Shown here: piece by piece, positions 1 through 64,000 of the stretch | Numbering within the stretch: position 1 is the stretch's first letter | How the letters are laid out: each line of letters starts with the position of its first letter | From: a virus | Virus record (IMG/VR): IMGVR_UViG_3300031957_002648 | Coordinates: 1 to 64,000 of that record | Strand: one strand, 5' to 3' | DNA length: 64,000 bases | Program-made: the position numbers and the translations under genes | Notes under the pieces: model-generated | What the model saw: the letters and a program-made list of their open reading frames with translations, nothing else | What the model was told of the DNA's origin: nothing | The model's database searches: none

Positions 1-103
1 ATCGGCAAGCAAATCCTCCCATGCTTTTTTTACAAAATCAGGTACATTTCTAGGTTCAGTCATTGGTTGTTCTCTTCGTTGTTCAGTCATTTAGATGTCC
101 TCC

Positions 104-457
104 TTAAGAATCGGAAAGTTTACGCATCAGTTCATCGTTCTCTTCAAACGTTCGTTGTCGAGCACGTTCAATGCCTTCTTCACCACAAACATCAGAATTT
201 GCTTGTGGAAGATCTACAACTTGTGGACGCATTGCTTGTTCTAGCTGGACTGCCAATACTGACGGACAAAGCTTTACCGTTGACTTGGTAGCACTTAGCC
301 ACTTAATCACTTGCTCCAACTGCCAGTCAGCAGCGGCACGCATACCTTCTACGAGGCAATCGTAATCATAATCATCGGGGTATTTTTCATACCAAGGTGA
401 CATCTCAACCAAGTGAGACATCTCTTCGATCATCTTTTCAGTCAGTGGGTGGGTCAT
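104..457 (-). CDS. hypothetical phage protein
   Basis: 117-aa ORF; its ATG overlaps the stop of the upstream small ORF (ATGA). Confidence 0.6.
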   Translation of the reverse strand: MTHPLTEKMIEEMSHLVEMSPWYEKYPDDYDYDCLVEGMRAAADWQLEQVIKWLSATKSTVKLCPSVLAVQLEQAMRPQVVDLPQANSDVCGEEGIERARQRTFEENDELMRKLSDS

Positions 458-588
458 TTGAAATTAGTGAGAGAATGGTACACTGCTTCGATGTGCATGT
501 TGCCTTTAACATATCCGGCCACTATAACACAGAGGGTGAAGAAAATCACCCCCAGTAGTGACAGAACTTGAGGAAGTGGACTCTTCAT
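454..588 (-). CDS. small membrane protein (44 aa, MKSPLPQVLSLLGVIFFTLCVIVAGY...)
   Basis: Read by hand; one hydrophobic helix; overlaps the neighbouring genes at both ends. Confidence 0.6.
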   Translation of the reverse strand: MKSPLPQVLSLLGVIFFTLCVIVAGYVKGNMHIEAVYHSLTNFK

Positions 589-956
589 CACTTCATATAC
601 AGATAACCGCCAGCCCAGTCAGCATTTTCAAGCAACCACTCACGATCTTTGATCAGCAGTAGATTGAAACGAACACCTTTAGCAGGTGCTTTGAGTGATG
701 CTGGTTTGTAGACTTCGCCAGTCTTTTTATCAACAAAAGCATGAATAGAACGGGAACCAGCACCAGTTTCCATCCAGATCTTGTGATACTTACGTCCACC
801 ATCAATGTAGAACTTGTAGTCGCTGGTGCCACCATTGTTGCGACGTTTGAAGTTATCAAGCAGAGCATCACACAGCATCAGGCAATACTTACGGATGTTA
901 AGCTGAATAGTGTTTTGTGCATCCTGTTGAGCAGCGAAGTCAGCAAGTGCAGTCAT
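588..956 (-). CDS. conserved cyanophage early hypothetical protein
   Basis: GRKYHKI...HAFVDKKTGEVYKPAS.KAPAKGVRF...DWAGGYLY motif typical of T4-like cyanophages; start placed at MTALAD, downstream of the promoter. Confidence 0.8.
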   Translation of the reverse strand: MTALADFAAQQDAQNTIQLNIRKYCLMLCDALLDNFKRRNNGGTSDYKFYIDGGRKYHKIWMETGAGSRSIHAFVDKKTGEVYKPASLKAPAKGVRFNLLLIKDREWLLENADWAGGYLYMK

Positions 957-974
957 GTGGTCATCCCTTGAGAA

Positions 975-1038
975 CATGGCCAATATACAGCAGCCACAGC
1001 ACCATGGGGAGAATGGTGTGCAGCTCAACAACTGTCAC
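975..1038 (-). promoter_or_regulatory. early-type promoter (TATATT -10 with upstream GTGACA element)
   Basis: Minus strand GTGACAGTTG...CTGCTGTATATTGGCCATG; similar layout at 6112-6175. Confidence 0.45.
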
Positions 1039-1772
1039 GCGATAACTTGATTTTCTGGAATTAAGTGCATATATTTTCTCATGATATTGTAACGCTTTTG
1101 TCTGAATAAAACATGAGGATCATACACATATTCATCCAATTTATCACATATTGGTTCATCATGCTTATCGGCAAGTTCTCCCCAATAATTCCATTCTCTC
1201 AAATCACCTAAGTTGTGTATGTAGCTGGTTGTCCAGAATACCATTGCAAGACGATCTCCGCGTGTTACTTCATTCACACGATGACCAATACCAGTCTCAT
1301 AAGTTATACCCCATCCAGCCTCTAATTTGAATTGAACTTCTTTACCATCCAACCAAAAAATCAATTCTCCACCATCATATTCCGATGGGTCATTCATAAA
1401 AATAGTCGTACTGAAATGACCATTATCAACCATGTCAAAATGTGGTTTGTAAAATCCTCCGGTTGGAGTTTTGGTAATCAATGGAGATGTGCTTTTCTTT
1501 GGATATGTGAAACGAACAAACTCTTTATTACCGTCAATGGCAGGCCAAATCCTGGTATTATTCAACTCTACATTTTCTGGTAGTTGATAATTTCTTTTTA
1601 TCTTGGACTTATCTCTGTTAGATTCTGGTGGAGCAATAAGTGATACTTTACCATCTATCCAATCAAAGTCTGTCGTTGCATCATCAACCATATCATTTAT
1701 ATCTTTAACTAGAGACTTAATCTCCCATTTAGTAAAGAACTTAGAAATATGAAATCTTGTAGATAGTGTCAT
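1035..1772 (-). CDS. 2OG-Fe(II) oxygenase (PKHD/prolyl-hydroxylase-like)
   Basis: HxD (PHFD), YDGGEL, distal H and R (HRVNEVTRGDR); start at an ATGA overlap with the upstream gene. Confidence 0.9.
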   Translation of the reverse strand: MTLSTRFHISKFFTKWEIKSLVKDINDMVDDATTDFDWIDGKVSLIAPPESNRDKSKIKRNYQLPENVELNNTRIWPAIDGNKEFVRFTYPKKSTSPLITKTPTGGFYKPHFDMVDNGHFSTTIFMNDPSEYDGGELIFWLDGKEVQFKLEAGWGITYETGIGHRVNEVTRGDRLAMVFWTTSYIHNLGDLREWNYWGELADKHDEPICDKLDEYVYDPHVLFRQKRYNIMRKYMHLIPENQVIA

Positions 1773-2968
1773 TTGAACCAAGTAACTAATGAATAACGTG
1801 TACCACTGGTGACAGGCATCACACGATGAGAAAATACAAAGTTTGATGGAAATGCTACGATAGATCCTTTCTTAAGTTTTGGAATATAACTTCCATACAA
1901 GAAAGCAAGATCTCCGCCTTCAAAATCATCTGGATCACTCAACAATGCAACCATTGAAAGTTCTCTGTGCTGTCGAGTTCCTGAATCAGCATGACAAACA
2001 TATTGTCCTCCAACATCATATCTCAACAGGAAATATCCTTCATCAGCTTGAACATCAACGAAGTCGTATAGTTTAGCATACTCTTGCGAAACTTTATTTA
2101 CTGCTTCATACAAACTCATGTCAATAAGTTTTGCCGCATCATCTTTGAGTCTACTGATTTCCAGAATATCATTAACTCTTTGTTTTGATTTTTTATTGCC
2201 ATCCATTTCATCACCAGCAGTTAAAGCTGGAGTCCATGCTTTATGGTCTCTATCAAAATACTCAACAATATGGTCACAAAGATCTGGATCTATTGCATCA
2301 TGAACTACATGAATATAATCTGATACTAATACTTCAGTCTTTCCGTATTTTGGTTTGTTGCACCGCCATCCAAGATCTATGAGTTCATTTCGCAATATCT
2401 TTGATCGTATTCTTCCTTCATGACATTTAATATCAGGAACGAAAACATCATCATTTACAAGTCTTGCACCATAACTATTCTCTCTCACATAATGTAAGAA
2501 GAATGCAGTGTAATTATTTCCCTCAAACTTCTCTCTCCAATGCTCATTGTGAACGCCAAGAAAAATCAATGCGTCTCCAATTTCCAACTCAATTTCTTGA
2601 GGATTATTGTCCCAATCTTCGATGTAAATTGGCCAATCATGATCTTTATTAAGTATTACACTCACAGATATTTCACATGCTGGTCTGTCAATGTGTTTTT
2701 TTAATTCCTCACCATTGCCATACACTCTAGAATATGAATATGTTGGTAAGAGAGGCTCTTCTACGAGGAGAGATAGTTTATCTAAATTATCAGACAATTC
2801 TTTCTCTGCTAGTGCATACTTATATTTTGCTGGTGATTGTGGACATTGACCATCTGGTTCCCACTCTTCACAATCTTTCAATACTTGTTGATAAAGAAAA
2901 TCTGCATGTTCCGCGCTAATAAAATTAGGAACATGCAGATAGTTTTTAGAAAGTAAATCAGCGTTCAT
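1769..2968 (-). CDS. two-domain 2OG-Fe(II) oxygenase
   Basis: Domain 1 KHIDRPACE...HWRE; domain 2 HADSG...FEGGDL...FPSNFVFSHRVMPVTSGTRYS. Confidence 0.9.
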   Translation of the reverse strand: MNADLLSKNYLHVPNFISAEHADFLYQQVLKDCEEWEPDGQCPQSPAKYKYALAEKELSDNLDKLSLLVEEPLLPTYSYSRVYGNGEELKKHIDRPACEISVSVILNKDHDWPIYIEDWDNNPQEIELEIGDALIFLGVHNEHWREKFEGNNYTAFFLHYVRENSYGARLVNDDVFVPDIKCHEGRIRSKILRNELIDLGWRCNKPKYGKTEVLVSDYIHVVHDAIDPDLCDHIVEYFDRDHKAWTPALTAGDEMDGNKKSKQRVNDILEISRLKDDAAKLIDMSLYEAVNKVSQEYAKLYDFVDVQADEGYFLLRYDVGGQYVCHADSGTRQHRELSMVALLSDPDDFEGGDLAFLYGSYIPKLKKGSIVAFPSNFVFSHRVMPVTSGTRYSLVTWFK

Positions 2969-2995
2969 GACAAAGATAAGATTTTAATTTTTAGA

Positions 2996-3136
2996 TTAGT
3001 GGGAGTGAACTACACCACTGGCATGAACATGTGGAATAGCACTGTTATAGATGTGGAATGACCCATGTTGAAGTCCTGCGCCAAGCAAAGCTCCTGCAAC
3101 AATTAAAGGAGCAAATCTTAAGATTCTCAAAGCCAT
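2996..3136 (-). CDS. 46-aa His-rich microprotein with N-terminal hydrophobic segment
   Basis: Hand translation MALRILRFAPLIVAGALLGAGLQHGSFHIYNSAIPHVHASGVVHSH; late-promoter-like ATAAATA about 25 nt upstream. Confidence 0.65.
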   Translation of the reverse strand: MALRILRFAPLIVAGALLGAGLQHGSFHIYNSAIPHVHASGVVHSH

Positions 3137-3141
3137 GAATA

Positions 3142-3276
3142 CTATTGTTGAATGACTGGTGTATTTATGTGAGAATGTTCGTGAGTGTCAAAAAACATCT
3201 GATGAGTAGATTCCCACAAAACAACAGATGCGACTGCAATTAAAATGTATTCAGATAATTTATAGAATTTTTTCAT
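3142..3276 (-). CDS. 44-aa His-rich microprotein with N-terminal hydrophobic segment
   Basis: Hand translation MKKFYKLSEYILIAVASVVLWESTHQMFFDTHEHSHINTPVIQQ; ATGA overlap with the oxygenase stop at 3273. Confidence 0.6.
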   Translation of the reverse strand: MKKFYKLSEYILIAVASVVLWESTHQMFFDTHEHSHINTPVIQQ

Positions 3277-3926
3277 GGATTTGGTTTCTTAAATGGTTCG
3301 TTAAAAGTTTTGTCATATAGCCAACCAGTGACTATGTATTTTGTTTCCGTTTTAGGAGGAAATCCTCTATGTAAGTATGTCCAGGTAGCAGGAAACAATA
3401 ACAGTTTACCACATTCTGGTTGGATTTTGGTGCCATCAATGAACTCAGTGTATCCATCCTCTTTTATATCATTTAGATACCAAATAAAAGTGAGTAGTCT
3501 GACACCAAACTCTTTTTCAAGATTGTAATCCGTGTGCCAATGATAATATCCTCCAGGTTTTGTTCTCTGTATTTGATAACCTCTATCCACAAATGGTGGC
3601 ATACTCCAAAAGTATCCACTTTCAGGATGGCAAAATCTATCACACCAATCATCAAGACCTTTATTTAAAGCCGTGTAGAAAACCTTGTCTTCATCTTTCC
3701 AATTATTTGTTGAGATAAAAAGATCATCTGAGGTTTTTATAGTTTGATCTACAATCCATTTTGTACCAATAGATCCAGGAGCAACGTCTGGATCGTTTTC
3801 AAACTTTTCAATACAGTGTTCGCAAAAATCTCTATCAAGGTTATTTGGGTATGTGAGAATAAAATCACTAGAGGCAAATTGCTGTTTTTCCTCTAATGGA
3901 GCATTTTTAGTTTTGAACCGAGGCAT
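3273..3926 (-). CDS. 2OG-Fe(II) oxygenase
   Basis: HWHTD, WYLND...GYTEF, FPATWTYLHRG...KYIVTGW. Confidence 0.9.
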   Translation of the reverse strand: MPRFKTKNAPLEEKQQFASSDFILTYPNNLDRDFCEHCIEKFENDPDVAPGSIGTKWIVDQTIKTSDDLFISTNNWKDEDKVFYTALNKGLDDWCDRFCHPESGYFWSMPPFVDRGYQIQRTKPGGYYHWHTDYNLEKEFGVRLLTFIWYLNDIKEDGYTEFIDGTKIQPECGKLLLFPATWTYLHRGFPPKTETKYIVTGWLYDKTFNEPFKKPNP

Positions 3927-4293
3927 ATAAAAAACCTTCGTTAGTGCTGTAATATACGTTAGTTATACCTGCTTCTTTGATAGCCATTTCACAGATAGGA
4001 CATGGTTTTGCCATGCGTAATTTGCCTTGGGGATTGACCCTTGCAACAACTATTGTATCACATTCTTTCTTTGCTTTCACAAGAGCTGAAACCTCTGCAT
4101 GTAGATAAATCTTTTCCCGTAGACCAACACGTTCAGCAAGACTTGCCTGCAATGGATGAGTCTTTTTATCTTTATTGACTCCAATGCTAACAACCTCATT
4201 CTTCTTAAGTAGAATAGCACCAACCTGTTTGCTTGAGTCGGACATCTCCGCAACACAAATAGCTTTGTCAAAGAACTTTTCGTCAATCGGCAT
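3907..4293 (-). CDS. Zn-dependent cytidine/dCMP deaminase-like protein
   Basis: VGAIL, HAE and PCxxC (KPCPIC) motifs. Confidence 0.85.
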   Translation of the reverse strand: MPIDEKFFDKAICVAEMSDSSKQVGAILLKKNEVVSIGVNKDKKTHPLQASLAERVGLREKIYLHAEVSALVKAKKECDTIVVARVNPQGKLRMAKPCPICEMAIKEAGITNVYYSTNEGFLYASVQN

Positions 4294-4849
4294 TGAAGTT
4301 GAAGTTAATTACAGAGCGAAGGTTGTTACTAGGTTGACTGCTAGCATGAAAGTGGTTCCCATCAAATATGATATATTTTCCCTTTTCAGGTTCTATCTCT
4401 TGCATGATAGTGCAACTATTCTTTATAGTACCATCATACTTCTCTTCAAAGAAATATGTTGGGCCGTCACTATCATTGACATAGTATAGTAGAACTGTGT
4501 GCTTATCAGTAGAGTCAACATGTGGGGTATGCCACATATAATCAACATCTCTAGGTAGGAGCATGTTGATCTTAATTCTTGATAAAAGTTCCTCGTCTAA
4601 GTTAAGTTCCCTAATGATAGGTCTACAAAAATTGTAGTATATCCAAGTATCAGACTCAAATTCATTATCGCAGAATACTGGACGGACAAGCTGCGGACCT
4701 TCACCCGCATTTTGAGTAAAAATGATAGCGGGATCGTCTGGTGGTGCAAGAGAGGTTTCCGTATCCAGAAGCCATTGGATTTTTGCATCTTTCATAATAG
4801 CAGTCTCAATATAGTCTGCTAATTGAGAACTAACCCTTCCTATTTTCAT
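4283..4849 (-). CDS. 2OG-Fe(II) oxygenase
   Basis: TPHVD, YYVNDSDGPT, FDG.HFHAS...RSVINFN. Confidence 0.85.
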   Translation of the reverse strand: MKIGRVSSQLADYIETAIMKDAKIQWLLDTETSLAPPDDPAIIFTQNAGEGPQLVRPVFCDNEFESDTWIYYNFCRPIIRELNLDEELLSRIKINMLLPRDVDYMWHTPHVDSTDKHTVLLYYVNDSDGPTYFFEEKYDGTIKNSCTIMQEIEPEKGKYIIFDGNHFHASSQPSNNLRSVINFNFNAD

Positions 4850-6096
4850 TAAACGTAACCAACAGCGGGGACACCTTTGATAAAGATGGTATCAACAATG
4901 CTTTGCAGACGACGTGCAGTTGCTGCCTGAGACTTGCCATAGACAGGAACAGTGATGTGACCGCATGGTTTGCGATAGAATTGCATCTCACCAGCAGGAA
5001 TACGACCGGAAGCAATATCAGCAGCATCATCGTGATCAACACGAATGACACGGCCGATAGTCTGTGCCATCTCAATCACAGGCAGTTGGCGAAGAAGAAC
5101 AGCGTGAGTCAGACCAGGCACGTTGATACCCTCAGACAGGATGCTGTAGTGAAACAGAACAAACTTGCGTGACTTGTCTTTACCCCATGCCTGAAGAGTT
5201 TCAAAGAACTGTTGACGAGTCACTTTGTTCTGATTAACATAAGCACCGTGCTTGCTAGTGATATGTAGCACGTCAAAGCCACGCTCACGCAGTTGATACA
5301 GAAGGTCAGATTTGCTGATGGTATTCCACAGCACGCGAGTATTAGGTGCAGCAACTAGAACTTTGCCGATACCTTTGATGTCATCGAGCACGTCAAGCAC
5401 AGTGTCACGATCAACACGGTGAGCATTGTGCTTGTCACGGGTGACATCACGCTCATAAGGAACAATCTGAGGAGGAATGATGCTACCGTTGCTGATAAGC
5501 TCTGGAGCAGGAACATTCATGATTGTGTTACCGAACACAAGAGAGTTATTCATACCACGACCAGCACCATTGCGAGAGAACTTAGGAGTCGCGGTGAAGA
5601 AGTATGCGTTGTCAGCATCCATGGACGTTGCAGCTACACCGACAAAGTGAGCACGTTGAGTGGCATTGTGTGCCTCGTCAAAGTATGCAATGTTGACATC
5701 AATGCCAGAATCAACAACACGACCAAGAGAATGATAGGTGGTGAAGATAAGTTCGTGAACACCAGCAGTCTTGCAAACTTCGTGATGGCACTCAATTTGT
5801 TGTGCTTTTGTGGTGCGATTGCCAGCAACGTCACCACTGTGAACGTGAAGAACACAGGCATCAACAACACCGTTGAGAGCAGCTGTGAACTCTTCAAACA
5901 GTTGAACAGCGAGCAGGATGCGAGGAGCAACCACAACGACAGTCTGACGCTCCTGAGAGGCGCTCAGACGACGCTTAAGGTCTTCGATCATGATGAACGT
6001 CTTGCCGCCGCCTGTAGGGCAATAGATGGTGCCTTTGGAAGCAGACTCAAGGGCATCGAGAGCGCGTTGCTGGTGGGGGCGAAGAGTGATGGGCAT
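4849..6096 (-). CDS. superfamily 2 helicase (DEAH, ResIII-like)
   Basis: LRPHQ Q-motif, PTGGGKT, DEAH, TAT, LSEGIN, QTIGRVIR. Confidence 0.9.
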   Translation of the reverse strand: MPITLRPHQQRALDALESASKGTIYCPTGGGKTFIMIEDLKRRLSASQERQTVVVVAPRILLAVQLFEEFTAALNGVVDACVLHVHSGDVAGNRTTKAQQIECHHEVCKTAGVHELIFTTYHSLGRVVDSGIDVNIAYFDEAHNATQRAHFVGVAATSMDADNAYFFTATPKFSRNGAGRGMNNSLVFGNTIMNVPAPELISNGSIIPPQIVPYERDVTRDKHNAHRVDRDTVLDVLDDIKGIGKVLVAAPNTRVLWNTISKSDLLYQLRERGFDVLHITSKHGAYVNQNKVTRQQFFETLQAWGKDKSRKFVLFHYSILSEGINVPGLTHAVLLRQLPVIEMAQTIGRVIRVDHDDAADIASGRIPAGEMQFYRKPCGHITVPVYGKSQAATARRLQSIVDTIFIKGVPAVGYV

Positions 6097-6117
6097 CGGT
6101 GTCCTGTTGATGTGGCC

Positions 6118-6156
6118 ATTATAGCAGAATAGGGCCCCCTGTGAAGAGGGCCCTAC
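6118..6156 (-). promoter_or_regulatory. sigma70-type early promoter inside a GC hairpin
   Basis: TAGGGCCCTC-TTCACA-GGGGGCCCTA-TTCTGC-TATAAT upstream of the helicase. Confidence 0.6.
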
Positions 6157-6180
6157 CAGTTGTCAGATTGTCACATGGAC

Positions 6181-7347
6181 TCAGGGTTGAGTCAGAGTGA
6201 GGCAATCACCTTGTGGGTTGAAAGTGATAGTTTCGCCGTACATATCGACGATGTTCTGTTCAGTAGGACGACCCTGATCTTTAGGGTCAGGCTTGATGTA
6301 CTGTGCCTTAAATCCTGCGAGTTTGACTTGAATACGAGACTCATCAAACTCACCACAGTCATCGAAGATGCTCATGGCAAACTTCACCCAAATCTCCTTC
6401 TGCTCATTCCATTCAGCGATGAACTTGTCACGGAACTCTTCAAGATCCTCCACACGATTCTGGGAGTAACCTACAACCCAGACAGGAACTCCATACTTGA
6501 TAGAGTTACTGATAGCACGAGCCCAGACGGACTTGTTGTTACCAGCACCAGAGCAATAGACGATGAATCCTTGCTTCTTGATTTCAGAAGCCGAGCGTCC
6601 ATCAATACCTTGCTTGGGTAGTCCTTGAGCAGAGATGAAACCATTCAGAGTGTTCTTACCGTGCCCAGTAGAGTTGTAGGTACGGAAGTTAGCGAAAGTT
6701 TCACACTGAGACAGTGAAGCCTTAAGGATCTTACCACGTTGTTGTGGAGTCTTGTCAGCAGCAATGATGTCAATGAAAGAAGCGATTGCTTCCTCAGTGT
6801 TCTCAATCAGACCACGTTCCTTGGCATTGACAACCTCCTTCACTACGTCGGTAGTCTTCTGCTCCAACTGAGGATTACAGTGGTGGTTGCTCACATTACG
6901 AGCAACAACTTCGGCATACTCACTCTCATAAGAGTAGATGTCGAAGATGTAACACTCTTGACCCAAGATGTCAAGAGCAGCACCACGGTTGAAACCAGCT
7001 TGTGCTTTCAGACCATACTGACTAGCATTAGCAGCATCGAAACATGCGATGGGTGGTTGTGCATCAAGACGATAACCAATCGTCTCAAAGTTGTTAGCGA
7101 GGTTACGAACGTGCTCCGTTTCGTTGTTCTTATCACGGGGCTGTTCTGACTCATCATATCGTACAAACTGACGAGGGATGATATAGCGACCGAGAAACTC
7201 AGCACCAGGAAATTCCTTGGGAGGTGCAGCTTCAAGAGATTCCTGCAAGATTTCCTCAGTTAAACCGAGAGGGTTGTTACAGGTTAGCAACACTTTAGCC
7301 CACATAGAGAGGACTTCAGCATTGACATTGGAAGTTGAAATGTTCAT
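6181..7347 (-). CDS. hypothetical protein with probable ParB/Srx-like N-terminal domain
   Basis: QPR...VRNLANNFETIG...PP...GFNRGAAL..LG pattern resembles the ParB-N fold; 388-aa ORF. Confidence 0.6.
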   Translation of the reverse strand: MNISTSNVNAEVLSMWAKVLLTCNNPLGLTEEILQESLEAAPPKEFPGAEFLGRYIIPRQFVRYDESEQPRDKNNETEHVRNLANNFETIGYRLDAQPPIACFDAANASQYGLKAQAGFNRGAALDILGQECYIFDIYSYESEYAEVVARNVSNHHCNPQLEQKTTDVVKEVVNAKERGLIENTEEAIASFIDIIAADKTPQQRGKILKASLSQCETFANFRTYNSTGHGKNTLNGFISAQGLPKQGIDGRSASEIKKQGFIVYCSGAGNNKSVWARAISNSIKYGVPVWVVGYSQNRVEDLEEFRDKFIAEWNEQKEIWVKFAMSIFDDCGEFDESRIQVKLAGFKAQYIKPDPKDQGRPTEQNIVDMYGETITFNPQGDCLTLTQP

Positions 7348-7409
7348 TAAATGAATAACAGTTGGACATGTGACCTCGGGAGTTGAACTCCTGTCCCGAT
7401 CACATGGCT

Positions 7410-7438
7410 AATATACGATGGTTTGCCTGGCCTGTCAA
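7410..7438 (-). promoter_or_regulatory. sigma70-type promoter
   Basis: TTGACA-N17-TATATT. Confidence 0.75.
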
Positions 7439-7944
7439 CCCTTTTCCCAATCTTTTTTGAGTCTCACGCCGAGAACCCTCTTACATAACTCAAGAGATAC
7501 CTGTTGTGGCCTGCCTTTCCACCCATACCATTTAGTTTTCTTTCCCGTATCATATGGTGGATTCTCTCCTACTTCCCAGTATTGTTCTGCCGTACAATCA
7601 TACACAGTCTCACCATGTTGAGCCCACCAATGTTTCTCACCACGATAATCTTCTCCACTATATGATACTAACTCATCACTATCAATGAGATAGCACAATG
7701 CTTGTGTGGCATGATAACAATGACCATAGAATCGATTGAATCCCTTATCTTTGGGATACATCAATCTCTTTCCTTTTAATAGATCTACAGTCAGATGTGT
7801 CTGAATCAGATATAATACTTCCTCAACATCATCAAGGGACCAGGGCTCAAACTCAAGAACCCTAGTCCCTATGATAACATCACCATCATAACGATGTCTT
7901 TCTATAATCTTCATAGAGCCATCTGTCTCATTCATCCTGGACAA
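7435..7944 (-). CDS. hypothetical protein
   Basis: 169-aa ORF with GHCYHATQAL...HWW...YDCT (possible Cys-His-Asp transglutaminase-like triad). Confidence 0.7.
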   Translation of the reverse strand: MSRMNETDGSMKIIERHRYDGDVIIGTRVLEFEPWSLDDVEEVLYLIQTHLTVDLLKGKRLMYPKDKGFNRFYGHCYHATQALCYLIDSDELVSYSGEDYRGEKHWWAQHGETVYDCTAEQYWEVGENPPYDTGKKTKWYGWKGRPQQVSLELCKRVLGVRLKKDWEKG

Positions 7945-7981
7945 GCCAGATTCTACACATATTTTAGATACTTGTCAAGTA

Positions 7982-10663
7982 TTAAACGGCACTCGTTACA
8001 GTCTCCCAATCTGTTCCATTATAGAATTGAAGTTTATTCAGAGTCGTGTTGTAAATGACAGCACCAGCAATTAGAGCGATACCAGTAATTTCCGCATCTC
8101 TTTCAGTTGTGGTTAGCTTTGGTGGATACATCGCACCATCAGCAACTCTAGAACAGTCAATCGGACCTAAAGGTAGATTGGCATCATTGATGAGTCCATT
8201 GCTAGCTGGATTTGCAAAACTAATTCCCTTAGTGTAATCTATAACAAAATCACTATTTGATAGAAGAGCATTGATTGGATCATCAATTATTGTAATTAGT
8301 GAGTTAATATCATATTGATTTGCACCACTAAAAGTAAATACTGTGGATCCTGCTCCAGTATATTGACTTATAGTTGATACTGATAAGGAATTACGAACCT
8401 CAGCAGTATCAAGTACCGTGAGTTGATTGAACTGAGTAACTCCACTTGTTGTAGTAAAGTTTTGACTATTAGGAACAGTTATGGCTTGATCAAACGTAAC
8501 TGGACTTGTAAATGTACTGGAACCACCAACATTTATTCCACCACCAAGAATTTGAAGTTGATAGAAAGTGCTAATACCAGCAGTAGAATTGATGTAAGAA
8601 TTTCCGTTAGCTACGAATAGACCATCTACTTGAAGTTGTTGGTCTATTCTAACATCTTGCTGTGCGATTAGATTTTGAAATGTAGAAATTCCACCCGATG
8701 CACTTACTTGATGAATTGCAAAGTCACCATTCTCAGGTGTAAATTGACCTCTAACATTTAATTCATTGAAGGTTGTAATTCCAGTAGTTGTGTTATGATT
8801 GAAGTCGTTGAGTTGATCAATATTGAGACTGTTTGTAATCTCGACATTAAAGAATGTTGAAATGCCACTGGATTGGAATGTTGGACTGTTATCGGGTATC
8901 TTAATAAATGTCGGGTAGACATTATTAACTGTTAAATCGCCATTAACATCAAGATCATAGAATGTTGCAATACCAGCGGTTGCATTTGCAAATAATTCTC
9001 CTTTACCAAATATAGTTCCATCAATTACAACATCACCAAGAATGTATAAATCATCGGTTACATCAAATCTAAAAGCTGTAGAGACGCCAGCAGTAGAGTT
9101 AAACGTAACTCCTCCACCTATATTAACATCTCCTGAAATATCTACGCTTTGAGTAACATTTAATCTACCACTAACATCTAGATCAAATGCAGTAGAAATG
9201 CCAGATACTGTATTATATCTAACTCCACCTAGAATCTCAAGATCGCCACCAGTGATTGCAGCTGCACCATTTACAATTAGATCATTTCTAATGATTGTGC
9301 TTCCATTTACATCTAGTTTGGCAGTAGGAGCGGATATACCAATACCAATTTGGCCAGTATTATCAACGGCAAGCCATTCAACTGCTGGATTGCCTCTTCG
9401 TAGGAAGAATCCACCATTGCCCGTATCATTTTTATTGACATGAAGAATGATATCACTATCACCTTGGTTCGCTATTTCTAATGCTCCAGTATCATATGTT
9501 AGATTTGCTCTATCAACACCAGCAGCCTTACTATTTCCAAAATAGATTGCAGCAGAACCACTATCAGCAAGTAGTTCAATATCTGCATCGGATGCAGCTC
9601 TTACATTTAATGATGTGCTTGGATCTGCACTACCAATACCAATTAAAGGATCATCATTAGAACCACCAACTTTGAGGATTCTATCTCCTACGATTACAGG
9701 ATATGGTTGAGAACCAACAGTGTCAGTTACAGTCAGAATACCAGTAGAAACATACTCTGTTGAATTTGTTCTTGCAACTGTCATTGCAATGCCAAGTTCG
9801 GCATTGTTTGCACTTACCAAACCAACACGAATGTCAGGTATTCCAGTGAGTCCTCTTGCAGTTGATGCTGTTGCAGTAAGAGTATCTACAACTACTACAT
9901 CAAAGAATGTAGATATACCTGCCTCTACAAATACGTTTGAGAATACAAATGGTTGTTGATCTCCTGGTGTTGGGCTAATACTACCAATGAATCCACCAAG
10001 AGCAGTGAGAACACCTGTAATTTGTAGATTTTGTTCTAGTTTTGTATCTGGAATTGTGGGAATCTTTGATAACTCAAGGACTGGAATCCGAGCATTATCA
10101 ACAGTACCAAATGACAAATTAGTTGCATTTAGACTTGTGAGAAATTGTCCACTACCATTGTATGATGATGCAGTTACAACGCCAGTAAGAATAATATCAC
10201 CATAGTTAATACCTACACCACGATCAGTAGGTCCACCACCCTCAGCATAATCCCCTACCTGAAGTTCATACTGAGGTGAGGTGGTTGCGATACCAACATT
10301 TCCGCCATTGTATACACTAGAAACGCCAATACCAGTATCTACATCAACCCATTGGGATGTTGGAATGTTAGTTAGTAAGTTACCATCACCAACGAAAGTA
10401 ACAACTCCGCTTGTGGCTTGAACAACACCATCCTCGAACCTAAAAGTTCCAACATCTAGTCTATCACTAAATGTACTAGCAGCACTGATGAATACATTAT
10501 TAGATGCAGTAATAACTCCAGAGAAGGAAGAGTTATTTCTAACATCAAAGAACTCTGATGGAAGGGAAGTTCCAATTCCCACCAGAGAACCATTTACTAC
10601 AAATGTAGTTTCATCAACTTGTACACCTTCTCGGAAGTTGAATACCTTTCTGATATTAGCCAT
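7982..10663 (-). CDS. virion structural / tail-fibre-like protein
   Basis: 893 aa; VGIGT..P...LDV repeats, GISTF repeats, C-terminal YNTTLNKLQFYNG motif; late promoter ATAAATA upstream. Confidence 0.8.
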   Translation of the reverse strand: MANIRKVFNFREGVQVDETTFVVNGSLVGIGTSLPSEFFDVRNNSSFSGVITASNNVFISAASTFSDRLDVGTFRFEDGVVQATSGVVTFVGDGNLLTNIPTSQWVDVDTGIGVSSVYNGGNVGIATTSPQYELQVGDYAEGGGPTDRGVGINYGDIILTGVVTASSYNGSGQFLTSLNATNLSFGTVDNARIPVLELSKIPTIPDTKLEQNLQITGVLTALGGFIGSISPTPGDQQPFVFSNVFVEAGISTFFDVVVVDTLTATASTARGLTGIPDIRVGLVSANNAELGIAMTVARTNSTEYVSTGILTVTDTVGSQPYPVIVGDRILKVGGSNDDPLIGIGSADPSTSLNVRAASDADIELLADSGSAAIYFGNSKAAGVDRANLTYDTGALEIANQGDSDIILHVNKNDTGNGGFFLRRGNPAVEWLAVDNTGQIGIGISAPTAKLDVNGSTIIRNDLIVNGAAAITGGDLEILGGVRYNTVSGISTAFDLDVSGRLNVTQSVDISGDVNIGGGVTFNSTAGVSTAFRFDVTDDLYILGDVVIDGTIFGKGELFANATAGIATFYDLDVNGDLTVNNVYPTFIKIPDNSPTFQSSGISTFFNVEITNSLNIDQLNDFNHNTTTGITTFNELNVRGQFTPENGDFAIHQVSASGGISTFQNLIAQQDVRIDQQLQVDGLFVANGNSYINSTAGISTFYQLQILGGGINVGGSSTFTSPVTFDQAITVPNSQNFTTTSGVTQFNQLTVLDTAEVRNSLSVSTISQYTGAGSTVFTFSGANQYDINSLITIIDDPINALLSNSDFVIDYTKGISFANPASNGLINDANLPLGPIDCSRVADGAMYPPKLTTTERDAEITGIALIAGAVIYNTTLNKLQFYNGTDWETVTSAV

Positions 10664-10693
10664 TAACGTAGGTAGGGCGTTTAGATGTATTTA

Positions 10694-13600
10694 TTACTTA
10701 CACCGAATGACGTAGTAAATTCCATAATAAGGAGGTAGATTTCTGTTTGTTCCAGAACTACCAGTTGGTGCAGCAGTGGCGTTGTGATTATGACCCCCAT
10801 TCTGACTCATCGTATGGTTGTGATTAGCCTGGGTTGGGATGTCATGGATATGTGAACCAGCATTTTGAGTAGTATGAGTGTGCGTTCCACCAGCATTTGT
10901 TTGGTGAACGTGAGCACCCTGCGTCCCAGCAGTGGCACCCCCATGATCATGACTACCAGAGGCATTTGTTGCGTGAGTGTGAGTACCATTCGCTCCCGTT
11001 GCGGCACCATGGGAGTGACCACCACCCGGATTGGTATTGTGGGCATGTTGTGTTGACTGGTTTATGTTGTGAGCATGGCCACCAGCGGCCCCTGTGGCAA
11101 TATTCTGACGGGCGTTGCCAGAAGCGTTGCCGCCTCTATTACCATACTCTACACTGTTGCTTCTGCGAGTATAGTTGTGTGAATGAGATCCACCAGATAC
11201 CGCAGTATGGCCATGAGTACCGCCCTGAGCAGTGGCACCATGGGCATGGGCAGGTTGTGTGTTAATAGTATGTGTATGGTTGGCAACAGGATCTACTTGA
11301 GCATGATCGTGATTAACTTCTATATCGATAGTGTGTCCGTGAGCTCCCTGAGAATCTGTATTTCCATGGTCATGGTTGCCAATAGGATCAACAGTATGTA
11401 AGTGAGTGCCTGCTGCTACAGTTTCGCCCCCATGAGCATGAGAACCAGCAGCATTATTGGTGTGATTGTGATTCGCTACAGCAGTATTTGTTATCGTATG
11501 TGTATGAGTCACTGTAATTGCATCAGCAAATCCACCAGTTCCACCAGTTGTGTATGCCAAACCAGCTGCAACAGGGAACCTATCAATGAGGTTTGGAATT
11601 ACAAATGTTGATCCAGATGGATTCGGTCCATATGGGAATACTGTTCCACCAGATGTTAGCGCATCATATAGTTCTGGGAATTCCGCTTGATTGAGAGTCT
11701 GACCATCACAAACTCTGTAATATGTGGTAAGTCCAGTAATTGTTCCCGCCCACATTTGAATAGATCCAATCGGGGGAATGTTGGGAACATTCAGGAACTG
11801 TGCAGATAGTGTTCCAACAACATCAAGATCGCCATAATTTCTAGTTAAATTGGTGCTAGATCTTAGAGATAGGTCATTTGTAGTGGATTCAATTTCATTT
11901 GTTGATGTACCTGCACCAACTTCAATATCACCTAGTTTTGCACCAGCTTGACCCTCAATTATTCCCTGGAATGTAGAAACGCCAAGTACATTAAGTGATC
12001 CACTAATATCGAGAGATCCAGAAGCATTAAGGCTTCCAGTAACTTCTAAGTTTGCGTCAATCTTGGTATTACCATTGATGTTCATCACATTGTTGACGGT
12101 CAATGGGCCATCAAATTGTGATAGTAGTGTCTTGGATGCGCCACCTTCGACAACTAGTCTCTCTTTGATGATTACTTCATCAAAGATAACACTTAAAACT
12201 GAAGGATCTTCACCACGAACTGTGGGGATAGGAGCATTGAATGTAGATTCTTCACCAGTGGAAGGATTGATAATCTTGTTACCAATGAAGAAGTCACCAT
12301 CGTTGTTCATTGCAGTATAAACTACAATACCACCACCTCTTTGTTGGGATTGTGTTAGGAACTCCTCTTTAGGTGTAAGTGTGATATTCTGAACTTGAGG
12401 CAATCCAGTTGAGTAGTTACCAGGACCATAACCTAGATATTCAAATGTATGGCCAGATGCACGAAGAATAGATGGTCTACGAAGTTCTGTGCCATAGATA
12501 TTGATCTTACGAATCTGAGTTCCATTTTTGTGTGGTTTAGTATCAGATCCAAGATAACCACGAATTACACCAATTTCATCATTTGCAGGACCAAGTAGAG
12601 TCTTGGTCGTGATTCTCATAATCTCACCATCTACATCAATATAATCTCCTAAAGAGAATCTCTCAGCAGTTCCAATGCCAGAATTGGGTAGACTAATCTT
12701 AAATTGATTATCTGCCTCACCATCACCAATGTCCTCAACTAGGAGTGCAGATTCATTTGCAAAGAAGTTAAATCCGCGAGATCCTAGATTCTCACCCTCA
12801 ACAGTAATTGTTCCACCTTTTGCATCATATGCTGTAGGTACAACATAGTTTGGATTTGTTTGTAGATCAATAGTTGTACGAGCTGTAAGAGTTAGAATAC
12901 CAACCCTTTCCAACACGTTGAATTGTCCAACATTATTATTATTTGTATCCAAAATCTGGAAACTATTTCCAGAAATTAAACCATGAGCATCATTTGTAGT
13001 AATAGTAGCCACACCAGTGAGATTTCCACTATCTGATGTGAAGACAATCGTATTGATTCCGATTGATCTACCAACATTTACCATGTATTGGCCTAATACA
13101 GGCAATGGATCTCCACCAGTGTATGCAAATGACACCTCAGTAGTAGAGGGAATTGCAGAAATTCTATATGAACCGTCAGATGTAGATCCAATACCAGTAA
13201 GTTGAATAGAGTTACCGATAGCGGTAGAAATACCAGATGTGTTGATGGTGATTTCTGCACCAGTAAATCCAGATAGATCTAGAATCTCTCCATTAGTGTA
13301 TGCACTACCAGGAGCTTGAACTTCAACACTTTCTACAGCACCGCCAGAACCAACAATAACTTTGGCTGTTGCGCCATCATGAGTTGATGTTCCATCATTT
13401 AGAAGTTTGACATTATAGTATTCACCTTCAGTAAATCCACTTCCCGCAGTTAAAGAAGTATAAGTTGAAATACCAGAAAGATTGTGTGGTCTATCAAGAG
13501 TTATTGTAGCAATACCAACTACACTATTAGTTTCAATTTGAATGATTGTTCGGCCAATACCAATAGTTCTATAGACGGTATCAATGCTTTCTCTTGTAAT

Positions 13601-16600
13601 GCTATTTTCAGGATCATCAACTACTACATCTCCAATAGGATCTCTCTTAGCATATGATTTTGCTGCATTTGGATTGGTGTTTGGATTATCTCTATCCAAT
13701 TGAGGATAGAAATTCTCAATTCTAGGTAGATATCCAAGTTGAGTAAACTCTTCTTCAATGTAATTATCAGCGGTTAAGATATTGAAGTGATAGACACCAT
13801 CAGAGATGTTTGGGATGTGTTCTTGAATAACCTCAGAACGATAGATGGTAGCATTGATCTGGTTGTTTACTCTCTGATAGCGAGCATTGAGAGAATCTCT
13901 AGTATCGACATCAGTATTAAAATCGCCAGGCAATCTAGAATCACCATCAATATCTGTAGTGTTATATTGAAACTCTAGTTCATTGTTTACTGTAGTTACA
14001 ACAAAATCTCCATTATATCCACTTTTTGCTATTCCAGCTAAGTTTGTTGTACTCTTGGCATCAACAATTTTTACAGTATCACCAACTCTAATGTTGTGAG
14101 GAAGTTCAGTCTGTACAGTTACTACACTACCAGCAGCTGTACAGGTTGCAATGTATCTGGGATTGCGTTGGAAATCGTAATCATCTAGATCAATGGTTGT
14201 GATTGTAAAGTCTTGATCATTTCTAAGATTAGTTGTATTACTATCCTGCAAAACAAAGTTTTCTACAGGGTTTCTTCCAAGAGTTGCCTCTTTAGGAACA
14301 AAATATCTAAGTTTATAAATTTTATCACCAAGACTTCTATTGTCTGGATTTCTACGAATATAAGATTCATTAGTTTGATCACCAAGACCAGCAACACCCT
14401 GACCAGCTGCTAATAAACCATTGTAGATAGCATTGTTTGCTTCAACGTGAATAAACCAGTTGTTGTGATTTGGATCATATAAAATTGGACAACCAATCTC
14501 GTTCTGATCATGATCAGATACTCTACTCTCTACTCGTAAGTCTGTACCACCATATACCGTAATAGAAACACCCTTCAAAGCATCAGATAGAGTAGATGCT
14601 ACCTTAAATTCACTATTACTTACTTTAATACAATAATAAATTGTTTCTGGCTCTAGATTTTCAGGAAGATCGCCATCTGCGGATATAATACGAATCTTTT
14701 CACCGGTAACTAAATTGTGATTAAATCCGGTGTTAAACTCACTAGCAGCACTGAGACTCGTAATCTTTGTAATTCTTTCCTTAGACCCTGTTCCCGTAGC
14801 AACTGTGCTGGATGTAGATACTAAAGCATCACTAATTAAAATACTTGCTTGATATGTTGTGGTATTGGATCTATCACCGACATTGCTAAGATCAACAAAT
14901 AATTGGTCATTTTGTTTAGCACCAATTCTATAACCCTGAACAATATTTTGTGGTGGATTATCAGCATCTTTGAACCCAAAGAGATATAGATGACTAGAAA
15001 CACCAACGGCCGTTGTCAAGCCAACATCAAGAGTTACAAGGTCAATCTTTCTACTAACAGATCTATCGATCTCTTGTGGAGCAATAATAGAAGTTACATA
15101 TCCTTGATCATCTTTTGCAAATGCCTCAGCTTTAAATCCACTAGAGATAAGTGCAATCTGACCAAAGTTTGAGTTGGAGTTGGTAATAGATGCGTCACCA
15201 CCAGTCTCACATAAGAAGTGAGCATTGAAACCAATAGCGAACACAGACACCACCTGAATGATGGAATCATTACTCATTTTAATATGAGCAGTTTCCCATC
15301 CAGTTCTATAAATTGCTGTGCTATCTAAGTGATAAACCGTATTCGTATTTGTAGAACTTGATCCAGAAGAAAGTTCAGCACCTGTTACTTTGGCAATGGG
15401 AATACCATCATAAGTTCTAGATACAGGGTTATATTTAACAAATGCACGGTCATCCTTTTGTAGAGATACAGCAGTGTACTGTGCAACAACCATTGAACGG
15501 AAACCGGTGGATTTTTTACCATCGGCAAGCATACCATTCATTCCATATACGCTTCTCAGAGAGCAGTTGAAAACGTATGGAGATGCACCAGTAACTGTAT
15601 CAGTCTCGATAGTTACATTTGCGCCAGAGACGATTGCAGTGGCAACTAGGGTTGGGCTTACAAATGGTAACAGATATGTAAACTGATCAGTCGCAGGTAC
15701 TGATCTTACAAATGTGGAGATGTTGTAATCGCTGGGAGATGCTCCGCGAATCTTTACAGGAGTACCTACAGTAAGCCCGTGTGGACCTTGTGTTCTGACA
15801 GTAACTAACTGAGTTGCTACAGCACCATCACCAGAAATAATGCTTTCAATTTTAACTGGGTCAGAAGCAAATGCACCTACAATTTCATATTCAATTCTAG
15901 ATTTAGAGAATCCTTGTGATTGTCCAGGGAATTTCTGGTCAATATTTCTACCCGAAGATTCATTAAAAGCATTAGATAGTTTACTATAGTACATGTCAAG
16001 GTCAGATAGACCTGTTTCTTGTACTACAGTTATTCCATCAGCAAACTCAAATCCAGTAAGTTTATGGTGAGAGAATGTAGGAACTGATTGATTTGTTGCA
16101 GAGAAGTCTTGGTTGTCAGTATATACTCTTCTTTCTTGTGGACCGTCAAAGAGAGTAAAGTCTCTAAAGTAACAAGTACCAGTTAAACGAATCAGAGCTG
16201 ACTTGGGTACATCAGGGTCAGTTGGGTTGGGAACATATAGCGGCCGAATCTTTGTCTTTCTTAAATCTAGACCAACAATTGATGTGCCTCTTGGAAGAAT
16301 ACATCCACCATTTACGCTGTTAAACTTGTACAGCATATTGTCTTCGACATCCAAATCGAAGACAGATTCTAAAGATAGAGTGAGAGTAGATTGTGCTAAA
16401 GTCTCTACACCCGAAGGAGAAATGGCTCTTGCAATTCCCAAACTATCCTTAATTTTGAAACCAGGACGGTTATCAATTAAGTGTTCTCCAGGAAACAACA
16501 GAATAGTAGTTCTATCAAATAGATCATTATCGTTTCCCCTTACATAAGAGAAACGAGCTGATTCTATTAAAGCCCTCTGAATAGTCTTAAAGGGTTGAGA

Positions 16601-16714
16601 TAATGAATTACCCTGGTTATCAATGCTATCGGTTGCGCCAATATCGTTAGGGTTAACGTAAAGAATCTTACCCTCAGTGTTCTTGATAAAATTCTGTAGC
16701 TTACTAAGAGGCAT
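10694..16714 (-). CDS. large tail-fibre protein: N-terminal beta-helix, C-terminal collar domain and His-x-His needle
   Basis: MPLSKL...ILYVNP cyanophage N-terminus; collar PIGSI..W.G...CDGQ...PEL...PNL; 21 HxH motifs; NLPPYY end. Confidence 0.85.
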   Translation of the reverse strand: MPLSKLQNFIKNTEGKILYVNPNDIGATDSIDNQGNSLSQPFKTIQRALIESARFSYVRGNDNDLFDRTTILLFPGEHLIDNRPGFKIKDSLGIARAISPSGVETLAQSTLTLSLESVFDLDVEDNMLYKFNSVNGGCILPRGTSIVGLDLRKTKIRPLYVPNPTDPDVPKSALIRLTGTCYFRDFTLFDGPQERRVYTDNQDFSATNQSVPTFSHHKLTGFEFADGITVVQETGLSDLDMYYSKLSNAFNESSGRNIDQKFPGQSQGFSKSRIEYEIVGAFASDPVKIESIISGDGAVATQLVTVRTQGPHGLTVGTPVKIRGASPSDYNISTFVRSVPATDQFTYLLPFVSPTLVATAIVSGANVTIETDTVTGASPYVFNCSLRSVYGMNGMLADGKKSTGFRSMVVAQYTAVSLQKDDRAFVKYNPVSRTYDGIPIAKVTGAELSSGSSSTNTNTVYHLDSTAIYRTGWETAHIKMSNDSIIQVVSVFAIGFNAHFLCETGGDASITNSNSNFGQIALISSGFKAEAFAKDDQGYVTSIIAPQEIDRSVSRKIDLVTLDVGLTTAVGVSSHLYLFGFKDADNPPQNIVQGYRIGAKQNDQLFVDLSNVGDRSNTTTYQASILISDALVSTSSTVATGTGSKERITKITSLSAASEFNTGFNHNLVTGEKIRIISADGDLPENLEPETIYYCIKVSNSEFKVASTLSDALKGVSITVYGGTDLRVESRVSDHDQNEIGCPILYDPNHNNWFIHVEANNAIYNGLLAAGQGVAGLGDQTNESYIRRNPDNRSLGDKIYKLRYFVPKEATLGRNPVENFVLQDSNTTNLRNDQDFTITTIDLDDYDFQRNPRYIATCTAAGSVVTVQTELPHNIRVGDTVKIVDAKSTTNLAGIAKSGYNGDFVVTTVNNELEFQYNTTDIDGDSRLPGDFNTDVDTRDSLNARYQRVNNQINATIYRSEVIQEHIPNISDGVYHFNILTADNYIEEEFTQLGYLPRIENFYPQLDRDNPNTNPNAAKSYAKRDPIGDVVVDDPENSITRESIDTVYRTIGIGRTIIQIETNSVVGIATITLDRPHNLSGISTYTSLTAGSGFTEGEYYNVKLLNDGTSTHDGATAKVIVGSGGAVESVEVQAPGSAYTNGEILDLSGFTGAEITINTSGISTAIGNSIQLTGIGSTSDGSYRISAIPSTTEVSFAYTGGDPLPVLGQYMVNVGRSIGINTIVFTSDSGNLTGVATITTNDAHGLISGNSFQILDTNNNNVGQFNVLERVGILTLTARTTIDLQTNPNYVVPTAYDAKGGTITVEGENLGSRGFNFFANESALLVEDIGDGEADNQFKISLPNSGIGTAERFSLGDYIDVDGEIMRITTKTLLGPANDEIGVIRGYLGSDTKPHKNGTQIRKINIYGTELRRPSILRASGHTFEYLGYGPGNYSTGLPQVQNITLTPKEEFLTQSQQRGGGIVVYTAMNNDGDFFIGNKIINPSTGEESTFNAPIPTVRGEDPSVLSVIFDEVIIKERLVVEGGASKTLLSQFDGPLTVNNVMNINGNTKIDANLEVTGSLNASGSLDISGSLNVLGVSTFQGIIEGQAGAKLGDIEVGAGTSTNEIESTTNDLSLRSSTNLTRNYGDLDVVGTLSAQFLNVPNIPPIGSIQMWAGTITGLTTYYRVCDGQTLNQAEFPELYDALTSGGTVFPYGPNPSGSTFVIPNLIDRFPVAAGLAYTTGGTGGFADAITVTHTHTITNTAVANHNHTNNAAGSHAHGGETVAAGTHLHTVDPIGNHDHGNTDSQGAHGHTIDIEVNHDHAQVDPVANHTHTINTQPAHAHGATAQGGTHGHTAVSGGSHSHNYTRRSNSVEYGNRGGNASGNARQNIATGAAGGHAHNINQSTQHAHNTNPGGGHSHGAATGANGTHTHATNASGSHDHGGATAGTQGAHVHQTNAGGTHTHTTQNAGSHIHDIPTQANHNHTMSQNGGHNHNATAAPTGSSGTNRNLPPYYGIYYVIRCK

Positions 16715-16745
16715 GGATATAAGATGGCAGACTTGCTTTATGTTG

Positions 16746-16752
16746 TATTTAG
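16746..16752 (-). promoter_or_regulatory. T4-type late promoter
   Basis: CTAAATA about 30 nt upstream of the 2006-aa gene. Confidence 0.65.
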
Positions 16753-16782
16753 CAAGTCTTATCTATAAAGCCACTCATTGGA

Positions 16783-16867
16783 TGCGAGTAGGGAGACTTG
16801 AACTCCCACGACCGTAATGGTCAACAGATTTTAAGTCTGGTGCGTCTACCGATTCCGCCATACTCGC
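16783..16867 (-). tRNA. tRNA-Leu(TAA)
   Basis: GCGAGTA/TACTCGC acceptor stem, CTTAAAA anticodon loop, long variable arm, GTTCAA T-loop. Confidence 0.95.
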
Positions 16868-16868
16868 A

Positions 16869-17045
16869 AGGCATTACACTTATCCGAATGCTTGCTATGG
16901 GGCAATTAAACCCAACATTCTGATAGTTTGTAATGGAGTAGGACAGGGGTCCACCCTGAACATCCAAAGGGGGCTGATTCCCAACTACAGGGTTTCGGTA
17001 TATCCGAACCGCTGGGCACCTTTGGTTGGAACGTCTCAAGTTCCT
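16869..17045 (-). ncRNA. structured RNA between tRNAs, probably the manA RNA motif
   Basis: Helices CCAAAGG/CCTTTGG, TTCGG/CCGAA, CAGGG/CCCTG, GAATGTT/AGCATTC, CATTACA/TGTAATG; size and tRNA-adjacent cyanophage context fit manA. Confidence 0.6.
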
Positions 17046-17047
17046 TA

Positions 17048-17120
17048 TGCTTCCTGAGAGGATCGAACTCTCCTTAGGCGAATTATGAGTTCGCTGCATT
17101 CACCAGATTGCTAAGGAAGC
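17048..17120 (-). tRNA. tRNA-Met(CAT), elongator type (Ile2 not excluded)
   Basis: GCTTCCT/AGGAAGC acceptor, GCGAA-CTCATAA-TTCGC anticodon arm; lacks initiator features. Confidence 0.9.
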
Positions 17121-17123
17121 AAA

Positions 17124-17195
17124 TGGTTCTGCCGAGAATTGAACTCGGTTCACACGCTTATAAGGCATGGGCTTTAACCAATAAGCAACAGAACC
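17124..17195 (-). tRNA. tRNA-Ile(TAT)
   Basis: GGTTCTG/CAGAACC acceptor, CATGC-CTTATAA-GCGTG anticodon arm, CCGAG-TTCAATT-CTCGG T-arm. Confidence 0.9.
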
Positions 17196-17202
17196 ATCAA
17201 AC

Positions 17203-17397
17203 TCACCAATCAGTTGTGAGAGCAATCTCCGCCCATTCAACATCTGCACCGCAGGCATAACAATAATTTAGAACTCGTTGAAATTGTTCTCCGTTTTCAC
17301 ACTCTAGAGCCCTTTCGGATCCTTCTTCACCGACCAAAAGAAAACTGAGAGTACAAATGTCTGCCACAACGCCCAGAAGAGTTTCGTTGGTGTTCAT
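17203..17397 (-). CDS. conserved cyanophage hypothetical protein
   Basis: 64-aa ORF between the promoter and the tRNA cluster. Confidence 0.7.
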   Translation of the reverse strand: MNTNETLLGVVADICTLSFLLVGEEGSERALECENGEQFQRVLNYCYACGADVEWAEIALTTDW

Positions 17398-17419
17398 AGT
17401 CTTGGTTGATTACAGGCCT

Positions 17420-17448
17420 AGTATAGCACCACCGGGCCCCCGTGTCAA
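17420..17448 (-). promoter_or_regulatory. sigma70-type promoter for the small ORF/tRNA transcript
   Basis: TTGACA-N17-TATACT with extended -10 TG. Confidence 0.75.
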
Positions 17449-18227
17449 GCCCCTTGCTGGAACGTTCTTACTTGTGCCAAACGAGTCTCTGTTTCCTTCT
17501 TTCCAAAGGTGAGAGTCCATCTCTCCTTCAACAACTCTTCTCTTTCTGCTTTAATTGCATCGGATCTCGATTTAGCAGAAGATCTTATTGGATTACTTCC
17601 TTCAGTAGCTAAATCTGCAAGAGCTTGTGTCTGTTGATTGTACAGATTGATACAGTTTCCACAAGAAATTAGTGGTTCTACATTTTGTAAACGATAGTAT
17701 TCAACTTGATCTCCATCTGCAATAAATGTATCCTGTCCGTCTCCTAGATTTCCAGACTGAATGGTTGTGGGACTTGCTGCACTTACAATGTTTATACTCC
17801 CAACGTCTTTTAATGGTTCAGTTCCACCATATGTTCCACTGTTTAAATTCTTTTTATCGGCTTGACAGACATCATAGTTCACAAATTGTGTTGTTCCAAT
17901 GCTAACAGTCGTAACACCAACAAAACTACATCCACAAGAAATACCATCATCTGATGCGGACTTAATTATATTAATGTATTGATTGTATGCAACTACAGAC
18001 TCTGCCATTTGTCTGTCTGTCGGAGCTGCTCTAACTACTAATTCTTTTTGTATAGGATCAATATTTTTGATCTGATCTTGAAGAAATTCAATATCTCTTT
18101 CATAACCCTCAGATTTTCCAATATAATAGTCTTTTAGGCTTGCATTCTTCTGATAACTTCCACCAACTGGTGAGATAATGTCCTCGATATTATCTACAAA
18201 ATCAATAGGAAATGTTGAAATTGGCAT
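17445..18227 (-). CDS. putative virion protein
   Basis: 260-aa ORF at the end of the gp5 operon. Confidence 0.7.
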   Translation of the reverse strand: MPISTFPIDFVDNIEDIISPVGGSYQKNASLKDYYIGKSEGYERDIEFLQDQIKNIDPIQKELVVRAAPTDRQMAESVVAYNQYINIIKSASDDGISCGCSFVGVTTVSIGTTQFVNYDVCQADKKNLNSGTYGGTEPLKDVGSINIVSAASPTTIQSGNLGDGQDTFIADGDQVEYYRLQNVEPLISCGNCINLYNQQTQALADLATEGSNPIRSSAKSRSDAIKAEREELLKERWTLTFGKKETETRLAQVRTFQQGA

Positions 18228-18228
18228 G

Positions 18229-19131
18229 TCAAGGCAGTGGATCTGGTCTTCTTACATATTTATCGTTAGCATAGTCACCATTTGCAAGAATTTTTGTAGA
18301 TGACTTTCTATAATCTTCTACACTAGTTCCTTCATACTCAACCACCAGTGGTTTAGTATCTTTTCTTTCTGCATGAATAATGTAATAATACTCTAAAGTT
18401 GTTGCCTGATGGCCAACATATACTTTATTGTCCTCAATTTTTTTGACATGTAATGTACTACATGCCTTTCCAATCGGAGTTAACTGTACTGTAATCGATT
18501 CTTCATGAACTAATCCTGTCCAATAATATGGCAATTCAATTACTTTTTCCGTAGTTTTTCCACGAAAATATACGCCCATTTCTGGACCTTCTAAGGCAGC
18601 ATATACTAATCTGTAATTTTCTTTAAGTGGATGTGCAATATTAAATGTTTTGAATGGTGCGGCAACTGAAGCAAAAACTCCTAAACCTGCAACAGTGGTT
18701 GAAGCTGTGGTTGTTCCGGCAGTTGCTTGTGCAGAAGCATTTGCCTTAGGCCCTGCTTCTGCTTGAGCGCCAGCAACTGCTGTTACACCGGCAGAAGCAT
18801 CTGCTCCAATAGTTAATGACACTCCAGTAATAGTTGTGGCACCATTTAGAAAGTTGATACCATTTGAAATCAGAGCACAAGGAGCTGCCGTAATCTCTAA
18901 TCCGCAAACTCCGGGTAAAGGAATTGGTGCGATCGGGCCAGTAACTTTGGTTCCGATACTTACAGTGGCGCGATCAATTCCAAGACCAGGGCATAGTCCG
19001 AAGTATGCTGGTCCAGAAGTTGTAAATAGTCCAGGGAGAACCTTCCCCAAAGTAATTCCAGAGAGAATATCTCCAGATACATTACCTACATTTAATTTTT
19101 TTGTGTTAATTGCTTCGTTTGATAATGACAT
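18229..19131 (-). CDS. gp5-associated spike/fibre-like protein
   Basis: Ala/Gly-rich segment then the KTFNI.HP...LEGPE.GVYFRG...LP.YW domain common in phage tail proteins. Confidence 0.7.
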   Translation of the reverse strand: MSLSNEAINTKKLNVGNVSGDILSGITLGKVLPGLFTTSGPAYFGLCPGLGIDRATVSIGTKVTGPIAPIPLPGVCGLEITAAPCALISNGINFLNGATTITGVSLTIGADASAGVTAVAGAQAEAGPKANASAQATAGTTTASTTVAGLGVFASVAAPFKTFNIAHPLKENYRLVYAALEGPEMGVYFRGKTTEKVIELPYYWTGLVHEESITVQLTPIGKACSTLHVKKIEDNKVYVGHQATTLEYYYIIHAERKDTKPLVVEYEGTSVEDYRKSSTKILANGDYANDKYVRRPDPLP

Positions 19132-19730
19132 TAGAGTAAACTACCTGAACCTGTTCTAATAGCAGTGGCAACGTCAGTGAGTGTTTGCATCCAATTTCCA
19201 CTAACGAGATTTTTAATTGAACCAATAACTGATGGGTGGCCAGAATTTTTTACATCTCCAATGAGATATAAGAAACCATTACCATCAAGAACTAATTTAT
19301 TTTCTCCTGCGATAATAGTGTTGCCACCGTGAATTCTAATCTCCTCATCAGTTTTAATTGTGACAAATCCATTACCAATAATATCAACATTACCTCCAGG
19401 CGAAATGTCACTGGCTTCAAGTAAAATATTCTTCGCCTTTACCTTAAAATTTCCTTCCGCAATTAAAACAATATCACCATTTGCAGCATGGATCAATTTG
19501 CCAACCATTTCCTCCTTAACACTTTCTGGATCCGTATGAACTTTTTCAATTGATGCTCCAGAAATTTTTTGAGTATATGCTCCGTTACTCCAGTGAGTCA
19601 TAAAGTTTCTAACTTTATTCACCCATATCGTAAACGATCTTCCAGTATCTAAATCTTGGCGACCAGAACCACCGAACATAGTAACATGTTCAGTATCAGC
19701 AATTCTACGAGTTCTTGATTGATTTGCCAT
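19131..19730 (-). CDS. gp5 C-terminal-like beta-helix spike protein
   Basis: Repetitive beta pattern (NGDIVLIAEGNFKVKAKNILLEA); directly follows gp5. Confidence 0.6.
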   Translation of the reverse strand: MANQSRTRRIADTEHVTMFGGSGRQDLDTGRSFTIWVNKVRNFMTHWSNGAYTQKISGASIEKVHTDPESVKEEMVGKLIHAANGDIVLIAEGNFKVKAKNILLEASDISPGGNVDIIGNGFVTIKTDEEIRIHGGNTIIAGENKLVLDGNGFLYLIGDVKNSGHPSVIGSIKNLVSGNWMQTLTDVATAIRTGSGSLL

Positions 19731-22079
19731 TTATATAACGCATTTAATAATTTCGAGTGGGCCACCTAGAACTTTATTATCATTCTGATCAAGGATCACA
19801 TCACTCGATTCATTTAAATAATCATCCAAGATAATGAAAGTGAGTTGAGCGCGAAGTTGTGCTCCAGCACCAGTCTCACTATTTATTCTAATCTCTGGAA
19901 TACCAATAAATCCACAAACCCTACCAGTTATCTCGACGCCAACTATTTGACCAAACTCTGTAAACAATCCTTTAAGTTCTAGTCCAGGAATTTCTGGAAT
20001 GGTTACAAGTTCATCATCCGAAGAATATCCAAATCCAGTATCCAAAACTGTAATAGACTCTAAACAACCAACAACTGATGTTGTAATAAATCCAGGATTG
20101 TCAGAGCCAGGAGATGGTGCTGGATATACTACATCAACTGGATTATCAGGATCAAAAGGCCAATCACCGCCTGGTTCCACACCAACATTTCCTCCAGGAG
20201 GAACATATTCATAACCTCCAGTTGGAGGACTATCAGGATCAAATGATTGTTCTGGATTTGGACCAACAATTGGAGAGCTTGGATAAGTGATTACCTCTCC
20301 ATCATTACCAATATAAATTGCAGTGGTGATTCCGGGATCTCCAATCGGATTTCCAGGATCTGTTATTACTGGGCTGAAAGAGTTTGATCCATCTGGTACT
20401 GGTAGATAACCATAACCAGGATGAGTTATTACAATCCTATCAATTCCACCATCATCAGGATTAACAACGCAATAACCAGCAGCTCCATAACCACGTCCAC
20501 ACCTATCATCAAAAGTTACAAATGGGGTACTTTTATATCCTTTGCCACGATCCAATCCAACAGCACCAACAACTTGTCCGTATTGATTAACTACAGCACT
20601 GTATCGTGCCTCAACCACTGGAATACCAGCAAAAATATTAACTTCTGGCGGACCACATTGTTCTGGTTCCTTATTACATCCAAGATCAGCTCCTTTCTTG
20701 AATCCTACCTTATCTAACCAATTAGATGCAGTAGTTCTAAGATTTGGAGGCAAATCAAAATCGTTCAAAAAATCCTTATAATCATCTCTCAGAGCTTTGG
20801 TCGGACCAGCCCAAGGACTAGCATTAAATTGTACGATCTCGATACACTTTTTCTCTAGACATAAGAATCCAAGTAATCCCAATATCGCATCAACAGCACC
20901 AAAAATCTCTCCACTAATTTTTGCAATTTCTCCAAATGCAGTGCCGAGAGCATCTAATGCTCCCTTAAGTAATTCATCAAGTTTTGATGCGATATTGTTT
21001 AGTAATGCATTTAAAAATTGTTCCGCAGCGCAGACCGGAGCACTTGCAAGTTCTCCAATAATTCCAGCAATAAAATCTCCAATTAAAGATGGAAGATCTT
21101 CAATTACTTGCTGGAAAATACAAAATATTTGATCCAGAATTACCGCAAGAATTCCATCTTTTAAATCTTTTAATTCATCTCCAAAAAAGATTTCAAAAAT
21201 ATCCTTAATACCTGCCTTAATTTTTCTAAGAATATAATTTCTAGCTCTCTGAACTAAAGTTCTTGCAACAGCAGCTATATCCCTAATAGCATTACGAATC
21301 TGACCAATTACATCAGTAATTTTATTCAGAGTTCCAACAACATAAAACTGATAGTATTTCTTTACTCCTTTAATAATAGAGACAATTTTTGCTAGAGCTA
21401 TTCTAACCCTAGCTACGTCACTTTTTCCACAATTGTTCGGTCCAATAATAGGTTCATCTAGTTTATCTCTTTCTTCTGAATCTGAATTACTAGGAACTGG
21501 TGCTCCACCATCATCTCCTCTTTCATTGGATGAATTATCTTTGCCAGAGCTTTCAGTCACCCTTCCCTGATTATTACCATCACCACCACCGGCAACTGTT
21601 TGGAGTGTCTCAGATACTGGTTCTGGATCTGGATTTTTCTGTGCCGCAGAAACTCTCCATGCTGGAATATTGTTTTGTGAATAATAATTTGTAGAGAAAA
21701 ATCCAGTAGATTTTCTGTTATTTGCATCTGTTGATGATATCTCTGATCGAGATACACTTTTGTCGATAACTCCAGTAATTATAGGTTGCTGCCCATCATC
21801 ACCGTCAAGAAAGAAACCAATTACAAATTCTCCACCCTCAATGGCACTACTAGCTCTATTTCCAGCTCCAGCAGTTGTTGGTTTTGAAATCAATGCAAGT
21901 GGTAATTGATCATCAGGCAATATGGATCCATCTTCGGGATGATAGCCAAGTATCCTTACAGGAACTCTTTCTCCCCAAGTATCTTGCGATGGAGTTGAAT
22001 TTGGAGGAACTTGTCCTAACCACCACCTATATCCATCTCTACCAATGAAGCTACTCTTTAATATTGCTTGATCAATCAT
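19731..22079 (-). CDS. gp5: baseplate hub protein gp5 (OB-fold N-terminus)
   Basis: FIGRDG.RWWLGQV, VRILGYHP...LP.A, V.GFFLDG...QQP.I.G. Confidence 0.85.
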   Translation of the reverse strand: MIDQAILKSSFIGRDGYRWWLGQVPPNSTPSQDTWGERVPVRILGYHPEDGSILPDDQLPLALISKPTTAGAGNRASSAIEGGEFVIGFFLDGDDGQQPIITGVIDKSVSRSEISSTDANNRKSTGFFSTNYYSQNNIPAWRVSAAQKNPDPEPVSETLQTVAGGGDGNNQGRVTESSGKDNSSNERGDDGGAPVPSNSDSEERDKLDEPIIGPNNCGKSDVARVRIALAKIVSIIKGVKKYYQFYVVGTLNKITDVIGQIRNAIRDIAAVARTLVQRARNYILRKIKAGIKDIFEIFFGDELKDLKDGILAVILDQIFCIFQQVIEDLPSLIGDFIAGIIGELASAPVCAAEQFLNALLNNIASKLDELLKGALDALGTAFGEIAKISGEIFGAVDAILGLLGFLCLEKKCIEIVQFNASPWAGPTKALRDDYKDFLNDFDLPPNLRTTASNWLDKVGFKKGADLGCNKEPEQCGPPEVNIFAGIPVVEARYSAVVNQYGQVVGAVGLDRGKGYKSTPFVTFDDRCGRGYGAAGYCVVNPDDGGIDRIVITHPGYGYLPVPDGSNSFSPVITDPGNPIGDPGITTAIYIGNDGEVITYPSSPIVGPNPEQSFDPDSPPTGGYEYVPPGGNVGVEPGGDWPFDPDNPVDVVYPAPSPGSDNPGFITTSVVGCLESITVLDTGFGYSSDDELVTIPEIPGLELKGLFTEFGQIVGVEITGRVCGFIGIPEIRINSETGAGAQLRAQLTFIILDDYLNESSDVILDQNDNKVLGGPLEIIKCVI

Positions 22080-22306
22080 TAGTCTTCATAAATCCTACAT
22101 TCATCTGCTTCTGGATTTGCGTCACAATATAACTCAAGTGGTGTAGGATCATGATGATCTCCTGCTTCAATATCTGCTTTATGATTCTCTGCGTATTCTT
22201 CTAGTTCATGCAATTCTCCCTCAATATGCCGACGTTGTTGAGGAGAAATAGTGGGATCGTGAAGAATCTCTCTATCCTTCTCAATGTGCTTTTCGATGCT
22301 TTCCAT
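22079..22306 (-). CDS. cp12: Calvin-cycle inhibitor CP12
   Basis: C-terminal LELYCDANPEADECRIYED CP12 signature. Confidence 0.92.
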   Translation of the reverse strand: MESIEKHIEKDREILHDPTISPQQRRHIEGELHELEEYAENHKADIEAGDHHDPTPLELYCDANPEADECRIYED

Positions 22307-22307
22307 T

Positions 22308-23564
22308 TTACTTTTCGTTGTAGGTGTCTCTTACGAGTTTTAAATAAGTAAGCGATTGATTCATTGGACTAATGAAATGACACAATTCCTTAATCAAATA
22401 CTTACCACTTAATTTATCGTCCTTTTTGTTTTTGTCAAGTTCTGGAAAATTGCAAATAATACATTTTCCAGCAGTTAGATTGAAGTTGCTAGATACTACA
22501 ATATTTATAACGTGTCTTAGCAAAATATTATATCGAAGAGGAGATATTGCCATATAATCATCTGGTTCAATATTAACTTCTTTTAACTCCGTTCGATTTA
22601 AAGCTCCAATATCCCTAACACCAACAAATATACGAGAGGGACTTGTAGCTAAAGTGCCTTCAGGAGATATTGAATCTTTTCCCAATTTAGCGATCTTTTT
22701 ATCCAAGTTTCCAGAAGTGATGACATTATTAGATCGTGTAATTGTAGTTCTCAGTGGATCAAACACATATGAAATCGAAGAATACACTCCAAGTTGAAGT
22801 GCCTCAAAGGTATCATATATTTTTTCCATATTAAAGGCGTGAATCTTAGTCGCATTCACTTGATTTAATTGATCCGAATCATTTACATTAGTGTATATGT
22901 ATTCTTGGACTGGTTCCTGAGCCGATAAAGAATCAATCGATCTGTAATTAAAACCCTCGGAAGTTTCATAGAATAGAAATCCAGAAGATTGTCCTTCGGA
23001 TGCTACTGTTCTAGCGGCAAGACTCATAATCACAGTAAAAGGTTTTTTCTGATTACCCTGCCATGCCATTTGTGTGGGCGTAGTATCTGTAATTACTCTT
23101 TTATCACTCTGCAGTTCTTGCCTCACTATACTTTCCACATTGATATGTGTTCCTACTGGAGGTAATCTTCTCCCCACTCTAGAAAATTCATTTGTAAATG
23201 CTTCTCCAGAAATCATGTTTAGAGTAATAACTTGTTTCTGCTGATCTCTTTGTGAGCTGGAGATACGACTCACAAACATATTACCAGGATTTAATTTCAG
23301 GGTTTGTTTTGCTGGATTTATAATTTCAATTTCACAAGTCTCGTTTGTTCTGAGTGGTAGTCCTGTAGCTACGTTAGTTCTTTTTCCATCAAGAAATACG
23401 TTACCGGTGTCTAAAAAAGTAACACTTGCAGTAACTGTTGGTGAAAATATATCCTCATAATAATAAAACCCAGATACACCTTCAATAATATTTACTTGCC
23501 TTCCAGATGTATCGGCAGCAAATAATGTAAATGTTTTTAAATTTGACTTCTCAGATGCAGACAT
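22308..23564 (-). CDS. baseplate hub protein (gp27-like)
   Basis: YYEDIFSPT, FLFYETSEGFNYRSIDSL, SGKYLI..LCH...T.L.LVRD. Confidence 0.7.
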   Translation of the reverse strand: MSASEKSNLKTFTLFAADTSGRQVNIIEGVSGFYYYEDIFSPTVTASVTFLDTGNVFLDGKRTNVATGLPLRTNETCEIEIINPAKQTLKLNPGNMFVSRISSSQRDQQKQVITLNMISGEAFTNEFSRVGRRLPPVGTHINVESIVRQELQSDKRVITDTTPTQMAWQGNQKKPFTVIMSLAARTVASEGQSSGFLFYETSEGFNYRSIDSLSAQEPVQEYIYTNVNDSDQLNQVNATKIHAFNMEKIYDTFEALQLGVYSSISYVFDPLRTTITRSNNVITSGNLDKKIAKLGKDSISPEGTLATSPSRIFVGVRDIGALNRTELKEVNIEPDDYMAISPLRYNILLRHVINIVVSSNFNLTAGKCIICNFPELDKNKKDDKLSGKYLIKELCHFISPMNQSLTYLKLVRDTYNEK

Positions 23565-25550
23565 CTATGTATAAGCTAGGATAACCCTTGATATACTATT
23601 TAACACACTTGCAGTATCATCTCTTTGTACCCTATACATGGTACTTCCCGGTGCTGGTGCTGGAGATTCCATTCTCGGAGTTCCAATGACAACTGCGTTT
23701 CTTCCTCGTCTATCTTGAACTGTTCTTCTTATCTGAGGTCTTTGTCTTGATCTAGCTGCAACACTATCTTGAGATACCAAACTAGCTTGAGATCCTGGAG
23801 CTCCATGAGATACAGTTATATTATTTGTACCAATAATAACTGCTTCTCGACCATATCCAGATCTCCAACGCCACTGCCTTACGGCAAATGGGAATGTTGT
23901 TTTTGATCCAACCTGAGATGGGAAAGTTTGAGGAGCTGTTGGGTGATGTTCTTGAATATCAACAGCAGCACTACTTCTTCTTCCATGAGCTTGCTGCTCT
24001 GCTGCAATTAAAGATTTGAGATCTTGATCTGATATACCTCTCCTAGCATCTCTTCCAATACTTCCAAAATGTACCCATGATCCTCTGGCAAACATTGCCT
24101 TAACTGCACGGAAAGCAACGTCCCTAATTTCTGCCAGTTGTGACGCAGACGGATTTCTTGGGCCATCAATATGAAAATGTGTCCCATATTCTGTTTCAGA
24201 CGAATCACTAGATCCACCTTGAATAAATCCAGGTTCTCCCATTCTTACTGGTATTAAACCTGTTCCAGCAATTGGAGTTCTTCTCCGTACAGGTCTCTGT
24301 GTAGTTTGCCTCCGTGTAGTTTGCCTCTGTGTGGTTTCTGATGTGCCAGTATTGAATCGTCTAAGTTGTTCTTCACCACCTGTAAGTTTTATAAAGTTTA
24401 TATACTCTTCCAATGAGATACTTCCATCTTTATTGCCATAGATCAAATCAATATTTTTATTTTCCACATATGCGGCGCTGGGTGATGAATATAATGCTGA
24501 ATTCATATTCAGTTTACCAAGATCTGCTGGTCGTATGTTAGCCAGTGCAAGATTTCCCATCCCACCTGCAGTTCTAAAGAATCCAGCGTCTTGTAAATAT
24601 TTTTCATGAATCGCTACTTGATCTGCCCTAGACAATCTTCTAAATTGTTCTTGAGTATATCCATATCTAACATCCCCAAATGATCCACCAAACATTAGTT
24701 GGAATAATCCAGTTGCAGCATCATTCTCTGGATTGACTATGCTGGGGTCTAATCTAGACTCTGCATTATATAAAGACATCAATTCGGATGGATTTACTTT
24801 TGCTCTCGCTGCTAGTTTCCTCACTGCCTCCTGAAACTCAACATCTTGTTCTATATCTTCAACTGGAGCAGATCCAGTTACATTTAACAAAGAACCACCT
24901 GCTGTTGGATCATCAGGATCCTCAGATGCAAGATCCTCAGCAAGTTTCTTTACCTCAGCCGTCATCTCATCCCATTGCTTATTCAAATCATCAAAACTTT
25001 TATTCATTTCATCAATTTTTTCTTGTATCTTTCCTTCACTATCCCAAAAATCAAGTCTTTTCCAGTTCTCTATAGTTTGAGTCACAACAGCTGTCATACT
25101 ATTAAATACTGTTCCCATTTGCATAACAAGTCTTTTGATAGATGCAAAGATCTTCTGTATTCCAGAGAAGAAAATCTTTACCTTTTTGATAAAAGAAGGG
25201 ATAAATTTAATCAACCATCCAATACCAATCATCACCAAGGCATCAAGAATATTGCCCATAACACCTGCTTTGCCACTCACACCTTTCGGGTTCTTCTTAA
25301 ATAATTCTGTTTTTGATTCTAATTTTGTCTCTCGATCAAATTTTCTTTGCTTATCTCTAGCAATTATTTTATCTCTTTTTTGTTTTTTTACTAACTGTTC
25401 TTCTCGCTTTTTTTTATCAAAATAAAATTTATATAATTTTGCTGTAGATTGCTTTACTAAAACTGTAGACTCAATGACATTGGCCAAGCTATTGCTAATC
25501 GAATCACTCGGTTTGGATCTTGGTAAAAACTTCTGAGTATTAAGAGTCAT
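23565..25550 (-). CDS. tape-measure-like virion protein with lytic transglycosylase (SLT) and M23-like domains
   Basis: Coiled/hydrophobic N-terminus; AES...ATGLFQL SLT motif; HFH, H..D and GYG motifs. Confidence 0.7.
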   Translation of the reverse strand: MTLNTQKFLPRSKPSDSISNSLANVIESTVLVKQSTAKLYKFYFDKKKREEQLVKKQKRDKIIARDKQRKFDRETKLESKTELFKKNPKGVSGKAGVMGNILDALVMIGIGWLIKFIPSFIKKVKIFFSGIQKIFASIKRLVMQMGTVFNSMTAVVTQTIENWKRLDFWDSEGKIQEKIDEMNKSFDDLNKQWDEMTAEVKKLAEDLASEDPDDPTAGGSLLNVTGSAPVEDIEQDVEFQEAVRKLAARAKVNPSELMSLYNAESRLDPSIVNPENDAATGLFQLMFGGSFGDVRYGYTQEQFRRLSRADQVAIHEKYLQDAGFFRTAGGMGNLALANIRPADLGKLNMNSALYSSPSAAYVENKNIDLIYGNKDGSISLEEYINFIKLTGGEEQLRRFNTGTSETTQRQTTRRQTTQRPVRRRTPIAGTGLIPVRMGEPGFIQGGSSDSSETEYGTHFHIDGPRNPSASQLAEIRDVAFRAVKAMFARGSWVHFGSIGRDARRGISDQDLKSLIAAEQQAHGRRSSAAVDIQEHHPTAPQTFPSQVGSKTTFPFAVRQWRWRSGYGREAVIIGTNNITVSHGAPGSQASLVSQDSVAARSRQRPQIRRTVQDRRGRNAVVIGTPRMESPAPAPGSTMYRVQRDDTASVLNSISRVILAYT

Positions 25551-25552
25551 TT

Positions 25553-27736
25553 TTAGAACAGAACATTATAGATCGATCTCGAAAGCATTCTATAAGGATT
25601 TGAAGTATCATAAGTTTTCAAATTAGGAACCGTACTTCCACCACTAGGAGTGGGTGGTTGTATTGGTTGTGGTATCTGCATTGTACTTACATCAACCGTT
25701 ACCTGTTGCCCCTCATATTCTGCATTTAATGCAACATTCCTTGTATTGGATGTTTCTCTTCCGTCCAACGAACCATCAAGGCCTGCATAGGCTGAGTCAG
25801 GAAATACACTAGGAGTCATAGCGTCAAGTTGATCCTGAGTATACATATCAAGATTTTCCTGATCATAAGGAATTGTAGGAGTATCACCATGAGCAGGCAT
25901 CACTGGAGTCGTGGGAGTAACTGGTACTTGTTGCCGCCGAGCAATATCTGCAGGAGAACTTGTGTTATCATCTGCATCTCCTCCTCCTCTGGGAGGAGAA
26001 ATTGGAGTTGTAGGTTCAACTGGTTGCTGAGTCTGCTCTTGATTTCTCTTCTCTTCTTCCGCTTCTTTCTGGAGGCGACGCCGACGGGATCTATAGATCC
26101 CGTGGAAGTCATTTTTAGTTATTGGATTTCCAGAAACATCGAAATATTTATCCTCAGGAAATCCAAACATGTTTCTTCCAGCTACTACGGTTCCCACACC
26201 TGGGAATCTTACATTCTTCCCAGCACCAGAAGGGGTACTTCGTACCTCTTTGTGGGCTTCTGAAAGTTCAAGAAGTTGCTGCTGAGCACTTTTTGGTGCT
26301 GGAGTTTCAACATTCCCTCCTTTTTCCGTAAGTTGAAATGTATCCTCATTGTTTACTGTTACTTTTTTGAGCAATCCTTTCGTCTGACCAACTTGAAATA
26401 ATGCATTTAAATTTGTAAGTCGATTCTTAGTTTTAAGTTCTTCATCGTCGGGTAAAAATGCACCAAACAGTCCTTTCGTCAGGTATTCTCCATAATTTTT
26501 ATAATATCGTTTATTTACAGGATCGTAATAACCTCCGGCCGCTTTTAATTCAGCCTGTCGTTTTTCGTCTTCTTTTGCAGTTCTATCAAGTTGGATAGTA
26601 AGATTTTCTATTTTTTGCAATACTTCAAGGTCACTCAAATTAGAGAACTTTGCAATTGCAATTTGATCAAGAACAACTGGTTCTAAAAGTTCCGCCGTCA
26701 TCAAGGCCAACATGGCGTAGCCTGCGCCACCACCCATACCCGGTCCACCTGATCGACCCACCCCAGGTGTTCCTGTCGAAACTCCTCTCCCAGTCCTAGT
26801 AAATCCTTGTCCAAATCTTTGAAATCTTTGCCGGAAAGTATTTCCACCTCTACCTTGGGTAACATTCGGTTTCGTTCTAAGAGGATTACGGAACTGACCA
26901 CTTTGAGTTACTCCTCTATTAAGGCCTCTAGGATTTCTACTTGCAGGTAGATTTCCCCCTGGGCCGGGTGGAGTTACTGGGCGTCGTAAGACACCAAATC
27001 TTTGTAGTATACGCCTACCAATAGCTTGAAGTGGTTTTAACACTAACCATTTAAAAGGTTTCCAAACTAACCACTTTGCAAGTTTTTTGCCAAATACTCC
27101 CAAACCAAAAATAATTGCGCCGAGACCTCCAGATGCCAGAGCAAGGGATGATCCCATAACTGCAAGACCTGCCGTTATTTCTCCCTTTAATTCTTCTAGT
27201 TTATCAAAATCACCTTCTCGTTCTGCTTTGAAATACTTGACAAACTTGTCAGTTAACCATCCAATTCCTAGCAAAAATAGAGCATTTTTGATTTTCTCGA
27301 AGGGATTTCCCAAGGCATTATTCACAGCCTGGAATGGTGCTTTCAGTGCTTTCTTTAATAAACCACCACCTTCTAAAAGTTTCTCTGATGCCGAAGATTT
27401 TTTCTTCTCTTGTAATATACGAGCATCTTTTTGTTGTTTTTTATATTGTTTGCTCTTATTCTTTTGATCTTTTATTAATACAGTATAAATTTTGGTGATA
27501 TTCGCAGAAACATCACGAAGATTATTATTGACTTCTTTTAATTGATCATTTACAATCTCATTATTAGCAGTCGGAACACTTTGAGTTATCTTCCTGAAAG
27601 AGTCTGCAAAGCTTCCCTTTGGTTTAACAGGAATAGTTGTGGAATTAATTGGAGACGCAAAGCCAGCCGACCGTTTTTTCTCTTGGAAAAAACTACCAAA
27701 ATTAAAACTGGGTCGTGCTGGACTTTTAGATACCAT
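25553..27736 (-). CDS. tape-measure-like protein (gp29-like position)
   Basis: 727 aa, coiled-coil plus hydrophobic segments, N-terminus paralogous to the next gene, downstream of gp26/gp51. Confidence 0.6.
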   Translation of the reverse strand: MVSKSPARPSFNFGSFFQEKKRSAGFASPINSTTIPVKPKGSFADSFRKITQSVPTANNEIVNDQLKEVNNNLRDVSANITKIYTVLIKDQKNKSKQYKKQQKDARILQEKKKSSASEKLLEGGGLLKKALKAPFQAVNNALGNPFEKIKNALFLLGIGWLTDKFVKYFKAEREGDFDKLEELKGEITAGLAVMGSSLALASGGLGAIIFGLGVFGKKLAKWLVWKPFKWLVLKPLQAIGRRILQRFGVLRRPVTPPGPGGNLPASRNPRGLNRGVTQSGQFRNPLRTKPNVTQGRGGNTFRQRFQRFGQGFTRTGRGVSTGTPGVGRSGGPGMGGGAGYAMLALMTAELLEPVVLDQIAIAKFSNLSDLEVLQKIENLTIQLDRTAKEDEKRQAELKAAGGYYDPVNKRYYKNYGEYLTKGLFGAFLPDDEELKTKNRLTNLNALFQVGQTKGLLKKVTVNNEDTFQLTEKGGNVETPAPKSAQQQLLELSEAHKEVRSTPSGAGKNVRFPGVGTVVAGRNMFGFPEDKYFDVSGNPITKNDFHGIYRSRRRRLQKEAEEEKRNQEQTQQPVEPTTPISPPRGGGDADDNTSSPADIARRQQVPVTPTTPVMPAHGDTPTIPYDQENLDMYTQDQLDAMTPSVFPDSAYAGLDGSLDGRETSNTRNVALNAEYEGQQVTVDVSTMQIPQPIQPPTPSGGSTVPNLKTYDTSNPYRMLSRSIYNVLF

Positions 27737-27920
27737 GTTTCTGCTTATACTTGAGTTCTTCCTGTTCTAAGAAATTAACTAAAAGAGAAACATAAACTTC
27801 TCTTTCCCACGGCATCATTTCTTCTAACTCTGTCAAGCTATATTTATGGTGCTGCATTAAAGCGAAATTAGTTTGATAATAGCTCCCCAACGACTCATGC
27901 GCTAGGGCTATGCGAAAAAA
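27726..27920 (-). CDS. gp51: gp51-like baseplate hub assembly protein (first ATG at 27857; frame open back through the slippery site at the end of gp26)
   Basis: Hand translation ...HESLGSYYQTNFALMQHHKYSLTELEEMMPWEREVYVSLL..., the conserved cyanophage gp51 sequence. Confidence 0.8.
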   Translation of the reverse strand, partial: FFRIALAHESLGSYYQTNFALMQHHKYSLTELEEMMPWEREVYVSLLVNFLEQEELKYKQKHGI

Positions 27921-28624
27921 CTTGCTAGACCTTCCAGAACATGCTCACTTTTCTTCTTTGTTTTAGGATTAGTTACCTTAATTGTATGAGATAACTTTGG
28001 CATCGTTGAGAAAAACTTCTCGACCAATTGAAACTGTGATGATGTTAGATCACCAACGAATTCTTCTAGTTCTTCTTTCGTACAATCAGAGGCTGCCCAT
28101 GATTCTTCTTCATTATAAACTTGCTCAATACACTGACCAATCATAGAAAATCCTTCATCAATTCCCAGATCTTCTCCTGTGAAATTACTCTCAACAAACT
28201 GCTTGAGAGAGGGATATTTCATTCTAAGTTTTAGACCTCCTCCTAGATCAATGTCTCTACTATGATCTTCGGATTCTTTCACTTTAATATCATCAATATT
28301 AATCTTGAGATCAACCTTAGTTTCTCCATCATCAGGACAAGTGACAGTTACTTCAATAACTTCACCCACAGACTTTCCACGAACATTCAAAAATAGATAC
28401 TCGATATCAAAAGTAGATAAACTTTCGATATTAAAATCTTTGCTTATAATACATGCGGTTAAAACGTTCTTTAGAGCTTCCGTGATTTGTTTAATATCGT
28501 TGCTTTCAAGAGCTAAAATAAGAACCTTCTCTTCTTTTACTAAAAATGGACGATATTTAATTTTCTTTTTACTTGAGGGCAATTCCAATTCATAGACTGG
28601 AGTCGTGGACTTTGGTAAAGGCAT
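27908..28624 (-). CDS. gp26: baseplate hub assembly protein gp26
   Basis: MPLP...P.YEL.LPS...YRPFLVKEEK, DIEYLFL..RGKSVGE, ...LEGL.SFF. Confidence 0.88.
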   Translation of the reverse strand: MPLPKSTTPVYELELPSSKKKIKYRPFLVKEEKVLILALESNDIKQITEALKNVLTACIISKDFNIESLSTFDIEYLFLNVRGKSVGEVIEVTVTCPDDGETKVDLKINIDDIKVKESEDHSRDIDLGGGLKLRMKYPSLKQFVESNFTGEDLGIDEGFSMIGQCIEQVYNEEESWAASDCTKEELEEFVGDLTSSQFQLVEKFFSTMPKLSHTIKVTNPKTKKKSEHVLEGLASFFA

Positions 28625-28650
28625 AATAACCCAATAAATTCAGATGCAAA

Positions 28651-28657
28651 TATTTAG
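28651..28657 (-). promoter_or_regulatory. T4-type late promoter
   Basis: CTAAATA upstream of gp26. Confidence 0.6.
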
Positions 28658-29628
28658 AAGAGCCGTTCCGGCCGGATATTATCAGTGCCAGTGGCTGGAC
28701 GGTCGGCCGTAGTTCCGCTCTGCGCTTGATTGCCCTGTGTCTCAGGCGTTCCACCATTACTTACATCTCCTTTGACACCCCTACCTAACCCTATAGAAGC
28801 ATCAAAATTGACATTATACGCTGATTGATTGAAAATATTTTTGTCCCATGGAATTCCGTTTGTAAAAACTTCTTTTAAGTCTTCAGGATAACCTATATTA
28901 TCAAGTGTGAATGATTGGTCAAAATTGGTAAGTTTTAGAAGACGTTTTCGTGTTTCTTCATCTAGACTCCCAAAGTAGTCTGGACTAGAACCGTTATTAC
29001 TAGAAGATGAAGTTTTATACGCACTTAGACCCGTTGTCGATGTTGCAAAGTATCTTTCATAGTTAAAAGATACATTTACACGCAGCAATTGGGACTGTTC
29101 ATATGATACTGGAGTTGCAGATACTTGTTTTGGAAATAGTCTTACAAAATTATATTGAATTCCGTTCGTATAATTTCTATCGAATTTTGCAATAGTTGGA
29201 TAAATTTTATACCCATTATCTCCTTCTGGATATCTCATTCTGTAAAAATATCCAGGATTATTGGGAGCCTGTGTAGATCCTCCTCCAGATATATACTCCA
29301 TCCAAGTCTCAAAAAACATGAGAACTTTATATTCACTATCACAATAAAATCCCATATCAATATTGGGAAACTGTCTAGTGTGAGCATATTGTTGCTGAAC
29401 ACCAGTAAAATTGCCCTCAATATTTGTTGTTGCTAAAGCAGAACCAGGTAGAGATGCATCATAGCACAACAGTCCAATTTTTGCAATATCTTCGGATGAA
29501 ATTCCCCTAGAATTCAATGCAGTTTCTAATCCTCCCCTGAAACCAGTGAAATTAACCAAGTAATGAGAGGACAAGGCAACATCCATTAGTGTGCCTTTAA
29601 GATCAGATATGGTTGTTAGCTTTGTCAC
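28654..29628 (-). CDS. tail tube initiator (gp54/gp19-like)
   Basis: C..ASLPG, F..WM.YI, FP..VS..P.SY...L.V.V.F.Y tube-family pattern. Confidence 0.7.
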   Translation of the reverse strand: MTKLTTISDLKGTLMDVALSSHYLVNFTGFRGGLETALNSRGISSEDIAKIGLLCYDASLPGSALATTNIEGNFTGVQQQYAHTRQFPNIDMGFYCDSEYKVLMFFETWMEYISGGGSTQAPNNPGYFYRMRYPEGDNGYKIYPTIAKFDRNYTNGIQYNFVRLFPKQVSATPVSYEQSQLLRVNVSFNYERYFATSTTGLSAYKTSSSSNNGSSPDYFGSLDEETRKRLLKLTNFDQSFTLDNIGYPEDLKEVFTNGIPWDKNIFNQSAYNVNFDASIGLGRGVKGDVSNGGTPETQGNQAQSGTTADRPATGTDNIRPERLF

Positions 29629-29658
29629 TCTAAATACCTGTAGTGAAAATTTTTGTAA

Positions 29659-30093
29659 ATGTCATATAAAGGAAAATATAGTCCCACAAACTGTAAAAAA
29701 TACAGAGGAGACCCAACTAACATTATTTATCGTTCACTTTGGGAAAGAAAGTTTATGGTCTATTGTGACACCAGTGAACATATTCTAGAGTGGGGAAGTG
29801 AAGAGTTTTGGATTCCATATCGTTCACCAGTTGATAATAAACCACATAGATATTTTCCAGACTTTTACATTAAAAGACTCGATAAAGATGGAAAGATTAG
29901 AAAATATGTAATTGAAATTAAACCAAAAAGACAGTGTAAAGAACCTAAAATTCAACAGAAAAAAACAAAATCATATATTCGTGAAGTTACAGAATATGTA
30001 AAGAATCAGGCAAAATGGAAAGCAGCCCAAGACTTTTGTGAAGATCGAAAATGGACATTCAAAATTCTAACAGAAGATGACCTCGGAGTATGA
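29659..30093 (+). CDS. gp4: head completion protein gp4
   Basis: YKGKY.P.N..KY.GDP..I.YRSLWE, WGSEE..IPY.SP.D...HRYFPDF, EIKP..Q; CTAAATA late promoter at 29630-29636. Confidence 0.92.
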   Translation: MSYKGKYSPTNCKKYRGDPTNIIYRSLWERKFMVYCDTSEHILEWGSEEFWIPYRSPVDNKPHRYFPDFYIKRLDKDGKIRKYVIEIKPKRQCKEPKIQQKKTKSYIREVTEYVKNQAKWKAAQDFCEDRKWTFKILTEDDLGV

Positions 30094-30440
30094 GCAGAAT
30101 TCAACCAATTATTGACGATCTCATTGGCACTGAGACTCCAGATGATTTGATGTTAAAAATCATGGAGGTACTTCCTCAGGCAGAACCAAATGAGTTGGAG
30201 GTTGGAAACTTTTGCACATTCATATATCAACCAAAGACTTTCTTCGTACAATACGATGAGCATCCTCTAGTTGCAGTCACTTTGGTAGATGAGTGGGGAA
30301 TTAGAGGAATCAACTATCACTGGAATGAATTTCGTAATTATAGTTGGGATGAATTTATTGGAGAAGTCTATTTGTTTGATAGAAGTGAACTATCAGATCT
30401 TAGAACATTACAGTATCAAAAGTATCGCCTAAATATATAA
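30090..30440 (+). CDS. DNA end protector gp2-like protein (short)
   Basis: F.Y.PKT...YD.HPL...GINYH resembles the T4 gp2 core. Confidence 0.55.
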   Translation: MSRIQPIIDDLIGTETPDDLMLKIMEVLPQAEPNELEVGNFCTFIYQPKTFFVQYDEHPLVAVTLVDEWGIRGINYHWNEFRNYSWDEFIGEVYLFDRSELSDLRTLQYQKYRLNI

Positions 30441-30458
30441 AAGGTTTGCTGTATAAGT

Positions 30459-31343
30459 GTGGCTGAAAACATCCCAATTGCCAATTTAAGATATCCTCTT
30501 GCTAATATCGATAATGAAAGCGATTTCCTTTTCATGGAAATTTATCGATATAACAGAAGTGAAGGTGATTTTTTAGTAAATCAGCAAGTTCAAAGAAAAA
30601 TTAAACGTACAGGAACAAAAGCAAATGATTTTGTCACAAGTATATTACTTCCAATCCCCAGTAATCTAATAGACTCTAACGGAGTATCTTGGGGAGATTC
30701 TTCTTTAAATGTATTGCAGGCCGAAGGAATCCAAGGTCTTGAAGGAATTATGGGTTCTGATTTTGGAAATGCTCTAGACAAAGTTGGCGAAGCTATTCAA
30801 GGTTTAGGGAACGCGGCGGTTGATCTTCAATCAGAAGGAGGTGCTTTGACCAGTGCAATTGCAGCATCAATTGTGAGTAGTTTTGGTCCACAGGTTACTT
30901 TAGAAGATGTTATTGGAAGAAGAACCGGAAAAGTTTTAAATCCAAATATGGAATCACTTTTCCGTGGTCCTAACTTAAGAAAGTTTTCATTTAATTTTCA
31001 ATTTAGTCCAAGGACTGATAAAGAAAGTGGAGTGATAAAACAAATTATCAGGCAACTAAAGCAAAGTATGGCTCCAAGAAGAGGAGATAGTGGTGCATTC
31101 CTACAAACTCCAGATATATTTCAACTGTCTTTCAAAGGAAAAGGTGGAACAGATCATGAGTATCTGTTTAACATGAAACCAATGGCACTTGTAAATATGT
31201 CAGCGAACTACACTGGTTCTGGAACATATGCAACATACTGGGATGGATCTCCAGTTTTAACTAACGTTCAACTCACATTCCAAGAGATTGCACCAATTTA
31301 TCAGGATGATTATACAACAGATATTAAAGGAGTTGGATACTGA
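30459..31343 (+). CDS. gp48: baseplate tail tube cap gp48
   Basis: I.LPIP, NPN.E.LF.GP.LR.F.F.F.FSP, L.F.E..P. Confidence 0.88.
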   Translation: MAENIPIANLRYPLANIDNESDFLFMEIYRYNRSEGDFLVNQQVQRKIKRTGTKANDFVTSILLPIPSNLIDSNGVSWGDSSLNVLQAEGIQGLEGIMGSDFGNALDKVGEAIQGLGNAAVDLQSEGGALTSAIAASIVSSFGPQVTLEDVIGRRTGKVLNPNMESLFRGPNLRKFSFNFQFSPRTDKESGVIKQIIRQLKQSMAPRRGDSGAFLQTPDIFQLSFKGKGGTDHEYLFNMKPMALVNMSANYTGSGTYATYWDGSPVLTNVQLTFQEIAPIYQDDYTTDIKGVGY

Positions 31344-31987
31344 TGTCTTATTTTGAACTATTGCCAAATGTAGAATATCCTAATCCTTTACCAGATAGGG
31401 TATCTAATAATTCATATCTGAAAGTAAAAAATATTTTTAGAAGAGTCAAACTTAGAGATGATCTAATACAAAATCTCGCTCTGTTTAACTCTTATGAAAT
31501 TCAAAATGACGATAGGCCCGATATAGTTGCAGAGAAAGTCTATGGGGATCCTAATCTAGATTGGTTAGTTCTTATTTGTGCTGGTGTGGTCAGTATTAGG
31601 GATCAATGGCCAATGACTGACCAAGAACTCTATGATTTTTGCGTAGAAAAATACGGACTCGAAAACATAACAGCGCCAGCTCGTTATGAAACTATCGAAG
31701 TCCGTGACAGTCAGAAACGTTTAATATATCCTGCTGGAGTTGTAGTTGATAGTGACTTTACAATTACAGATCCAGAGAATCTTACTACTTTGAATCCAGT
31801 AAGATCAGTCACAAACTACGAGTTAGAAAGAATAAAGAATGATGATAGGAGATTAATTCAAATGTTGAGACCTATTTACGTTGAAGAGGCTGTGAACGAT
31901 ATAAGAGAACAACTATTTTATGATAAGTCGTCTCAGTTTATCGATCGCAGCCTCATTAGGTCAGATAACGTTAGAATTCTAGATTAG
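31343..31987 (+). CDS. gp53: baseplate wedge protein gp53
   Basis: YF..LP, RPD.VA..VYGD..LDW.VL, QWP. Confidence 0.9.
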   Translation: MSYFELLPNVEYPNPLPDRVSNNSYLKVKNIFRRVKLRDDLIQNLALFNSYEIQNDDRPDIVAEKVYGDPNLDWLVLICAGVVSIRDQWPMTDQELYDFCVEKYGLENITAPARYETIEVRDSQKRLIYPAGVVVDSDFTITDPENLTTLNPVRSVTNYELERIKNDDRRLIQMLRPIYVEEAVNDIREQLFYDKSSQFIDRSLIRSDNVRILD

Positions 31988-32895
31988 AAATCACCAAGCA
32001 TTTCTTGGAACTTCTGCAGATCTGGATGAATGTCATCGTCATCAAATGTGGTTGACGCAGGCCCTGCGGCAGCTACTGAAGCAACCTCTTTCTGCCAGTT
32101 GTCCTCTTCATCCTCAACCTCGGGATCCATCTTAGGAGCAGGAGGTGCGGTGTTGAGTACAGTATTCATGCGCTGAGTTAGTTCTTCGTAAGACTTGAAC
32201 TTATCAGCAGCAATGATTTCTGCAAGAGAATGGCATTGGTTCCAGATTCCTTCCATTGCATCATCGTCATCTAGAAGAGATGCAGGATTGGCAAAGGAAG
32301 AGTCATCGTAGTTCCAGTATCCACCAACTTTCTTGATCTTGATCTTGAAGTTGGCACCAGTCCAGAGATCAAAGGCATTGATGGGAGTCTCATCCTCATA
32401 CTTGGGTTGCATGGCAGCCATGATCTTCTCATGGATCTTCTCGCCATACTTGTAGAGGAAGACCTTACCTTCATTCTCAGGATTAGCAGAATCCTTAACA
32501 ACATAGATGTTGCTGTAGTAAGACTTCTTACGCTTACGATCACTCACAACGTCTTTGACGTGCTGAGGAACAGAGCGATAGTCTCCGCCATGCTGATTCA
32601 CTAGAGCACGGTTTGCATCGGCAACTGGATCTTTCTGACCGATGGTGGTGAGACAGTTCTCAAAGTAAGTGCCACCGTCACCCTTGAAATAGTGAGTGAA
32701 CAGTTTTACAAAAGGCATGTCCTCTCCATCAGGAGCGGGGAGGAAACGAATGACTGCATAACCATTACCTGCTTTGTCTACTACAGGTTTCCAGAATCGC
32801 TCATCTTTGTTTGATTCTGATTTCTCTACTGCCTGAATCAGTTTTTCAGTCAGATTGCCGAGACTAGATTGCTTTTTAAGATCTTTGAAAGACAT
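31984..32895 (-). CDS. gp32: single-stranded DNA-binding protein gp32
   Basis: DERFWKP..DKAGNGYAVIRFLP, FDLW.GANFK.KI, acidic tail. Confidence 0.95.
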   Translation of the reverse strand: MSFKDLKKQSSLGNLTEKLIQAVEKSESNKDERFWKPVVDKAGNGYAVIRFLPAPDGEDMPFVKLFTHYFKGDGGTYFENCLTTIGQKDPVADANRALVNQHGGDYRSVPQHVKDVVSDRKRKKSYYSNIYVVKDSANPENEGKVFLYKYGEKIHEKIMAAMQPKYEDETPINAFDLWTGANFKIKIKKVGGYWNYDDSSFANPASLLDDDDAMEGIWNQCHSLAEIIAADKFKSYEELTQRMNTVLNTAPPAPKMDPEVEDEEDNWQKEVASVAAAGPASTTFDDDDIHPDLQKFQEMLGDF

Positions 32896-32934
32896 TGTGT
32901 TTGGCCTGTGGGTTTACTTGTGTGTTGCTTGACT

Positions 32935-32963
32935 ATTATAAGGGATTTGGGATCACTCGTCAA
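32935..32963 (-). promoter_or_regulatory. sigma70-type promoter of gp32
   Basis: TTGACG-N17-TATAAT. Confidence 0.75.
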
Positions 32964-33285
32964 GCATCTGATCCCTGATGTTTTGAAGTTCTTCTCGCAT
33001 CTCACTGAAAACAGAGTTTACATCCATACCATCCCAACCCATCATGGAGATGAATTCTTGGATGGCCTCTTTTCTTTCCTCCGCATCTGGATCATCGCTC
33101 AGACTCATGCGAATATACATGGACTGTTGCAATTCTAGAAGTTCTTCTAGTTTTTCCAAATGTTCTACTTTTTGCTCCGGCGTAGGATAAAGATTGCCGG
33201 AAATTTCAGAAAAAATTTCTCGTTGGAGCGAATCTATTTTATCCAATTGTTCTCGCACAATTGGCGAGTCCATAAATTTTCCCAT
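32953..33285 (-). CDS. DUF1825-like cyanobacterial/cyanophage protein
   Basis: F..S.IV...L..Q...Y.RMSLSDDP.A motif. Confidence 0.75.
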   Translation of the reverse strand: MGKFMDSPIVREQLDKIDSLQREIFSEISGNLYPTPEQKVEHLEKLEELLELQQSMYIRMSLSDDPDAEERKEAIQEFISMMGWDGMDVNSVFSEMREELQNIRDQMLDE

Positions 33286-33308
33286 ACTGATACAAAATCC
33301 CGTAATAT

Positions 33309-33563
33309 TTAGATAGGTAGCCGAGCCTTGGATGTTTTCTTAATATAATTAAGACGAATTGCATCCCATTTCAGTTTTTCTTTCAATGGTTTTGTCACCA
33401 GTTTTGAAACAGACTCTACCTCAATATTATTATTATCGCAAAACAATACGATAGCATCAATGTAATTGATTTTTTCCTTTAGAACAATAGATTCAATTTC
33501 TTGAGCAAACTTTTCTGCTGTTAAAAATTTTCTACTAAGTTCTTCTCTTAGTTCATTGTTCAT
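33309..33563 (-). CDS. gp33: late transcription coactivator gp33
   Basis: KFAQEIE..V.....YIDAIV.FC..N.IE.ESV.KL..KPLKEKL..DA..LN. Confidence 0.9.
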   Translation of the reverse strand: MNNELREELSRKFLTAEKFAQEIESIVLKEKINYIDAIVLFCDNNNIEVESVSKLVTKPLKEKLKWDAIRLNYIKKTSKARLPI

Positions 33564-34230
33564 GATGTTCCCGATACCGTCTGAGATAGTTGACCAGTAG
33601 GTTAGCGTATTTTTTCTTGTCGTATTCTTCATAGACTACACAATCTCCATTCTCGCATGACATGATAATCACAAATTTCTTTACCATTATACCAGTAAGT
33701 TCGTATAACATGCAAGCATATGCTGCACATTGTACAAAGTAATGGTCAATCCATTCTCTAGGTTTCTCTTTTTTGCTGGTTTTGAAGTCAATAATGGCAA
33801 GTTCACCATTATATTCTGCAATACAGTCTACTGTTCCAGCAACACCAAGCCCAAGACTATACAGGGGTTGTTCTAGACAATGAATGTTGTCTATCTTCTT
33901 AAGTTCATCCTTTGCAATGAGATATAGAAACTCAGACAAAGGTTGAACTGATCCAGTTGGAAGTTCATCATTCTTGAGCAGATGTTCAATTAGAGTATGA
34001 GTATCAGTACCACGACTCGCTGCTCTAGTTGTGATCTTGTTTGCCTCTTCTTCACCTACACGTTTTCTCCAAGAAGAAAACTTGTCTCTGTTAATCCAGC
34101 TTATAACTGAAGTAACAGAGACAAGATGTTTTAGTGTATTATTTTCAGGCACAACGTAGTGCCTGACTCCATTAATTTCTTTCCTCTTCGGTTTAGGAGG
34201 AAAATCAACATTCACATGATTAAAACTCAC
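33553..34230 (-). CDS. PD-(D/E)xK exonuclease (exonuclease A-like)
   Basis: SVTSV, RGT..H, AGTVDCIAEY.G.LAIIDFKTS, YFVQ..AYA. Confidence 0.88.
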   Translation of the reverse strand: MSFNHVNVDFPPKPKRKEINGVRHYVVPENNTLKHLVSVTSVISWINRDKFSSWRKRVGEEEANKITTRAASRGTDTHTLIEHLLKNDELPTGSVQPLSEFLYLIAKDELKKIDNIHCLEQPLYSLGLGVAGTVDCIAEYNGELAIIDFKTSKKEKPREWIDHYFVQCAAYACMLYELTGIMVKKFVIIMSCENGDCVVYEEYDKKKYANLLVNYLRRYREHHEQ

Positions 34231-34982
34231 AAATCAAGTTCCTCCTTTGCAACTAAGTATTCTTTAACAAGACCAGACCGAACAATATCATCAGTATTGA
34301 ATTCCACCAATTCAAACGAAGACATTCTTCGTAAAATATTCATGAAACTGTCAATACCATTTCGTTCATTCTGTTTGACTAAATCCGATTGTTTTGCGTC
34401 ACCACAGAAAATAATTCTAGTATTTTCACCGACACGGGTAATAATAGAATCTAGCTCATGGAAATTGAGGTTTTGAAACTCATCAATAATGAGAATAGCA
34501 TTATCAAACGTTGTTCCACGAATAAATGATGTGCTCCAGAAACTGATTGTCTCTTGTTCTTTTAGTTTACCATAAAGCATGTCATAGTCAACATCTGTAT
34601 CTAGATCAAACATACTTTGAACCATGTTCTTATATGGAATTTGATACAAAGATGACTTATCCTCATGATCTCCAGGAAGAAAACCAATTTCTCTCGTAGC
34701 TACAAGAGACCTTACAAGATAGATTTTTTCTGCGGGAGTAATTTCATTAAAAACATCCCTCAACGCATTGTAAAGTGCAATAAAAGTTTTTCCAGTTCCT
34801 GCAGATCCATAAGCTACAAGGTGTTTTCCCTCGTCAAATGCTTCAAAGAATTTTTTTTGATTATCTGTCAGAGGAACGATTCTATCTAATTTATCAGAAT
34901 CGATTGGTTTTTTGCGGCGCATTTGTTTAGCCGAAAGACCAACTCCGACATTGGAACTAGACCTCTTTTTTCTTGCTGGCAT
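34227..34982 (-). CDS. phoH: PhoH-family ATPase
   Basis: GSAGTGKT, GFLPG, RGTTF, DEFQN, GD..QSD. Confidence 0.95.
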   Translation of the reverse strand: MPARKKRSSSNVGVGLSAKQMRRKKPIDSDKLDRIVPLTDNQKKFFEAFDEGKHLVAYGSAGTGKTFIALYNALRDVFNEITPAEKIYLVRSLVATREIGFLPGDHEDKSSLYQIPYKNMVQSMFDLDTDVDYDMLYGKLKEQETISFWSTSFIRGTTFDNAILIIDEFQNLNFHELDSIITRVGENTRIIFCGDAKQSDLVKQNERNGIDSFMNILRRMSSFELVEFNTDDIVRSGLVKEYLVAKEELDL

Positions 34983-34992
34983 AGGAAATTTA

Positions 34993-35241
34993 CTAGATTT
35001 TTTTTACTCTGGAACCGGGAGATTTTGCTGCTCGGCCGAGCACTTCATTCCATCCGGGATTTTTGCTGACAAGTTTATCTCTCCACTCACCCACCTCACA
35101 GGCAGATGGTGCAGTAGAGGGATCCGACCAATCCCTTTGCCAATCTGGGTTCTCATCACACCACTTTGTCCATGCATGTACGCTGAGACGAACCTCTTTC
35201 TGTTCACCAGTTTTGGTGTTCACTACGGGGTATGTTGCCAT
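34993..35241 (-). CDS. conserved cyanophage hypothetical protein
   Basis: MATYPV.N..TGEQKE...NPDW.RDWSD motif, typically between thyX and phoH. Confidence 0.8.
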   Translation of the reverse strand: MATYPVVNTKTGEQKEVRLSVHAWTKWCDENPDWQRDWSDPSTAPSACEVGEWRDKLVSKNPGWNEVLGRAAKSPGSRVKKI

Positions 35242-35260
35242 AAGTTAGAATCTCCACATA

Positions 35261-35911
35261 TTATTTAGTGTGCTCAGTCCACCCCATTGCTTCCGCGATT
35301 GTAGGAAACTCACCAGCAAAAGTACACTTACATTGATTGGCAATATCCATATGCTCTTTCTGTGTGCCATTGGCCGAGCGTAAATCAATGTAATGCATCC
35401 AAGACCTAAGTGTTCCAGTCATGTAGATCCTAGTGGGCGTGGCTAGGGGCAAAACGAACCTTGCACACTCCTTTGCAATTCCCAGATCAAGCATCTGCTT
35501 GTAGATACTCATAGCAGAATCAAAGTGTCGCTTGATAACGATCTCCAGTTCCTGCTTGGTGAAAGGATCAACATCATCAATAGAATTTTGACGATTCTTT
35601 GTGTCTTGACGACGTAGTTCAAACATAGGAATCTTATCGGCAAGCAGAGAGGAATCTGCATACCGTTGAGAAAACTCCTGAAATGTAAAGGACCTATGTC
35701 GAAGAATTTGGGCTGCGATTCCTCTAGTAGTGTTGATCTCTAGAGTCATAGAAGCCTGCTCAAAGATACTCCAGTGCTTGTGTTTAATACAATACCGGAG
35801 CAATCCTGCGCTATTCTCGTTGTCTTGATTTGCTGGGTTGCTTACTCTTGCACAGTATGCAATAAGTGCCTCAGCATCGGGAGTCTTTGAGATCAGTTTG
35901 ACATTTTCCAT
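35261..35911 (-). CDS. thyX: FAD-dependent thymidylate synthase
   Basis: HWSIFE, QILRHRSF.FQEFSQRY ThyX motif. Confidence 0.95.
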   Translation of the reverse strand: MENVKLISKTPDAEALIAYCARVSNPANQDNENSAGLLRYCIKHKHWSIFEQASMTLEINTTRGIAAQILRHRSFTFQEFSQRYADSSLLADKIPMFELRRQDTKNRQNSIDDVDPFTKQELEIVIKRHFDSAMSIYKQMLDLGIAKECARFVLPLATPTRIYMTGTLRSWMHYIDLRSANGTQKEHMDIANQCKCTFAGEFPTIAEAMGWTEHTK

Positions 35912-36023
35912 TCTGTTTTTTCAAGTCACGTTGTTTCTTAATTAGTCTAGCATACTGTAGATCACCATCAGTAAATAATTCAGGATGTTTGATTATGTAT
36001 TTGATGGCTTTTTTGGTTTTCAT
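35871..36023 (-). CDS. small basic hypothetical protein (MKTKKAIKYIIKHPELF...)
   Basis: Hand translation, 50 aa; ATGA overlap with the upstream gene. Confidence 0.6.
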   Translation of the reverse strand: MKTKKAIKYIIKHPELFTDGDLQYARLIKKQRDLKKQNGKCQTDLKDSRC

Positions 36024-36418
36024 CGTTTACCTTTTTTCTTGGAGTCTGGTGGTTGATAACCGTATAGTTTCGGTTTCACAGTGCCCTTTGTCCACTCAAA
36101 AGAAATTAAGTTAGTTTTGAACTTGTCATAATACATATCAAATAATTTGACTTGTTTTCCGCATCGGGCAATATCATAGAATATCTCTTCATCTACTGAG
36201 TATTTAACCAAGTAAGCATCAGTAGGTAAAGACCGGTCTTCAGCGTCAGCTGGACGGCAGTTATGCTTCAGAACTGTACATCCGTAAATTTTCTTACAAG
36301 TTTGAAGCTCTTCTTCCGTCCACAACTCAACCATTTGGTCAATCTCGATTTCTTTCCCAAACGATGTCCTCGTAGGCTTCGGTGACAACGTTTTTAGTGA
36401 TTCTGTATTTCTTTCCAA
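36020..36418 (-). CDS. conserved cyanophage hypothetical protein (true start probably further downstream)
   Basis: LP..AYLV.Y...YD...LFDMYYD...G.V.PKLYG. Confidence 0.7.
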   Translation of the reverse strand: MERNTESLKTLSPKPTRTSFGKEIEIDQMVELWTEEELQTCKKIYGCTVLKHNCRPADAEDRSLPTDAYLVKYSVDEEIFYDIARCGKQVKLFDMYYDKFKTNLISFEWTKGTVKPKLYGYQPPDSKKKGKR

Positions 36419-36806
36419 TTTGTTTGTCCTTTACTAAACAAAGAAGTTCTGCTTCATCCTTATGAAGGGATTCCAACAATTCAATATAGAGAGATTCTCT
36501 ACGATTGCGACTAATGTCACGATTTCCGCTCTCAATGAAATTATAGAAAGTCCTATAAGTGCTAGAGAGACGAGAAAGACCGTCTGGTACGGTGTTATCG
36601 TTTGGTGTGTAAGGAACTTCTCCTTCTGGTAAAGCAGATTTGACAGTGGTGTCAAAGTTCCAAATCAAAAGTGAAACTAGCGCAGGATTTCTAAATTGCC
36701 TTAGAATATCTACTTTTTCCTTTTTAGTCTTTGCGCTAGATACTGCTTGCAGAATTTCGCTCTGCATTGGGTTGGGTGGTAATCGTTTAGCCATGGGTAA
36801 ATACAA
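36339..36806 (-). CDS. conserved T4-like hypothetical protein
   Basis: WNFD....LPEG.VPY...RRE.L.I.LLE.LH.DEAELL. Confidence 0.8.
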   Translation of the reverse strand: MYLPMAKRLPPNPMQSEILQAVSSAKTKKEKVDILRQFRNPALVSLLIWNFDTTVKSALPEGEVPYTPNDNTVPDGLSRLSSTYRTFYNFIESGNRDISRNRRESLYIELLESLHKDEAELLCLVKDKQIGKKYRITKNVVTEAYEDIVWERNRD

Positions 36807-36808
36807 AG

Positions 36809-37030
36809 TTAATCTTCATAATAGTCTTCATCTTCAAATGAATTTTCAAACCTAAATGCAATCAATTGGTCTGGAAGTATACCTCCAGTCTCATCATACA
36901 TTTCTGGATGCAGATCTTGGGGAACGTTGAAGGCGATTACATTTTCCCGTATAATCCATCCAAAAATTGATCCTGTCAGAAAGGCACCAATCATAAGGAA
37001 AGTTCCTAATACGAGAGATACTGCTAACAT
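36809..37030 (-). CDS. conserved membrane hypothetical protein
   Basis: TM helix plus HPEMYD..G...D.L.A.RF. Confidence 0.75.
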   Translation of the reverse strand: MLAVSLVLGTFLMIGAFLTGSIFGWIIRENVIAFNVPQDLHPEMYDETGGILPDQLIAFRFENSFEDEDYYED

Positions 37031-37041
37031 GGTTACGCCTC

Positions 37042-37224
37042 CTATATCTTTTTTGAATCAAAAGAAAAACTTATTGTGTATTTTCTTTTGAAAAGTCTAA
37101 ATCCTAGCTGTAAGTCGATTGTTTTTTTAGGTTTTTGTACTCCATTAAGAATTAGATCTACACCTCTATTTATAGGTATATCAGAGGATATTTTCCTCTC
37201 TGAAAAATTTTGCGAGGTCAACAC
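37042..37224 (-). CDS. hypothetical protein
   Basis: INRGV.L.L motif seen in cyanophage ORFs; start uncertain. Confidence 0.5.
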   Translation of the reverse strand: MLTSQNFSERKISSDIPINRGVDLILNGVQKPKKTIDLQLGFRLFKRKYTISFSFDSKKI

Positions 37225-37417
37225 ATCCTCCGATTACTTGTCCATCTTTGATAATTTTTGGAAATGTAGATCCTTCACCAAATAAAGTATAAAACTCATC
37301 TTTAGTAAAATCTACATCTAGAGTATACACGATATATTTCTGTTCTGTCAAGTCTAGAAGAGTTTTAGCTTTTATACAGTAAGGACAATTTGATTTTGAA
37401 TAAACTGTAAATGTCAT
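37181..37417 (-). CDS. glutaredoxin (NrdC/NrdH-like)
   Basis: YSK..CPYC, TFP, IGG. Confidence 0.9.
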   Translation of the reverse strand: MTFTVYSKSNCPYCIKAKTLLDLTEQKYIVYTLDVDFTKDEFYTLFGEGSTFPKIIKDGQVIGGCVDLAKFFREENIL

Positions 37418-37650
37418 GCATTCACCTCCTTTCTCTTTTTTACGAATTTCAATTCTTTCCAATACTGAGAATAGCAAAGAACGAGAACGTGAGTCTTCTT
37501 ATGAAAAACTACAAGATCATCAGGTTTTTCTTTTACAGCTACCTCAATGGTTATGTAGTCTTTACAAACAAAATAAATCCATCCTTCAGTTCTGCAACCT
37601 AATTCATCTATCCAAATTACATAATCATTAATTTTAGGAATATAGGTCAT
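37414..37650 (-). CDS. hypothetical protein
   Basis: 78-aa ORF, overlapping its neighbours. Confidence 0.7.
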   Translation of the reverse strand: MTYIPKINDYVIWIDELGCRTEGWIYFVCKDYITIEVAVKEKPDDLVVFHKKTHVLVLCYSQYWKELKFVKKRKEVNA

Positions 37651-37840
37651 CTTCCAAATCCAAACGAATTGGTTCTAGATGTTCAAGAAATGTCCATTTT
37701 TCTGGTTCTTTTCCATCGACGACAAATTCAAGAAAAACCGATGTGGCATCATCATGTCGGCCTTCCTCAAAAAGGTGATCTAGTGTTGTCATGTAGTAGT
37801 CTTCGATGACTTCAATGCACTTTTCTTTAGACATTTTCAA
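37634..37840 (-). CDS. hypothetical protein
   Basis: 68-aa acidic ORF in the operon. Confidence 0.65.
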   Translation of the reverse strand: MKMSKEKCIEVIEDYYMTTLDHLFEEGRHDDATSVFLEFVVDGKEPEKWTFLEHLEPIRLDLEDDLYS

Positions 37841-37973
37841 TTTCAGAGAGTAGTTGTTTCAAGTTAGCAATTTCTTCCGAATTTTCTTTAATTTTATTTT
37901 CAAGGTAGGACACCCGTTCCATCATGCTACATTTTAAATTAGCATAAATGTCGGTCTTTTCTTCAGACATCAT
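37827..37973 (-). CDS. small coiled-coil hypothetical protein
   Basis: MMSEEK...LENKIKENSEEIANLKQLL. Confidence 0.55.
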   Translation of the reverse strand: MMSEEKTDIYANLKCSMMERVSYLENKIKENSEEIANLKQLLSEIENV

Positions 37974-38139
37974 GATCTTCCCCTTTCTCAAAACTTTTCC
38001 AAAAATCCTCCCAATCAGCTTTACTTGCTTCCTCAATGTCTGCTGAAGGAATCAGCAGATACGGATGAATTTTCTTCACCCAGCGATGAAGAGCAAAATA
38101 TCGCTCTCTCCAAATTGCCGCCTCGTCCATGTGGTCCAT
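37963..38139 (-). CDS. hypothetical protein
   Basis: First ORF after the promoter at 38161-38188. Confidence 0.55.
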   Translation of the reverse strand: MDHMDEAAIWRERYFALHRWVKKIHPYLLIPSADIEEASKADWEDFWKSFEKGEDHDV

Positions 38140-38160
38140 ATGCCTTGGATTGCTTCGCCT

Positions 38161-38197
38161 AGTATAGCACAAAAAAAGAGGGTCGCAAGACCCTCTT
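38161..38197 (-). terminator. intrinsic terminator overlapping a sigma70-type promoter
   Basis: AAGAGGGTC-TTGC-GACCCTCTT-TTTTT then TG-C-TATACT. Confidence 0.7.
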
Positions 38198-38295
38198 GAA
38201 TTTATTTATAGAGAAATTTTATTTCTCTATAGATCAGAAACATGATAGCAATACAACCTAGGGATATGATCCCACTAATTTGTAATGCTTGCATG

Positions 38296-38460
38296 TCACT
38301 TAGCGTAAGTGTGACCGCGATAGCAGAATGTGCCGTGAACTTCTTCACCGCTCTGCTTGCACTCATACTCAACACCACGATAGGCTGTCATAGCAATCTG
38401 TGCATCGTGAAGAGCAGAAGCCTTTTGAATCTGCTTTCTGATCATATTGAGTGTGTTCAT
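38296..38460 (-). CDS. DUF4278-like small protein
   Basis: 54 aa with two YRG motifs (AYRGVEY, CYRGHTY); AGGAGA Shine-Dalgarno. Confidence 0.85.
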   Translation of the reverse strand: MNTLNMIRKQIQKASALHDAQIAMTAYRGVEYECKQSGEEVHGTFCYRGHTYAK

Positions 38461-38518
38461 TGGTAGTCTCCTAAAAGAATGGAAAGTTAACCTTCTCTGC
38501 CGTAGCAGGATCCGTTTT

Positions 38519-38732
38519 CCCGTTCCTTCAGTCGTGTGCGTCCTTGGTATCAAAACAACTGGGTTCAGTATGTTCGATCCATCTTGTGATGATATCAAAC
38601 TTCTGAGAAGGAGTAAACAGAGTAGAACTCTGAATTCCTTCTTTTAACCATTCATAGTCTTCACACCGAAGATAATCTTCAGGTGGGACATGCATGAATA
38701 ACACAGTCAGCAGTGATAACATAGGATGAACG
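38519..38732 (-). ncRNA. second, split glutamine riboswitch aptamer (glnA/Downstream-peptide family) whose P2 loop holds an ORF
   Basis: 5' half CGTTCATCCT (38732-38723); 3' half AGGACGCACACGACTGAAGGAACGGG (38544-38519). Confidence 0.6.
38528..38722 (-). CDS. 64-aa protein encoded inside the riboswitch aptamer
   Basis: MLSLLTVLFMHVPPEDYLRC...SCFDTKDAHD; hydrophobic N-terminus, two Cys; GGAG 10 nt upstream. Confidence 0.65.
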   Translation of the reverse strand: MLSLLTVLFMHVPPEDYLRCEDYEWLKEGIQSSTLFTPSQKFDIITRWIEHTEPSCFDTKDAHD

Positions 38733-38733
38733 C

Positions 38734-38810
38734 TCCGTTCCGCGACTTACTTGCGTCCTGTGGCGTCTTTCTAGACTATCTGCCTAGCGACTACCACCCG
38801 GATGAACGTA
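38734..38810 (-). ncRNA. glutamine riboswitch aptamer 1 (glnA/Downstream-peptide family)
   Basis: CGTTCATCC...GGACGCAAGTAAGTCGCGGAACGG; P1 CGTTC/GAACG, P2 TCC/GGA extended by GTGG/CCAC and CTAGGC/GTCTAG; begins at the predicted TSS. Confidence 0.75.
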
Positions 38811-38815
38811 TGGCC

Positions 38816-38844
38816 ATTATATGACCTTTCGATTATTTAGTCAA
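38816..38844 (-). promoter_or_regulatory. sigma70-type promoter with overlapping late promoter
   Basis: TTGACT-N17-TATAAT; CTAAATA overlaps the -35. Confidence 0.8.
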
Positions 38845-38851
38845 GTATTTT

Positions 38852-38867
38852 TGTAACATATGATACA
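38852..38867. promoter_or_regulatory. NtcA-binding site
   Basis: TGTA-N8-TACA palindrome (tgtaacatatgataca) just upstream of the -35. Confidence 0.7.
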
Positions 38868-38868
38868 A

Positions 38869-39057
38869 TCACAATTCATAGTCTTTTGACTCTTCAATCA
38901 ATTCATCAATAATCGTCTTTTCTCCACCAGCCCTCTTAATTTGTAAAAAGTTGGATTTTGAGAATTTCTTCAATTTTTTATATTTCTTCAAAAGAGCACT
39001 CATACTTTCTTTAGAAATTTCAACGTCAACTTTCTCTACATCAAATCCTTTACTCAT
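38869..39057 (-). CDS. hypothetical protein
   Basis: 62-aa ORF, MSKGF...LKKYKKLKK. Confidence 0.65.
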   Translation of the reverse strand: MSKGFDVEKVDVEISKESMSALLKKYKKLKKFSKSNFLQIKRAGGEKTIIDELIEESKDYEL

Positions 39058-39128
39058 TTTTGAAAATCCTGTGGCTTGAAAAAATGGCGGAATAATTTTT
39101 CCGAAATATATGGAAGCTAAAGTCGATT

Positions 39129-39293
39129 TTAGCCAGAGAACTCATTTAACATATCTAGTATCTTATTGTATGCATCATGAGCACCATCATGCCAATCACC
39201 ACTTTTGTTTCCATGCACTCCATTATATAATTCATTCTTCATTTTGTAAACTCTTCCTAGTACAGTAGGCTTGTCAATTTGACCTCTCGCCAT
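39129..39293 (-). CDS. conserved cyanophage small protein
   Basis: Hand translation MARGQIDK...RVYKMKNELY...WHDGAH.A.NKILDMLNEF. Confidence 0.65.
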   Translation of the reverse strand: MARGQIDKPTVLGRVYKMKNELYNGVHGNKSGDWHDGAHDAYNKILDMLNEFSG

Positions 39294-39504
39294 TGATTCG
39301 TTCTGCATTTAGTTTATCTAGGTATTTTCTCTCTTCAATATACAAATGATTGTGATTTTTGTCAATATATATCAGTATTCCCTGATGTAACTCAGGAATC
39401 AGCCATTGATCAATACGATAACAATATTTCCAATTGACTGGTCGAATACAATTCATCACCACGACAGACCAGAATGCCGTTAGATGGTTGATAATAGTCA
39501 GCAT
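39274..39504 (-). CDS. hypothetical protein
   Basis: 76 aa, FW.VVVMNC..PVNW.YC...DQWL. Confidence 0.65.
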   Translation of the reverse strand: MLTIINHLTAFWSVVVMNCIRPVNWKYCYRIDQWLIPELHQGILIYIDKNHNHLYIEERKYLDKLNAERINGERSN

Positions 39505-39511
39505 TGATCAG

Positions 39512-39700
39512 TCATGAGAGTGAAGGTAGATTTAGAGTAAGAATAACAAAGATAAAAGCAGAAAATAGAATTGATAATACCACAACACCAGCCGTATCAG
39601 GGTGTTCAACTGCCCAATCAACAAACCGCGCAACACCGAATGCAAGACAGATTCCAAGAAATACGGAGGAGAGTGCAAGAGATAACAGTGAAACAGTCAT
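39512..39700 (-). CDS. small two-TM membrane protein
   Basis: 62 aa, hydrophobic; directly behind a consensus promoter. Confidence 0.6.
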   Translation of the reverse strand: MTVSLLSLALSSVFLGICLAFGVARFVDWAVEHPDTAGVVVLSILFSAFIFVILTLNLPSLS

Positions 39701-39722
39701 GAGTTTGATTGATTACGAAGTC

Positions 39723-39759
39723 ATTATACAATAAAAAACCACCCCTGTCAAGGAGTGGT
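39723..39759 (-). terminator. psbD terminator whose loop is the -35 box of the next promoter
   Basis: ACCACTCC-TTGACA-GGGGTGGT-TTTTT; TTGACA-N17-TATAAT. Confidence 0.8.
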
Positions 39760-39778
39760 GGACGGTTTGGGAAGTGGT

Positions 39779-40834
39779 TTAGAGTGCGTTGCCTCTCGGG
39801 AGAACTTCCTCTGGAAATACAAACTGCTCGTGTGGCTGATCTACTGGTGCCATCCATGCACGGAGCCCTTCGTTGAGCAAGATGTTCTTCGTGTAGAAGG
39901 TCTCAAATTCAGGATCTTCTGCTGCTCTAATTTCTTGAGAGACGAAATCGTAGGCACGAAGATTAAGAGCCAAGCCAATAATGCCAATGGAAGAAGTCCA
40001 GAGACCCATAACAGGAACAAAAAGCATAAAGAAATGCAACCAACGCTTATTGGAGAAGGCGATTCCAAAAATCTGGGACCAGAAACGATTGGCAGTAACC
40101 ATCGAATAGGTCTCTTCTTCTTGAGTAGGCTCGAATGCCTTGAAAGTATTTGATTGTTCACCGTCTTCATAAAGTGTGTTTTCTACAGTAGCACCGTGAA
40201 TAGCACAGAGCAGTGCTCCACCCAGTATACCAGCAACTCCCATCATGTGGAAGGGGTTGAGCGTCCAGTTGTGGAACCCTTGTAGGAACAACAGGAACCT
40301 GAAGATTGCTGCCACACCGAAGGAGGGAGCAAAGAACCAGGACGATTGTCCCAGAGGATAGATAAGAAAGACGCTGACAAAGACAGCGATGGGACCCGAA
40401 AAAGCAATCGCATTATAAGGACGGATTCCAACTAATCGAGCAATCTCAAACTGCCTGAGCATGAAACCTATGAGAGCAAAGGCTCCGTGGAGCGCCACAA
40501 AATTCCAGAGTCCGCCAAGTTGGAGCCAGCGGACGAAATCTCCCTGAGACTCAGGACCCCAAAGTAGAAGAAGAGAATGACCCATAGCGTCAGCAGGAGT
40601 TGACACAGCTGCCGTGAGGAAATTAGCGCCCTCAAGATAACTAGACGCCAATCCGTGGGTATACCAGCTTGTAACAAACGTCGTGCCAGTAAGCCAGCCA
40701 CCAATTGCCAGATAAGCAGTGGGAAAAAGTAATAGTCCAGACCAGCCCACAAATACAAAGCGGTCTCGTTTAAGCCAGTCATCGAGGACATCGAACCACC
40801 CCCTTTGCGGTATATTTAGTGTACTTGTTGTCAT
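39779..40834 (-). CDS. psbD: photosystem II D2 protein
   Basis: [16 protein letters not shown] ... [10 protein letters not shown]. Confidence 0.99.
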
Positions 40835-40980
40835 TTTTTGTCTTCCAAAGTTTTGTTTGTAATGATGATCCTCTGACCATCGTGAGTAAATTGCAATTCG
40901 TCATCAGGATGCCACAGTAACTCTTCATACATATCATCGAGTTTCTGGATGTCCTTCCATAGTGCATCTGGATCAGGCAT
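40831..40980 (-). CDS. small acidic hypothetical protein (49 aa)
   Basis: Hand translation [31 protein letters not shown]...; stop overlaps the psbD ATG. Confidence 0.65.
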
Positions 40981-41293
40981 GATGACCTCTAAGCTCAGGG
41001 TTTGGTTGTGACTTAGTTAGGTCCCTACGGGATTGGTTTTTAATAATAATGAAAGCATCTTTATTATACTTACGAGTGCCAATCGGTGACTGCCACTTCT
41101 TATTGTACTCTTCGCCAACATCAATACCAGATACAGATGTACCACCAATCTCTACATCAATCTCGTCAGTTGATTCCCAACCTAGAGTCTTGATTGTTGC
41201 TTGTACTGTGTCCATGATACCGCCTTCTTTCCAGGCAAAGTATTGTGGATCATCTTCCATAACGTGTTCTTCAGGATCGAGTTTACCAATCAT
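40973..41293 (-). CDS. conserved cyanophage hypothetical protein
   Basis: V.IGGT.VSGI......KW....GTRKYNKDAFI.IKN motif. Confidence 0.75.
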   Translation of the reverse strand: MIGKLDPEEHVMEDDPQYFAWKEGGIMDTVQATIKTLGWESTDEIDVEIGGTSVSGIDVGEEYNKKWQSPIGTRKYNKDAFIIIKNQSRRDLTKSQPNPELRGHHA

Positions 41294-41340
41294 AATAATA
41301 CCACACAAAGTAAAGGAAGTGCAATAGATGAAATACCTAT

Positions 41341-41374
41341 AAAAAACCCCGCCACATGAGTGACGGGGTGAAAA
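41341..41374 (-). terminator. intrinsic terminator of psbA
   Basis: ACCCCGTCAC-TCAT-GTGGCGGGGT followed by a T-run. Confidence 0.8.
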
Positions 41375-41389
41375 CTACCGTCAGGCATA

Positions 41390-42469
41390 TCAGCCGATAG
41401 TAGGTGCAGTTAGAGCAACAGGAGTGGACTCAACAGCAGCAAGGTCGAGAGGGAAGTTGTGAGCATTACGCTCATGCATGACTTCCATACCAAGACCAGC
41501 ACGGTTGAGGACATCAGCCCAAGTGTTGAGGACTTTACCCTGACCGTCCATAATGGACTGGTTGAAGTTGAAACCGTTCAGGTTGAAGGCCATGGTGCTA
41601 ACACCAAGTGCAGTGAACCAGATACCAACGACAGGCCATGCTGCGAGGAAGAAGTGCAGTGAACGGGAGTTGTTGAAGGATGCGTATTGGAAGATTAGGC
41701 GACCGAAGTAACCGTGAGCGGCTACAATGTTGTAGGTCTCTTCTTCTTGTCCGAACTTATATCCGTAGTTCTGGGATTCGTTCTCAGTCGTCTCTCGAAC
41801 GAGAGAAGACGTAACCAGACTTCCGTGCATAGCACTAAACAGAGAGCCACCAAATACCCCAGCAACACCGAGCATATGGAAGGGATGCATGAGAATATTG
41901 TGTTCAGCCTGGAAGACGAGCATGTAGTTGAACGTTCCAGAGATTCCCAAAGGCATTGCGTCAGAGAAGGAACCTTGACCGAAAGGATAAACAAGGAAGA
42001 CCGCAGAAGCAGCAGCAACAGGAGCGGAGTAAGCAACACAGATCCAAGGACGCATCCCCAGACGATAAGAGAGTTCCCATTCGCGACCCATGTAAGCATA
42101 GATACCGATAAGGAAGTGGAAGACAACTAGTTGGAAAGGACCACCGTTGTAGAGCCATTCGTCAAGCGAAGCGGCTTCCCAGATGGGATAGAAATGAAGT
42201 CCAATAGCATTGGACGAAGGGACAACAGCACCAGAGATGATGTTGTTACCGTACATCAGAGAACCAGCGACGGGTTCACGGATGCCGTCGATGTCCACTG
42301 GGGGAGCACCGATGAAGGCGATGATGAAACAGGTTGTAGCAGCAAGTAGGCAAGGAATCATCAGGACTCCGAACCAGCCTACATAGAGGCGATTGTTGGT
42401 TGAAGTTACCCAGTTGCAGAACTGTTCCCAAGTATTCGATTGTTGTTGACGTGAAAGAGTAGCAGACAT
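41390..42469 (-). CDS. psbA: photosystem II D1 protein
   Basis: NRLYVGWFG ... [14 protein letters not shown]; uninterrupted. Confidence 0.99.
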
Positions 42470-42484
42470 TAGTTTGAACAAAAA

Positions 42485-42590
42485 AGTAAGACCATCAGGG
42501 AAATGGTGGAGTTACTATTTCCTGTCACCCTTAGACAGGATATGAGAGACGTGCTTTATACACCCTATAGGTCTCGGTTTACGGGGTGTT
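42485..42590 (-). ncRNA. PhotoRC-II-like structured psbA leader RNA
   Basis: ACACCC/GGGTGT, GAGAC/GTCTC, TCCTGTC/GACAGGA, ACCAT/ATGGT pairings directly 5' of psbA. Confidence 0.75.
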
Positions 42591-42631
42591 ACAATGGATT
42601 AAAAACCGTTACGTTTCTTAACCCGTTGACC

Positions 42632-42665
42632 TATTTAGTATAGTACGGTTTTCTACCCTCGTCAA
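42632..42665 (-). promoter_or_regulatory. psbA promoter: sigma70-type plus overlapping late promoter
   Basis: TTGACG-N17-TATACT fused to CTAAATA. Confidence 0.8.
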
Positions 42666-42670
42666 GGCCC

Positions 42671-43213
42671 CTAGACCCAAACTACGTTTGATTCTGATAG
42701 GAAACCAGGAGGTGTGTCGTATTGCAACTGTACATCGACCTCATCAATGTTAAATCCACGTCTTCGCGCTGGGTTTCCACCAGAGCCGCCGGTCTGTTCA
42801 AGAAAGACTTCTAACTCCGATCCATTTTGAAGTGCTAAGATACTTGCATCAAAGTTAAATGTAATATCATTAAAAGCTGTTCCTGCTGGTAAGGTAGTAA
42901 TTGTAGAACTTGCCCGAACTGTTTTATTTCCTAAACCATCATCCTCTTGTATTCCAATTGAATAAGTAGGATTATTTGGAGCTAAGTCTGTTCTTTGAAA
43001 TCTAACTCTAGCTGTTTGTAGTCCTACTCCAGTCCGAAGATCTCCAGGTGGTGTAGGAAACGAAACTGCGAGTCTGATATCACCAGATCCAGACCAATTA
43101 ACTGTGGCTCCATCTGGAGTATCAACACCACTATCAATATCAGTTACTACACCCGTTAAATTTGTGAGTTCAGTAATAGCATCTGGAACTAAAGTAATAA
43201 AAGCAAGTGCCAT
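42671..43213 (-). CDS. putative virion protein (beta-sandwich-like)
   Basis: 180-aa ORF, last in the structural operon. Confidence 0.7.
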   Translation of the reverse strand: MALAFITLVPDAITELTNLTGVVTDIDSGVDTPDGATVNWSGSGDIRLAVSFPTPPGDLRTGVGLQTARVRFQRTDLAPNNPTYSIGIQEDDGLGNKTVRASSTITTLPAGTAFNDITFNFDASILALQNGSELEVFLEQTGGSGGNPARRRGFNIDEVDVQLQYDTPPGFLSESNVVWV

Positions 43214-43215
43214 AA

Positions 43216-44511
43216 TTAACGATGAACTAAACGAAGAGCTACGGTTACTAGTGAAACCCCAGATGCAGAATCAACTTCAAACTCTAGAATGTCTCTTGCA
43301 CTCAAGGTTGTTGTCCATGTTGTGAGTGTAAGGTCTTCTGCTTTTTGCGCCGCAGAAAGAGTTGGAAGTTCTGTTCCTGCAATAGAGGCTGTTGTTGGGA
43401 AGTTAGTAAACGTAGCTCTATTTACATCAACAACAATACTACCACTTGCATTTGCAATCACAGTCCATCCAGTGACGGTATAATCAGCATCAATTACAAC
43501 GTGTCCTTTGATTCCTGTCGTAATGTCAGCACCATCACCATCAATAATAAAGTTTAAAGTTTTTGTGTTCGATACGAATGACGCTGCACCCGTTCCATCA
43601 AACTGAAGAACTTCGTTAGCAGCTCCGACTGTCGCTGGAAGTGTTATTGTGTAGTCTGCGGAAGGATTATCAAACTTAATTGCACCATAGTTTGTGCCAG
43701 TGGCATTATAAAAACGAAGAGACGTATTGTTTAAGATATCAATAAAGGTTGCATCAAGATTAATCTCAGTCGATGCAGTATTGGAAATTGTATTTCCATC
43801 AAGTCTAAGACTATCAACATCTAATAGTCCAGTGGTGATAATACCAGTAGAATTAATTTGTTCCACAGAAAGGGTATTACTTACCTGATCATATGCAAAT
43901 GCTGCCTCACCTGTGAAGGTTCCTCCAACATTATATTGAACCTCTCCATTACCTGCACCGCCAGGGTTTTGTGTGGTTCCTGAAGGAGGAATACCCCATG
44001 CAGTATCAGCCTCTGTAGCAGAAACTGGTGGTTGTAAGATAAGAGCATCACCTGCATTACCAATGCTGGATGGTAGATTAATCTTAATGTTTTGAGCTAA
44101 ATTAGTAGATGCTCCAAGAGCAACATACTCCCCACCATTACCATCTTCAAATCTAATCTCATTGCCATCAGAGATGTAAAGATGAGTGCCATCTGTCGTG
44201 GCAGCCATACCAGCAAGAGTTGCTCCACCATCATTATATTGTATCTGTGTATCAGAACCACCTGGAGCTGCCGATACAGTCGTGAATGTAGTAACACCAC
44301 TTGCTTCAATTGAAAGCACTTGGCCCACTGTTCCAAGTTCCTCTGGGAGAGTTAATGTATATCCTGTCCCTATTCTAATATCATCTGGTGCTTTTAAATT
44401 GATAGATTTATTACCAGAACCATCGTCAAGTTGAACCGTTCCACCAGCACCGGCAACACCACCAACAACTTCAGGATACTTTAATATCTGACCTCTACTT
44501 AATTCAGCCAT
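43216..44511 (-). CDS. tail-fibre-like structural protein
   Basis: Repeated L.AP....YTLTLP...G..GQVL..DG.G modules and QIQYN.GG.F.G repeats. Confidence 0.75.
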   Translation of the reverse strand: MAELSRGQILKYPEVVGGVAGAGGTVQLDDGSGNKSINLKAPDDIRIGTGYTLTLPEELGTVGQVLSIEASGVTTFTTVSAAPGGSDTQIQYNDGGATLAGMAATTDGTHLYISDGNEIRFEDGNGGEYVALGASTNLAQNIKINLPSSIGNAGDALILQPPVSATEADTAWGIPPSGTTQNPGGAGNGEVQYNVGGTFTGEAAFAYDQVSNTLSVEQINSTGIITTGLLDVDSLRLDGNTISNTASTEINLDATFIDILNNTSLRFYNATGTNYGAIKFDNPSADYTITLPATVGAANEVLQFDGTGAASFVSNTKTLNFIIDGDGADITTGIKGHVVIDADYTVTGWTVIANASGSIVVDVNRATFTNFPTTASIAGTELPTLSAAQKAEDLTLTTWTTTLSARDILEFEVDSASGVSLVTVALRLVHR

Positions 44512-47429
44512 TACGCTTGTGCCTCCGTCCAGGATAGAATAATGTCAATGTCTGCTGTCTGACCACTATTATTCCTAATGACCAGAGCTAGAGTCTCTGG
44601 ACCATCAGGATAAACATAATTTCCTCCAAGAATAGAATTCTGAAGTTCTTTCACTTCTTGATTAACTTTAAAGTCAACTGTTCCTGAAGAGTTTAAGAAT
44701 CTAAACAGAACTTGACCATCTGTAGGAAGAGTTGTAGTAGTGTTCTCATACTGTGCAAATGATGGTTGAGATGCAACAAGACCACCGGCAATAGTAACCT
44801 CATTGCAATTTAACCAAGTAATGTCTGCTAAATTCCTTGGATTTAATATTGCAGCAATTTCTAAATTCCTTCCTTGTGGGTTGCCAATCTGAACAGACCG
44901 TATCTTAGTGATAGATCTATTGGTAACTTCCCTTTGGCCATATTCTCCAGGAAGACTATCACTCACAGATGGAGCTGGTCTGAATAAAAGAACTGTCTGA
45001 GTTGAGGAAGATGGGAAGTTGGCAATAGTTTTTGAAAGTGTGAACACATATCCGTCGTCCTCGTCAAACGTACCATCCATAATTACGGATGATCCCCAGT
45101 GTGAAATGTTTGGAGAAAACCTACTCATAAGTATAACACCAGTTCCAACTGGATGATCATATGAATTGTTTCCGCTACCATCACCAAAACGTTCTCCAGC
45201 AGAGAAAGATCTATTTTGACCTGCCATCCATGCGGTATATGATGTAGCTGTCGTCACTCCAGTTAGTTGATTTCCAGTTTTACCGGTGTAACTCATAATT
45301 TCATTACGAATAGTACCGCTTTGGTTGCTAGTCAAATAAACATACTCTGGATAAGTTGCTGATGGTGTGGGGAATCTAGATGCATCCTTAAGATTAAGAA
45401 CAGATGTTGTCAATCCAGTTGCAACGGTAAGAGGAGACCCATGATCTCCATTAGAAATTTCATATTTAGTTGGAAGATTTCCACTTCTCATATAAGCTTC
45501 AATATTTCTATTGTTATTGGCAATTCTATGTGCAATAATCCAGTCTCCCAAAGGACCACGAATCATATAGTCAACATGTCCGGCACCATACCAAGAGTAT
45601 TGAATACCAACCATCTGCATTAGAATTGTTGACCCATACAAAGGCATTTTGTATCCTGATGGGCCGGTTCCATCCAACTTATCAAAGTTGAAAAGCCTCT
45701 GTGGAATTCTTTCTTCTTTTACTTTTGTTGCTTGAACATTTGATACTGTTACCCCTCTGAATGAAGGAGAGATGTGCAGTTCTGTATCACTAGTGATAGA
45801 TGTCACAAAGTAAGCTCCACCTCTAATCTGAATACAGTCACCAACGGTCAACTGCTCAGTAAATTTTGTTGGGGTTCCTCCTTGAGTAACTGTGGTGATT
45901 CCAGTAGTGACATCAATAGTTCCGGCTAGTTGGTAAGTAGAAGATCTCTTAACAACATTTATCTCTTGACCATCATACTCCCAATATACTCCATTGAGAT
46001 CATCAAACATTCCAGTCTTAATTGTACTTCCTGTCCAAGTATTGATTCCAACAGTAGTAAAATCGCTAAAAATAGCAGGAGTTGCTGCTGGTGTCGCAAT
46101 GGCATCTACAACAAATGTATATGCGTCTTCAATTCTTTTTACTAGATACGTTCCATCATATCCAGATGTTTCAATACCATCAATCTCAATGCCAATGCCC
46201 GTTTGAAGACCATGTTCAATCTGTGTTTTAAATTCAATTTCTCCTAGTCCAGAATCATAATCAGCCTGTCTTAAATCATAAACTGGATTAAATAAGACGC
46301 CCGTACTATAGTTAATTGCCTTTCCAGACTGATATCTGAAGTAACGCTTAGTCTGTCTCTTTGCAGTTTGTCCTGCTACTGGTAGTCCAACACCTACCTC
46401 TACACCACCATCAAATGGTCTATGCGTAAAGATTGAATCATTTAATGCAAATAATGAAGTTGTCTCTAAACTAATACCACCAGTTGCATCAGCTTGAATA
46501 TCAAAATCAAACTCTGTTCCAGATGTAACTGTACTGATAAAGAACCTACCATCATAAGGTTGAGCCCCAGTGTTGCTATCTACAAATACAATTGGACTGC
46601 CCGGAAATAATCCATGTTCTTGTGTAGTAGTAAGTGAAATTGTTCCAGCTGCATTTCCAGTGGCAGTTTGAATTGCAATTGCTGATTCGGAATATGCAGC
46701 ACCAACTTTAACTTGTGTATAAGGAGTGTTTATAGTTCCTGCTGCGACAACACCCTTGGCTTTGTAAACAGATGTTGTTCCTGTATCATTAAACGGAATA
46801 AAAATTCCTTCAGCATCCCTCTCATTATCCAATCCACTAACTTCAATTGCAGTGATAGTAAGTCCAATTCCAGGACTAGCGACTGCATAGGTGACGGTAA
46901 TGTTGGAGAAAGGTGAAGCTCCATCACTGGAAATTGAGGTTATATCTTCCTGAGGACCTTCATAGGTATAGAATGAGGGTTTTCCTCTATTAACTCCAAG
47001 ATTCTGCCATTTAGTATCTTGAAGTCCATATTCAAAGTCGGCATCAATCAAAGACTGTGGATTAGATACTTTAATTCTTTCTACCGCATCGACTGCAGCA
47101 TCAAACGGCCTAATTGTTAAACCTCTTAACTCATCCTCATAGTAAACTAACAGACGATCATTGTCTGCCATTCCGGCACCGGCAGTATCAAAATCAAATG
47201 TAAAAGTACAAGTGCCATCAAGTGAATATGGGAAGTCAGCATCCTGACCTAGAGGCAAATGCTCATGCTGTCTAGTGGCACCTTTTCCAAGAGTTCCCGT
47301 TGCAAAAATAATAGTCTCACGAGTAACATTGATAACTGCGAGAAGAGCTTCAAGTTCAATGTGACCAGGGACTTTTAAAGTCCCTGCCGAAGCATCAAAT
47401 ACATATCTTTCTTCTTGTCTTTTTGCCAT
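44511..47429 (-). CDS. virion structural protein
   Basis: 972 aa; Y.FD N-terminus, VSNPQSLIDADFEYGLQ, RQTKRYFRYQSGK, YSWYGAG cyanophage structural family. Confidence 0.8.
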   Translation of the reverse strand: MAKRQEERYVFDASAGTLKVPGHIELEALLAVINVTRETIIFATGTLGKGATRQHEHLPLGQDADFPYSLDGTCTFTFDFDTAGAGMADNDRLLVYYEDELRGLTIRPFDAAVDAVERIKVSNPQSLIDADFEYGLQDTKWQNLGVNRGKPSFYTYEGPQEDITSISSDGASPFSNITVTYAVASPGIGLTITAIEVSGLDNERDAEGIFIPFNDTGTTSVYKAKGVVAAGTINTPYTQVKVGAAYSESAIAIQTATGNAAGTISLTTTQEHGLFPGSPIVFVDSNTGAQPYDGRFFISTVTSGTEFDFDIQADATGGISLETTSLFALNDSIFTHRPFDGGVEVGVGLPVAGQTAKRQTKRYFRYQSGKAINYSTGVLFNPVYDLRQADYDSGLGEIEFKTQIEHGLQTGIGIEIDGIETSGYDGTYLVKRIEDAYTFVVDAIATPAATPAIFSDFTTVGINTWTGSTIKTGMFDDLNGVYWEYDGQEINVVKRSSTYQLAGTIDVTTGITTVTQGGTPTKFTEQLTVGDCIQIRGGAYFVTSITSDTELHISPSFRGVTVSNVQATKVKEERIPQRLFNFDKLDGTGPSGYKMPLYGSTILMQMVGIQYSWYGAGHVDYMIRGPLGDWIIAHRIANNNRNIEAYMRSGNLPTKYEISNGDHGSPLTVATGLTTSVLNLKDASRFPTPSATYPEYVYLTSNQSGTIRNEIMSYTGKTGNQLTGVTTATSYTAWMAGQNRSFSAGERFGDGSGNNSYDHPVGTGVILMSRFSPNISHWGSSVIMDGTFDEDDGYVFTLSKTIANFPSSSTQTVLLFRPAPSVSDSLPGEYGQREVTNRSITKIRSVQIGNPQGRNLEIAAILNPRNLADITWLNCNEVTIAGGLVASQPSFAQYENTTTTLPTDGQVLFRFLNSSGTVDFKVNQEVKELQNSILGGNYVYPDGPETLALVIRNNSGQTADIDIILSWTEAQA

Positions 47430-47438
47430 TGTACTTTT

Positions 47439-50400
47439 TTATCCGAAAATAATAGCGTTAATGATGGATGTCTCTTGGGTAACATATGCAACAGATGGTG
47501 CAATCGTCAATCCGTAGATGATTCCGAAGAATGCTGCCCCAGCTCTTGGTGCCTCAGCAAAATTCAGTGTAATTGGATCCGTTGTTCGATCAGTACCACC
47601 ACTTATATAGTATCCAACTTGTTGGAGAACATCAGGTTGTTGAACGATACCGCCAACGGAGATTAGTAATCTGGCAGAGGTTGTTATTTCACTATTTAGG
47701 TAGTTAGTGCCATCCGTTGAAAGAGTAAATTGCGTTGTAATACCATTGAATCCACTAGAAATATCATCTGCAAATTTAAACTCAGTAACATTTTGAGCAG
47801 TGAGAATTCCAACTACATTTAGATTTCCACCAATTCTAGCGTCACCACCTACATCTAGAAGCTCTTGGGGATTGGCACTACCAATACCAACAGAAGCAAT
47901 GCCTGCGTTTCCGGGTAAGAAATTATAGAATGCGGTTAGAATTGTTCCACCGACACCAACATTGAACTGGTCAAATACTGTGGCAGAAGTTCCAACAAAG
48001 TTGGTAACAACACCCGTGACTGCATAGAGTTCTTGAGTATCGACAACGGTAGAGAATAAGTTTGTGGTTCTCAGATCAGTAACTACACCAGTGACGGCCT
48101 GTAGAGTTTGTAGATCTCCAACACTGTAGTAAGCGTTGGTTCCACTCAGGTCGGTAACAACACCAGCAACAGCTTGAAGTGTTTGTAGATCTCCAACACT
48201 GTAGTAAGCGTTGGTTCCACTCAGGTCGGTGATGACGCCAGCAACACCTTGGAGAGTTTGGAAGTCACCAGTTGTGTAGTATGCATTAGATCCACTGAGA
48301 TCCGTTACAACACCAGCCACACCTTGCAGAGTTTGGAAGTCGCCAACACTGTAGTATGCATTAGTACCTGACAGATCAGTAACAACACCAGCAACTCCTT
48401 GAAGTGTCTGAGCATCTACGACACTATAGAAAGCATTGGTTCCACTTAGATCAGTAACGACACCAGATACAGCTTGGAGTGTTTGTAGATCTCCAACACT
48501 GTAGTATGCATTGGTTCCACTTAGATCAGTAACGACACCTGTAAGTCCCTGAAGCGTCTGAGCGTCAACTACATCATAGAATGCATTAGTACCGGAGAGA
48601 TCCGTTACGACACCTACAACTCCCTGAAGTGTTTGAGCATCAACAACATTATAGAATGCGTTAGTACCGGAGAGATCCGTTACAACACCAGTGACGGCTT
48701 GAAGTGTTTGGAAGTCACCAACACTGTAGTATGCATTAGTACCGGAGAGATCCGTTACGACACCAGCAACACCTTGGAGAGTCTGTGCATCAACTACGCT
48801 GTAGTAAGCGTTAGTACCACTTAGGTCAGTTACGACACCAGCAACTCCTTGAAGTGTCTGAGCATCAACTACATTATAGAATGCGTTAGTACCGCTAAGA
48901 TCAGTTACAACACCAGTTACAGCCTGAAGTAGTTGTGCATCCAGAGTATTGACAAACAAAGAATTGTCAATATTCAGATTGGTAATAATACCAGAGACTG
49001 CATTAAGTGTGGTGATACCTGCATACTGAATATATGCATCAGTTGCAATGAATCCAAAGGTAGTAAGAATACCAGAGATAACTAGATCATTAACCTCAAG
49101 TTGATTGAGAGTTGTAATTCCAGTGACCTCAAGGTTTCCACCAACAGCTCCATCACCATCAATGACAAGGGATGGTGTCTCAACTGGTCCTTCAAATGTA
49201 GATGGACCAGTGACGAATAGATTATTAGTAGTTACTACACCTGTTGCTTCTAAAGTCTCACCAACAAATCTAAGTGCAGTAACAATTCCAGTAAAGTCTC
49301 CGTTACCATCGCTGCTGATTGTAACAGCAATACCAATGGTAGGATCTCCTACATTCAATCCAACTCTTGCAGTAACAAGGCCAATCGAGTCTACATTTCT
49401 GACATCTTCATAAGTGAGAACTCCACCAACTGCCAAGTCACCTGTGACAGTTAGATCCTGAGTAATTGTTGCGAATCCATTGACCTGAAGGCCTCCTTGA
49501 ACTGTTACATCAGTAGAAGTTAATGTCGTTACTACACCAGAAACTCCTTGTAGAGTCTGAGCATCAACAACATTATAGAATGCATTAGTACCAGACAGAT
49601 CCGTAATTACTCCAACAACTCCTTGTAGAGTCTGGAAGTCACCAACACTATAGAAAGCATTTGTTCCACTCAGATCTGTAATTACACCAGACACACCCTG
49701 AAGTAGTTGTGCATCCAGAGTATTAACGAAGAGTGTATTATCAATGTTTAGATCAGTTATAACACCAGAGACTGCATTAAGTGTCTGAACATCTACAGTG
49801 TTGTAGAAAGCATTAGTACCAGACAGGTCAGTAACAACACCGGTAACTGCATATAACTCCTGTGTATCAACTACATTAGAGAATATATTGGTGGTGTTTA
49901 AATCGGTAATTGTTGCAGCGGTGCCAGTGAAGTTTGTAATTACACCACTAACTGCATATAGCTCCTGAGTATCAACAACTGTGGAGAATATATTGGTGGT
50001 GTTTAGATCGGTAATTGTTGATGCAGTGCTAGTAAAGTTTGTGATTACACCAGACACACCCTGAAGTAGTTGTGCATCCAGAGTATTAACGAAAAGTGTA
50101 TTATCAATATTCAGGTTAGTAATAATACCAGAGACTGCATTTAAAGTCTGGAAGTCACCAATGTTATAGAATGCATTGGTTCCATTTAGATCTGTGATAG
50201 TACCGGTGCCAGCATTGATGTTTCCATTGAATGCGTTGGCAGTAACAACACCAAGAACATTTACATCACCTTCAATAAGAACTTGTCCGGTGAGAGTGGT
50301 GAGTCCTACAACATCTAGAGCCGTGACGGAAGCAATACCACCGATAACACTAGTGGCAACTCCAGATAATTCAGAGAAGTCTGCTGATTGAGCTTCTTGT

Positions 50401-53400
50401 ACTCTAACAATATCTACATCAACGATTGTCCCATCAACAATATTTGGAGTAACAAGTACAGTGAGACCAGTTCCAACAAAGTTAATTGTTGTGAAAGATG
50501 CGCCAACAAAATCGCCTGCAGACTGAATACCAATCGCAGCATTAAAGTTACTGCTAAGACCACTGAATCTATTATCAGCCGTACCATCAAATCTGGATGC
50601 AGTAACTACGCCAGTAGAGTTAAGTTGATCTACCGAGGCGAGACCACCAGTAAAGTTGGTAATAACACCAGTTACAGCCTGAAGTAGTTGTGCATCCAGA
50701 GTATTAACAAACAAAGAATTGTCAATACTTAGATTAGTAATAATACCAGTGACGGCTTGTAGAGTCTGGAAGTCTCCAACACTATAGTAAGCGTTAGTAC
50801 CACTGAGGTCAGTTACGACACCAGTTACAGCATAAAGTTCTTGAGTGTCAGTAACCGTAGAGAATGAATTGGTTGTCCTTAGATCAGTAATTGTCGCTGC
50901 AGTTGCAGTAAGATTTGTAACTACACCACTAACTGCAAAGAGTTCTTGAGTATCGACAACGGTAGAGAATGAGTTTGTAGTTCTCAGATCGGTGACAACA
51001 CCAGCAACAGCCTGTAGAGTCTGGAAATCACCAACGTTATAGAATAGGTTGGTTCCACTGAGATCCGTTACAACACCAGTGACGGCTTGTAGGGTTTGGA
51101 AGTCACCAACGTTATAGTATAGGTTGGTTCCATTTAAATCTGTTATAGTGCCGGTGCCAGCGTTAATGTTTCCATTGAATGCGTTAGCAGTAACAACACC
51201 AAGAACATTTACATCACCTTCGACTAGGACTTGCCCGGTTAGAGTAGTAAGTCCGGTTACATCTAGAGACGTGACAGAAGCAACACCACCAATGACATTA
51301 ATTGCTGTCTCAGCTTCATCAGCACCAGCAACTCTGAGGATGTTGATATTTCCTTGAGTGATGTTGCCTGGTTCTGGATCAACTGTAACAACTAGATTTG
51401 TACCACTGAAATTGAGATTGGTAAATGCTCCACCAACATATGTTCCCGCAGAAGATAGTCCAACAGCAGCATTAAAATTGCTACTTAGACCAGTAAATCT
51501 ATCATCAGCAGCACCAATAAAGTTAGTGGCAGTAATAACACCACCGACACTAATGTCATTCTCAACCAGAACTTGTCCCGTAAGAGTAGAAATGCCAGAG
51601 ACATCTAGAGTAGTTACGGAAGCAATACCACCAATGACATTGATTGCTGTCTCAGCATCATCAGCAGCAGCAACTCTAAGGATATTGATATTTGCTTGTG
51701 TAATGTTTCCGGGTTCTGGATCAACAGTAACTTCAAGGTTTGTGCCGATAAAGTTTAGTTGAGTAAAGGCACCACCAACATATGTTCCTGCAGATAGAAT
51801 ACCAACAGCAGCATTGAAGTTGCTGCTAAGACCACTGAATCTATTATCAGCGGTTCCGTCAAGTCTAGAAGCAGTAACTACGCCAGTAGAGTTAAGTTGA
51901 TCTACTGAAGCAAGGCCACCAGTGAAGTTGGTAATAACACCAGTGACTGCATTTAGAGTTTGTAGATCACCAGTTGTGTAGAATGCATTAGTGCCGCTAA
52001 TATCAGTAACTACACCAGCAACAGCCTGTAAAGTCTGAGCATCAACTACACTGTAGTATGCATTAGTACCACTTAGATCTGTAACAATACCAGTAACAGC
52101 CTGTAGAGTCTGAGTATCTACAACACTGTAGTATGCATTAGTGCCAGAAAGATTCGTTACGACACCAGTTTGAGCATACAGTTCTGTAAAGATTCCAACA
52201 TTAGCCTTAACAGTGCCACTTACATCCAAATCAGCGTTAACATCAACAAAGTCTTGGAAAGTGGATACTCCAGTGACTTGTAGTTGTGCTAAAGAAGTAA
52301 TACCTGTGGCATAAAAATCTTTAGTAGTAAGAATGCCACTAAAGTTACCATTGATTGCATTAATATTATCAAGACTTAAATCTTCAGCAATGTATAGATC
52401 GCCACCAACATATAGATCGCCACCGGTTGTGGTGATGCCACCTTGGCCCGCCAAAGTTACAGCAATACCAGTAGGATCTGCTAGTCCAGCAACAGATAGT
52501 GCAGTTCCGACTAGAACATTCGTGAGAGTTGTAAATCCAGCACTGTTAATATTTTCAATAGTAGCAGCAGTGCTAGTGAAGTTAGTGATAACGCCACTAG
52601 TATAATACAGATTCTCACCACTCATAGTGGTGCCAATACCAACTTCAGTGTTCAGAATATCAAAGTTTCCATAGTCAAAGTCAGCATTTTGTCCTGCCAG
52701 AGCCGTAATAAATCCAGTCTGTGCAAATACTGATCTGATGCCAGCGTTGTTATTGACAACAAGATCATCAGTTATTAGATTGGTAATTGTACCAATACCA
52801 GATAGAATTTGACCATTGAAGGTTAGAGCTGTAGCAACTCCAAGAACAATAAGTTCTCTCAGCTCACCAACATCTTCAAGACTTGACTCTGTAATAGTTG
52901 GACCAAGGACTCCTGCAGAAAGAACAGTATCTACTCCAACCTTATATGCACCAGTTGCAGTGACACCTAATCCAGTATCAGATTGAAGAACGCCAGCACT
53001 ATATGAATAAACAAAATTCTTTTGAATGTTCTCGGATCCAATTCCAATACCTGCTCCGTCAAGTAAGAACTCGGTTGCAATACCAGTAGCGATAGCAACC
53101 TTGAAGTCGGCAAGTTCAATGATGGAAGAGTCTACAGTAAACTGACTACCATCAACGAATAGATCTCCTCTGATCCTTACAATACCACTATTAATTCCAA
53201 GTGGAGATTGTGGATCAATGAAGATAATTTCTGGGCCAAGAATAGTATCTGTACTGATTGTAAAACCAGAAGATCCTGCACCAGTTACAAAGAGTGGAGC
53301 ATTAATTGATGATCCAGCAGAAACCGTTCCGTCAAGTCTAGATTCACCAATAACACTTAATCCACCACCAACTAAGGCGTCACCTTGTACATCTAAAGTG

Positions 53401-55100
53401 TTGTTGATGTCAGTAAATCCACCAATGGTGGTGACACCAGTAATAATAACGCTAGATCCAATAGAAACATTCTCATCAAATGTTGAGTTCTGTTCAAAGA
53501 ATGAGATGTTTTGGAATGTAGTTACACCGGTTACTAGGAAATCGGAATCAACAATGACAGAATTTCCAGCAGAGTCAAGTGTTAGAATTCCAACATTAGT
53601 ATCAATAATATTTTCTCCAGTGATTGCTAGATTAATATCATTAATTCTAGCTCCATTGTTTGCATCAAGGAGATCATTGAGTGTAGTGATTCCAGTAACG
53701 AGTAAGTTCTCATCAATCGTTACATCAACCAAGAAGGAAGCATCACTCTGGAATGTAGAAGGTCCAGTGACAGTAGAAGCACCACTGACAAGTAGATTTT
53801 GATCTACAGTTGCATCTTGTTGGAAGGTAGCATCAGACTGGAAGGTAGAAATACCCTCAACATTTAGAGAACTATTTGCATCAATCGCACCGGCAAATGT
53901 AGAGACACCAGATACGTTAAGATCATCTAGCTCAGTTTGTCCATCGACATCAACATCACCATTGGCATCAAGAGCTCCAGTTAGTGTAGTAACACCAGCA
54001 ACAGTCAATCCAGCACCTAAAACATTTAGTGTGCGAGCTGTGGCAATACCAGTTACATTCAATAATATTGTAGTAAAATCTTCTACATTAACAAACTTGG
54101 CATCAACTGTACCAGTGCTAAGAATGCCACTACGAATAGTTGTACCACCACCAACAAAAACAGTAGTATCTTCACTGAATGTAGCAATACCAGCATCTAC
54201 ATCTAAGAAATCTCTGACAGTTAATACACCAATATTAGCCTGGTTTACAGTAATACCAATACCAGTAAAGGTGGCAATGCCCTGACTTCTAAACTGTACA
54301 GTTTCAAAATCAAATACATTTACAAAATTAGCATCAACAGTACGAGTGCTGATGATACCGCTAGTGATGGTAGTTAAACCACCGACTTGTAATGGGCCTC
54401 CAGTAGATGCAATGGAAATGCCATTAAAGAATGTAGATGGTCCTACAAATGTAGAAATGCCATTTACAAATAAATTTTCAGTTTCAATATCACCAAAGTC
54501 ACCAAAAGATCCATCGATACTAAGAGCCGTCAGGACACCAGTAACGTTTAGATTACCATCGATCTGAGCATCACCAACTACATCTAAGAAGTATTGAGGG
54601 ATAGTGCTACCAATACCTACCTTACGAGTGGTGTAGATACCAGCAGTTTCTTCATCTGTAGATTCACCAGACCTATCTCTAAGCCATCTGGGATCCAATC
54701 TAATATCAGCTAAGTTCGGGTTGATTGTGTTTGTACTAATACCCAACAACTGATCTGAAATAATGTTAATTCCTGTGAAGGAAGTAACACCTAAAATATC
54801 TCCGTCTTCTGCAATAAAAATAGCGTTCGTATCAAAAGGTGGGGCTGCCACCCATCTCAGTCCATCAATATCTCTGGTTAGGAAGTATGCAAACTCACCA
54901 TCAGAACCATCAACGTCAATAATTCTTGTTGCTTTGAGATCTCCTCTTATATCTAAATTATAATCGGCAACAAATTCAGTCGAACCTATACCCGCACGAC
55001 CAACAAGACCGAAGACATCCCTCTCTTCAGAAAATCCAGGTACGCCGATTCTGGAGTCTGGTACTCTGCCATTAGAGTACCTGATTGGTTGCTTCGCCAT
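47439..55100 (-). CDS. giant repeat-rich tail-fibre/adhesin-like protein (2553 aa)
   Basis: GISTF beta repeats, 25-aa tandem repeats, C-terminal DDISS.FNG...F.L...GGI.QQP domain. Confidence 0.85.
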   Translation of the reverse strand: MAKQPIRYSNGRVPDSRIGVPGFSEERDVFGLVGRAGIGSTEFVADYNLDIRGDLKATRIIDVDGSDGEFAYFLTRDIDGLRWVAAPPFDTNAIFIAEDGDILGVTSFTGINIISDQLLGISTNTINPNLADIRLDPRWLRDRSGESTDEETAGIYTTRKVGIGSTIPQYFLDVVGDAQIDGNLNVTGVLTALSIDGSFGDFGDIETENLFVNGISTFVGPSTFFNGISIASTGGPLQVGGLTTITSGIISTRTVDANFVNVFDFETVQFRSQGIATFTGIGITVNQANIGVLTVRDFLDVDAGIATFSEDTTVFVGGGTTIRSGILSTGTVDAKFVNVEDFTTILLNVTGIATARTLNVLGAGLTVAGVTTLTGALDANGDVDVDGQTELDDLNVSGVSTFAGAIDANSSLNVEGISTFQSDATFQQDATVDQNLLVSGASTVTGPSTFQSDASFLVDVTIDENLLVTGITTLNDLLDANNGARINDINLAITGENIIDTNVGILTLDSAGNSVIVDSDFLVTGVTTFQNISFFEQNSTFDENVSIGSSVIITGVTTIGGFTDINNTLDVQGDALVGGGLSVIGESRLDGTVSAGSSINAPLFVTGAGSSGFTISTDTILGPEIIFIDPQSPLGINSGIVRIRGDLFVDGSQFTVDSSIIELADFKVAIATGIATEFLLDGAGIGIGSENIQKNFVYSYSAGVLQSDTGLGVTATGAYKVGVDTVLSAGVLGPTITESSLEDVGELRELIVLGVATALTFNGQILSGIGTITNLITDDLVVNNNAGIRSVFAQTGFITALAGQNADFDYGNFDILNTEVGIGTTMSGENLYYTSGVITNFTSTAATIENINSAGFTTLTNVLVGTALSVAGLADPTGIAVTLAGQGGITTTGGDLYVGGDLYIAEDLSLDNINAINGNFSGILTTKDFYATGITSLAQLQVTGVSTFQDFVDVNADLDVSGTVKANVGIFTELYAQTGVVTNLSGTNAYYSVVDTQTLQAVTGIVTDLSGTNAYYSVVDAQTLQAVAGVVTDISGTNAFYTTGDLQTLNAVTGVITNFTGGLASVDQLNSTGVVTASRLDGTADNRFSGLSSNFNAAVGILSAGTYVGGAFTQLNFIGTNLEVTVDPEPGNITQANINILRVAAADDAETAINVIGGIASVTTLDVSGISTLTGQVLVENDISVGGVITATNFIGAADDRFTGLSSNFNAAVGLSSAGTYVGGAFTNLNFSGTNLVVTVDPEPGNITQGNINILRVAGADEAETAINVIGGVASVTSLDVTGLTTLTGQVLVEGDVNVLGVVTANAFNGNINAGTGTITDLNGTNLYYNVGDFQTLQAVTGVVTDLSGTNLFYNVGDFQTLQAVAGVVTDLRTTNSFSTVVDTQELFAVSGVVTNLTATAATITDLRTTNSFSTVTDTQELYAVTGVVTDLSGTNAYYSVGDFQTLQAVTGIITNLSIDNSLFVNTLDAQLLQAVTGVITNFTGGLASVDQLNSTGVVTASRFDGTADNRFSGLSSNFNAAIGIQSAGDFVGASFTTINFVGTGLTVLVTPNIVDGTIVDVDIVRVQEAQSADFSELSGVATSVIGGIASVTALDVVGLTTLTGQVLIEGDVNVLGVVTANAFNGNINAGTGTITDLNGTNAFYNIGDFQTLNAVSGIITNLNIDNTLFVNTLDAQLLQGVSGVITNFTSTASTITDLNTTNIFSTVVDTQELYAVSGVITNFTGTAATITDLNTTNIFSNVVDTQELYAVTGVVTDLSGTNAFYNTVDVQTLNAVSGVITDLNIDNTLFVNTLDAQLLQGVSGVITDLSGTNAFYSVGDFQTLQGVVGVITDLSGTNAFYNVVDAQTLQGVSGVVTTLTSTDVTVQGGLQVNGFATITQDLTVTGDLAVGGVLTYEDVRNVDSIGLVTARVGLNVGDPTIGIAVTISSDGNGDFTGIVTALRFVGETLEATGVVTTNNLFVTGPSTFEGPVETPSLVIDGDGAVGGNLEVTGITTLNQLEVNDLVISGILTTFGFIATDAYIQYAGITTLNAVSGIITNLNIDNSLFVNTLDAQLLQAVTGVVTDLSGTNAFYNVVDAQTLQGVAGVVTDLSGTNAYYSVVDAQTLQGVAGVVTDLSGTNAYYSVGDFQTLQAVTGVVTDLSGTNAFYNVVDAQTLQGVVGVVTDLSGTNAFYDVVDAQTLQGLTGVVTDLSGTNAYYSVGDLQTLQAVSGVVTDLSGTNAFYSVVDAQTLQGVAGVVTDLSGTNAYYSVGDFQTLQGVAGVVTDLSGSNAYYTTGDFQTLQGVAGVITDLSGTNAYYSVGDLQTLQAVAGVVTDLSGTNAYYSVGDLQTLQAVTGVVTDLRTTNLFSTVVDTQELYAVTGVVTNFVGTSATVFDQFNVGVGGTILTAFYNFLPGNAGIASVGIGSANPQELLDVGGDARIGGNLNVVGILTAQNVTEFKFADDISSGFNGITTQFTLSTDGTNYLNSEITTSARLLISVGGIVQQPDVLQQVGYYISGGTDRTTDPITLNFAEAPRAGAAFFGIIYGLTIAPSVAYVTQETSIINAIIFG
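48003..48902 (-). repeat. 12 consecutive 75-nt coding repeats (DLSGTNAYYSVGDFQTLQAVTGVVT)
   Basis: Counted in the translation; more copies at about 49540-50190, 50660-51150 and 51930-52170. Confidence 0.9.
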
Positions 55101-55107
55101 TTCAATC

Positions 55108-55452
55108 TTAGATGTTTGTTGTTTCTAGAACGCTTAATAAAAACTTTAGGCCTGGAGTTGTGCTACCAACTGTCACTAACTTATCTCCTGTTTCCAGAAC
55201 AAGTTTTCCAGATAGAAGAGCCGCTGTTTCATCTGCAGGAATAGGAATAGATTTTATCAGATCAACATCATCTTGACCTTCTCTTCTAAAACCTAGAGTA
55301 AATGTTTCTGTCTCAGTGCTGATGTTTGTTGTTTGGGCAAGGAGAACAATGCCAACAAATCCAATAGGAGCTTCATATACCTCAGTGGTATTGATTCCAA
55401 CAATTTGTGTAACTGTTTTAAACTGATTAACAGCTGCTGCTGCAATTGCCAT
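55108..55452 (-). CDS. small virion structural protein
   Basis: N.FKT...Y.AP.G...IVL.AQ..N...GKLVLETGD.L...LS.LET family. Confidence 0.8.
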   Translation of the reverse strand: MAIAAAAVNQFKTVTQIVGINTTEVYEAPIGFVGIVLLAQTTNISTETETFTLGFRREGQDDVDLIKSIPIPADETAALLSGKLVLETGDKLVTVGSTTPGLKFLLSVLETTNI

Positions 55453-55455
55453 TGA

Positions 55456-58400
55456 TTACTCTCCTCCTAGTGCCAGAATGAATGGTGTTACCTGTACAAA
55501 TAAACTCTTAGAATAATCTCTACCAGATACTGTACCTGTTGTTTGGTTAATCACAACCCCATCACCGATTCTAAAGTTACCTCTTTCATCCGTGCTTGTG
55601 TAAATAACCTCACCACCATCAACTTTGATGACTTCATCCTCTTGTCTGGAAACTCCACCGCGAGATGGATATGCAAATTCAATAGTGTTACCTGCTCCAA
55701 TAAACTCAAATGAATGAGATGATGCAATTTGCAGGCTCTGTCTAGAGAAATATGCAGTGCTTCCTACACCTACGTCATTATTTAGGGTCTGTACCAAAGT
55801 CACTGTGCTGATTCCAGCGTAAGGAGTTGTAGCAGAATCAACACCATAATAAACTGGAGTCATTAATGCTGTAGCAGCTGCTCCAACTCCTGTAGTATCT
55901 CCTGGTTGATTGGTAAAAGTAATGCTAGGAGCATACTGATACTGTAGACCCTGAGACAATAGATTGACTGTGGTTACTTTACCATCAGCATCAATGCTAG
56001 ATGTTGCCTGAGCATTAATTGCGTTACCAGGACCAGTTGGGAATTCTATATTAACTTTTGGTGGTAATGTATATCCAGATCCACCATCAGTAACTAAAAT
56101 GTCCTCAATAGTCGTGTATAATTCATCAAAGTATAATGCCTGACCACCATAAGGTTTGAATGTACCGACACCAGAAACTTGTATTGTAGAACTTCCTCTA
56201 GTAGACGTATTGACAACTCTAGCAGTATATCTATCAGCAGAGCTTGTAGTATTATCACCAACGCCAATAGCAATCAGACCTCTAGTACCAAAAGAAGAGT
56301 TGGAGTTAGTAAGGTCAAGTTGACCACCCTTGACTGCAGAGATAGCAGTATCACAACAGATAGTAAAGATTGACACCAACTGACAATAAGCACCGTTGGA
56401 TACGGAAACACCAATGCCACCTTGGTTGAACTGAGTGTAAGAGTCCACGTTGAATGAACCCTGAATGCCCAGATCATTTTCCTGATCTCCCTCATCAGCT
56501 GCAAATCCATCGATTCTAGCACCAATACTATTCTTGATAAAGTTGGTGCAGTTAATAATATATGGTCCCTTACGAATGATACCTACACCTTGAGAAGGAA
56601 TTGCATCGGGATCAGTCTGACCAGCTCCAGCGTTACCAGGATATGTGGTCGTAAAACCTGCCCATGGTTCTGGGGCTGTAGTTCCAAGTCCAACATTATC
56701 AAGATAATTTTGTAGAATACCAGTTACAATACCAATACAAGATCTAATAGCAGAGACTACGTTTGCACATCCTTGTAGATCTCTGTTCCAACCAAAGACA
56801 GGATCTCCCTGCATGGATAGGTCTCTTAGTTGAGTAAACTCTTCTTGGAAATTTCCAAATCTTTGGACGGTTCCTCCACTTGTATAAATGTGGTTGATTG
56901 TCGAAATGCCTACTACGGATTCAAATCTAGTAGAATCAATAACTTTATACACATCATAAATTTGGCCAAGTCTGGCGGATGGGAACACAACTTCCGTAAC
57001 TCCACCATCATATAAACATGTAAATCCTAGACCAACAAGTTCGACTGGATCGTCAATCGATAAGTTATGAGATTCGTTTGTTGTGATAGTTACAATACCA
57101 ATATCATTATCATATTCAGCAGCAATAACATTTACATTCGTTCCGATTGGGAATTGACCGGCACCAACATTATTGATTACAGATCTAACAGGTTTGAATA
57201 CATGATTCAAAGTTGCAATGGTCTGTTCAATTTCTTCATTCCTTCTGAGGAATGTATCAATCAATGATCCATCATCATTGAAGTATGACTTTGCAGCACC
57301 AATACACTTGGAGTTACCACCCCTAGTGATGTCATGGGCTACTGATAGGAGAATAGTTCCGACATCTAGAGCACACTTGTCAATATCATCAATGTCAACA
57401 CCAAACACTGTTGTAATTCCAGTGAGGTAAGATACTCCTGTTCCAATACTGTTGGTCACAATGCCTGCCAGGTTCTCAATGGTAGCACCAACTGCAACAC
57501 ATCCTTCAGATACTCTGAGAACAGATGGGCTAATAGATTGTCCTAATGTTGTATACTTCTTAACTTTCTGAGAACTGCCGGTGTCTGGAATATAATTGTG
57601 AATGATGCTGGAGATACCAACATTTGTGACGTATGTGGTGAGACCAACAACGCTATCAACAACAAAATTGAGACCTCTTGGACTTAGATTGAGATCTTCT
57701 ACTGGGAAAACATTTGTCGTAACACCAGATACTCTAACAATACCTCCACTGACATATGTGTGTGCAAAACCTACAGTCTCAATAGGAATAGTAAAATCTG
57801 TAGACGTTCCTACAGAGCTAACAGTGTAGTTACCAATATACTTAACACCATATAAGAATCCACCACTGTCATAGACATGATCAATTGTGGAAATTCCAGC
57901 ATTGATTGTTAATGTGCTGGAACCAACAGATATAACTTCAAATTCACTACCTTGAGTTCCATCTGGGAATACTGTAGTAGTAATACCAATCTTAATTTTA
58001 CCACCCTGATCATAAGTATGAGCGATGGTGCTGATACCAACGTTCGTAACTAAAGTTGTTCCAGCAGAACCAGCTAGAACATTGTAAATGAATCCTTGTG
58101 TACCATCTGGGAAGAACGTAGTCGTAACTCCAGCGTGCTCTACAGAACAAGTAAATTCAATATCACGAAGTTCTACTAAATCACCATCGATTAATCCGTG
58201 ATTCTCTACAGTAAGAATCGTACTTACTCCAGTCGCAGCATCATACTGGAAATCATAAATTAAAATCTCGTTATTATATGGCAAGCATGTAAATGCAACA
58301 CCAGTCAGATTGACCGTCTCACCAGCAGTAATGTTATGATCTTTCTTCAGAGTGACTGTTGATAGGCCGGTGCTCTTATCATATTCAAAATCTTGAATTG

Positions 58401-60645
58401 CAAATTCAATACCAAGTCTGCTTGGGAATATGTTAGTAGTGATTCCAGTCTGTACTGTTCCGCCACTAACATAAGTATGAGCAAATCCAACTGCACCAAC
58501 GTTAGCTTCAAATTGATTTCCAGAATTTACTTTCTGTACTTTATATTGATCTGCGTATTGTACTTCAGATAAGATACCATGAGAAGCATAGGTGTGAGCA
58601 ATAGTAGAAATGCCAGCATTGATTACAAGAGTAGAGGAACCAACAGAGACAACTCTAAACGTATCACCTTGAGTTCCATCTGGGAAGATAGTTGTAGTGA
58701 CACCAGCGTGTTCTACTCCACAAGTAAACTCAATGTCAGCTAGTTTAACGTCAGCACCTGCTAAGATATTATGATTTTTATTTAAGGTAATTGTAGAAAC
58801 ACCTGTTGACTCAGTGTAAACAAAGTCGGAAATACCATACTCGATACCTTGAGTGCTTGGGAATACATCTGTTGTGATTCCAGTCTCTACACTACCGCTC
58901 CCTTCATAAACGTGAGGAATGGTTGACGTACCAACTTGAGTTGTGAATGTGGTAGAACCAACAGCAGTGATGACTGTGTTAAAGATTCTCCCATTAGTGC
59001 CATCAGGGAAAATGGTTGTAGTGACACCAGCGTGCTCAACTGCACATGAGAACTCAAGGTCAGAAAGCCTTAGAGACATTCCTCTGTTGAGTAGGTGAGG
59101 AGCATCGGTGGTAACTGTTAAGATGCCACTTACATTATCATAAGAAGCTGTAGAGATTCCAAAGATGGTATCAAAACCTTTGGAACATTCCATCTTAATG
59201 TCATGGAATTTGATTGCCATCCCAGCAGCTAGAAGATGATCTCCACTGGTAGTCACTGTCATGACACCAGAAACGTTATCATAGTCAGCAGCGGTGATAC
59301 CTAGAAGACTATCATAAGATTTTGTACAACTAAACTCTATACCATCAAATGAAACTGCTTGTCCGGTTGTAATTCCATGAGCAGTCTTTGTGATTACTGT
59401 AGAAACTCCTGAGACATTATCATATTGGAAATCGTAAATATCAACTGTATTATTATATGGTGAGCATGTAAATGCTAGACCAACTAGATTGACAATATCA
59501 TTTGCAACAAGACTATGTGCAACTCCCGTAGTTACAGTGGCTACACCAGTTGATTCTGTATAGTCAAACGAATTAATATTAAGAGCATTGCCAACTAAAA
59601 GACCACTACTATATGGACGGTTGTTAATGACATCAGTTGAGATGGCTACGGCACGTTCAATTGCCTCAATAGTTGCATCCGCAATACTATATCCATTACT
59701 ATCAACACCATCAACGTGATCTAGAACTCCACCAGTAAAGTATGACTGTGCTGCACCAATAGATTTTTTATTGCTATTAGACTTGAGATCATTAGAGATA
59801 GCTCTAATCAAATCTTTAATATCATCACTGCAATTATCAGCACTGAGAGGAGCACCACCACTATCACTAATAACAAAAGGAGGATCTAGATAATCGGTAG
59901 ATGTTAGATATCCAACTGCTTCTTCCGCAATAAAATCAATATTTTGATCAAGTAATCTAGCAGCATCCTGTGCTCTGTTTCCACCAGCAAATCCACTGAG
60001 TCCACTGGTCAAAAAACCAACTGCTTCAGTTCTAAGGTACTTTAGATTCTGTCTAATGAGTCTTGCAGCATCAAAGAATCTATCAGAGGAAACTCCTAAG
60101 AGTGGTCTAAAAGCAATTACAGCTGCATCATTACTGACTGTACCAACAAAAGAAAGATCCTGAACTGTTCCACCACCACCCAACCAAATTAAATCTTCTG
60201 TGGTATTCTGTGGTTGAAGTAAAGTGTTTCTAAGATCGGCACCCGCAAGGGTGACGAAATCTTGCATTACAATTGGATTGTCTTCGATGTAAGTTCCGCC
60301 ATCGATTTTAATGACATCTCCAGGAGTCGCAATGCCAGCGGCTTTCTTGATGGTAAGGAAGGGGAAGTCGGGGGAGTCGCCTTGGTTAAGATCATCACCA
60401 TTTGTTGCTACAAACCATGTATTTCCAGGAGGAACATTGTTGATATTGATTATTCTTGTACCAACACCAACACCTGCAGTATCTTGTTTTACTGACAGTG
60501 TACCATCAAAATAATTATAAGCTAATTCACCTTGAAGAAGATCATCAACGCTAGGTCTTCTACCTTTAACGGATGTCCTTCTAGTTTGTATTCTCGTAGA
60601 GCTATTAACTCCTACATTTATTGAATCGCTATCAGGTGCTGCCAC
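55456..60645 (-). CDS. virion structural protein: beta-helix with nested helical and beta-barrel domains (1729 aa)
   Basis: N-terminal GELA.N..DG.L motif, WFVA.NG.D...PF.TI..A beta-helix start, YTQ.NQGG.G, HSFE.IG.G, STD..GNF.IG. Confidence 0.85.
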   Translation of the reverse strand: MAAPDSDSINVGVNSSTRIQTRRTSVKGRRPSVDDLLQGELAYNYFDGTLSVKQDTAGVGVGTRIININNVPPGNTWFVATNGDDLNQGDSPDFPFLTIKKAAGIATPGDVIKIDGGTYIEDNPIVMQDFVTLAGADLRNTLLQPQNTTEDLIWLGGGGTVQDLSFVGTVSNDAAVIAFRPLLGVSSDRFFDAARLIRQNLKYLRTEAVGFLTSGLSGFAGGNRAQDAARLLDQNIDFIAEEAVGYLTSTDYLDPPFVISDSGGAPLSADNCSDDIKDLIRAISNDLKSNSNKKSIGAAQSYFTGGVLDHVDGVDSNGYSIADATIEAIERAVAISTDVINNRPYSSGLLVGNALNINSFDYTESTGVATVTTGVAHSLVANDIVNLVGLAFTCSPYNNTVDIYDFQYDNVSGVSTVITKTAHGITTGQAVSFDGIEFSCTKSYDSLLGITAADYDNVSGVMTVTTSGDHLLAAGMAIKFHDIKMECSKGFDTIFGISTASYDNVSGILTVTTDAPHLLNRGMSLRLSDLEFSCAVEHAGVTTTIFPDGTNGRIFNTVITAVGSTTFTTQVGTSTIPHVYEGSGSVETGITTDVFPSTQGIEYGISDFVYTESTGVSTITLNKNHNILAGADVKLADIEFTCGVEHAGVTTTIFPDGTQGDTFRVVSVGSSTLVINAGISTIAHTYASHGILSEVQYADQYKVQKVNSGNQFEANVGAVGFAHTYVSGGTVQTGITTNIFPSRLGIEFAIQDFEYDKSTGLSTVTLKKDHNITAGETVNLTGVAFTCLPYNNEILIYDFQYDAATGVSTILTVENHGLIDGDLVELRDIEFTCSVEHAGVTTTFFPDGTQGFIYNVLAGSAGTTLVTNVGISTIAHTYDQGGKIKIGITTTVFPDGTQGSEFEVISVGSSTLTINAGISTIDHVYDSGGFLYGVKYIGNYTVSSVGTSTDFTIPIETVGFAHTYVSGGIVRVSGVTTNVFPVEDLNLSPRGLNFVVDSVVGLTTYVTNVGISSIIHNYIPDTGSSQKVKKYTTLGQSISPSVLRVSEGCVAVGATIENLAGIVTNSIGTGVSYLTGITTVFGVDIDDIDKCALDVGTILLSVAHDITRGGNSKCIGAAKSYFNDDGSLIDTFLRRNEEIEQTIATLNHVFKPVRSVINNVGAGQFPIGTNVNVIAAEYDNDIGIVTITTNESHNLSIDDPVELVGLGFTCLYDGGVTEVVFPSARLGQIYDVYKVIDSTRFESVVGISTINHIYTSGGTVQRFGNFQEEFTQLRDLSMQGDPVFGWNRDLQGCANVVSAIRSCIGIVTGILQNYLDNVGLGTTAPEPWAGFTTTYPGNAGAGQTDPDAIPSQGVGIIRKGPYIINCTNFIKNSIGARIDGFAADEGDQENDLGIQGSFNVDSYTQFNQGGIGVSVSNGAYCQLVSIFTICCDTAISAVKGGQLDLTNSNSSFGTRGLIAIGVGDNTTSSADRYTARVVNTSTRGSSTIQVSGVGTFKPYGGQALYFDELYTTIEDILVTDGGSGYTLPPKVNIEFPTGPGNAINAQATSSIDADGKVTTVNLLSQGLQYQYAPSITFTNQPGDTTGVGAAATALMTPVYYGVDSATTPYAGISTVTLVQTLNNDVGVGSTAYFSRQSLQIASSHSFEFIGAGNTIEFAYPSRGGVSRQEDEVIKVDGGEVIYTSTDERGNFRIGDGVVINQTTGTVSGRDYSKSLFVQVTPFILALGGE

Positions 60646-60673
60646 AGTTATTACATGTAGGTCCGGTTATGGT

Positions 60674-60712
60674 TATTTAGTAAATCCAAATAAACTTATT
60701 TTTGTCTAAATA
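60674..60712. promoter_or_regulatory. divergent pair of T4-type late promoters
   Basis: CTAAATA on the minus strand (60674-60680) and on the plus strand (60706-60712). Confidence 0.65.
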
Positions 60713-60737
60713 GCATCGAACACCAAATTATCCTTAA

Positions 60738-61229
60738 ATGAAAAAAGCATGGATTGCTTTTGGAATGATTCTGATGACGGCAAGCGCAGCGCGAGCCGAT
60801 ATTTCGCATAGAATTTCTTCTTCAGTGCAACTCACCGTAGATGCAGCCGCTTCGCAAGCAACTAGACTTGGATCTTCATATTCGGTAAGTGGTAGCAATA
60901 TTAGTGTCACTACGGAGGGTGGACTTGGAGCACTTACTCCTGGTAGCGCAGTTGGTTACACAGCAGCCGACTACTCTGCCCCCACCGATGGAACCTCATG
61001 GTCTTTCAGTGAAGCCTTCACCGAAGGAGACGCAACCCCAACAGGAACGACCATTACTAGCGGTGTGGCTGCATCCATCCCCGCGTTTGGAAGTGTCACA
61101 ACAACTGCTGGTGGGGTGGCTGGTAGCCTCGCTGGTAGCATCGATTCTTCTGGCACAATGTCATTAACTGCTGGTGGTGCTGGAACAAGTGCTACTGGAC
61201 AATTTGTTTCTGAAATTACCATTAAATAG
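60738..61229 (+). CDS. secreted Gly/Ser/Thr-rich protein
   Basis: Signal peptide MKK...AARA; conserved ...AGGAGT.ATGQFV.E.T end. Confidence 0.85.
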   Translation: MKKAWIAFGMILMTASAARADISHRISSSVQLTVDAAASQATRLGSSYSVSGSNISVTTEGGLGALTPGSAVGYTAADYSAPTDGTSWSFSEAFTEGDATPTGTTITSGVAASIPAFGSVTTTAGGVAGSLAGSIDSSGTMSLTAGGAGTSATGQFVSEITIK

Positions 61230-61235
61230 TAATGT

Positions 61236-61709
61236 CTAAATATAACGAGCGGTATATCCTTTATGAATTTTTCTGTGACCGCCAGCAACAGCAAGGAGAT
61301 GTGTAGAATTTAATCCCAATTCTCTGGCAATATCAGTAATTACACCAGTATATTTTTCACCAGTTTTGGTATTAATAACTTCTCCTTGTTTTGCTCTAAC
61401 TCTATTAGACCAACTATTCTGGCCAGAGTTTTTTACACTAACTCCTTTTTTAGATTTAGAAATTTTCTTTTTAGTTTCTTCTGATAAAGGACGACCTTTG
61501 TTCCACCCAGCAACAAAACTTTCTTCACCTTTCAGCATCTTCCATGCTTTAAAATCCGAAGCAAGTCCCAACCGTTGCCACTCACAAAAATGGAACATAC
61601 AATGTTGAGTATAAGATACTTCAACTAAATTAGATGGGTCATCATTTCCACCTCTATGTTTAGGTATAATATGATGTTTATACTTTTTAACTTCATTAAG
61701 ACAAGACAT
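61236..61709 (-). mobile_element. free-standing HNH homing endonuclease with NUMOD3 motif
   Basis: HHIIPKHRGG.DD.SNL....QH..H; WNKGRPLSEETKKKIS; antisense to both neighbours; AT-rich. Confidence 0.85.
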
Positions 61710-62135
61710 TTGTGGAGGTTCCGAACTTTACTTCCATTATTATTTATACAAATGTCTCCCGCTATGGCGGTTCCAGTCGTGCCTAATTTTAGTCAAGGTT
61801 CGATGACATCACACACAGAGACAACTCAAAAAATTACAGAGACCATCAATTCTATGGATTACAGTACAGGGTATCAATACTCTGCAACTGGATCTGGAAT
61901 TACAGCAAATGGAAACCTATCTCCCGGAACAGGAGATACAAATGTAACTATCGATGGAGTGACATCATCATGGACAGGCGTGACCAGCAAACCAACATTC
62001 ACACAAACAACACCAGGAACTGCGTTTCAATTCACAGAAACGTATCAAGGGCCCGGTTTAAAGAATCAAACAATAATTCAAAGAGTCACAGAAATAACAA
62101 GCGTAACAGACACTACAAGTATCTTCTCGCAATAA
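61656..62135 (+). CDS. secreted Thr-rich protein (start uncertain)
   Basis: AMA-VPVVPNF.QGSMTSHTET...FQFTETY.GPGL conserved cyanophage family. Confidence 0.8.
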   Translation: MFRYNMMFILFNFIKTRHLWRFRTLLPLLFIQMSPAMAVPVVPNFSQGSMTSHTETTQKITETINSMDYSTGYQYSATGSGITANGNLSPGTGDTNVTIDGVTSSWTGVTSKPTFTQTTPGTAFQFTETYQGPGLKNQTIIQRVTEITSVTDTTSIFSQ

Positions 62136-62818
62136 TTTCTCTTGGAATACTATCCCCGACTACGGCAATGGGTGAAACTGTGGGTGGTGTTAGCGCCACA
62201 GCTGCTCCTGTTGCTAACTCTTCAGGTTCTGTTACTAACCAGGCAATACAAGTTCTACAAGGCCCGTACATCACAAACACTTACGGTGCCGGGATCCAGT
62301 GTCAAGGACCCACACTCAACTTCACACCATATGTGACCGGAAGTGCAACTGCTGCCAAACCATACGAGCCATATTATTATGATCCTGTGTATGATGTGCG
62401 GGATCTCGATGAGGATGGTGCCCCTGATAATCCTGGGTCTGTTCTTTATCGCATTCCAGTAAGAACTGGACAAAAGGATAACTATAATTTGAGTATAGGA
62501 TTCTCTGCCACTTGGTCAACACCTCTGGACAAAAAACTCCAGAACCAATGTAAAGAAGCAGCTGCCGCTAACATCGCAATGATGAAACAACAAACTGCTA
62601 ATAAAAGATTGGATTTTGAAATTGCGAGATTAAAAAATTGTGGCGAACTCATGCAAAGAGGCATTCTATTCCGTCCTGGCACAGAGATGGCAAAGATTTG
62701 TGCTGATGTAATGGTGATGAATAAGAATGCAATTGCTCCACACCGTCATTCTATTCCTACTTCCTCAGGTCCCGCTGCAACTGGCGTCTCTCTTCAACAG
62801 AAAGCACCTCAGCCTTGA
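61970..62818 (+). CDS. exported/outer-membrane-like protein (start probably later than 61970)
   Basis: Signal-like YLLAIISLGILSPTTAMG; NSSGSVTNQA, CQGPT, G.SATW..PLD, RLDFEIARLKNCGEL. Confidence 0.8.
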   Translation: MDRRDQQTNIHTNNTRNCVSIHRNVSRARFKESNNNSKSHRNNKRNRHYKYLLAIISLGILSPTTAMGETVGGVSATAAPVANSSGSVTNQAIQVLQGPYITNTYGAGIQCQGPTLNFTPYVTGSATAAKPYEPYYYDPVYDVRDLDEDGAPDNPGSVLYRIPVRTGQKDNYNLSIGFSATWSTPLDKKLQNQCKEAAAANIAMMKQQTANKRLDFEIARLKNCGELMQRGILFRPGTEMAKICADVMVMNKNAIAPHRHSIPTSSGPAATGVSLQQKAPQP

Positions 62819-63422
62819 CACCTATCTTATCTTGTGCTTTTTTAACTATCTTTTTCACTAAAGGTTTGATAAGTTTTAATAGAAGCTCCGCCAATGGTTT
62901 TCCAAAGACTGCTGCTCCTGCTGCTGCTACGGCAATAGTAACTGTTGTTGATACTTCTTCTGCTGACGGCAAGTATTTCTCCACAAATGTTGGTTCTTCG
63001 ATTACCTCTACAGATTCTTCCTTCTTCTCTTCTTTTGTGATAGCAGTGACAGGAGGTGCTGGTGGAGGAGTATCCAATACTGGTGTTTCTGGTATCTCTG
63101 GCGTCTCACCCTCATAAGAAGGTACAGGTTTAGGAGGTCCGGTAAATACCATACCTTCTGGCGTATAATCAATTGGATTAAATGACGGAACTTGCCCATC
63201 ACAATATATCATTTTACCACTAGGATCATCTTCAATCAGTCCAGGGCCATCTGGATGAGATTCCACACACCCTGGCACATCTACAATAGGAGTTCCTATC
63301 GTTACTGTGACAGGAACAGTTCTAGTTATAATTGGTTCAGGAAGGCCCGTAAAGACACTTCTTACCGGTGGAATACCAATTTCTCTAATAGGTTCAATTT
63401 TCACATCACGAATATCAGGCAT
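62757..63422 (-). CDS. Pro-rich membrane-anchored protein
   Basis: PGCVE.H...CD..VPSFNPIDY, Pro/Glu linker, C-terminal TM helix. Confidence 0.8.
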   Translation of the reverse strand: MPDIRDVKIEPIREIGIPPVRSVFTGLPEPIITRTVPVTVTIGTPIVDVPGCVESHPDGPGLIEDDPSGKMIYCDGQVPSFNPIDYTPEGMVFTGPPKPVPSYEGETPEIPETPVLDTPPPAPPVTAITKEEKKEESVEVIEEPTFVEKYLPSAEEVSTTVTIAVAAAGAAVFGKPLAELLLKLIKPLVKKIVKKAQDKIGVKAEVLSVEERRQLQRDLRK

Positions 63423-63532
63423 TAGTCTTTAAAGATATTGGCAAGTGCAGTGAACAGGTGAAAGAAAATCACATACAAGAAAAACTTGTCTTGATTATCA
63501 TTCCTCTTTTTCGCTGGTACTGATCTAGCCAT
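63422..63532 (-). CDS. small membrane protein (36 aa)
   Basis: Hand translation MARSVPAKKRNDNQDKFFLYVIFFHLFTALANIFKD. Confidence 0.5.
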   Translation of the reverse strand: MARSVPAKKRNDNQDKFFLYVIFFHLFTALANIFKD

Positions 63533-63568
63533 GGTCTAGACATGAAACTTCATTACTATTTAACAATT

Positions 63569-63811
63569 TCATAGTGGAAGAACACCACCTGTTGCTTTTG
63601 GCAACTCTTTAGGTGCTGGAATCTCTGGCATAGCAGCATCTACCATACCAGGAAGTGCCTCTGTGATTGCTTCTGTGATTGCTTCTGTTGCTCTCTGACG
63701 AGCGTCTTCAATAAGTGCATCCTTATTGACATAAAGATAACCCGCTGCCCCTACAATGGACAGAGAGACCAAACCAGAAAGAAGGGCAATGGTGTTAACT
63801 AACTTTTGCAT
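63569..63811 (-). CDS. conserved small membrane protein
   Basis: MQK..N.IAL.SG.VS..I...GY.Y, Pro-rich tail. Confidence 0.75.
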   Translation of the reverse strand: MQKLVNTIALLSGLVSLSIVGAAGYLYVNKDALIEDARQRATEAITEAITEALPGMVDAAMPEIPAPKELPKATGGVLPL

Positions 63812-64000
63812 TTTCCTCTCCGTGGGCTAGTGAATAAAGACCTGTAAGTAATTCTTTGATACCATCATATTCTTTGTAATTTCCACGATGGAGATACTCC
63901 ACCTGTTTATTTCTCACAATAGCTTCGACTTGTTGCCATTGTCGTTGATCCATCATCCCTCTAAGGTTCCGTGTGCTCTACGAATCTCACGAAGTTCTTC

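Follow-up and report, generated by a model that had tools for sequence, protein, structure and literature searches.

A small protein gene nested in a putative interlocked glutamine riboswitch of cyanophages

We find that positions 38808 to 38521 (minus strand) of a 64,000-nt stretch of viral DNA, hereafter the window, very probably form one interlocked RNA with two glutamine-I-type cores, and that a helix of this RNA closes around a gene of 64 codons. Taking anatomy and function together, we regard an interlocked fold with glutamine-gated regulation as the best explanation of this locus and as a reasonably probable one.

Two glutamine-aptamer-like units lie between 38808 and 38519 on the minus strand. 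Unit 1 (38808-38734) consists of CGUUCA-UCC, a 41-nt insert and GGA-CGCAAGUAAGUCGC-GGAACGG. The 5' half of unit 2, CGUUCA-UCCU (38732-38723), begins two bases further on and is followed at once by an ATG at 38722, while AGGA-CGCACACGACUGAAGGAACGGG (38544-38519) encodes the last codons of the open reading frame (KDAHD) and its TGA stop (38530-38528). These coordinates and sequences, for both units and the ORF, match the original prediction as written. The motifs CG[CG]AAGUA and [GA]AAGGAACG each occur a single time in the whole window, and a homologous ORF is bracketed by the same half-aptamers in essentially all of the 73 related viral contigs that are distinct; there, CGTTCA precedes the ATG by 9-10 nt and GGAACG falls at the stop or directly behind it. 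We conclude from the uniqueness of the motifs and the retention of the flanks that the layout is not a matter of chance. A blastn search found the ORF and the downstream gene together in 413 phage records, and isolates such as S-RSM4, S-RIM8 and S-SCSM1 share the layout.

A sigma-70-type promoter directly precedes the element (Table 1) and predicts that transcripts begin at about 38809, with the first riboswitch base; TTGACT and TATAAT are also found directly upstream of the element in relatives. The window itself originates from a T4-like cyanophage, and an Rfam scan finds a PhotoRC-II RNA and three tRNAs in it.

Table 1. Positions of the element, its helices and the neighbouring features in the window
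Feature	Position	Strand	Remarks
psbD	39779-40834	minus	
Sigma-70-type promoter: TTGACT, 17-nt spacer, TATAAT	38816..38844	minus	11/12 matches
Outer P1, 5' strand CGUUC	38804..38808	minus	pairs with 38525-38521; MFE, centroid, covariation
P2a hairpin of outer core, UCC...GGA, with 41-nt insert	38756..38802	minus	four of four P2a pairs covary in compact relatives
Outer-core junction CGCA (38755-38752), loop-E strand AGUA (38751-38748), P3 5' strand AGUCG (38747-38743)	38743..38755	minus	
Inner P1 hairpin GAACG-GAG-CGUUC	38728..38740	minus	pair 50-64 in compact elements: GC 21, CG 2
P2b 5' strand: UCCU (38726-38723), AU, extension GUUAUCA (38720-38714)	38714..38726	minus	holds nested AUG (38722-38720)
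Nested protein gene, 64 codons + TGA	38528..38722	minus	phrog_13397 match; predicted small four-helix protein
P2b 3' strand: UGAUACC (38552-38546), A, AGGA (38544-38541)	38541..38552	minus	RNAalifold and pair counts
Inner-core junction CGCACA (38540-38535), P3 3' strand CGACU (38534-38530), loop-E strand GAA (38529-38527)	38521..38540	minus	
G (38526) and outer P1 3' strand GAACG (38525-38521)	within 38521..38540	minus	
Predicted anti-Shine-Dalgarno hexamer CUGAAG	38531-38526	minus	holds nested stop codon
UUCUUUUAG (38479-38471), complement of CUGAAGGAA (38531-38523)	38468..38479	minus	overlaps Shine-Dalgarno AGGAG (38472-38468)
DUF4278 / IF17-like small gene, 54 codons, presumed regulated	38296..38460	minus	phrog_545, E 9e-34

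The pairing scheme was read from more than 200 distinct cyanophage elements, whose four P1 strands are named 5'a, 3'A, 5'b and 3'B in order and whose counts ignore phylogeny. The strand set CGUUC/GAACG/CGUUC/GAACG is found in 145 distinct elements, CGUUC/CAACG/CGUUG/GAACG in 61 (plus 10 that are incomplete or have a variant last strand) and CGUUU/CAACG/CGUUG/AAACG in 6, where the outer pair covaries to U-A. The double variant CAACG/CGUUG is present in at least 120 contigs, compared to just 3 and 7 for the single variants. Because double variants are common and single ones rare, and because CGUUU and AAACG covary, 3'A is assigned to 5'b, forming the inner P1, and 5'a to 3'B, forming the outer P1. 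The original prediction had the second CGUUC closing P1 with the GAACG that follows the ORF, whereas covariation pairs the first CGUUC with the last GAACG; the junction hairpin GAACG-GAG-CGUUC that it described does exist, not as a competitor but as the native inner P1. Since all four P1 strands of the window are wild type, its own wiring is deduced from the relatives and from thermodynamic folding, in which the MFE and the centroid both adopt the nested P1 wiring (z = -3.28).

P3 and loop E are also formed across the two units. The loop-E strand AGUA occurs only in the 3' half of unit 1 and GAA only in that of unit 2. The P3 strands make up 22 types of pairs among distinct elements, every one of them complementary between the two 3' halves (for example AGCCGACU/AGCCGACU, AGCCGACA/UGCCGACU, AGCCGACG/CGCCGACU, GGACGACG/CGCCGCCC, GGACGG/CCGCCC and AGUCA/UGACU), and the innermost pair is G-C, U-A or A-U across elements. 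In 23 compact natural elements this P3 in trans holds wherever it is variable, with pair 39-101 being AU in 15, GC in 5 and GU in 2 and pair 47-94 being GC in 6, UA in 5 and AU in 3. Mini-hairpins within each strand were considered in place of the trans P3 and rejected (5 paired and 9 not in the compact elements).

We weighed this wiring against the two serial, independent aptamers first proposed, with P1 helices 5'a:3'A and 5'b:3'B and the junction hairpin as a ligand-free competitor disabling both. On paper the wild-type strands of the window allow either wiring, and published catalogues list tandem glutamine riboswitches as separate units (PMC9481103). The serial arrangement is nevertheless very unlikely and already contradicted by covariation: both of its P1 helices are mismatched in at least 61 distinct elements where the nested wiring is perfect, the U-A change in 6 more and the rarity of single variants speak against it as well, and P3 and loop E are common to both units instead of being present in each. 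RF01739 also picks the nested alignment.

In the interlocked anatomy, the outer core comprises P1, P2a, the junction CGCA, loop E (AGUA opposite GAA) and P3 (AGUCG/CGACU). The inner core, situated inside P3, is a circular permutation of the same junction that runs from the P1' hairpin through the junction A, P2b and CGCACA back to P3. It has no separate loop E, and a loop of only 3-5 nt caps its P1; it may be a scaffold and not a second ligand site. P1 (CGUUC/GAACG) and the ligand-contact letters are present for both cores and near-invariant in more than 200 elements. Glutamine contacts in the glutamine-I riboswitch involve C1:G59, C58 and the junction G (G22) (PMC6698751); both cores keep the letters of C1:G59, G2:C58 and the junction G, and in the inner P1 the flip affects the junction-proximal pair, which is not a ligand contact.

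At the Rfam gathering threshold the window gives no glutamine-riboswitch match. A scan with lax filters recovers unit 1 only, at 14-16 bits, and the glutamine-I model RF01739 (threshold 35 bits) scores that unit at 14.3 bits (E = 4), because with the ORF the element exceeds the length that the model can accommodate. A compact relative (L123:8338-8422) reaches 38.3 bits with the same model (E 2.7e-7) and is aligned as the outer aptamer, its P3 loop taking up the whole inner unit as an insert of 38 nt; after deletion of the ORF, the window is identical to this relative in 78 of 83 aligned columns. Nothing passes the gathering threshold at 18 related loci, whose units taken as single aptamers score just 22-33.5 bits. 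Against RF01704 (glutamine-II, Downstream-peptide; threshold 33 bits) the window scores 15.6 and the compact relative 25.9. A glutamine-II identity was rejected on these scores and on the presence of P3 and loop E, not a pseudoknot.

The resemblance to glutamine-I (the glnA motif) covers CGUUCA, the YCC/GGR hairpin, CGCA/CGGA, the AGUA...GAA loop E and GGAACG as well as the P1/P2/P3 three-way junction known from, for example, the Synechocystis gifB/IF17 leader (PMC6212724). The outer core has the full three-way junction with P2, P3 and loop E (AGUA/GAA), and the inner core has P1', P2b and P3. A probable linkage to a downstream DUF4278/IF17-like gene, a probable translational ON switch that unmasks the Shine-Dalgarno, and a compact relative above the RF01739 threshold are further points in common. 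Unlike glutamine-I, the element interlocks two cores, and the two strands that make up P3 and loop E lie far apart; the order of the inner core is circularly permuted, a small loop closes off its P1, and one P2 encloses a protein gene. The window itself scores far below the Rfam threshold.

To describe that enclosing helix, P2b, we rely on unconstrained RNAalifold of 71 sequences, which predicts a long-range closure by CGUUC/GAACG, UCCU/AGGA and a 6-7 bp extension GUUAUCA/UGAUAAC that takes in the AUG and codons 2-3. The closing helix is paired in 97.5 % of cells compared to 36-60 % in slid registers, and it contains 14 double-change cells compared to 3.8 in shuffles, a number reached by none of 500 shuffles. 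At least four contiguous closing pairs are present in 171 of 172 distinct ORF-bearing elements (mean of 9.8 pairs with the extension), and codons 2-3 covary with codons ~58-59 in a way that preserves the helix. The extension in the window has one U.C mismatch (38719/38547). The UCCU/AGGA closing P2 of the original prediction is borne out by the folding, the pair counts and the double changes, and its proposed check for P2 covariation thus gave a positive result.

Judged by its sequence evolution, the 64-codon ORF is a real gene. The median dN/dS is 0.20 (1960 pairs), the entropy by codon position is 0.62, 0.35 and 1.07 bits, and frame 0 is free of stops while the other frames contain a mean of 2.5 and 5.7. 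The protein family comprises at least 179 protein clusters, and there is a stand-alone homologue (L039, 49 % identity) without aptamer flanks. Together with the phrog_13397 match, these observations uphold the earlier claim that the nested frame is coding. Residues H11, C20, W25, W48, H51 and C56 are invariant, and the invariance of H11, C20, H51 and C56 suggests a metal or disulfide site. The AlphaFold model is small with four helices (pLDDT 84.5) and predicts the five C-terminal residues, which are encoded by the aptamer, to be disordered. Many relatives are 59-aa variants that end in TAG just before GACGCA and are without these five residues, which we therefore consider dispensable.

We also considered that the ~190 nt could be a structured P2 extension that is untranslated and open by chance. 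Such a reading would fit the RNA-level constraint on the ends of the ORF and the lack of a conserved Shine-Dalgarno upstream of the nested AUG; the GGAG once assigned to this role is not conserved, with junction loops reading GAG, GAU, GAAU, GGUU or GGUA. It is extremely improbable in view of the low dN/dS, the strong third-position variation, the frame-specific absence of stops, the invariant residues, the confident AlphaFold model and the stand-alone homologue, and RNAalifold found no conserved RNA structure in the interior of the ORF. A hairpin at codons 13-20, noted by eye from covariation, was rejected as its register varies between clades.

Searches with the nested protein gave no match in Pfam, nothing in the PDB at E <= 0.001 (Foldseek, with the model) and viral hypothetical clusters only in the ESM Atlas. 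Contigs from four metatranscriptome runs span the halves of the aptamer, some portions of the ORF and the DUF4278 gene, and include relatives with a short loop replacing the ORF. As these contigs give no strand, ends or level and may reflect DNA carry-over, we do not treat them as evidence of expression.

For the downstream gene, a DUF4278-like identity had been predicted and is probable: the gene matches phrog_545, and PF14105 gives E 0.0016 and 19.2 bits, below the 25.3 cut-off. A similar type of gene follows the element in relatives, and the proteins there carry YRG motifs. In both the MFE and the centroid of the window, CUGAAGGAA and UUCUUUUAG form a 9-bp helix. The core of this pairing is the hexamer CU(G/A)AAG, to which P3 contributes its end, followed by the loop-E strand and then the junction G, with the nested UGA at the boundary of P3 and loop E. 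For about 165 of 200 distinct elements the hexamer is complementary at 6 of 6 positions to a hexamer overlapping the first two bases of the downstream Shine-Dalgarno. At its variable position, G faces U in 78 elements and C in 50, and A faces U in 38 and never C. The predicted anti-Shine-Dalgarno pairing fits the ON-switch logic of the gifB leader, for which the link to DUF4278/IF17 has also been described (Klähn 2018, PMC6212724).

One explanation for a stop codon in this strand is translational coupling, in which ribosomes terminating at the UGA melt the anti-Shine-Dalgarno helix and turn on the DUF4278 gene; the riboswitch would then chiefly gate the nested AUG, and the two genes would rise and fall together, not reciprocally. 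The stop U(G/A)A is indeed central in the hexamer in nearly all nested families, where the hexamer has A in place of G the stop is retained as UAA instead of UGA and the facing base is always U, and the 3' half of the aptamer is read in one frame. Coupling is all the same unlikely: the earlier-stopping TAG variants are frequent and have an otherwise complete element, and the distance from the stop to the next AUG (45-85 nt) is long for direct coupling. Compact elements without an ORF have the same hexamer and Shine-Dalgarno complement, which indicates that the expression platform works without the nested gene.

To estimate how general the arrangement is, we sampled 129 complete junction elements regardless of ORFs. 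Unit 1 is short and unit 2 carries an ORF in 88, both units are short in 18, the ORF is in unit 1 with a short unit 2 in 9, both units carry ORFs in another 9, and 5 show other combinations, so that about 83 % of the sampled cyanophage elements contain at least one nested gene. Several families of nested ORFs occupy unit 1, unit 2 or both. In all of them the AUG lies 3-5 nt past the core, inside the closing helix, and nearly all read the aptamer 3' half in a single frame ending in ...DAND-stop or ...DAKAD-stop. Profile comparison relates the ORF family of the window to a unit-1 family (76 % probability, E 2e-5) and to the ...WDAND family (24 %, E 8e-4, a value partly inflated by the aptamer-encoded tail). 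A common superfamily of the nested families is suggestive only at this level of similarity. When contigs of cellular genomes were scanned for the junction pattern, the matches were mostly due to chance; among the matches listed, L359, L386 and L428 alone looked real, and these look like phage contigs.

It is conceivable that small genes have simply settled in a permissive, variable P2 as a site free of cost (genome compaction, shared promoter), with the riboswitch regulating the DUF4278 gene only and the nested gene expressed without functional coupling. The free length of P2 in the absence of an ORF (8 to 41 nt), the diversity of nested families in either or both units and the stand-alone homologue would all agree with passive passengers. 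We consider this quite improbable given the constant placement of the AUG within the closing helix, the frame and stop position that are fixed relative to the 3' half across families, the covariation of codons 2-3 with codons ~58-59 and the high frequency of nested genes in the unselected sample. A translating ribosome is moreover physically incompatible with P2b, P3 and P1.

Under the interlocked, glutamine-gated reading that we prefer, the regulatory logic may be that glutamine turns the downstream gene ON and the nested gene OFF while translation unfolds the sensor, a scheme deduced from sequence that we hold with some reserve. In the absence of glutamine, CUGAAG(GAA) would pair with UUCUUUUAG and mask the downstream Shine-Dalgarno, and the nested AUG would be open to ribosomes, at any rate during transcription. 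Binding of glutamine to one core or to both would lock P1, P3 and loop E; the locked fold would free the downstream Shine-Dalgarno, as in Synechocystis gifB, and hide the nested AUG. Ribosomes translating the nested gene would melt P2b and, at the stop codon, also P3, loop E and the outer P1, making translation and sensing mutually exclusive. Because the sensor hairpin closes around the gene, sensing of the host's nitrogen state and nested translation should compete on one mRNA. The coupling of ligand binding, nested translation and downstream gating put forward originally is plausible.

We further hypothesize, as a more doubtful extension, a two-site, translation-coupled reciprocal switch: at high glutamine, an IF17-like phage protein that inhibits the glutamine synthetase of the host would be ON and the nested gene OFF, and low glutamine or active nested translation would produce the reverse state. 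The nested proteins would then make up a novel superfamily of small phage effectors that arose within the sensor and act on the nitrogen metabolism of the host. They have two conserved Cys, in many cases also His, and cyanomyoviruses encode them in one hairpin, in the other or in both.

Tandem glnA RNAs have been noted (Weinberg 2010, PMC2864571), and 157 glutamine doublets have been catalogued as pseudo-cooperative with multiple expression platforms (Sherlock et al. 2022, PMC9481103). Neither publication mentions nested ORFs or interlocked wiring, the tandem-riboswitch survey (PMC9481103) does not mention phages, and phages or nested ORFs are not discussed in Klähn 2018 (PMC6212724). Our full-text literature search found no description of this layout, and the original prediction likewise knew of none. 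As in the catalogued tandems, two glutamine-aptamer-like units stand head to tail in one leader; here, by contrast, the units are inseparable, with swapped P1 strands, a shared P3 and one platform. Pseudo-cooperative action of independent units was rejected on the same grounds, the single Shine-Dalgarno/anti-Shine-Dalgarno platform lying after the whole element.

Two other systems offer comparison. The tandem glycine riboswitch has two separate aptamer domains that dock by tertiary contacts and act on one expression platform. Like it, the present element joins two homologous cores in one fold with a single platform, and cooperativity is possible; it differs in that helices are shared through nested secondary structure and one core carries a gene. 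Group I and II introns, such as those of phage T4 td, nrdB and sunY, are self-splicing RNAs whose peripheral-loop ORFs encode homing endonucleases or maturases. There too a gene sits in the loop of a structured RNA and translation and folding interfere, but here the RNA is a putative metabolite sensor and the ORF encodes a small uncharacterised protein.

Riboswitches are usually described as non-coding leaders, whereas here a metabolite sensor and a protein gene would use the same nucleotides, with the start codon in a sensor helix and the stop codon in the strand predicted to control the next gene. The element thereby presents a natural system for the competition between the ribosome and ligand-dependent RNA folding, and suggests that one sensor may drive two genes oppositely. 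The wiring of the cyanophage 'tandem' glutamine riboswitch is revised to one interlocked two-site fold that could be truly cooperative, and this layout explains why standard Rfam scans miss most such elements. It also draws attention to small phage proteins, abundant and uncharacterised, that are probably linked to the takeover of nitrogen metabolism in marine Synechococcus and Prochlorococcus hosts.

We observed that the hairpin of unit 1, the P2a side of the outer core, also bears a gene in other cyanophages (related contigs L041, L105, L125, L135, L154, L173 and L182, among others). This gene has about 61-67 codons, encodes ML..LLA.TLAHH...SCE...GEC and starts directly after CGUUCAUC(C/U). 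Among 129 complete junction elements sampled regardless of ORFs, 9 have genes in both hairpins. The order is swapped in L032-L035, L109 and L131, where the ORF family nested in unit 2 of the window occupies the first unit, within P2 of the outer core and directly 3' of the promoter, and the second unit is a short hairpin. The 3' halves stay position-specific, with the AGUA type first and the GAA type second.

Several elements flank the riboswitch (table). Upstream, 8 nt separate the riboswitch promoter's -35 element, TTGACT, from the end of a perfect GTA-N8-TAC. Judged by its match to the consensus, this motif is a candidate NtcA box; its position differs from the canonical -41.5. The -10 TATAAT is enclosed by an imperfect palindrome, which takes the form GGTCTATAATAGACC in many relatives (L004, L013, L097 and others) and resembles the promoter-early stem-loops that serve T4-type phages as shuffling cassettes. 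The interval from the riboswitch to the Shine-Dalgarno of the downstream gene contains a small hairpin capped by a stable tetraloop. Its counterparts in some relatives show compensatory changes in the stem and different, likewise stable loops; most relatives lack the insert.

Features of the window and related contigs
Feature	Position	Strand	Detail
NtcA-box-like motif	38853-38866	-	GTATCATATGTTAC
-10 palindrome	38812-38829	-	GGTCATATAATGGCC
Tetraloop hairpin	38496-38509	-	CUGC-UACG-GCAG
Counterpart, L002			CUCG-GAAA-CGAG
Counterpart, L003			ACCC-UACG-GGGU
Counterpart, L184			CCUC-GCAA-GAGG
Hydrophobic micro-ORF	38202-38294	-	MQALQISGIISLGCIAIMFLIYREIKFLYK; 30 codons; starts 1 nt past DUF4278-like stop
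Strong intrinsic-terminator-like hairpin	38197-38176	-	follows micro-ORF
PhotoRC-II RNA	42507-42601	-	80.2 bits
Three tRNA genes	16783-17195	-	
Stand-alone homologue of nested protein	L039:701-886		49% identity

The P3 helix between the two 3' halves has 8-bp variants (e.g. L107, L143 and L239) with two symmetric mismatches, A.C and C.A, at positions 3 and 6. These mismatches are constant across longer helices whose remaining sequence covaries; protonated wobble pairs are one possible explanation, a feature used in recognition another.

The stand-alone homologue, on an AT-rich contig, is without aptamer halves and overlaps the next gene via ATGA.

Decay or variation of the nested-gene layout is found in L083, L018 and L049. 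In L083, what comes after the 3' half is not the DUF4278 gene but GGAACAAC, then a terminator-like hairpin and one more CGUUCA. The nested stop is lost through a 1-nt insertion that puts it out of frame (L018) or a TGA to TGG change (L049), which lengthens the ORF by 5 to 9 codons.

What the first reader, a model, noticed from the sequence alone, without database searches (positions are those of the whole stretch)
57560..59585. Recursive, branched 'Russian-doll' domain architecture in a virion protein
Seen: an approximately 90-aa unit (intact stand-alone copy at about 56865-57140) has three parts. N = Y....G..T.T...H....G..V.L..I.F.C; M = GVTT..FP; C = F.V..V....F...G.S.I.H.Y..GG. In this stretch the parts are not tandem but read like balanced brackets: N(A) N(B) N(C) [complete D] M(C) [complete E] C(C) M(B) N(F) [complete G] M+C(F) C(B) M+C(A). 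That is seven copies arranged as the tree A(B(C(D,E),F(G))), always inserted at the same two loops (after the Cys and after FP). Inference: the chain folds into a dendritic cluster of beta-barrels rather than beads on a string, produced by repeated insertion of the domain into itself. It may act as a multivalent adhesion head.
Basis: partly seen in the sequence, partly recalled or inferred. Interest (0 to 1): 0.82.

Follow-up and report, generated by a model that had tools for sequence, protein, structure and literature searches.

The report
Self-nested beta-barrel tree in cyanophage fibre protein
A 1,729-residue tail-fibre-type protein of a marine T4-like cyanophage carries seven copies of one small beta-barrel domain inserted into each other's loops four levels deep, and close relatives differ by whole domains or whole layers; this build is published for cyanobacterial RNA polymerase, but I found no paper describing it in virus particles.

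Summary
In the minus-strand gene 55456-60645 (1,729 aa), residues 357-1026 hold 7 N parts, 7 M parts and 7 C parts of a ~90-aa unit. Their order parses only as A(B(C(D,E),F(G))). An eighth, intact unit lies at aa 1172-1262.

A profile built from the four uninterrupted units alone finds complementary half-matches at the predicted places.

The unit is a beta-barrel like the FCCH domain of ubiquitin E1 (Z up to 11.0) and the inserted barrel of the phi92 endosialidase.

- **Nesting, F(G).** An AlphaFold model of F(G) gives two barrels, the outer one made from both ends of the chain. That is nested, not crossed.
- **Relatives.** A 97%-identical relative lacks exactly G. Another, 83% identical over aligned residues, lacks one N part plus one M-unit-C block, so a whole layer is gained or lost together.
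- **Weak point.** The 700-aa model did not reproduce the bracket partners at levels B, C and G. The full tree therefore rests on sequence and comparison.

The adhesion role is untested. Recursive self-insertion is published for RNA polymerase Si3, so this is a new variant, not a new kind. This scan has already reported the same build in other cyanophage genomes, with deeper trees.

The parts
55456..60645 (-). Gene for the 1,729-aa tail-fibre-type protein (P0001), GTG start
   Evidence: ORF list and translation. PHROG 3442 and 17885 'tail fiber protein'. The homologue P0003 starts at the same place.
59461..59577 (-). N(A), aa 357-395: first half of the outermost barrel
   Evidence: N HMM 47.7 bits. 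N-only profile match 59461-59586.
59323..59439 (-). N(B), aa 403-441
   Evidence: N HMM 49.6 bits. N-only profile match 59317-59448.
59182..59298 (-). N(C), aa 450-488
   Evidence: N HMM 49.5 bits. N-only profile match 59179-59304. Most of this part, with the tail of N(B) and the linker (aa 439-485), is absent from P0008.
58882..59157 (-). Unit D, aa 497-588: uninterrupted barrel in loop 1 of C
   Evidence: Full profile match. Folds as a barrel in the 700-aa model, range 147..249.
58843..58881 (-). M(C), aa 589-601 (GITTDVFP...)
   Evidence: Motif anchor at 589, alignment. Missed by the short M HMM.
58561..58833 (-). Unit E, aa 605-695: uninterrupted barrel in loop 2 of C
   Evidence: Full profile match. 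Model range 256..357.
58447..58557 (-). C(C), aa 697-733: closing half of C
   Evidence: C HMM 45 bits. C-only profile match 58450-58548.
58408..58446 (-). M(B), aa 734-746
   Evidence: M HMM 14.9 bits, motif anchor at 734.
58285..58401 (-). N(F), aa 749-787: first half of F, which sits in loop 2 of B
   Evidence: N HMM 49.4 bits. N-only profile match. Forms the outer barrel with aa 887-934 in the F(G) model.
57988..58260 (-). Unit G, aa 796-886: uninterrupted barrel in loop 1 of F
   Evidence: Full profile match. Inner barrel of the F(G) model, ranges 44-49..143-148. Absent from P0003 and P0008.
57844..57987 (-). M+C(F), aa 887-934: closing half of F
   Evidence: M+C profile match 57853-57987. 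Outer barrel in the F(G) model. Directly follows N(F) in P0003.
57730..57840 (-). C(B), aa 936-972: closing half of B
   Evidence: C HMM 21 bits. Closest paralogue is C(C), 46% identity. Retained in P0008 together with an N(B)-like N part.
57568..57726 (-). M+C(A), aa 974-1026: closing half of the outermost barrel
   Evidence: M+C profile match 57589-57729. C(A)-like C parts occur mostly with N(A)-like N parts in uninterrupted units of relatives.
56860..57132 (-). Unit H, aa 1172-1262: stand-alone uninterrupted barrel after the second helical region
   Evidence: Full profile match 56854-57141.

Best explanation
Residues 357-1026 of this cyanomyovirus tail-fibre-type protein fold into seven FCCH-like beta-barrels that form a tree, not a chain.

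Each barrel is made of an N half (four strands, ending in F-x-C), a short M strand (G-[IV]-T-T-x-x-F-P) and a C half (ending in H-x-Y-x-x-G-G). It can hold another whole barrel, or a whole subtree, in loop 1 (Cys to M) or loop 2 (M to C). The chain runs outward through the unfinished N halves of A, B and C, completes the innermost barrels D and E, and then closes C. It next builds F around G and finally closes B and A.

The whole 670-residue cluster therefore enters and leaves its helical support at a single point.

Inferred: the innermost barrels can fold first and the outer ones only after their late C halves have emerged. Layers are added or removed by paired unequal recombination between paralogous N parts and between paralogous M parts.

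Inferred, about 40-45% likely: the cluster is a variable surface-binding head, probably glycan-binding, of a beta-helix fibre or spike. Its copy number changes quickly between related phages.
For: **Parse and chance.** The bracket parse and its low chance probability come. An unbiased profile of the four intact units finds complementary half-matches.

**Fold.** Matches to the E1 FCCH barrel reach Z 11.0, rmsd 1.8 A, 77 aligned residues (7pvn_A). Other matches: 4p22_B Z 10.0 and phi92 endosialidase 4hiz Z 9.6. On the F(G) model, 4p22_B scores Z 9.5 and 4hiz_A 8.9.

**Nested rather than crossed pairing for F(G).** The model has mean pLDDT 77 and pTM 0.53. Match ranges fall only into 1..191/192 (71-83 aligned residues) or 44-49..143-148.

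**Barrels form across long inserts** in the 700-aa model too: range 450..634 with 77 aligned residues.

**Relatives.**
- P0003 (97% identical) lacks exactly G, and its F is uninterrupted.
- P0008 (83% identical over aligned residues) lacks aa 439-485 (one N part) and aa 595-739 (M tail + E + C(C) + M head) together. Its joints are hybrid, and an N(B)-like N part is kept with a C(B)-like C part.
- The uninterrupted first unit of P0059 and P0019 best matches N(A) and C(A).
- 16 of 25 C(A)-like C parts in uninterrupted units go with an N(A)-like N part.

**Family-wide.** P0134 has 31 N and 31 C parts in a balanced word of depth 8; P0009 has 16 and 16. Independent BFVD models of cyanophage fibre and gp7 proteins superpose on the two-barrel nest (TMq up to 0.73).

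**Setting.** The window is a T4-like cyanophage with psbA/psbD and a baseplate hub. The protein has PHROG tail-fibre matches.
Against: - The 700-aa AlphaFold model (mean pLDDT 65.7, pTM 0.29) left aa 835-936 unfolded. It paired N(G) with C(B), and the ranges 53/55..396 suggest N(B) with C(C). It did not reproduce the bracket partners.
- No coordinates were available, so pairing was read only from first and last aligned residues.
- The match between N-part and C-part similarity under bracket pairing is only modest (r 0.32, rank 2,673 of 40,320 pairings).
- Only 103 of 272 family proteins tokenise as balanced. Many are fragments or have a divergent last C part.
- Everything structural here is prediction.
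- No evidence bears directly on binding, on oligomeric state or on presence in the virion.
Confidence: 0.8

Rival explanations
1. Barrels do form from distant N and C halves, but not strictly by bracket partner. Some halves are exchanged between neighbouring barrels (crossed or domain-swapped pairing), giving an interdigitated body rather than a clean tree.
For: In the 700-aa model N(G) pairs with C(B) (range 450..634), and the ranges 53/55..396 suggest N(B) with C(C). [quoted passage not shown]
Against: That model is low-confidence exactly there: aa 835-936 have pLDDT below 50, and pTM is 0.29. Its alignment was thin in that region because the closest rows lack G. F(G) folded alone with a deeper alignment gave only nested ranges. 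In P0008 an N(B)-like N part must pair with a C(B)-like C part, as the brackets predict.
Confidence: 0.12
2. The architecture is as described, but the cluster has no binding role. It would be structural ballast, a spacer or a stabilising decoration of a baseplate or fibre protein, and copy-number change would be neutral.
For: No ligand site was identified. The same unit occurs in giant gp7-type baseplate proteins (BFVD match E3SL21 'baseplate wedge initiator'). Barrels of this fold serve many roles.
Against: Copy number changes among relatives 83-97% identical (8, 7 and 5 units), which is typical of host-recognition proteins. The nearest phage structural relative is the inserted barrel of an endosialidase tailspike. 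From memory, the corresponding barrel in K1F endosialidase binds sialic acid. This evidence is indirect.
Confidence: 0.35
3. N, M and C parts are independent small modules, or pair with their sequence neighbours. The balanced order would then be a by-product of block duplications.
For: Runs of N parts (three to eight in a row) look like tandem arrays. The blocks M(C)-E-C(C) and M(B)-F-C(B) are tandem paralogues.
Against: Counts are exactly equal and the order is grammatical (p about 2e-5). Half-profile matches are complementary. In uninterrupted units the same parts form one barrel. In F(G) the two ends of the chain form one barrel around G. Relatives never differ by an unpaired part.
Confidence: 0.04
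4. Assembly artefact of a repetitive gene.
For: Repeats can be mis-assembled in metagenomes.
Against: The identical 1,729-aa protein is on 4 JGI contigs, and a cluster member of the same length on 2 Logan contigs. DNA copies are only 63-75% identical. The frame is open throughout. Hundreds of relatives share the build.
Confidence: 0.01

Closest known systems
Si3 insertion of cyanobacterial and plastid RNA polymerase beta' (RpoC2): recursively inserted SBHM / HABAS domains
   Same: One small beta domain acts as both host and guest, repeatedly. Eight SBHMs are not in tandem, and four of them are built from distant chain segments (crystal and cryo-EM structures, PMC10895346). It has been described as a six-level recursive insertion with branching nodes (PMC13114784) and as HABAS domains inserted into other HABAS domains (PMC11515920).
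   Different: The fold class differs: here the best matches are FCCH-type barrels, and no RNA polymerase chain was among the 50 rows shown in any of the three PDB fold searches. The setting differs too: a phage fibre-type protein rather than the trigger loop of a polymerase. Here there are two fixed insertion loops with strongly conserved motifs, and copy number varies between near-identical relatives. This instance is 4 levels deep; relatives reach 8-9 by my tokeniser.
FCCH domain of ubiquitin-activating enzymes (Uba1, UBA6, UBA7; Pfam E1_FCCH PF16190)
   Same: Best structural match of the unit: Z 11.0, rmsd 1.8 A, 77 aligned residues, 19-25% identity. From established knowledge, FCCH is itself a domain inserted into the inactive adenylation domain of E1.
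   Different: Pfam membership is not reached: E 0.072 for one of four units, and no hit for the whole protein. FCCH is not known to host copies of itself. There is no link to ubiquitin chemistry here.
Inserted beta-barrel domain of phage endosialidase tailspikes (phi92, PDB 4hiz; K1F endoNF)
   Same: Same barrel fold (Z 9.6 and 8.9, rmsd 2.1 A, 81-83 aligned residues). It is in a phage host-recognition protein and is inserted into another domain.
   Different: It is a single copy inserted into a sialidase propeller. No propeller or sialidase was detected here, and the host domain here is another copy of the barrel.
I-domain of P22 / Sf6 coat proteins
   Same: A six-stranded barrel inserted into another fold of a virion protein; weaker fold match (Z 5.5-6.9).
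   Different: Single insertion in the HK97 fold, capsid rather than tail, and no recursion.
Split domains that project ligand-binding domains in RTX adhesins (AhLap; PMC12077191)
   Same: A host domain interrupted so that a guest domain sticks out sideways from a fibre. In those adhesins this arrangement marks ligand-binding modules (abstract).
   Different: Host and guest are different folds, there is one level only, and these are bacterial adhesins.

Membership tests
Recursive self-insertion architecture (type example: RNA polymerase beta' Si3) | The same domain family serves as host and as guest | tested here: met
   All 8 N, 8 M and 8 C parts align to one unit. A profile of the intact units finds the split halves.
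Recursive self-insertion architecture (type example: RNA polymerase beta' Si3) | At least two levels of nesting, with a guest that is itself a host | tested here: met
   The parse A(B(C(D,E),F(G))) has 4 levels and 2 branching nodes.
Recursive self-insertion architecture (type example: RNA polymerase beta' Si3) | Discontinuous segments fold into one domain around the guest | tested here: met
   Met for F(G), by prediction only: outer barrel ranges 1..192 with 71-83 aligned residues, inner barrel about 46..145. For A, B and C the 700-aa model was inconclusive; support there is comparative.
Recursive self-insertion architecture (type example: RNA polymerase beta' Si3) | The domain is an SBHM / HABAS hybrid motif | tested here: inconclusive
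   No RNA polymerase chain was among the 50 rows shown; the best matches are FCCH barrels. A family that is not listed is not excluded.
E1_FCCH (Pfam PF16190) | Sequence score above Pfam's gathering threshold | tested here: not met
   No Pfam family on P0001. One of four units at E 0.072. The relative P0018 scores 29.3 bits against a cut-off of 29.5.
E1_FCCH (Pfam PF16190) | FCCH barrel fold | tested here: met
   Z 11.0, rmsd 1.8 A, 77 aligned residues (7pvn_A). 48 chains score Z >= 8; the 30 listed are E1-family enzymes (Uba1, UBA6, UBA7) plus phi92 endosialidase. The next rows are at Z 7.0.
Phage tail-fibre proteins (PHROG 17885, 5342; PHROG 3442 of unknown function) | Profile match to the family | tested here: met
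   phrog_3442 1,194 bits; phrog_17885 'tail fiber protein' E 3e-280. Cultured-phage homologues are annotated as tail fibre or 'putative major tail protein'. These names are annotations, not tests.
Phage tail-fibre proteins (PHROG 17885, 5342; PHROG 3442 of unknown function) | Presence in the virion and a role in adsorption | not testable with these tools
   Needs virion proteomics and adsorption assays.
Endosialidase tailspike | Sialidase beta-propeller that hosts the barrel | not tested
   Only the barrel region was modelled. No Pfam sialidase match on the whole protein.

The most novel reading that the evidence does not exclude
Cyanophage host-recognition proteins evolve by growing and pruning a tree of self-inserted FCCH-like barrels. 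Paired unequal recombination between paralogous half-domains adds or removes a whole layer in a way that keeps every barrel complete. The series P0008 (5 units), P0003 (7) and this protein (8) would then capture such steps at 83-97% identity. The tree would be a tunable multivalent glycan-binding head whose shape sets host range. This would be a way of generating protein shape and binding diversity that has not been described for virus particles.
Probability: 0.3. Interest if true: 0.8.

Novelty: new variant of a known kind. Interest (0 to 1): 0.62.

Why it matters
Most repeat proteins are beads on a string; here the chain encodes a branched object.

- **Annotation.** It shows that domain annotation which expects contiguous domains misses this family: Pfam reports nothing on a protein that holds eight copies of one domain.
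- **A second case.** It gives a second, independent natural case of deep self-insertion beside RNA polymerase Si3, in a different fold. That allows the question of which properties make a domain both a good guest and a good host (termini close together, two tolerant loops).
- **Evolution.** The near-identical relatives with 5, 7 and 8 units offer a natural series for studying how such trees fold and evolve. They also allow a test of whether copy number tunes adsorption of abundant marine cyanophages.

Tried and rejected
- **Close DNA relatives.** Megablast of the gene against the phage collection found nothing. A viral-contig scan with peptides of the segment found nothing, so no DNA-level comparison of the indel joints was possible.
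- The DNA of P0003 and P0008 could not be fetched, so the direction and mechanism of the indels remain inferred from protein alignments.
- **Solved structures by sequence.** Only a weak match of aa 77-121 to the start of a GH120 xylosidase (E 0.75), and SlpX at E 0.15 for the unit profile.
- **Pfam.** Nothing on the protein.
- **N-part versus C-part similarity.** Under bracket pairing the agreement is only modest (r 0.32, top 6.6% of all pairings). The table of best N against best C for 272 uninterrupted units had 49 on the diagonal against 32 expected, with clear signal only for A. I do not lean on these.
- **The 700-aa AlphaFold model.** It did not resolve the whole tree. Model coordinates are not exposed, so contacts could not be listed.
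- **The 114-aa ORF 55108-55452.** It hits the same PHROG 1276 as the unit region, but a different part of that profile, and it has none of the N/M/C motifs. It is not a free copy of the barrel.
- **Literature.** Searches for cyanophage together with nested, recursive or Russian-doll insertion found no paper on virion proteins in the held library. Absence from that library is not proof of absence.
Full report
**Where and what.** The finding lies in a minus-strand ORF, 55456-60645, which encodes 1,729 residues (P0001). The window is part of a 76-kb fragment of a T4-like cyanomyovirus. It carries psbA and psbD, a baseplate hub and several fibre genes. P0001 matches PHROG 3442 and the tail-fibre PHROGs 17885 and 5342, but no Pfam family. 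Homologues occur in 116 cultured cyanophage records, annotated variously as tail fibre, 'putative major tail protein' or hypothetical.

**Checking the observation.** Motif anchors give eight F-x-C ends, seven G[IV]TT..FP plus one variant, and eight H-x-Y. The eight N parts (39 aa), eight M parts and eight C parts (about 37 aa) each align almost without gaps, and part HMMs score them at 21-54 bits.

In aa 357-1026 the order is NNNN MC M NMC C M NN MC MC C MC. Under the grammar unit = N [units] M [units] C, this has one parse: A(B(C(D,E),F(G))). Guests sit only in loop 1 (after the Cys) or loop 2 (after FP). Only 7,752 of 399,072,960 orders are grammatical (1.9e-5).

It returned:
- four full matches;
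- four matches to profile positions 2-45;
- two matches to positions 47-93;
- one match to positions 62-94.

All lie at the predicted places in this ORF. The protein was seen on several independent contigs, and the DNA copies are only 63-75% alike, so the pattern is real.

**What the unit is.** In both models the unit is a small beta-barrel. The best structural matches are:
- the FCCH domain of ubiquitin-activating enzymes: Z 11.0, rmsd 1.8 A, 77 aligned residues, 19-25% identity. Of 48 chains with Z >= 8, the 30 listed are E1-family enzymes plus the phi92 endosialidase, and the next rows are at Z 7.0;
- the inserted barrel of the phi92 endosialidase tailspike: Z 9.6 and 8.9.

Weaker matches are to barrels of the FAD-binding, riboflavin-synthase and EF-Tu-domain-II type, to lambda gpJ, to N4 and Sf11 tail proteins, and to the P22/Sf6 I-domain.

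From established knowledge, FCCH, the endosialidase barrel and the I-domain are themselves inserted domains. This fold therefore has its two ends close together and suits the role of guest.

Sequence membership in Pfam E1_FCCH is not reached, and no solved structure is related by sequence. The family is small: 378 representative clusters among 1.84 billion proteins, mostly giant proteins.

**Do bracket partners really pair?**

*Structure prediction.* F(G) alone (aa 745-936) was modelled with an alignment of 27 relatives at 33-54% identity, most of them 43-54%. It gave mean pLDDT 77 and pTM 0.53. In the search against 48,161 solved chains, every row had one of two kinds of range:
- 1..191/192 with only 71-83 aligned residues;
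- 44-49..143-148 with 68-94 aligned residues.

That is what a nested pair gives: the outer barrel from both ends, the inner barrel in the middle. A crossed pairing would give 1..145 and 46..192, and none was seen.

The 700-aa model of the whole cluster was poorer (mean pLDDT 65.7, pTM 0.29):
- D and E fold as barrels.
- A barrel is formed across a 100-residue gap (range 450..634).
- But aa 835-936 are unfolded, so N(G) takes C(B) as partner, and the ranges 53/55..396 suggest N(B) with C(C).

*Comparison with relatives.*
- P0003 is 97% identical and lacks 94 residues. In it, N(F) runs straight through F-T-C and a seven-residue linker into M+C(F), so it lacks exactly G.
- P0008 and P0007 tokenise alike; in the alignment made for P0008 (83% identical over aligned residues) G is absent. 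It also lacks two separate blocks: aa 439-485, one N-part length, which leaves a hybrid of the N(B) head and the N(C) tail; and aa 595-739, the M(C) tail plus E plus C(C) plus the M(B) head, which leaves a hybrid M.
- Their tree is A(X(D,F)). One N part and one M-unit-C block are thus gained or lost together, as the brackets require. The surviving barrel joins an N(B)-like N part with a C(B)-like C part.
- For A: in the 1,371-1,375-aa relatives the unit after the first helical region is uninterrupted. It best matches N(A) (113 against 90 or less) and, narrowly, C(A). Among 272 uninterrupted units, 16 of the 25 with a C(A)-like C part have an N(A)-like N part.
- Family-wide, balanced words of great depth occur: P0009 has 16 N and 16 C parts, P0134 has 31 and 31, both of depth 8. 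Many proteins fail to tokenise as balanced, mostly because they are fragments or have a divergent last C part.

**How it most likely works.**

*Shown.* The sequence grammar, the fold class of the unit, nesting of F(G) in a model, and co-variation of partners among relatives.

*Inferred.*
- The cluster is a branched body attached at a single point between two helical regions.
- It folds from the inside out.
- Layers arise or vanish by unequal recombination between paralogous N parts and between paralogous M parts. This fits the internal paralogy: E is closest to F, N(B) is similar to N(C) (44% identity), C(B) is closest to C(C), and M(B) is closest to M(C).
- A single tandem duplication cannot create a nest, so at least two events, or one replacement of a loop by a whole unit, are needed for each step.

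*Function.* A variable binding head is plausible but untested. The grounds are the rapid change in copy number, the endosialidase analogy, and the split-domain rule in RTX adhesins (PMC12077191).

**Comparison with what is known.** Recursive self-insertion is established for the Si3 region of cyanobacterial RNA polymerase. There, eight SBHM domains include four that are discontinuous (PMC10895346), and the region has been described as six-level recursive insertion (PMC13114784) and as HABAS domains inserted into HABAS domains (PMC11515920).

The present case has the same logic in a different fold and setting, with fixed insertion loops and fast turnover. I found no paper describing it for virus particles in the held library. 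BFVD already holds predicted models of cyanophage fibre and gp7 proteins that superpose on the two-barrel nest.

This scan has reported the same build before in at least 34 other genomes, with deeper trees in gp7-type and fibre-type proteins. One of these shares short sequence words with this unit. Another first-reader note on this same gene says the nesting continues outward, into helical regions and then a beta-helix; I did not test that.

**Verdict.** The nested-barrel reading is well supported for F(G), and supported by comparison for the other levels. The adhesion role is open. This is a new variant of a known kind. The instance is modest in depth (4 levels), but it is informative because close relatives show single steps of gain or loss.

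Noticed in passing
window 55456-60645, aa 70-170 and about aa 1345-1480: The N-terminal stretch looks like the start of a right-handed beta-helix (weak match of aa 77-121 to the start of a GH120 xylosidase, E 0.75). Beta-helix-like sequence resumes near aa 1345. Between them lie two similar helical regions (about aa 255-345 and 1045-1160), each ending in V-I-N-N and each followed by barrels. The barrel tree may itself sit inside a larger nest, as another first-reader note (e1-6087509) says.
   Followed up: no
window 12947-13045 and 14042-14140 (minus strand, in ORF 10694-16714): Two weak matches (E 2e-4 and 2.5e-3) of the barrel profile, N half only (profile positions 5-37 and 11-43), inside the 2,006-aa tail-fibre protein (PHROG 529). 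This may be a remote or degenerate relative of the unit in a second fibre gene.
   Followed up: no
window 47439-55100 (minus strand): The next gene downstream encodes a 2,553-aa protein. Much of it consists of many copies of a roughly 21-residue repeat (for example T-G-V-V-T-D-L-S-G-T-N-A-Y-Y-S-V-G-D-F-Q-T-L-Q-A-V). It has only a weak PHROG match to a baseplate wedge subunit.
   Followed up: no
every barrel unit in window 56860-59577: Across 561 distinct N parts and 476 distinct C parts of the family, three features are strongly conserved: a His in the N part (about 70%), the Cys that ends the N part (at least 90%), and the His-x-Tyr of the C part (at least 90%). They could form a metal or ligand site in each barrel. 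Geometry could not be checked without coordinates.
   Followed up: partly
window 55108-55452 (minus strand): A 114-aa ORF between the two giant genes hits PHROG 1276 (E 3.7e-11). The same PHROG hits aa 486-581 of the fibre protein, but through a different part of the profile. The ORF has none of the N/M/C motifs.
   Followed up: partly
window 39779-42481 (minus strand): Two photosystem II reaction-centre genes, both matching the D1 PHROG and probably psbD and psbA, lie close together. They mark the record as a cyanophage.
   Followed up: no
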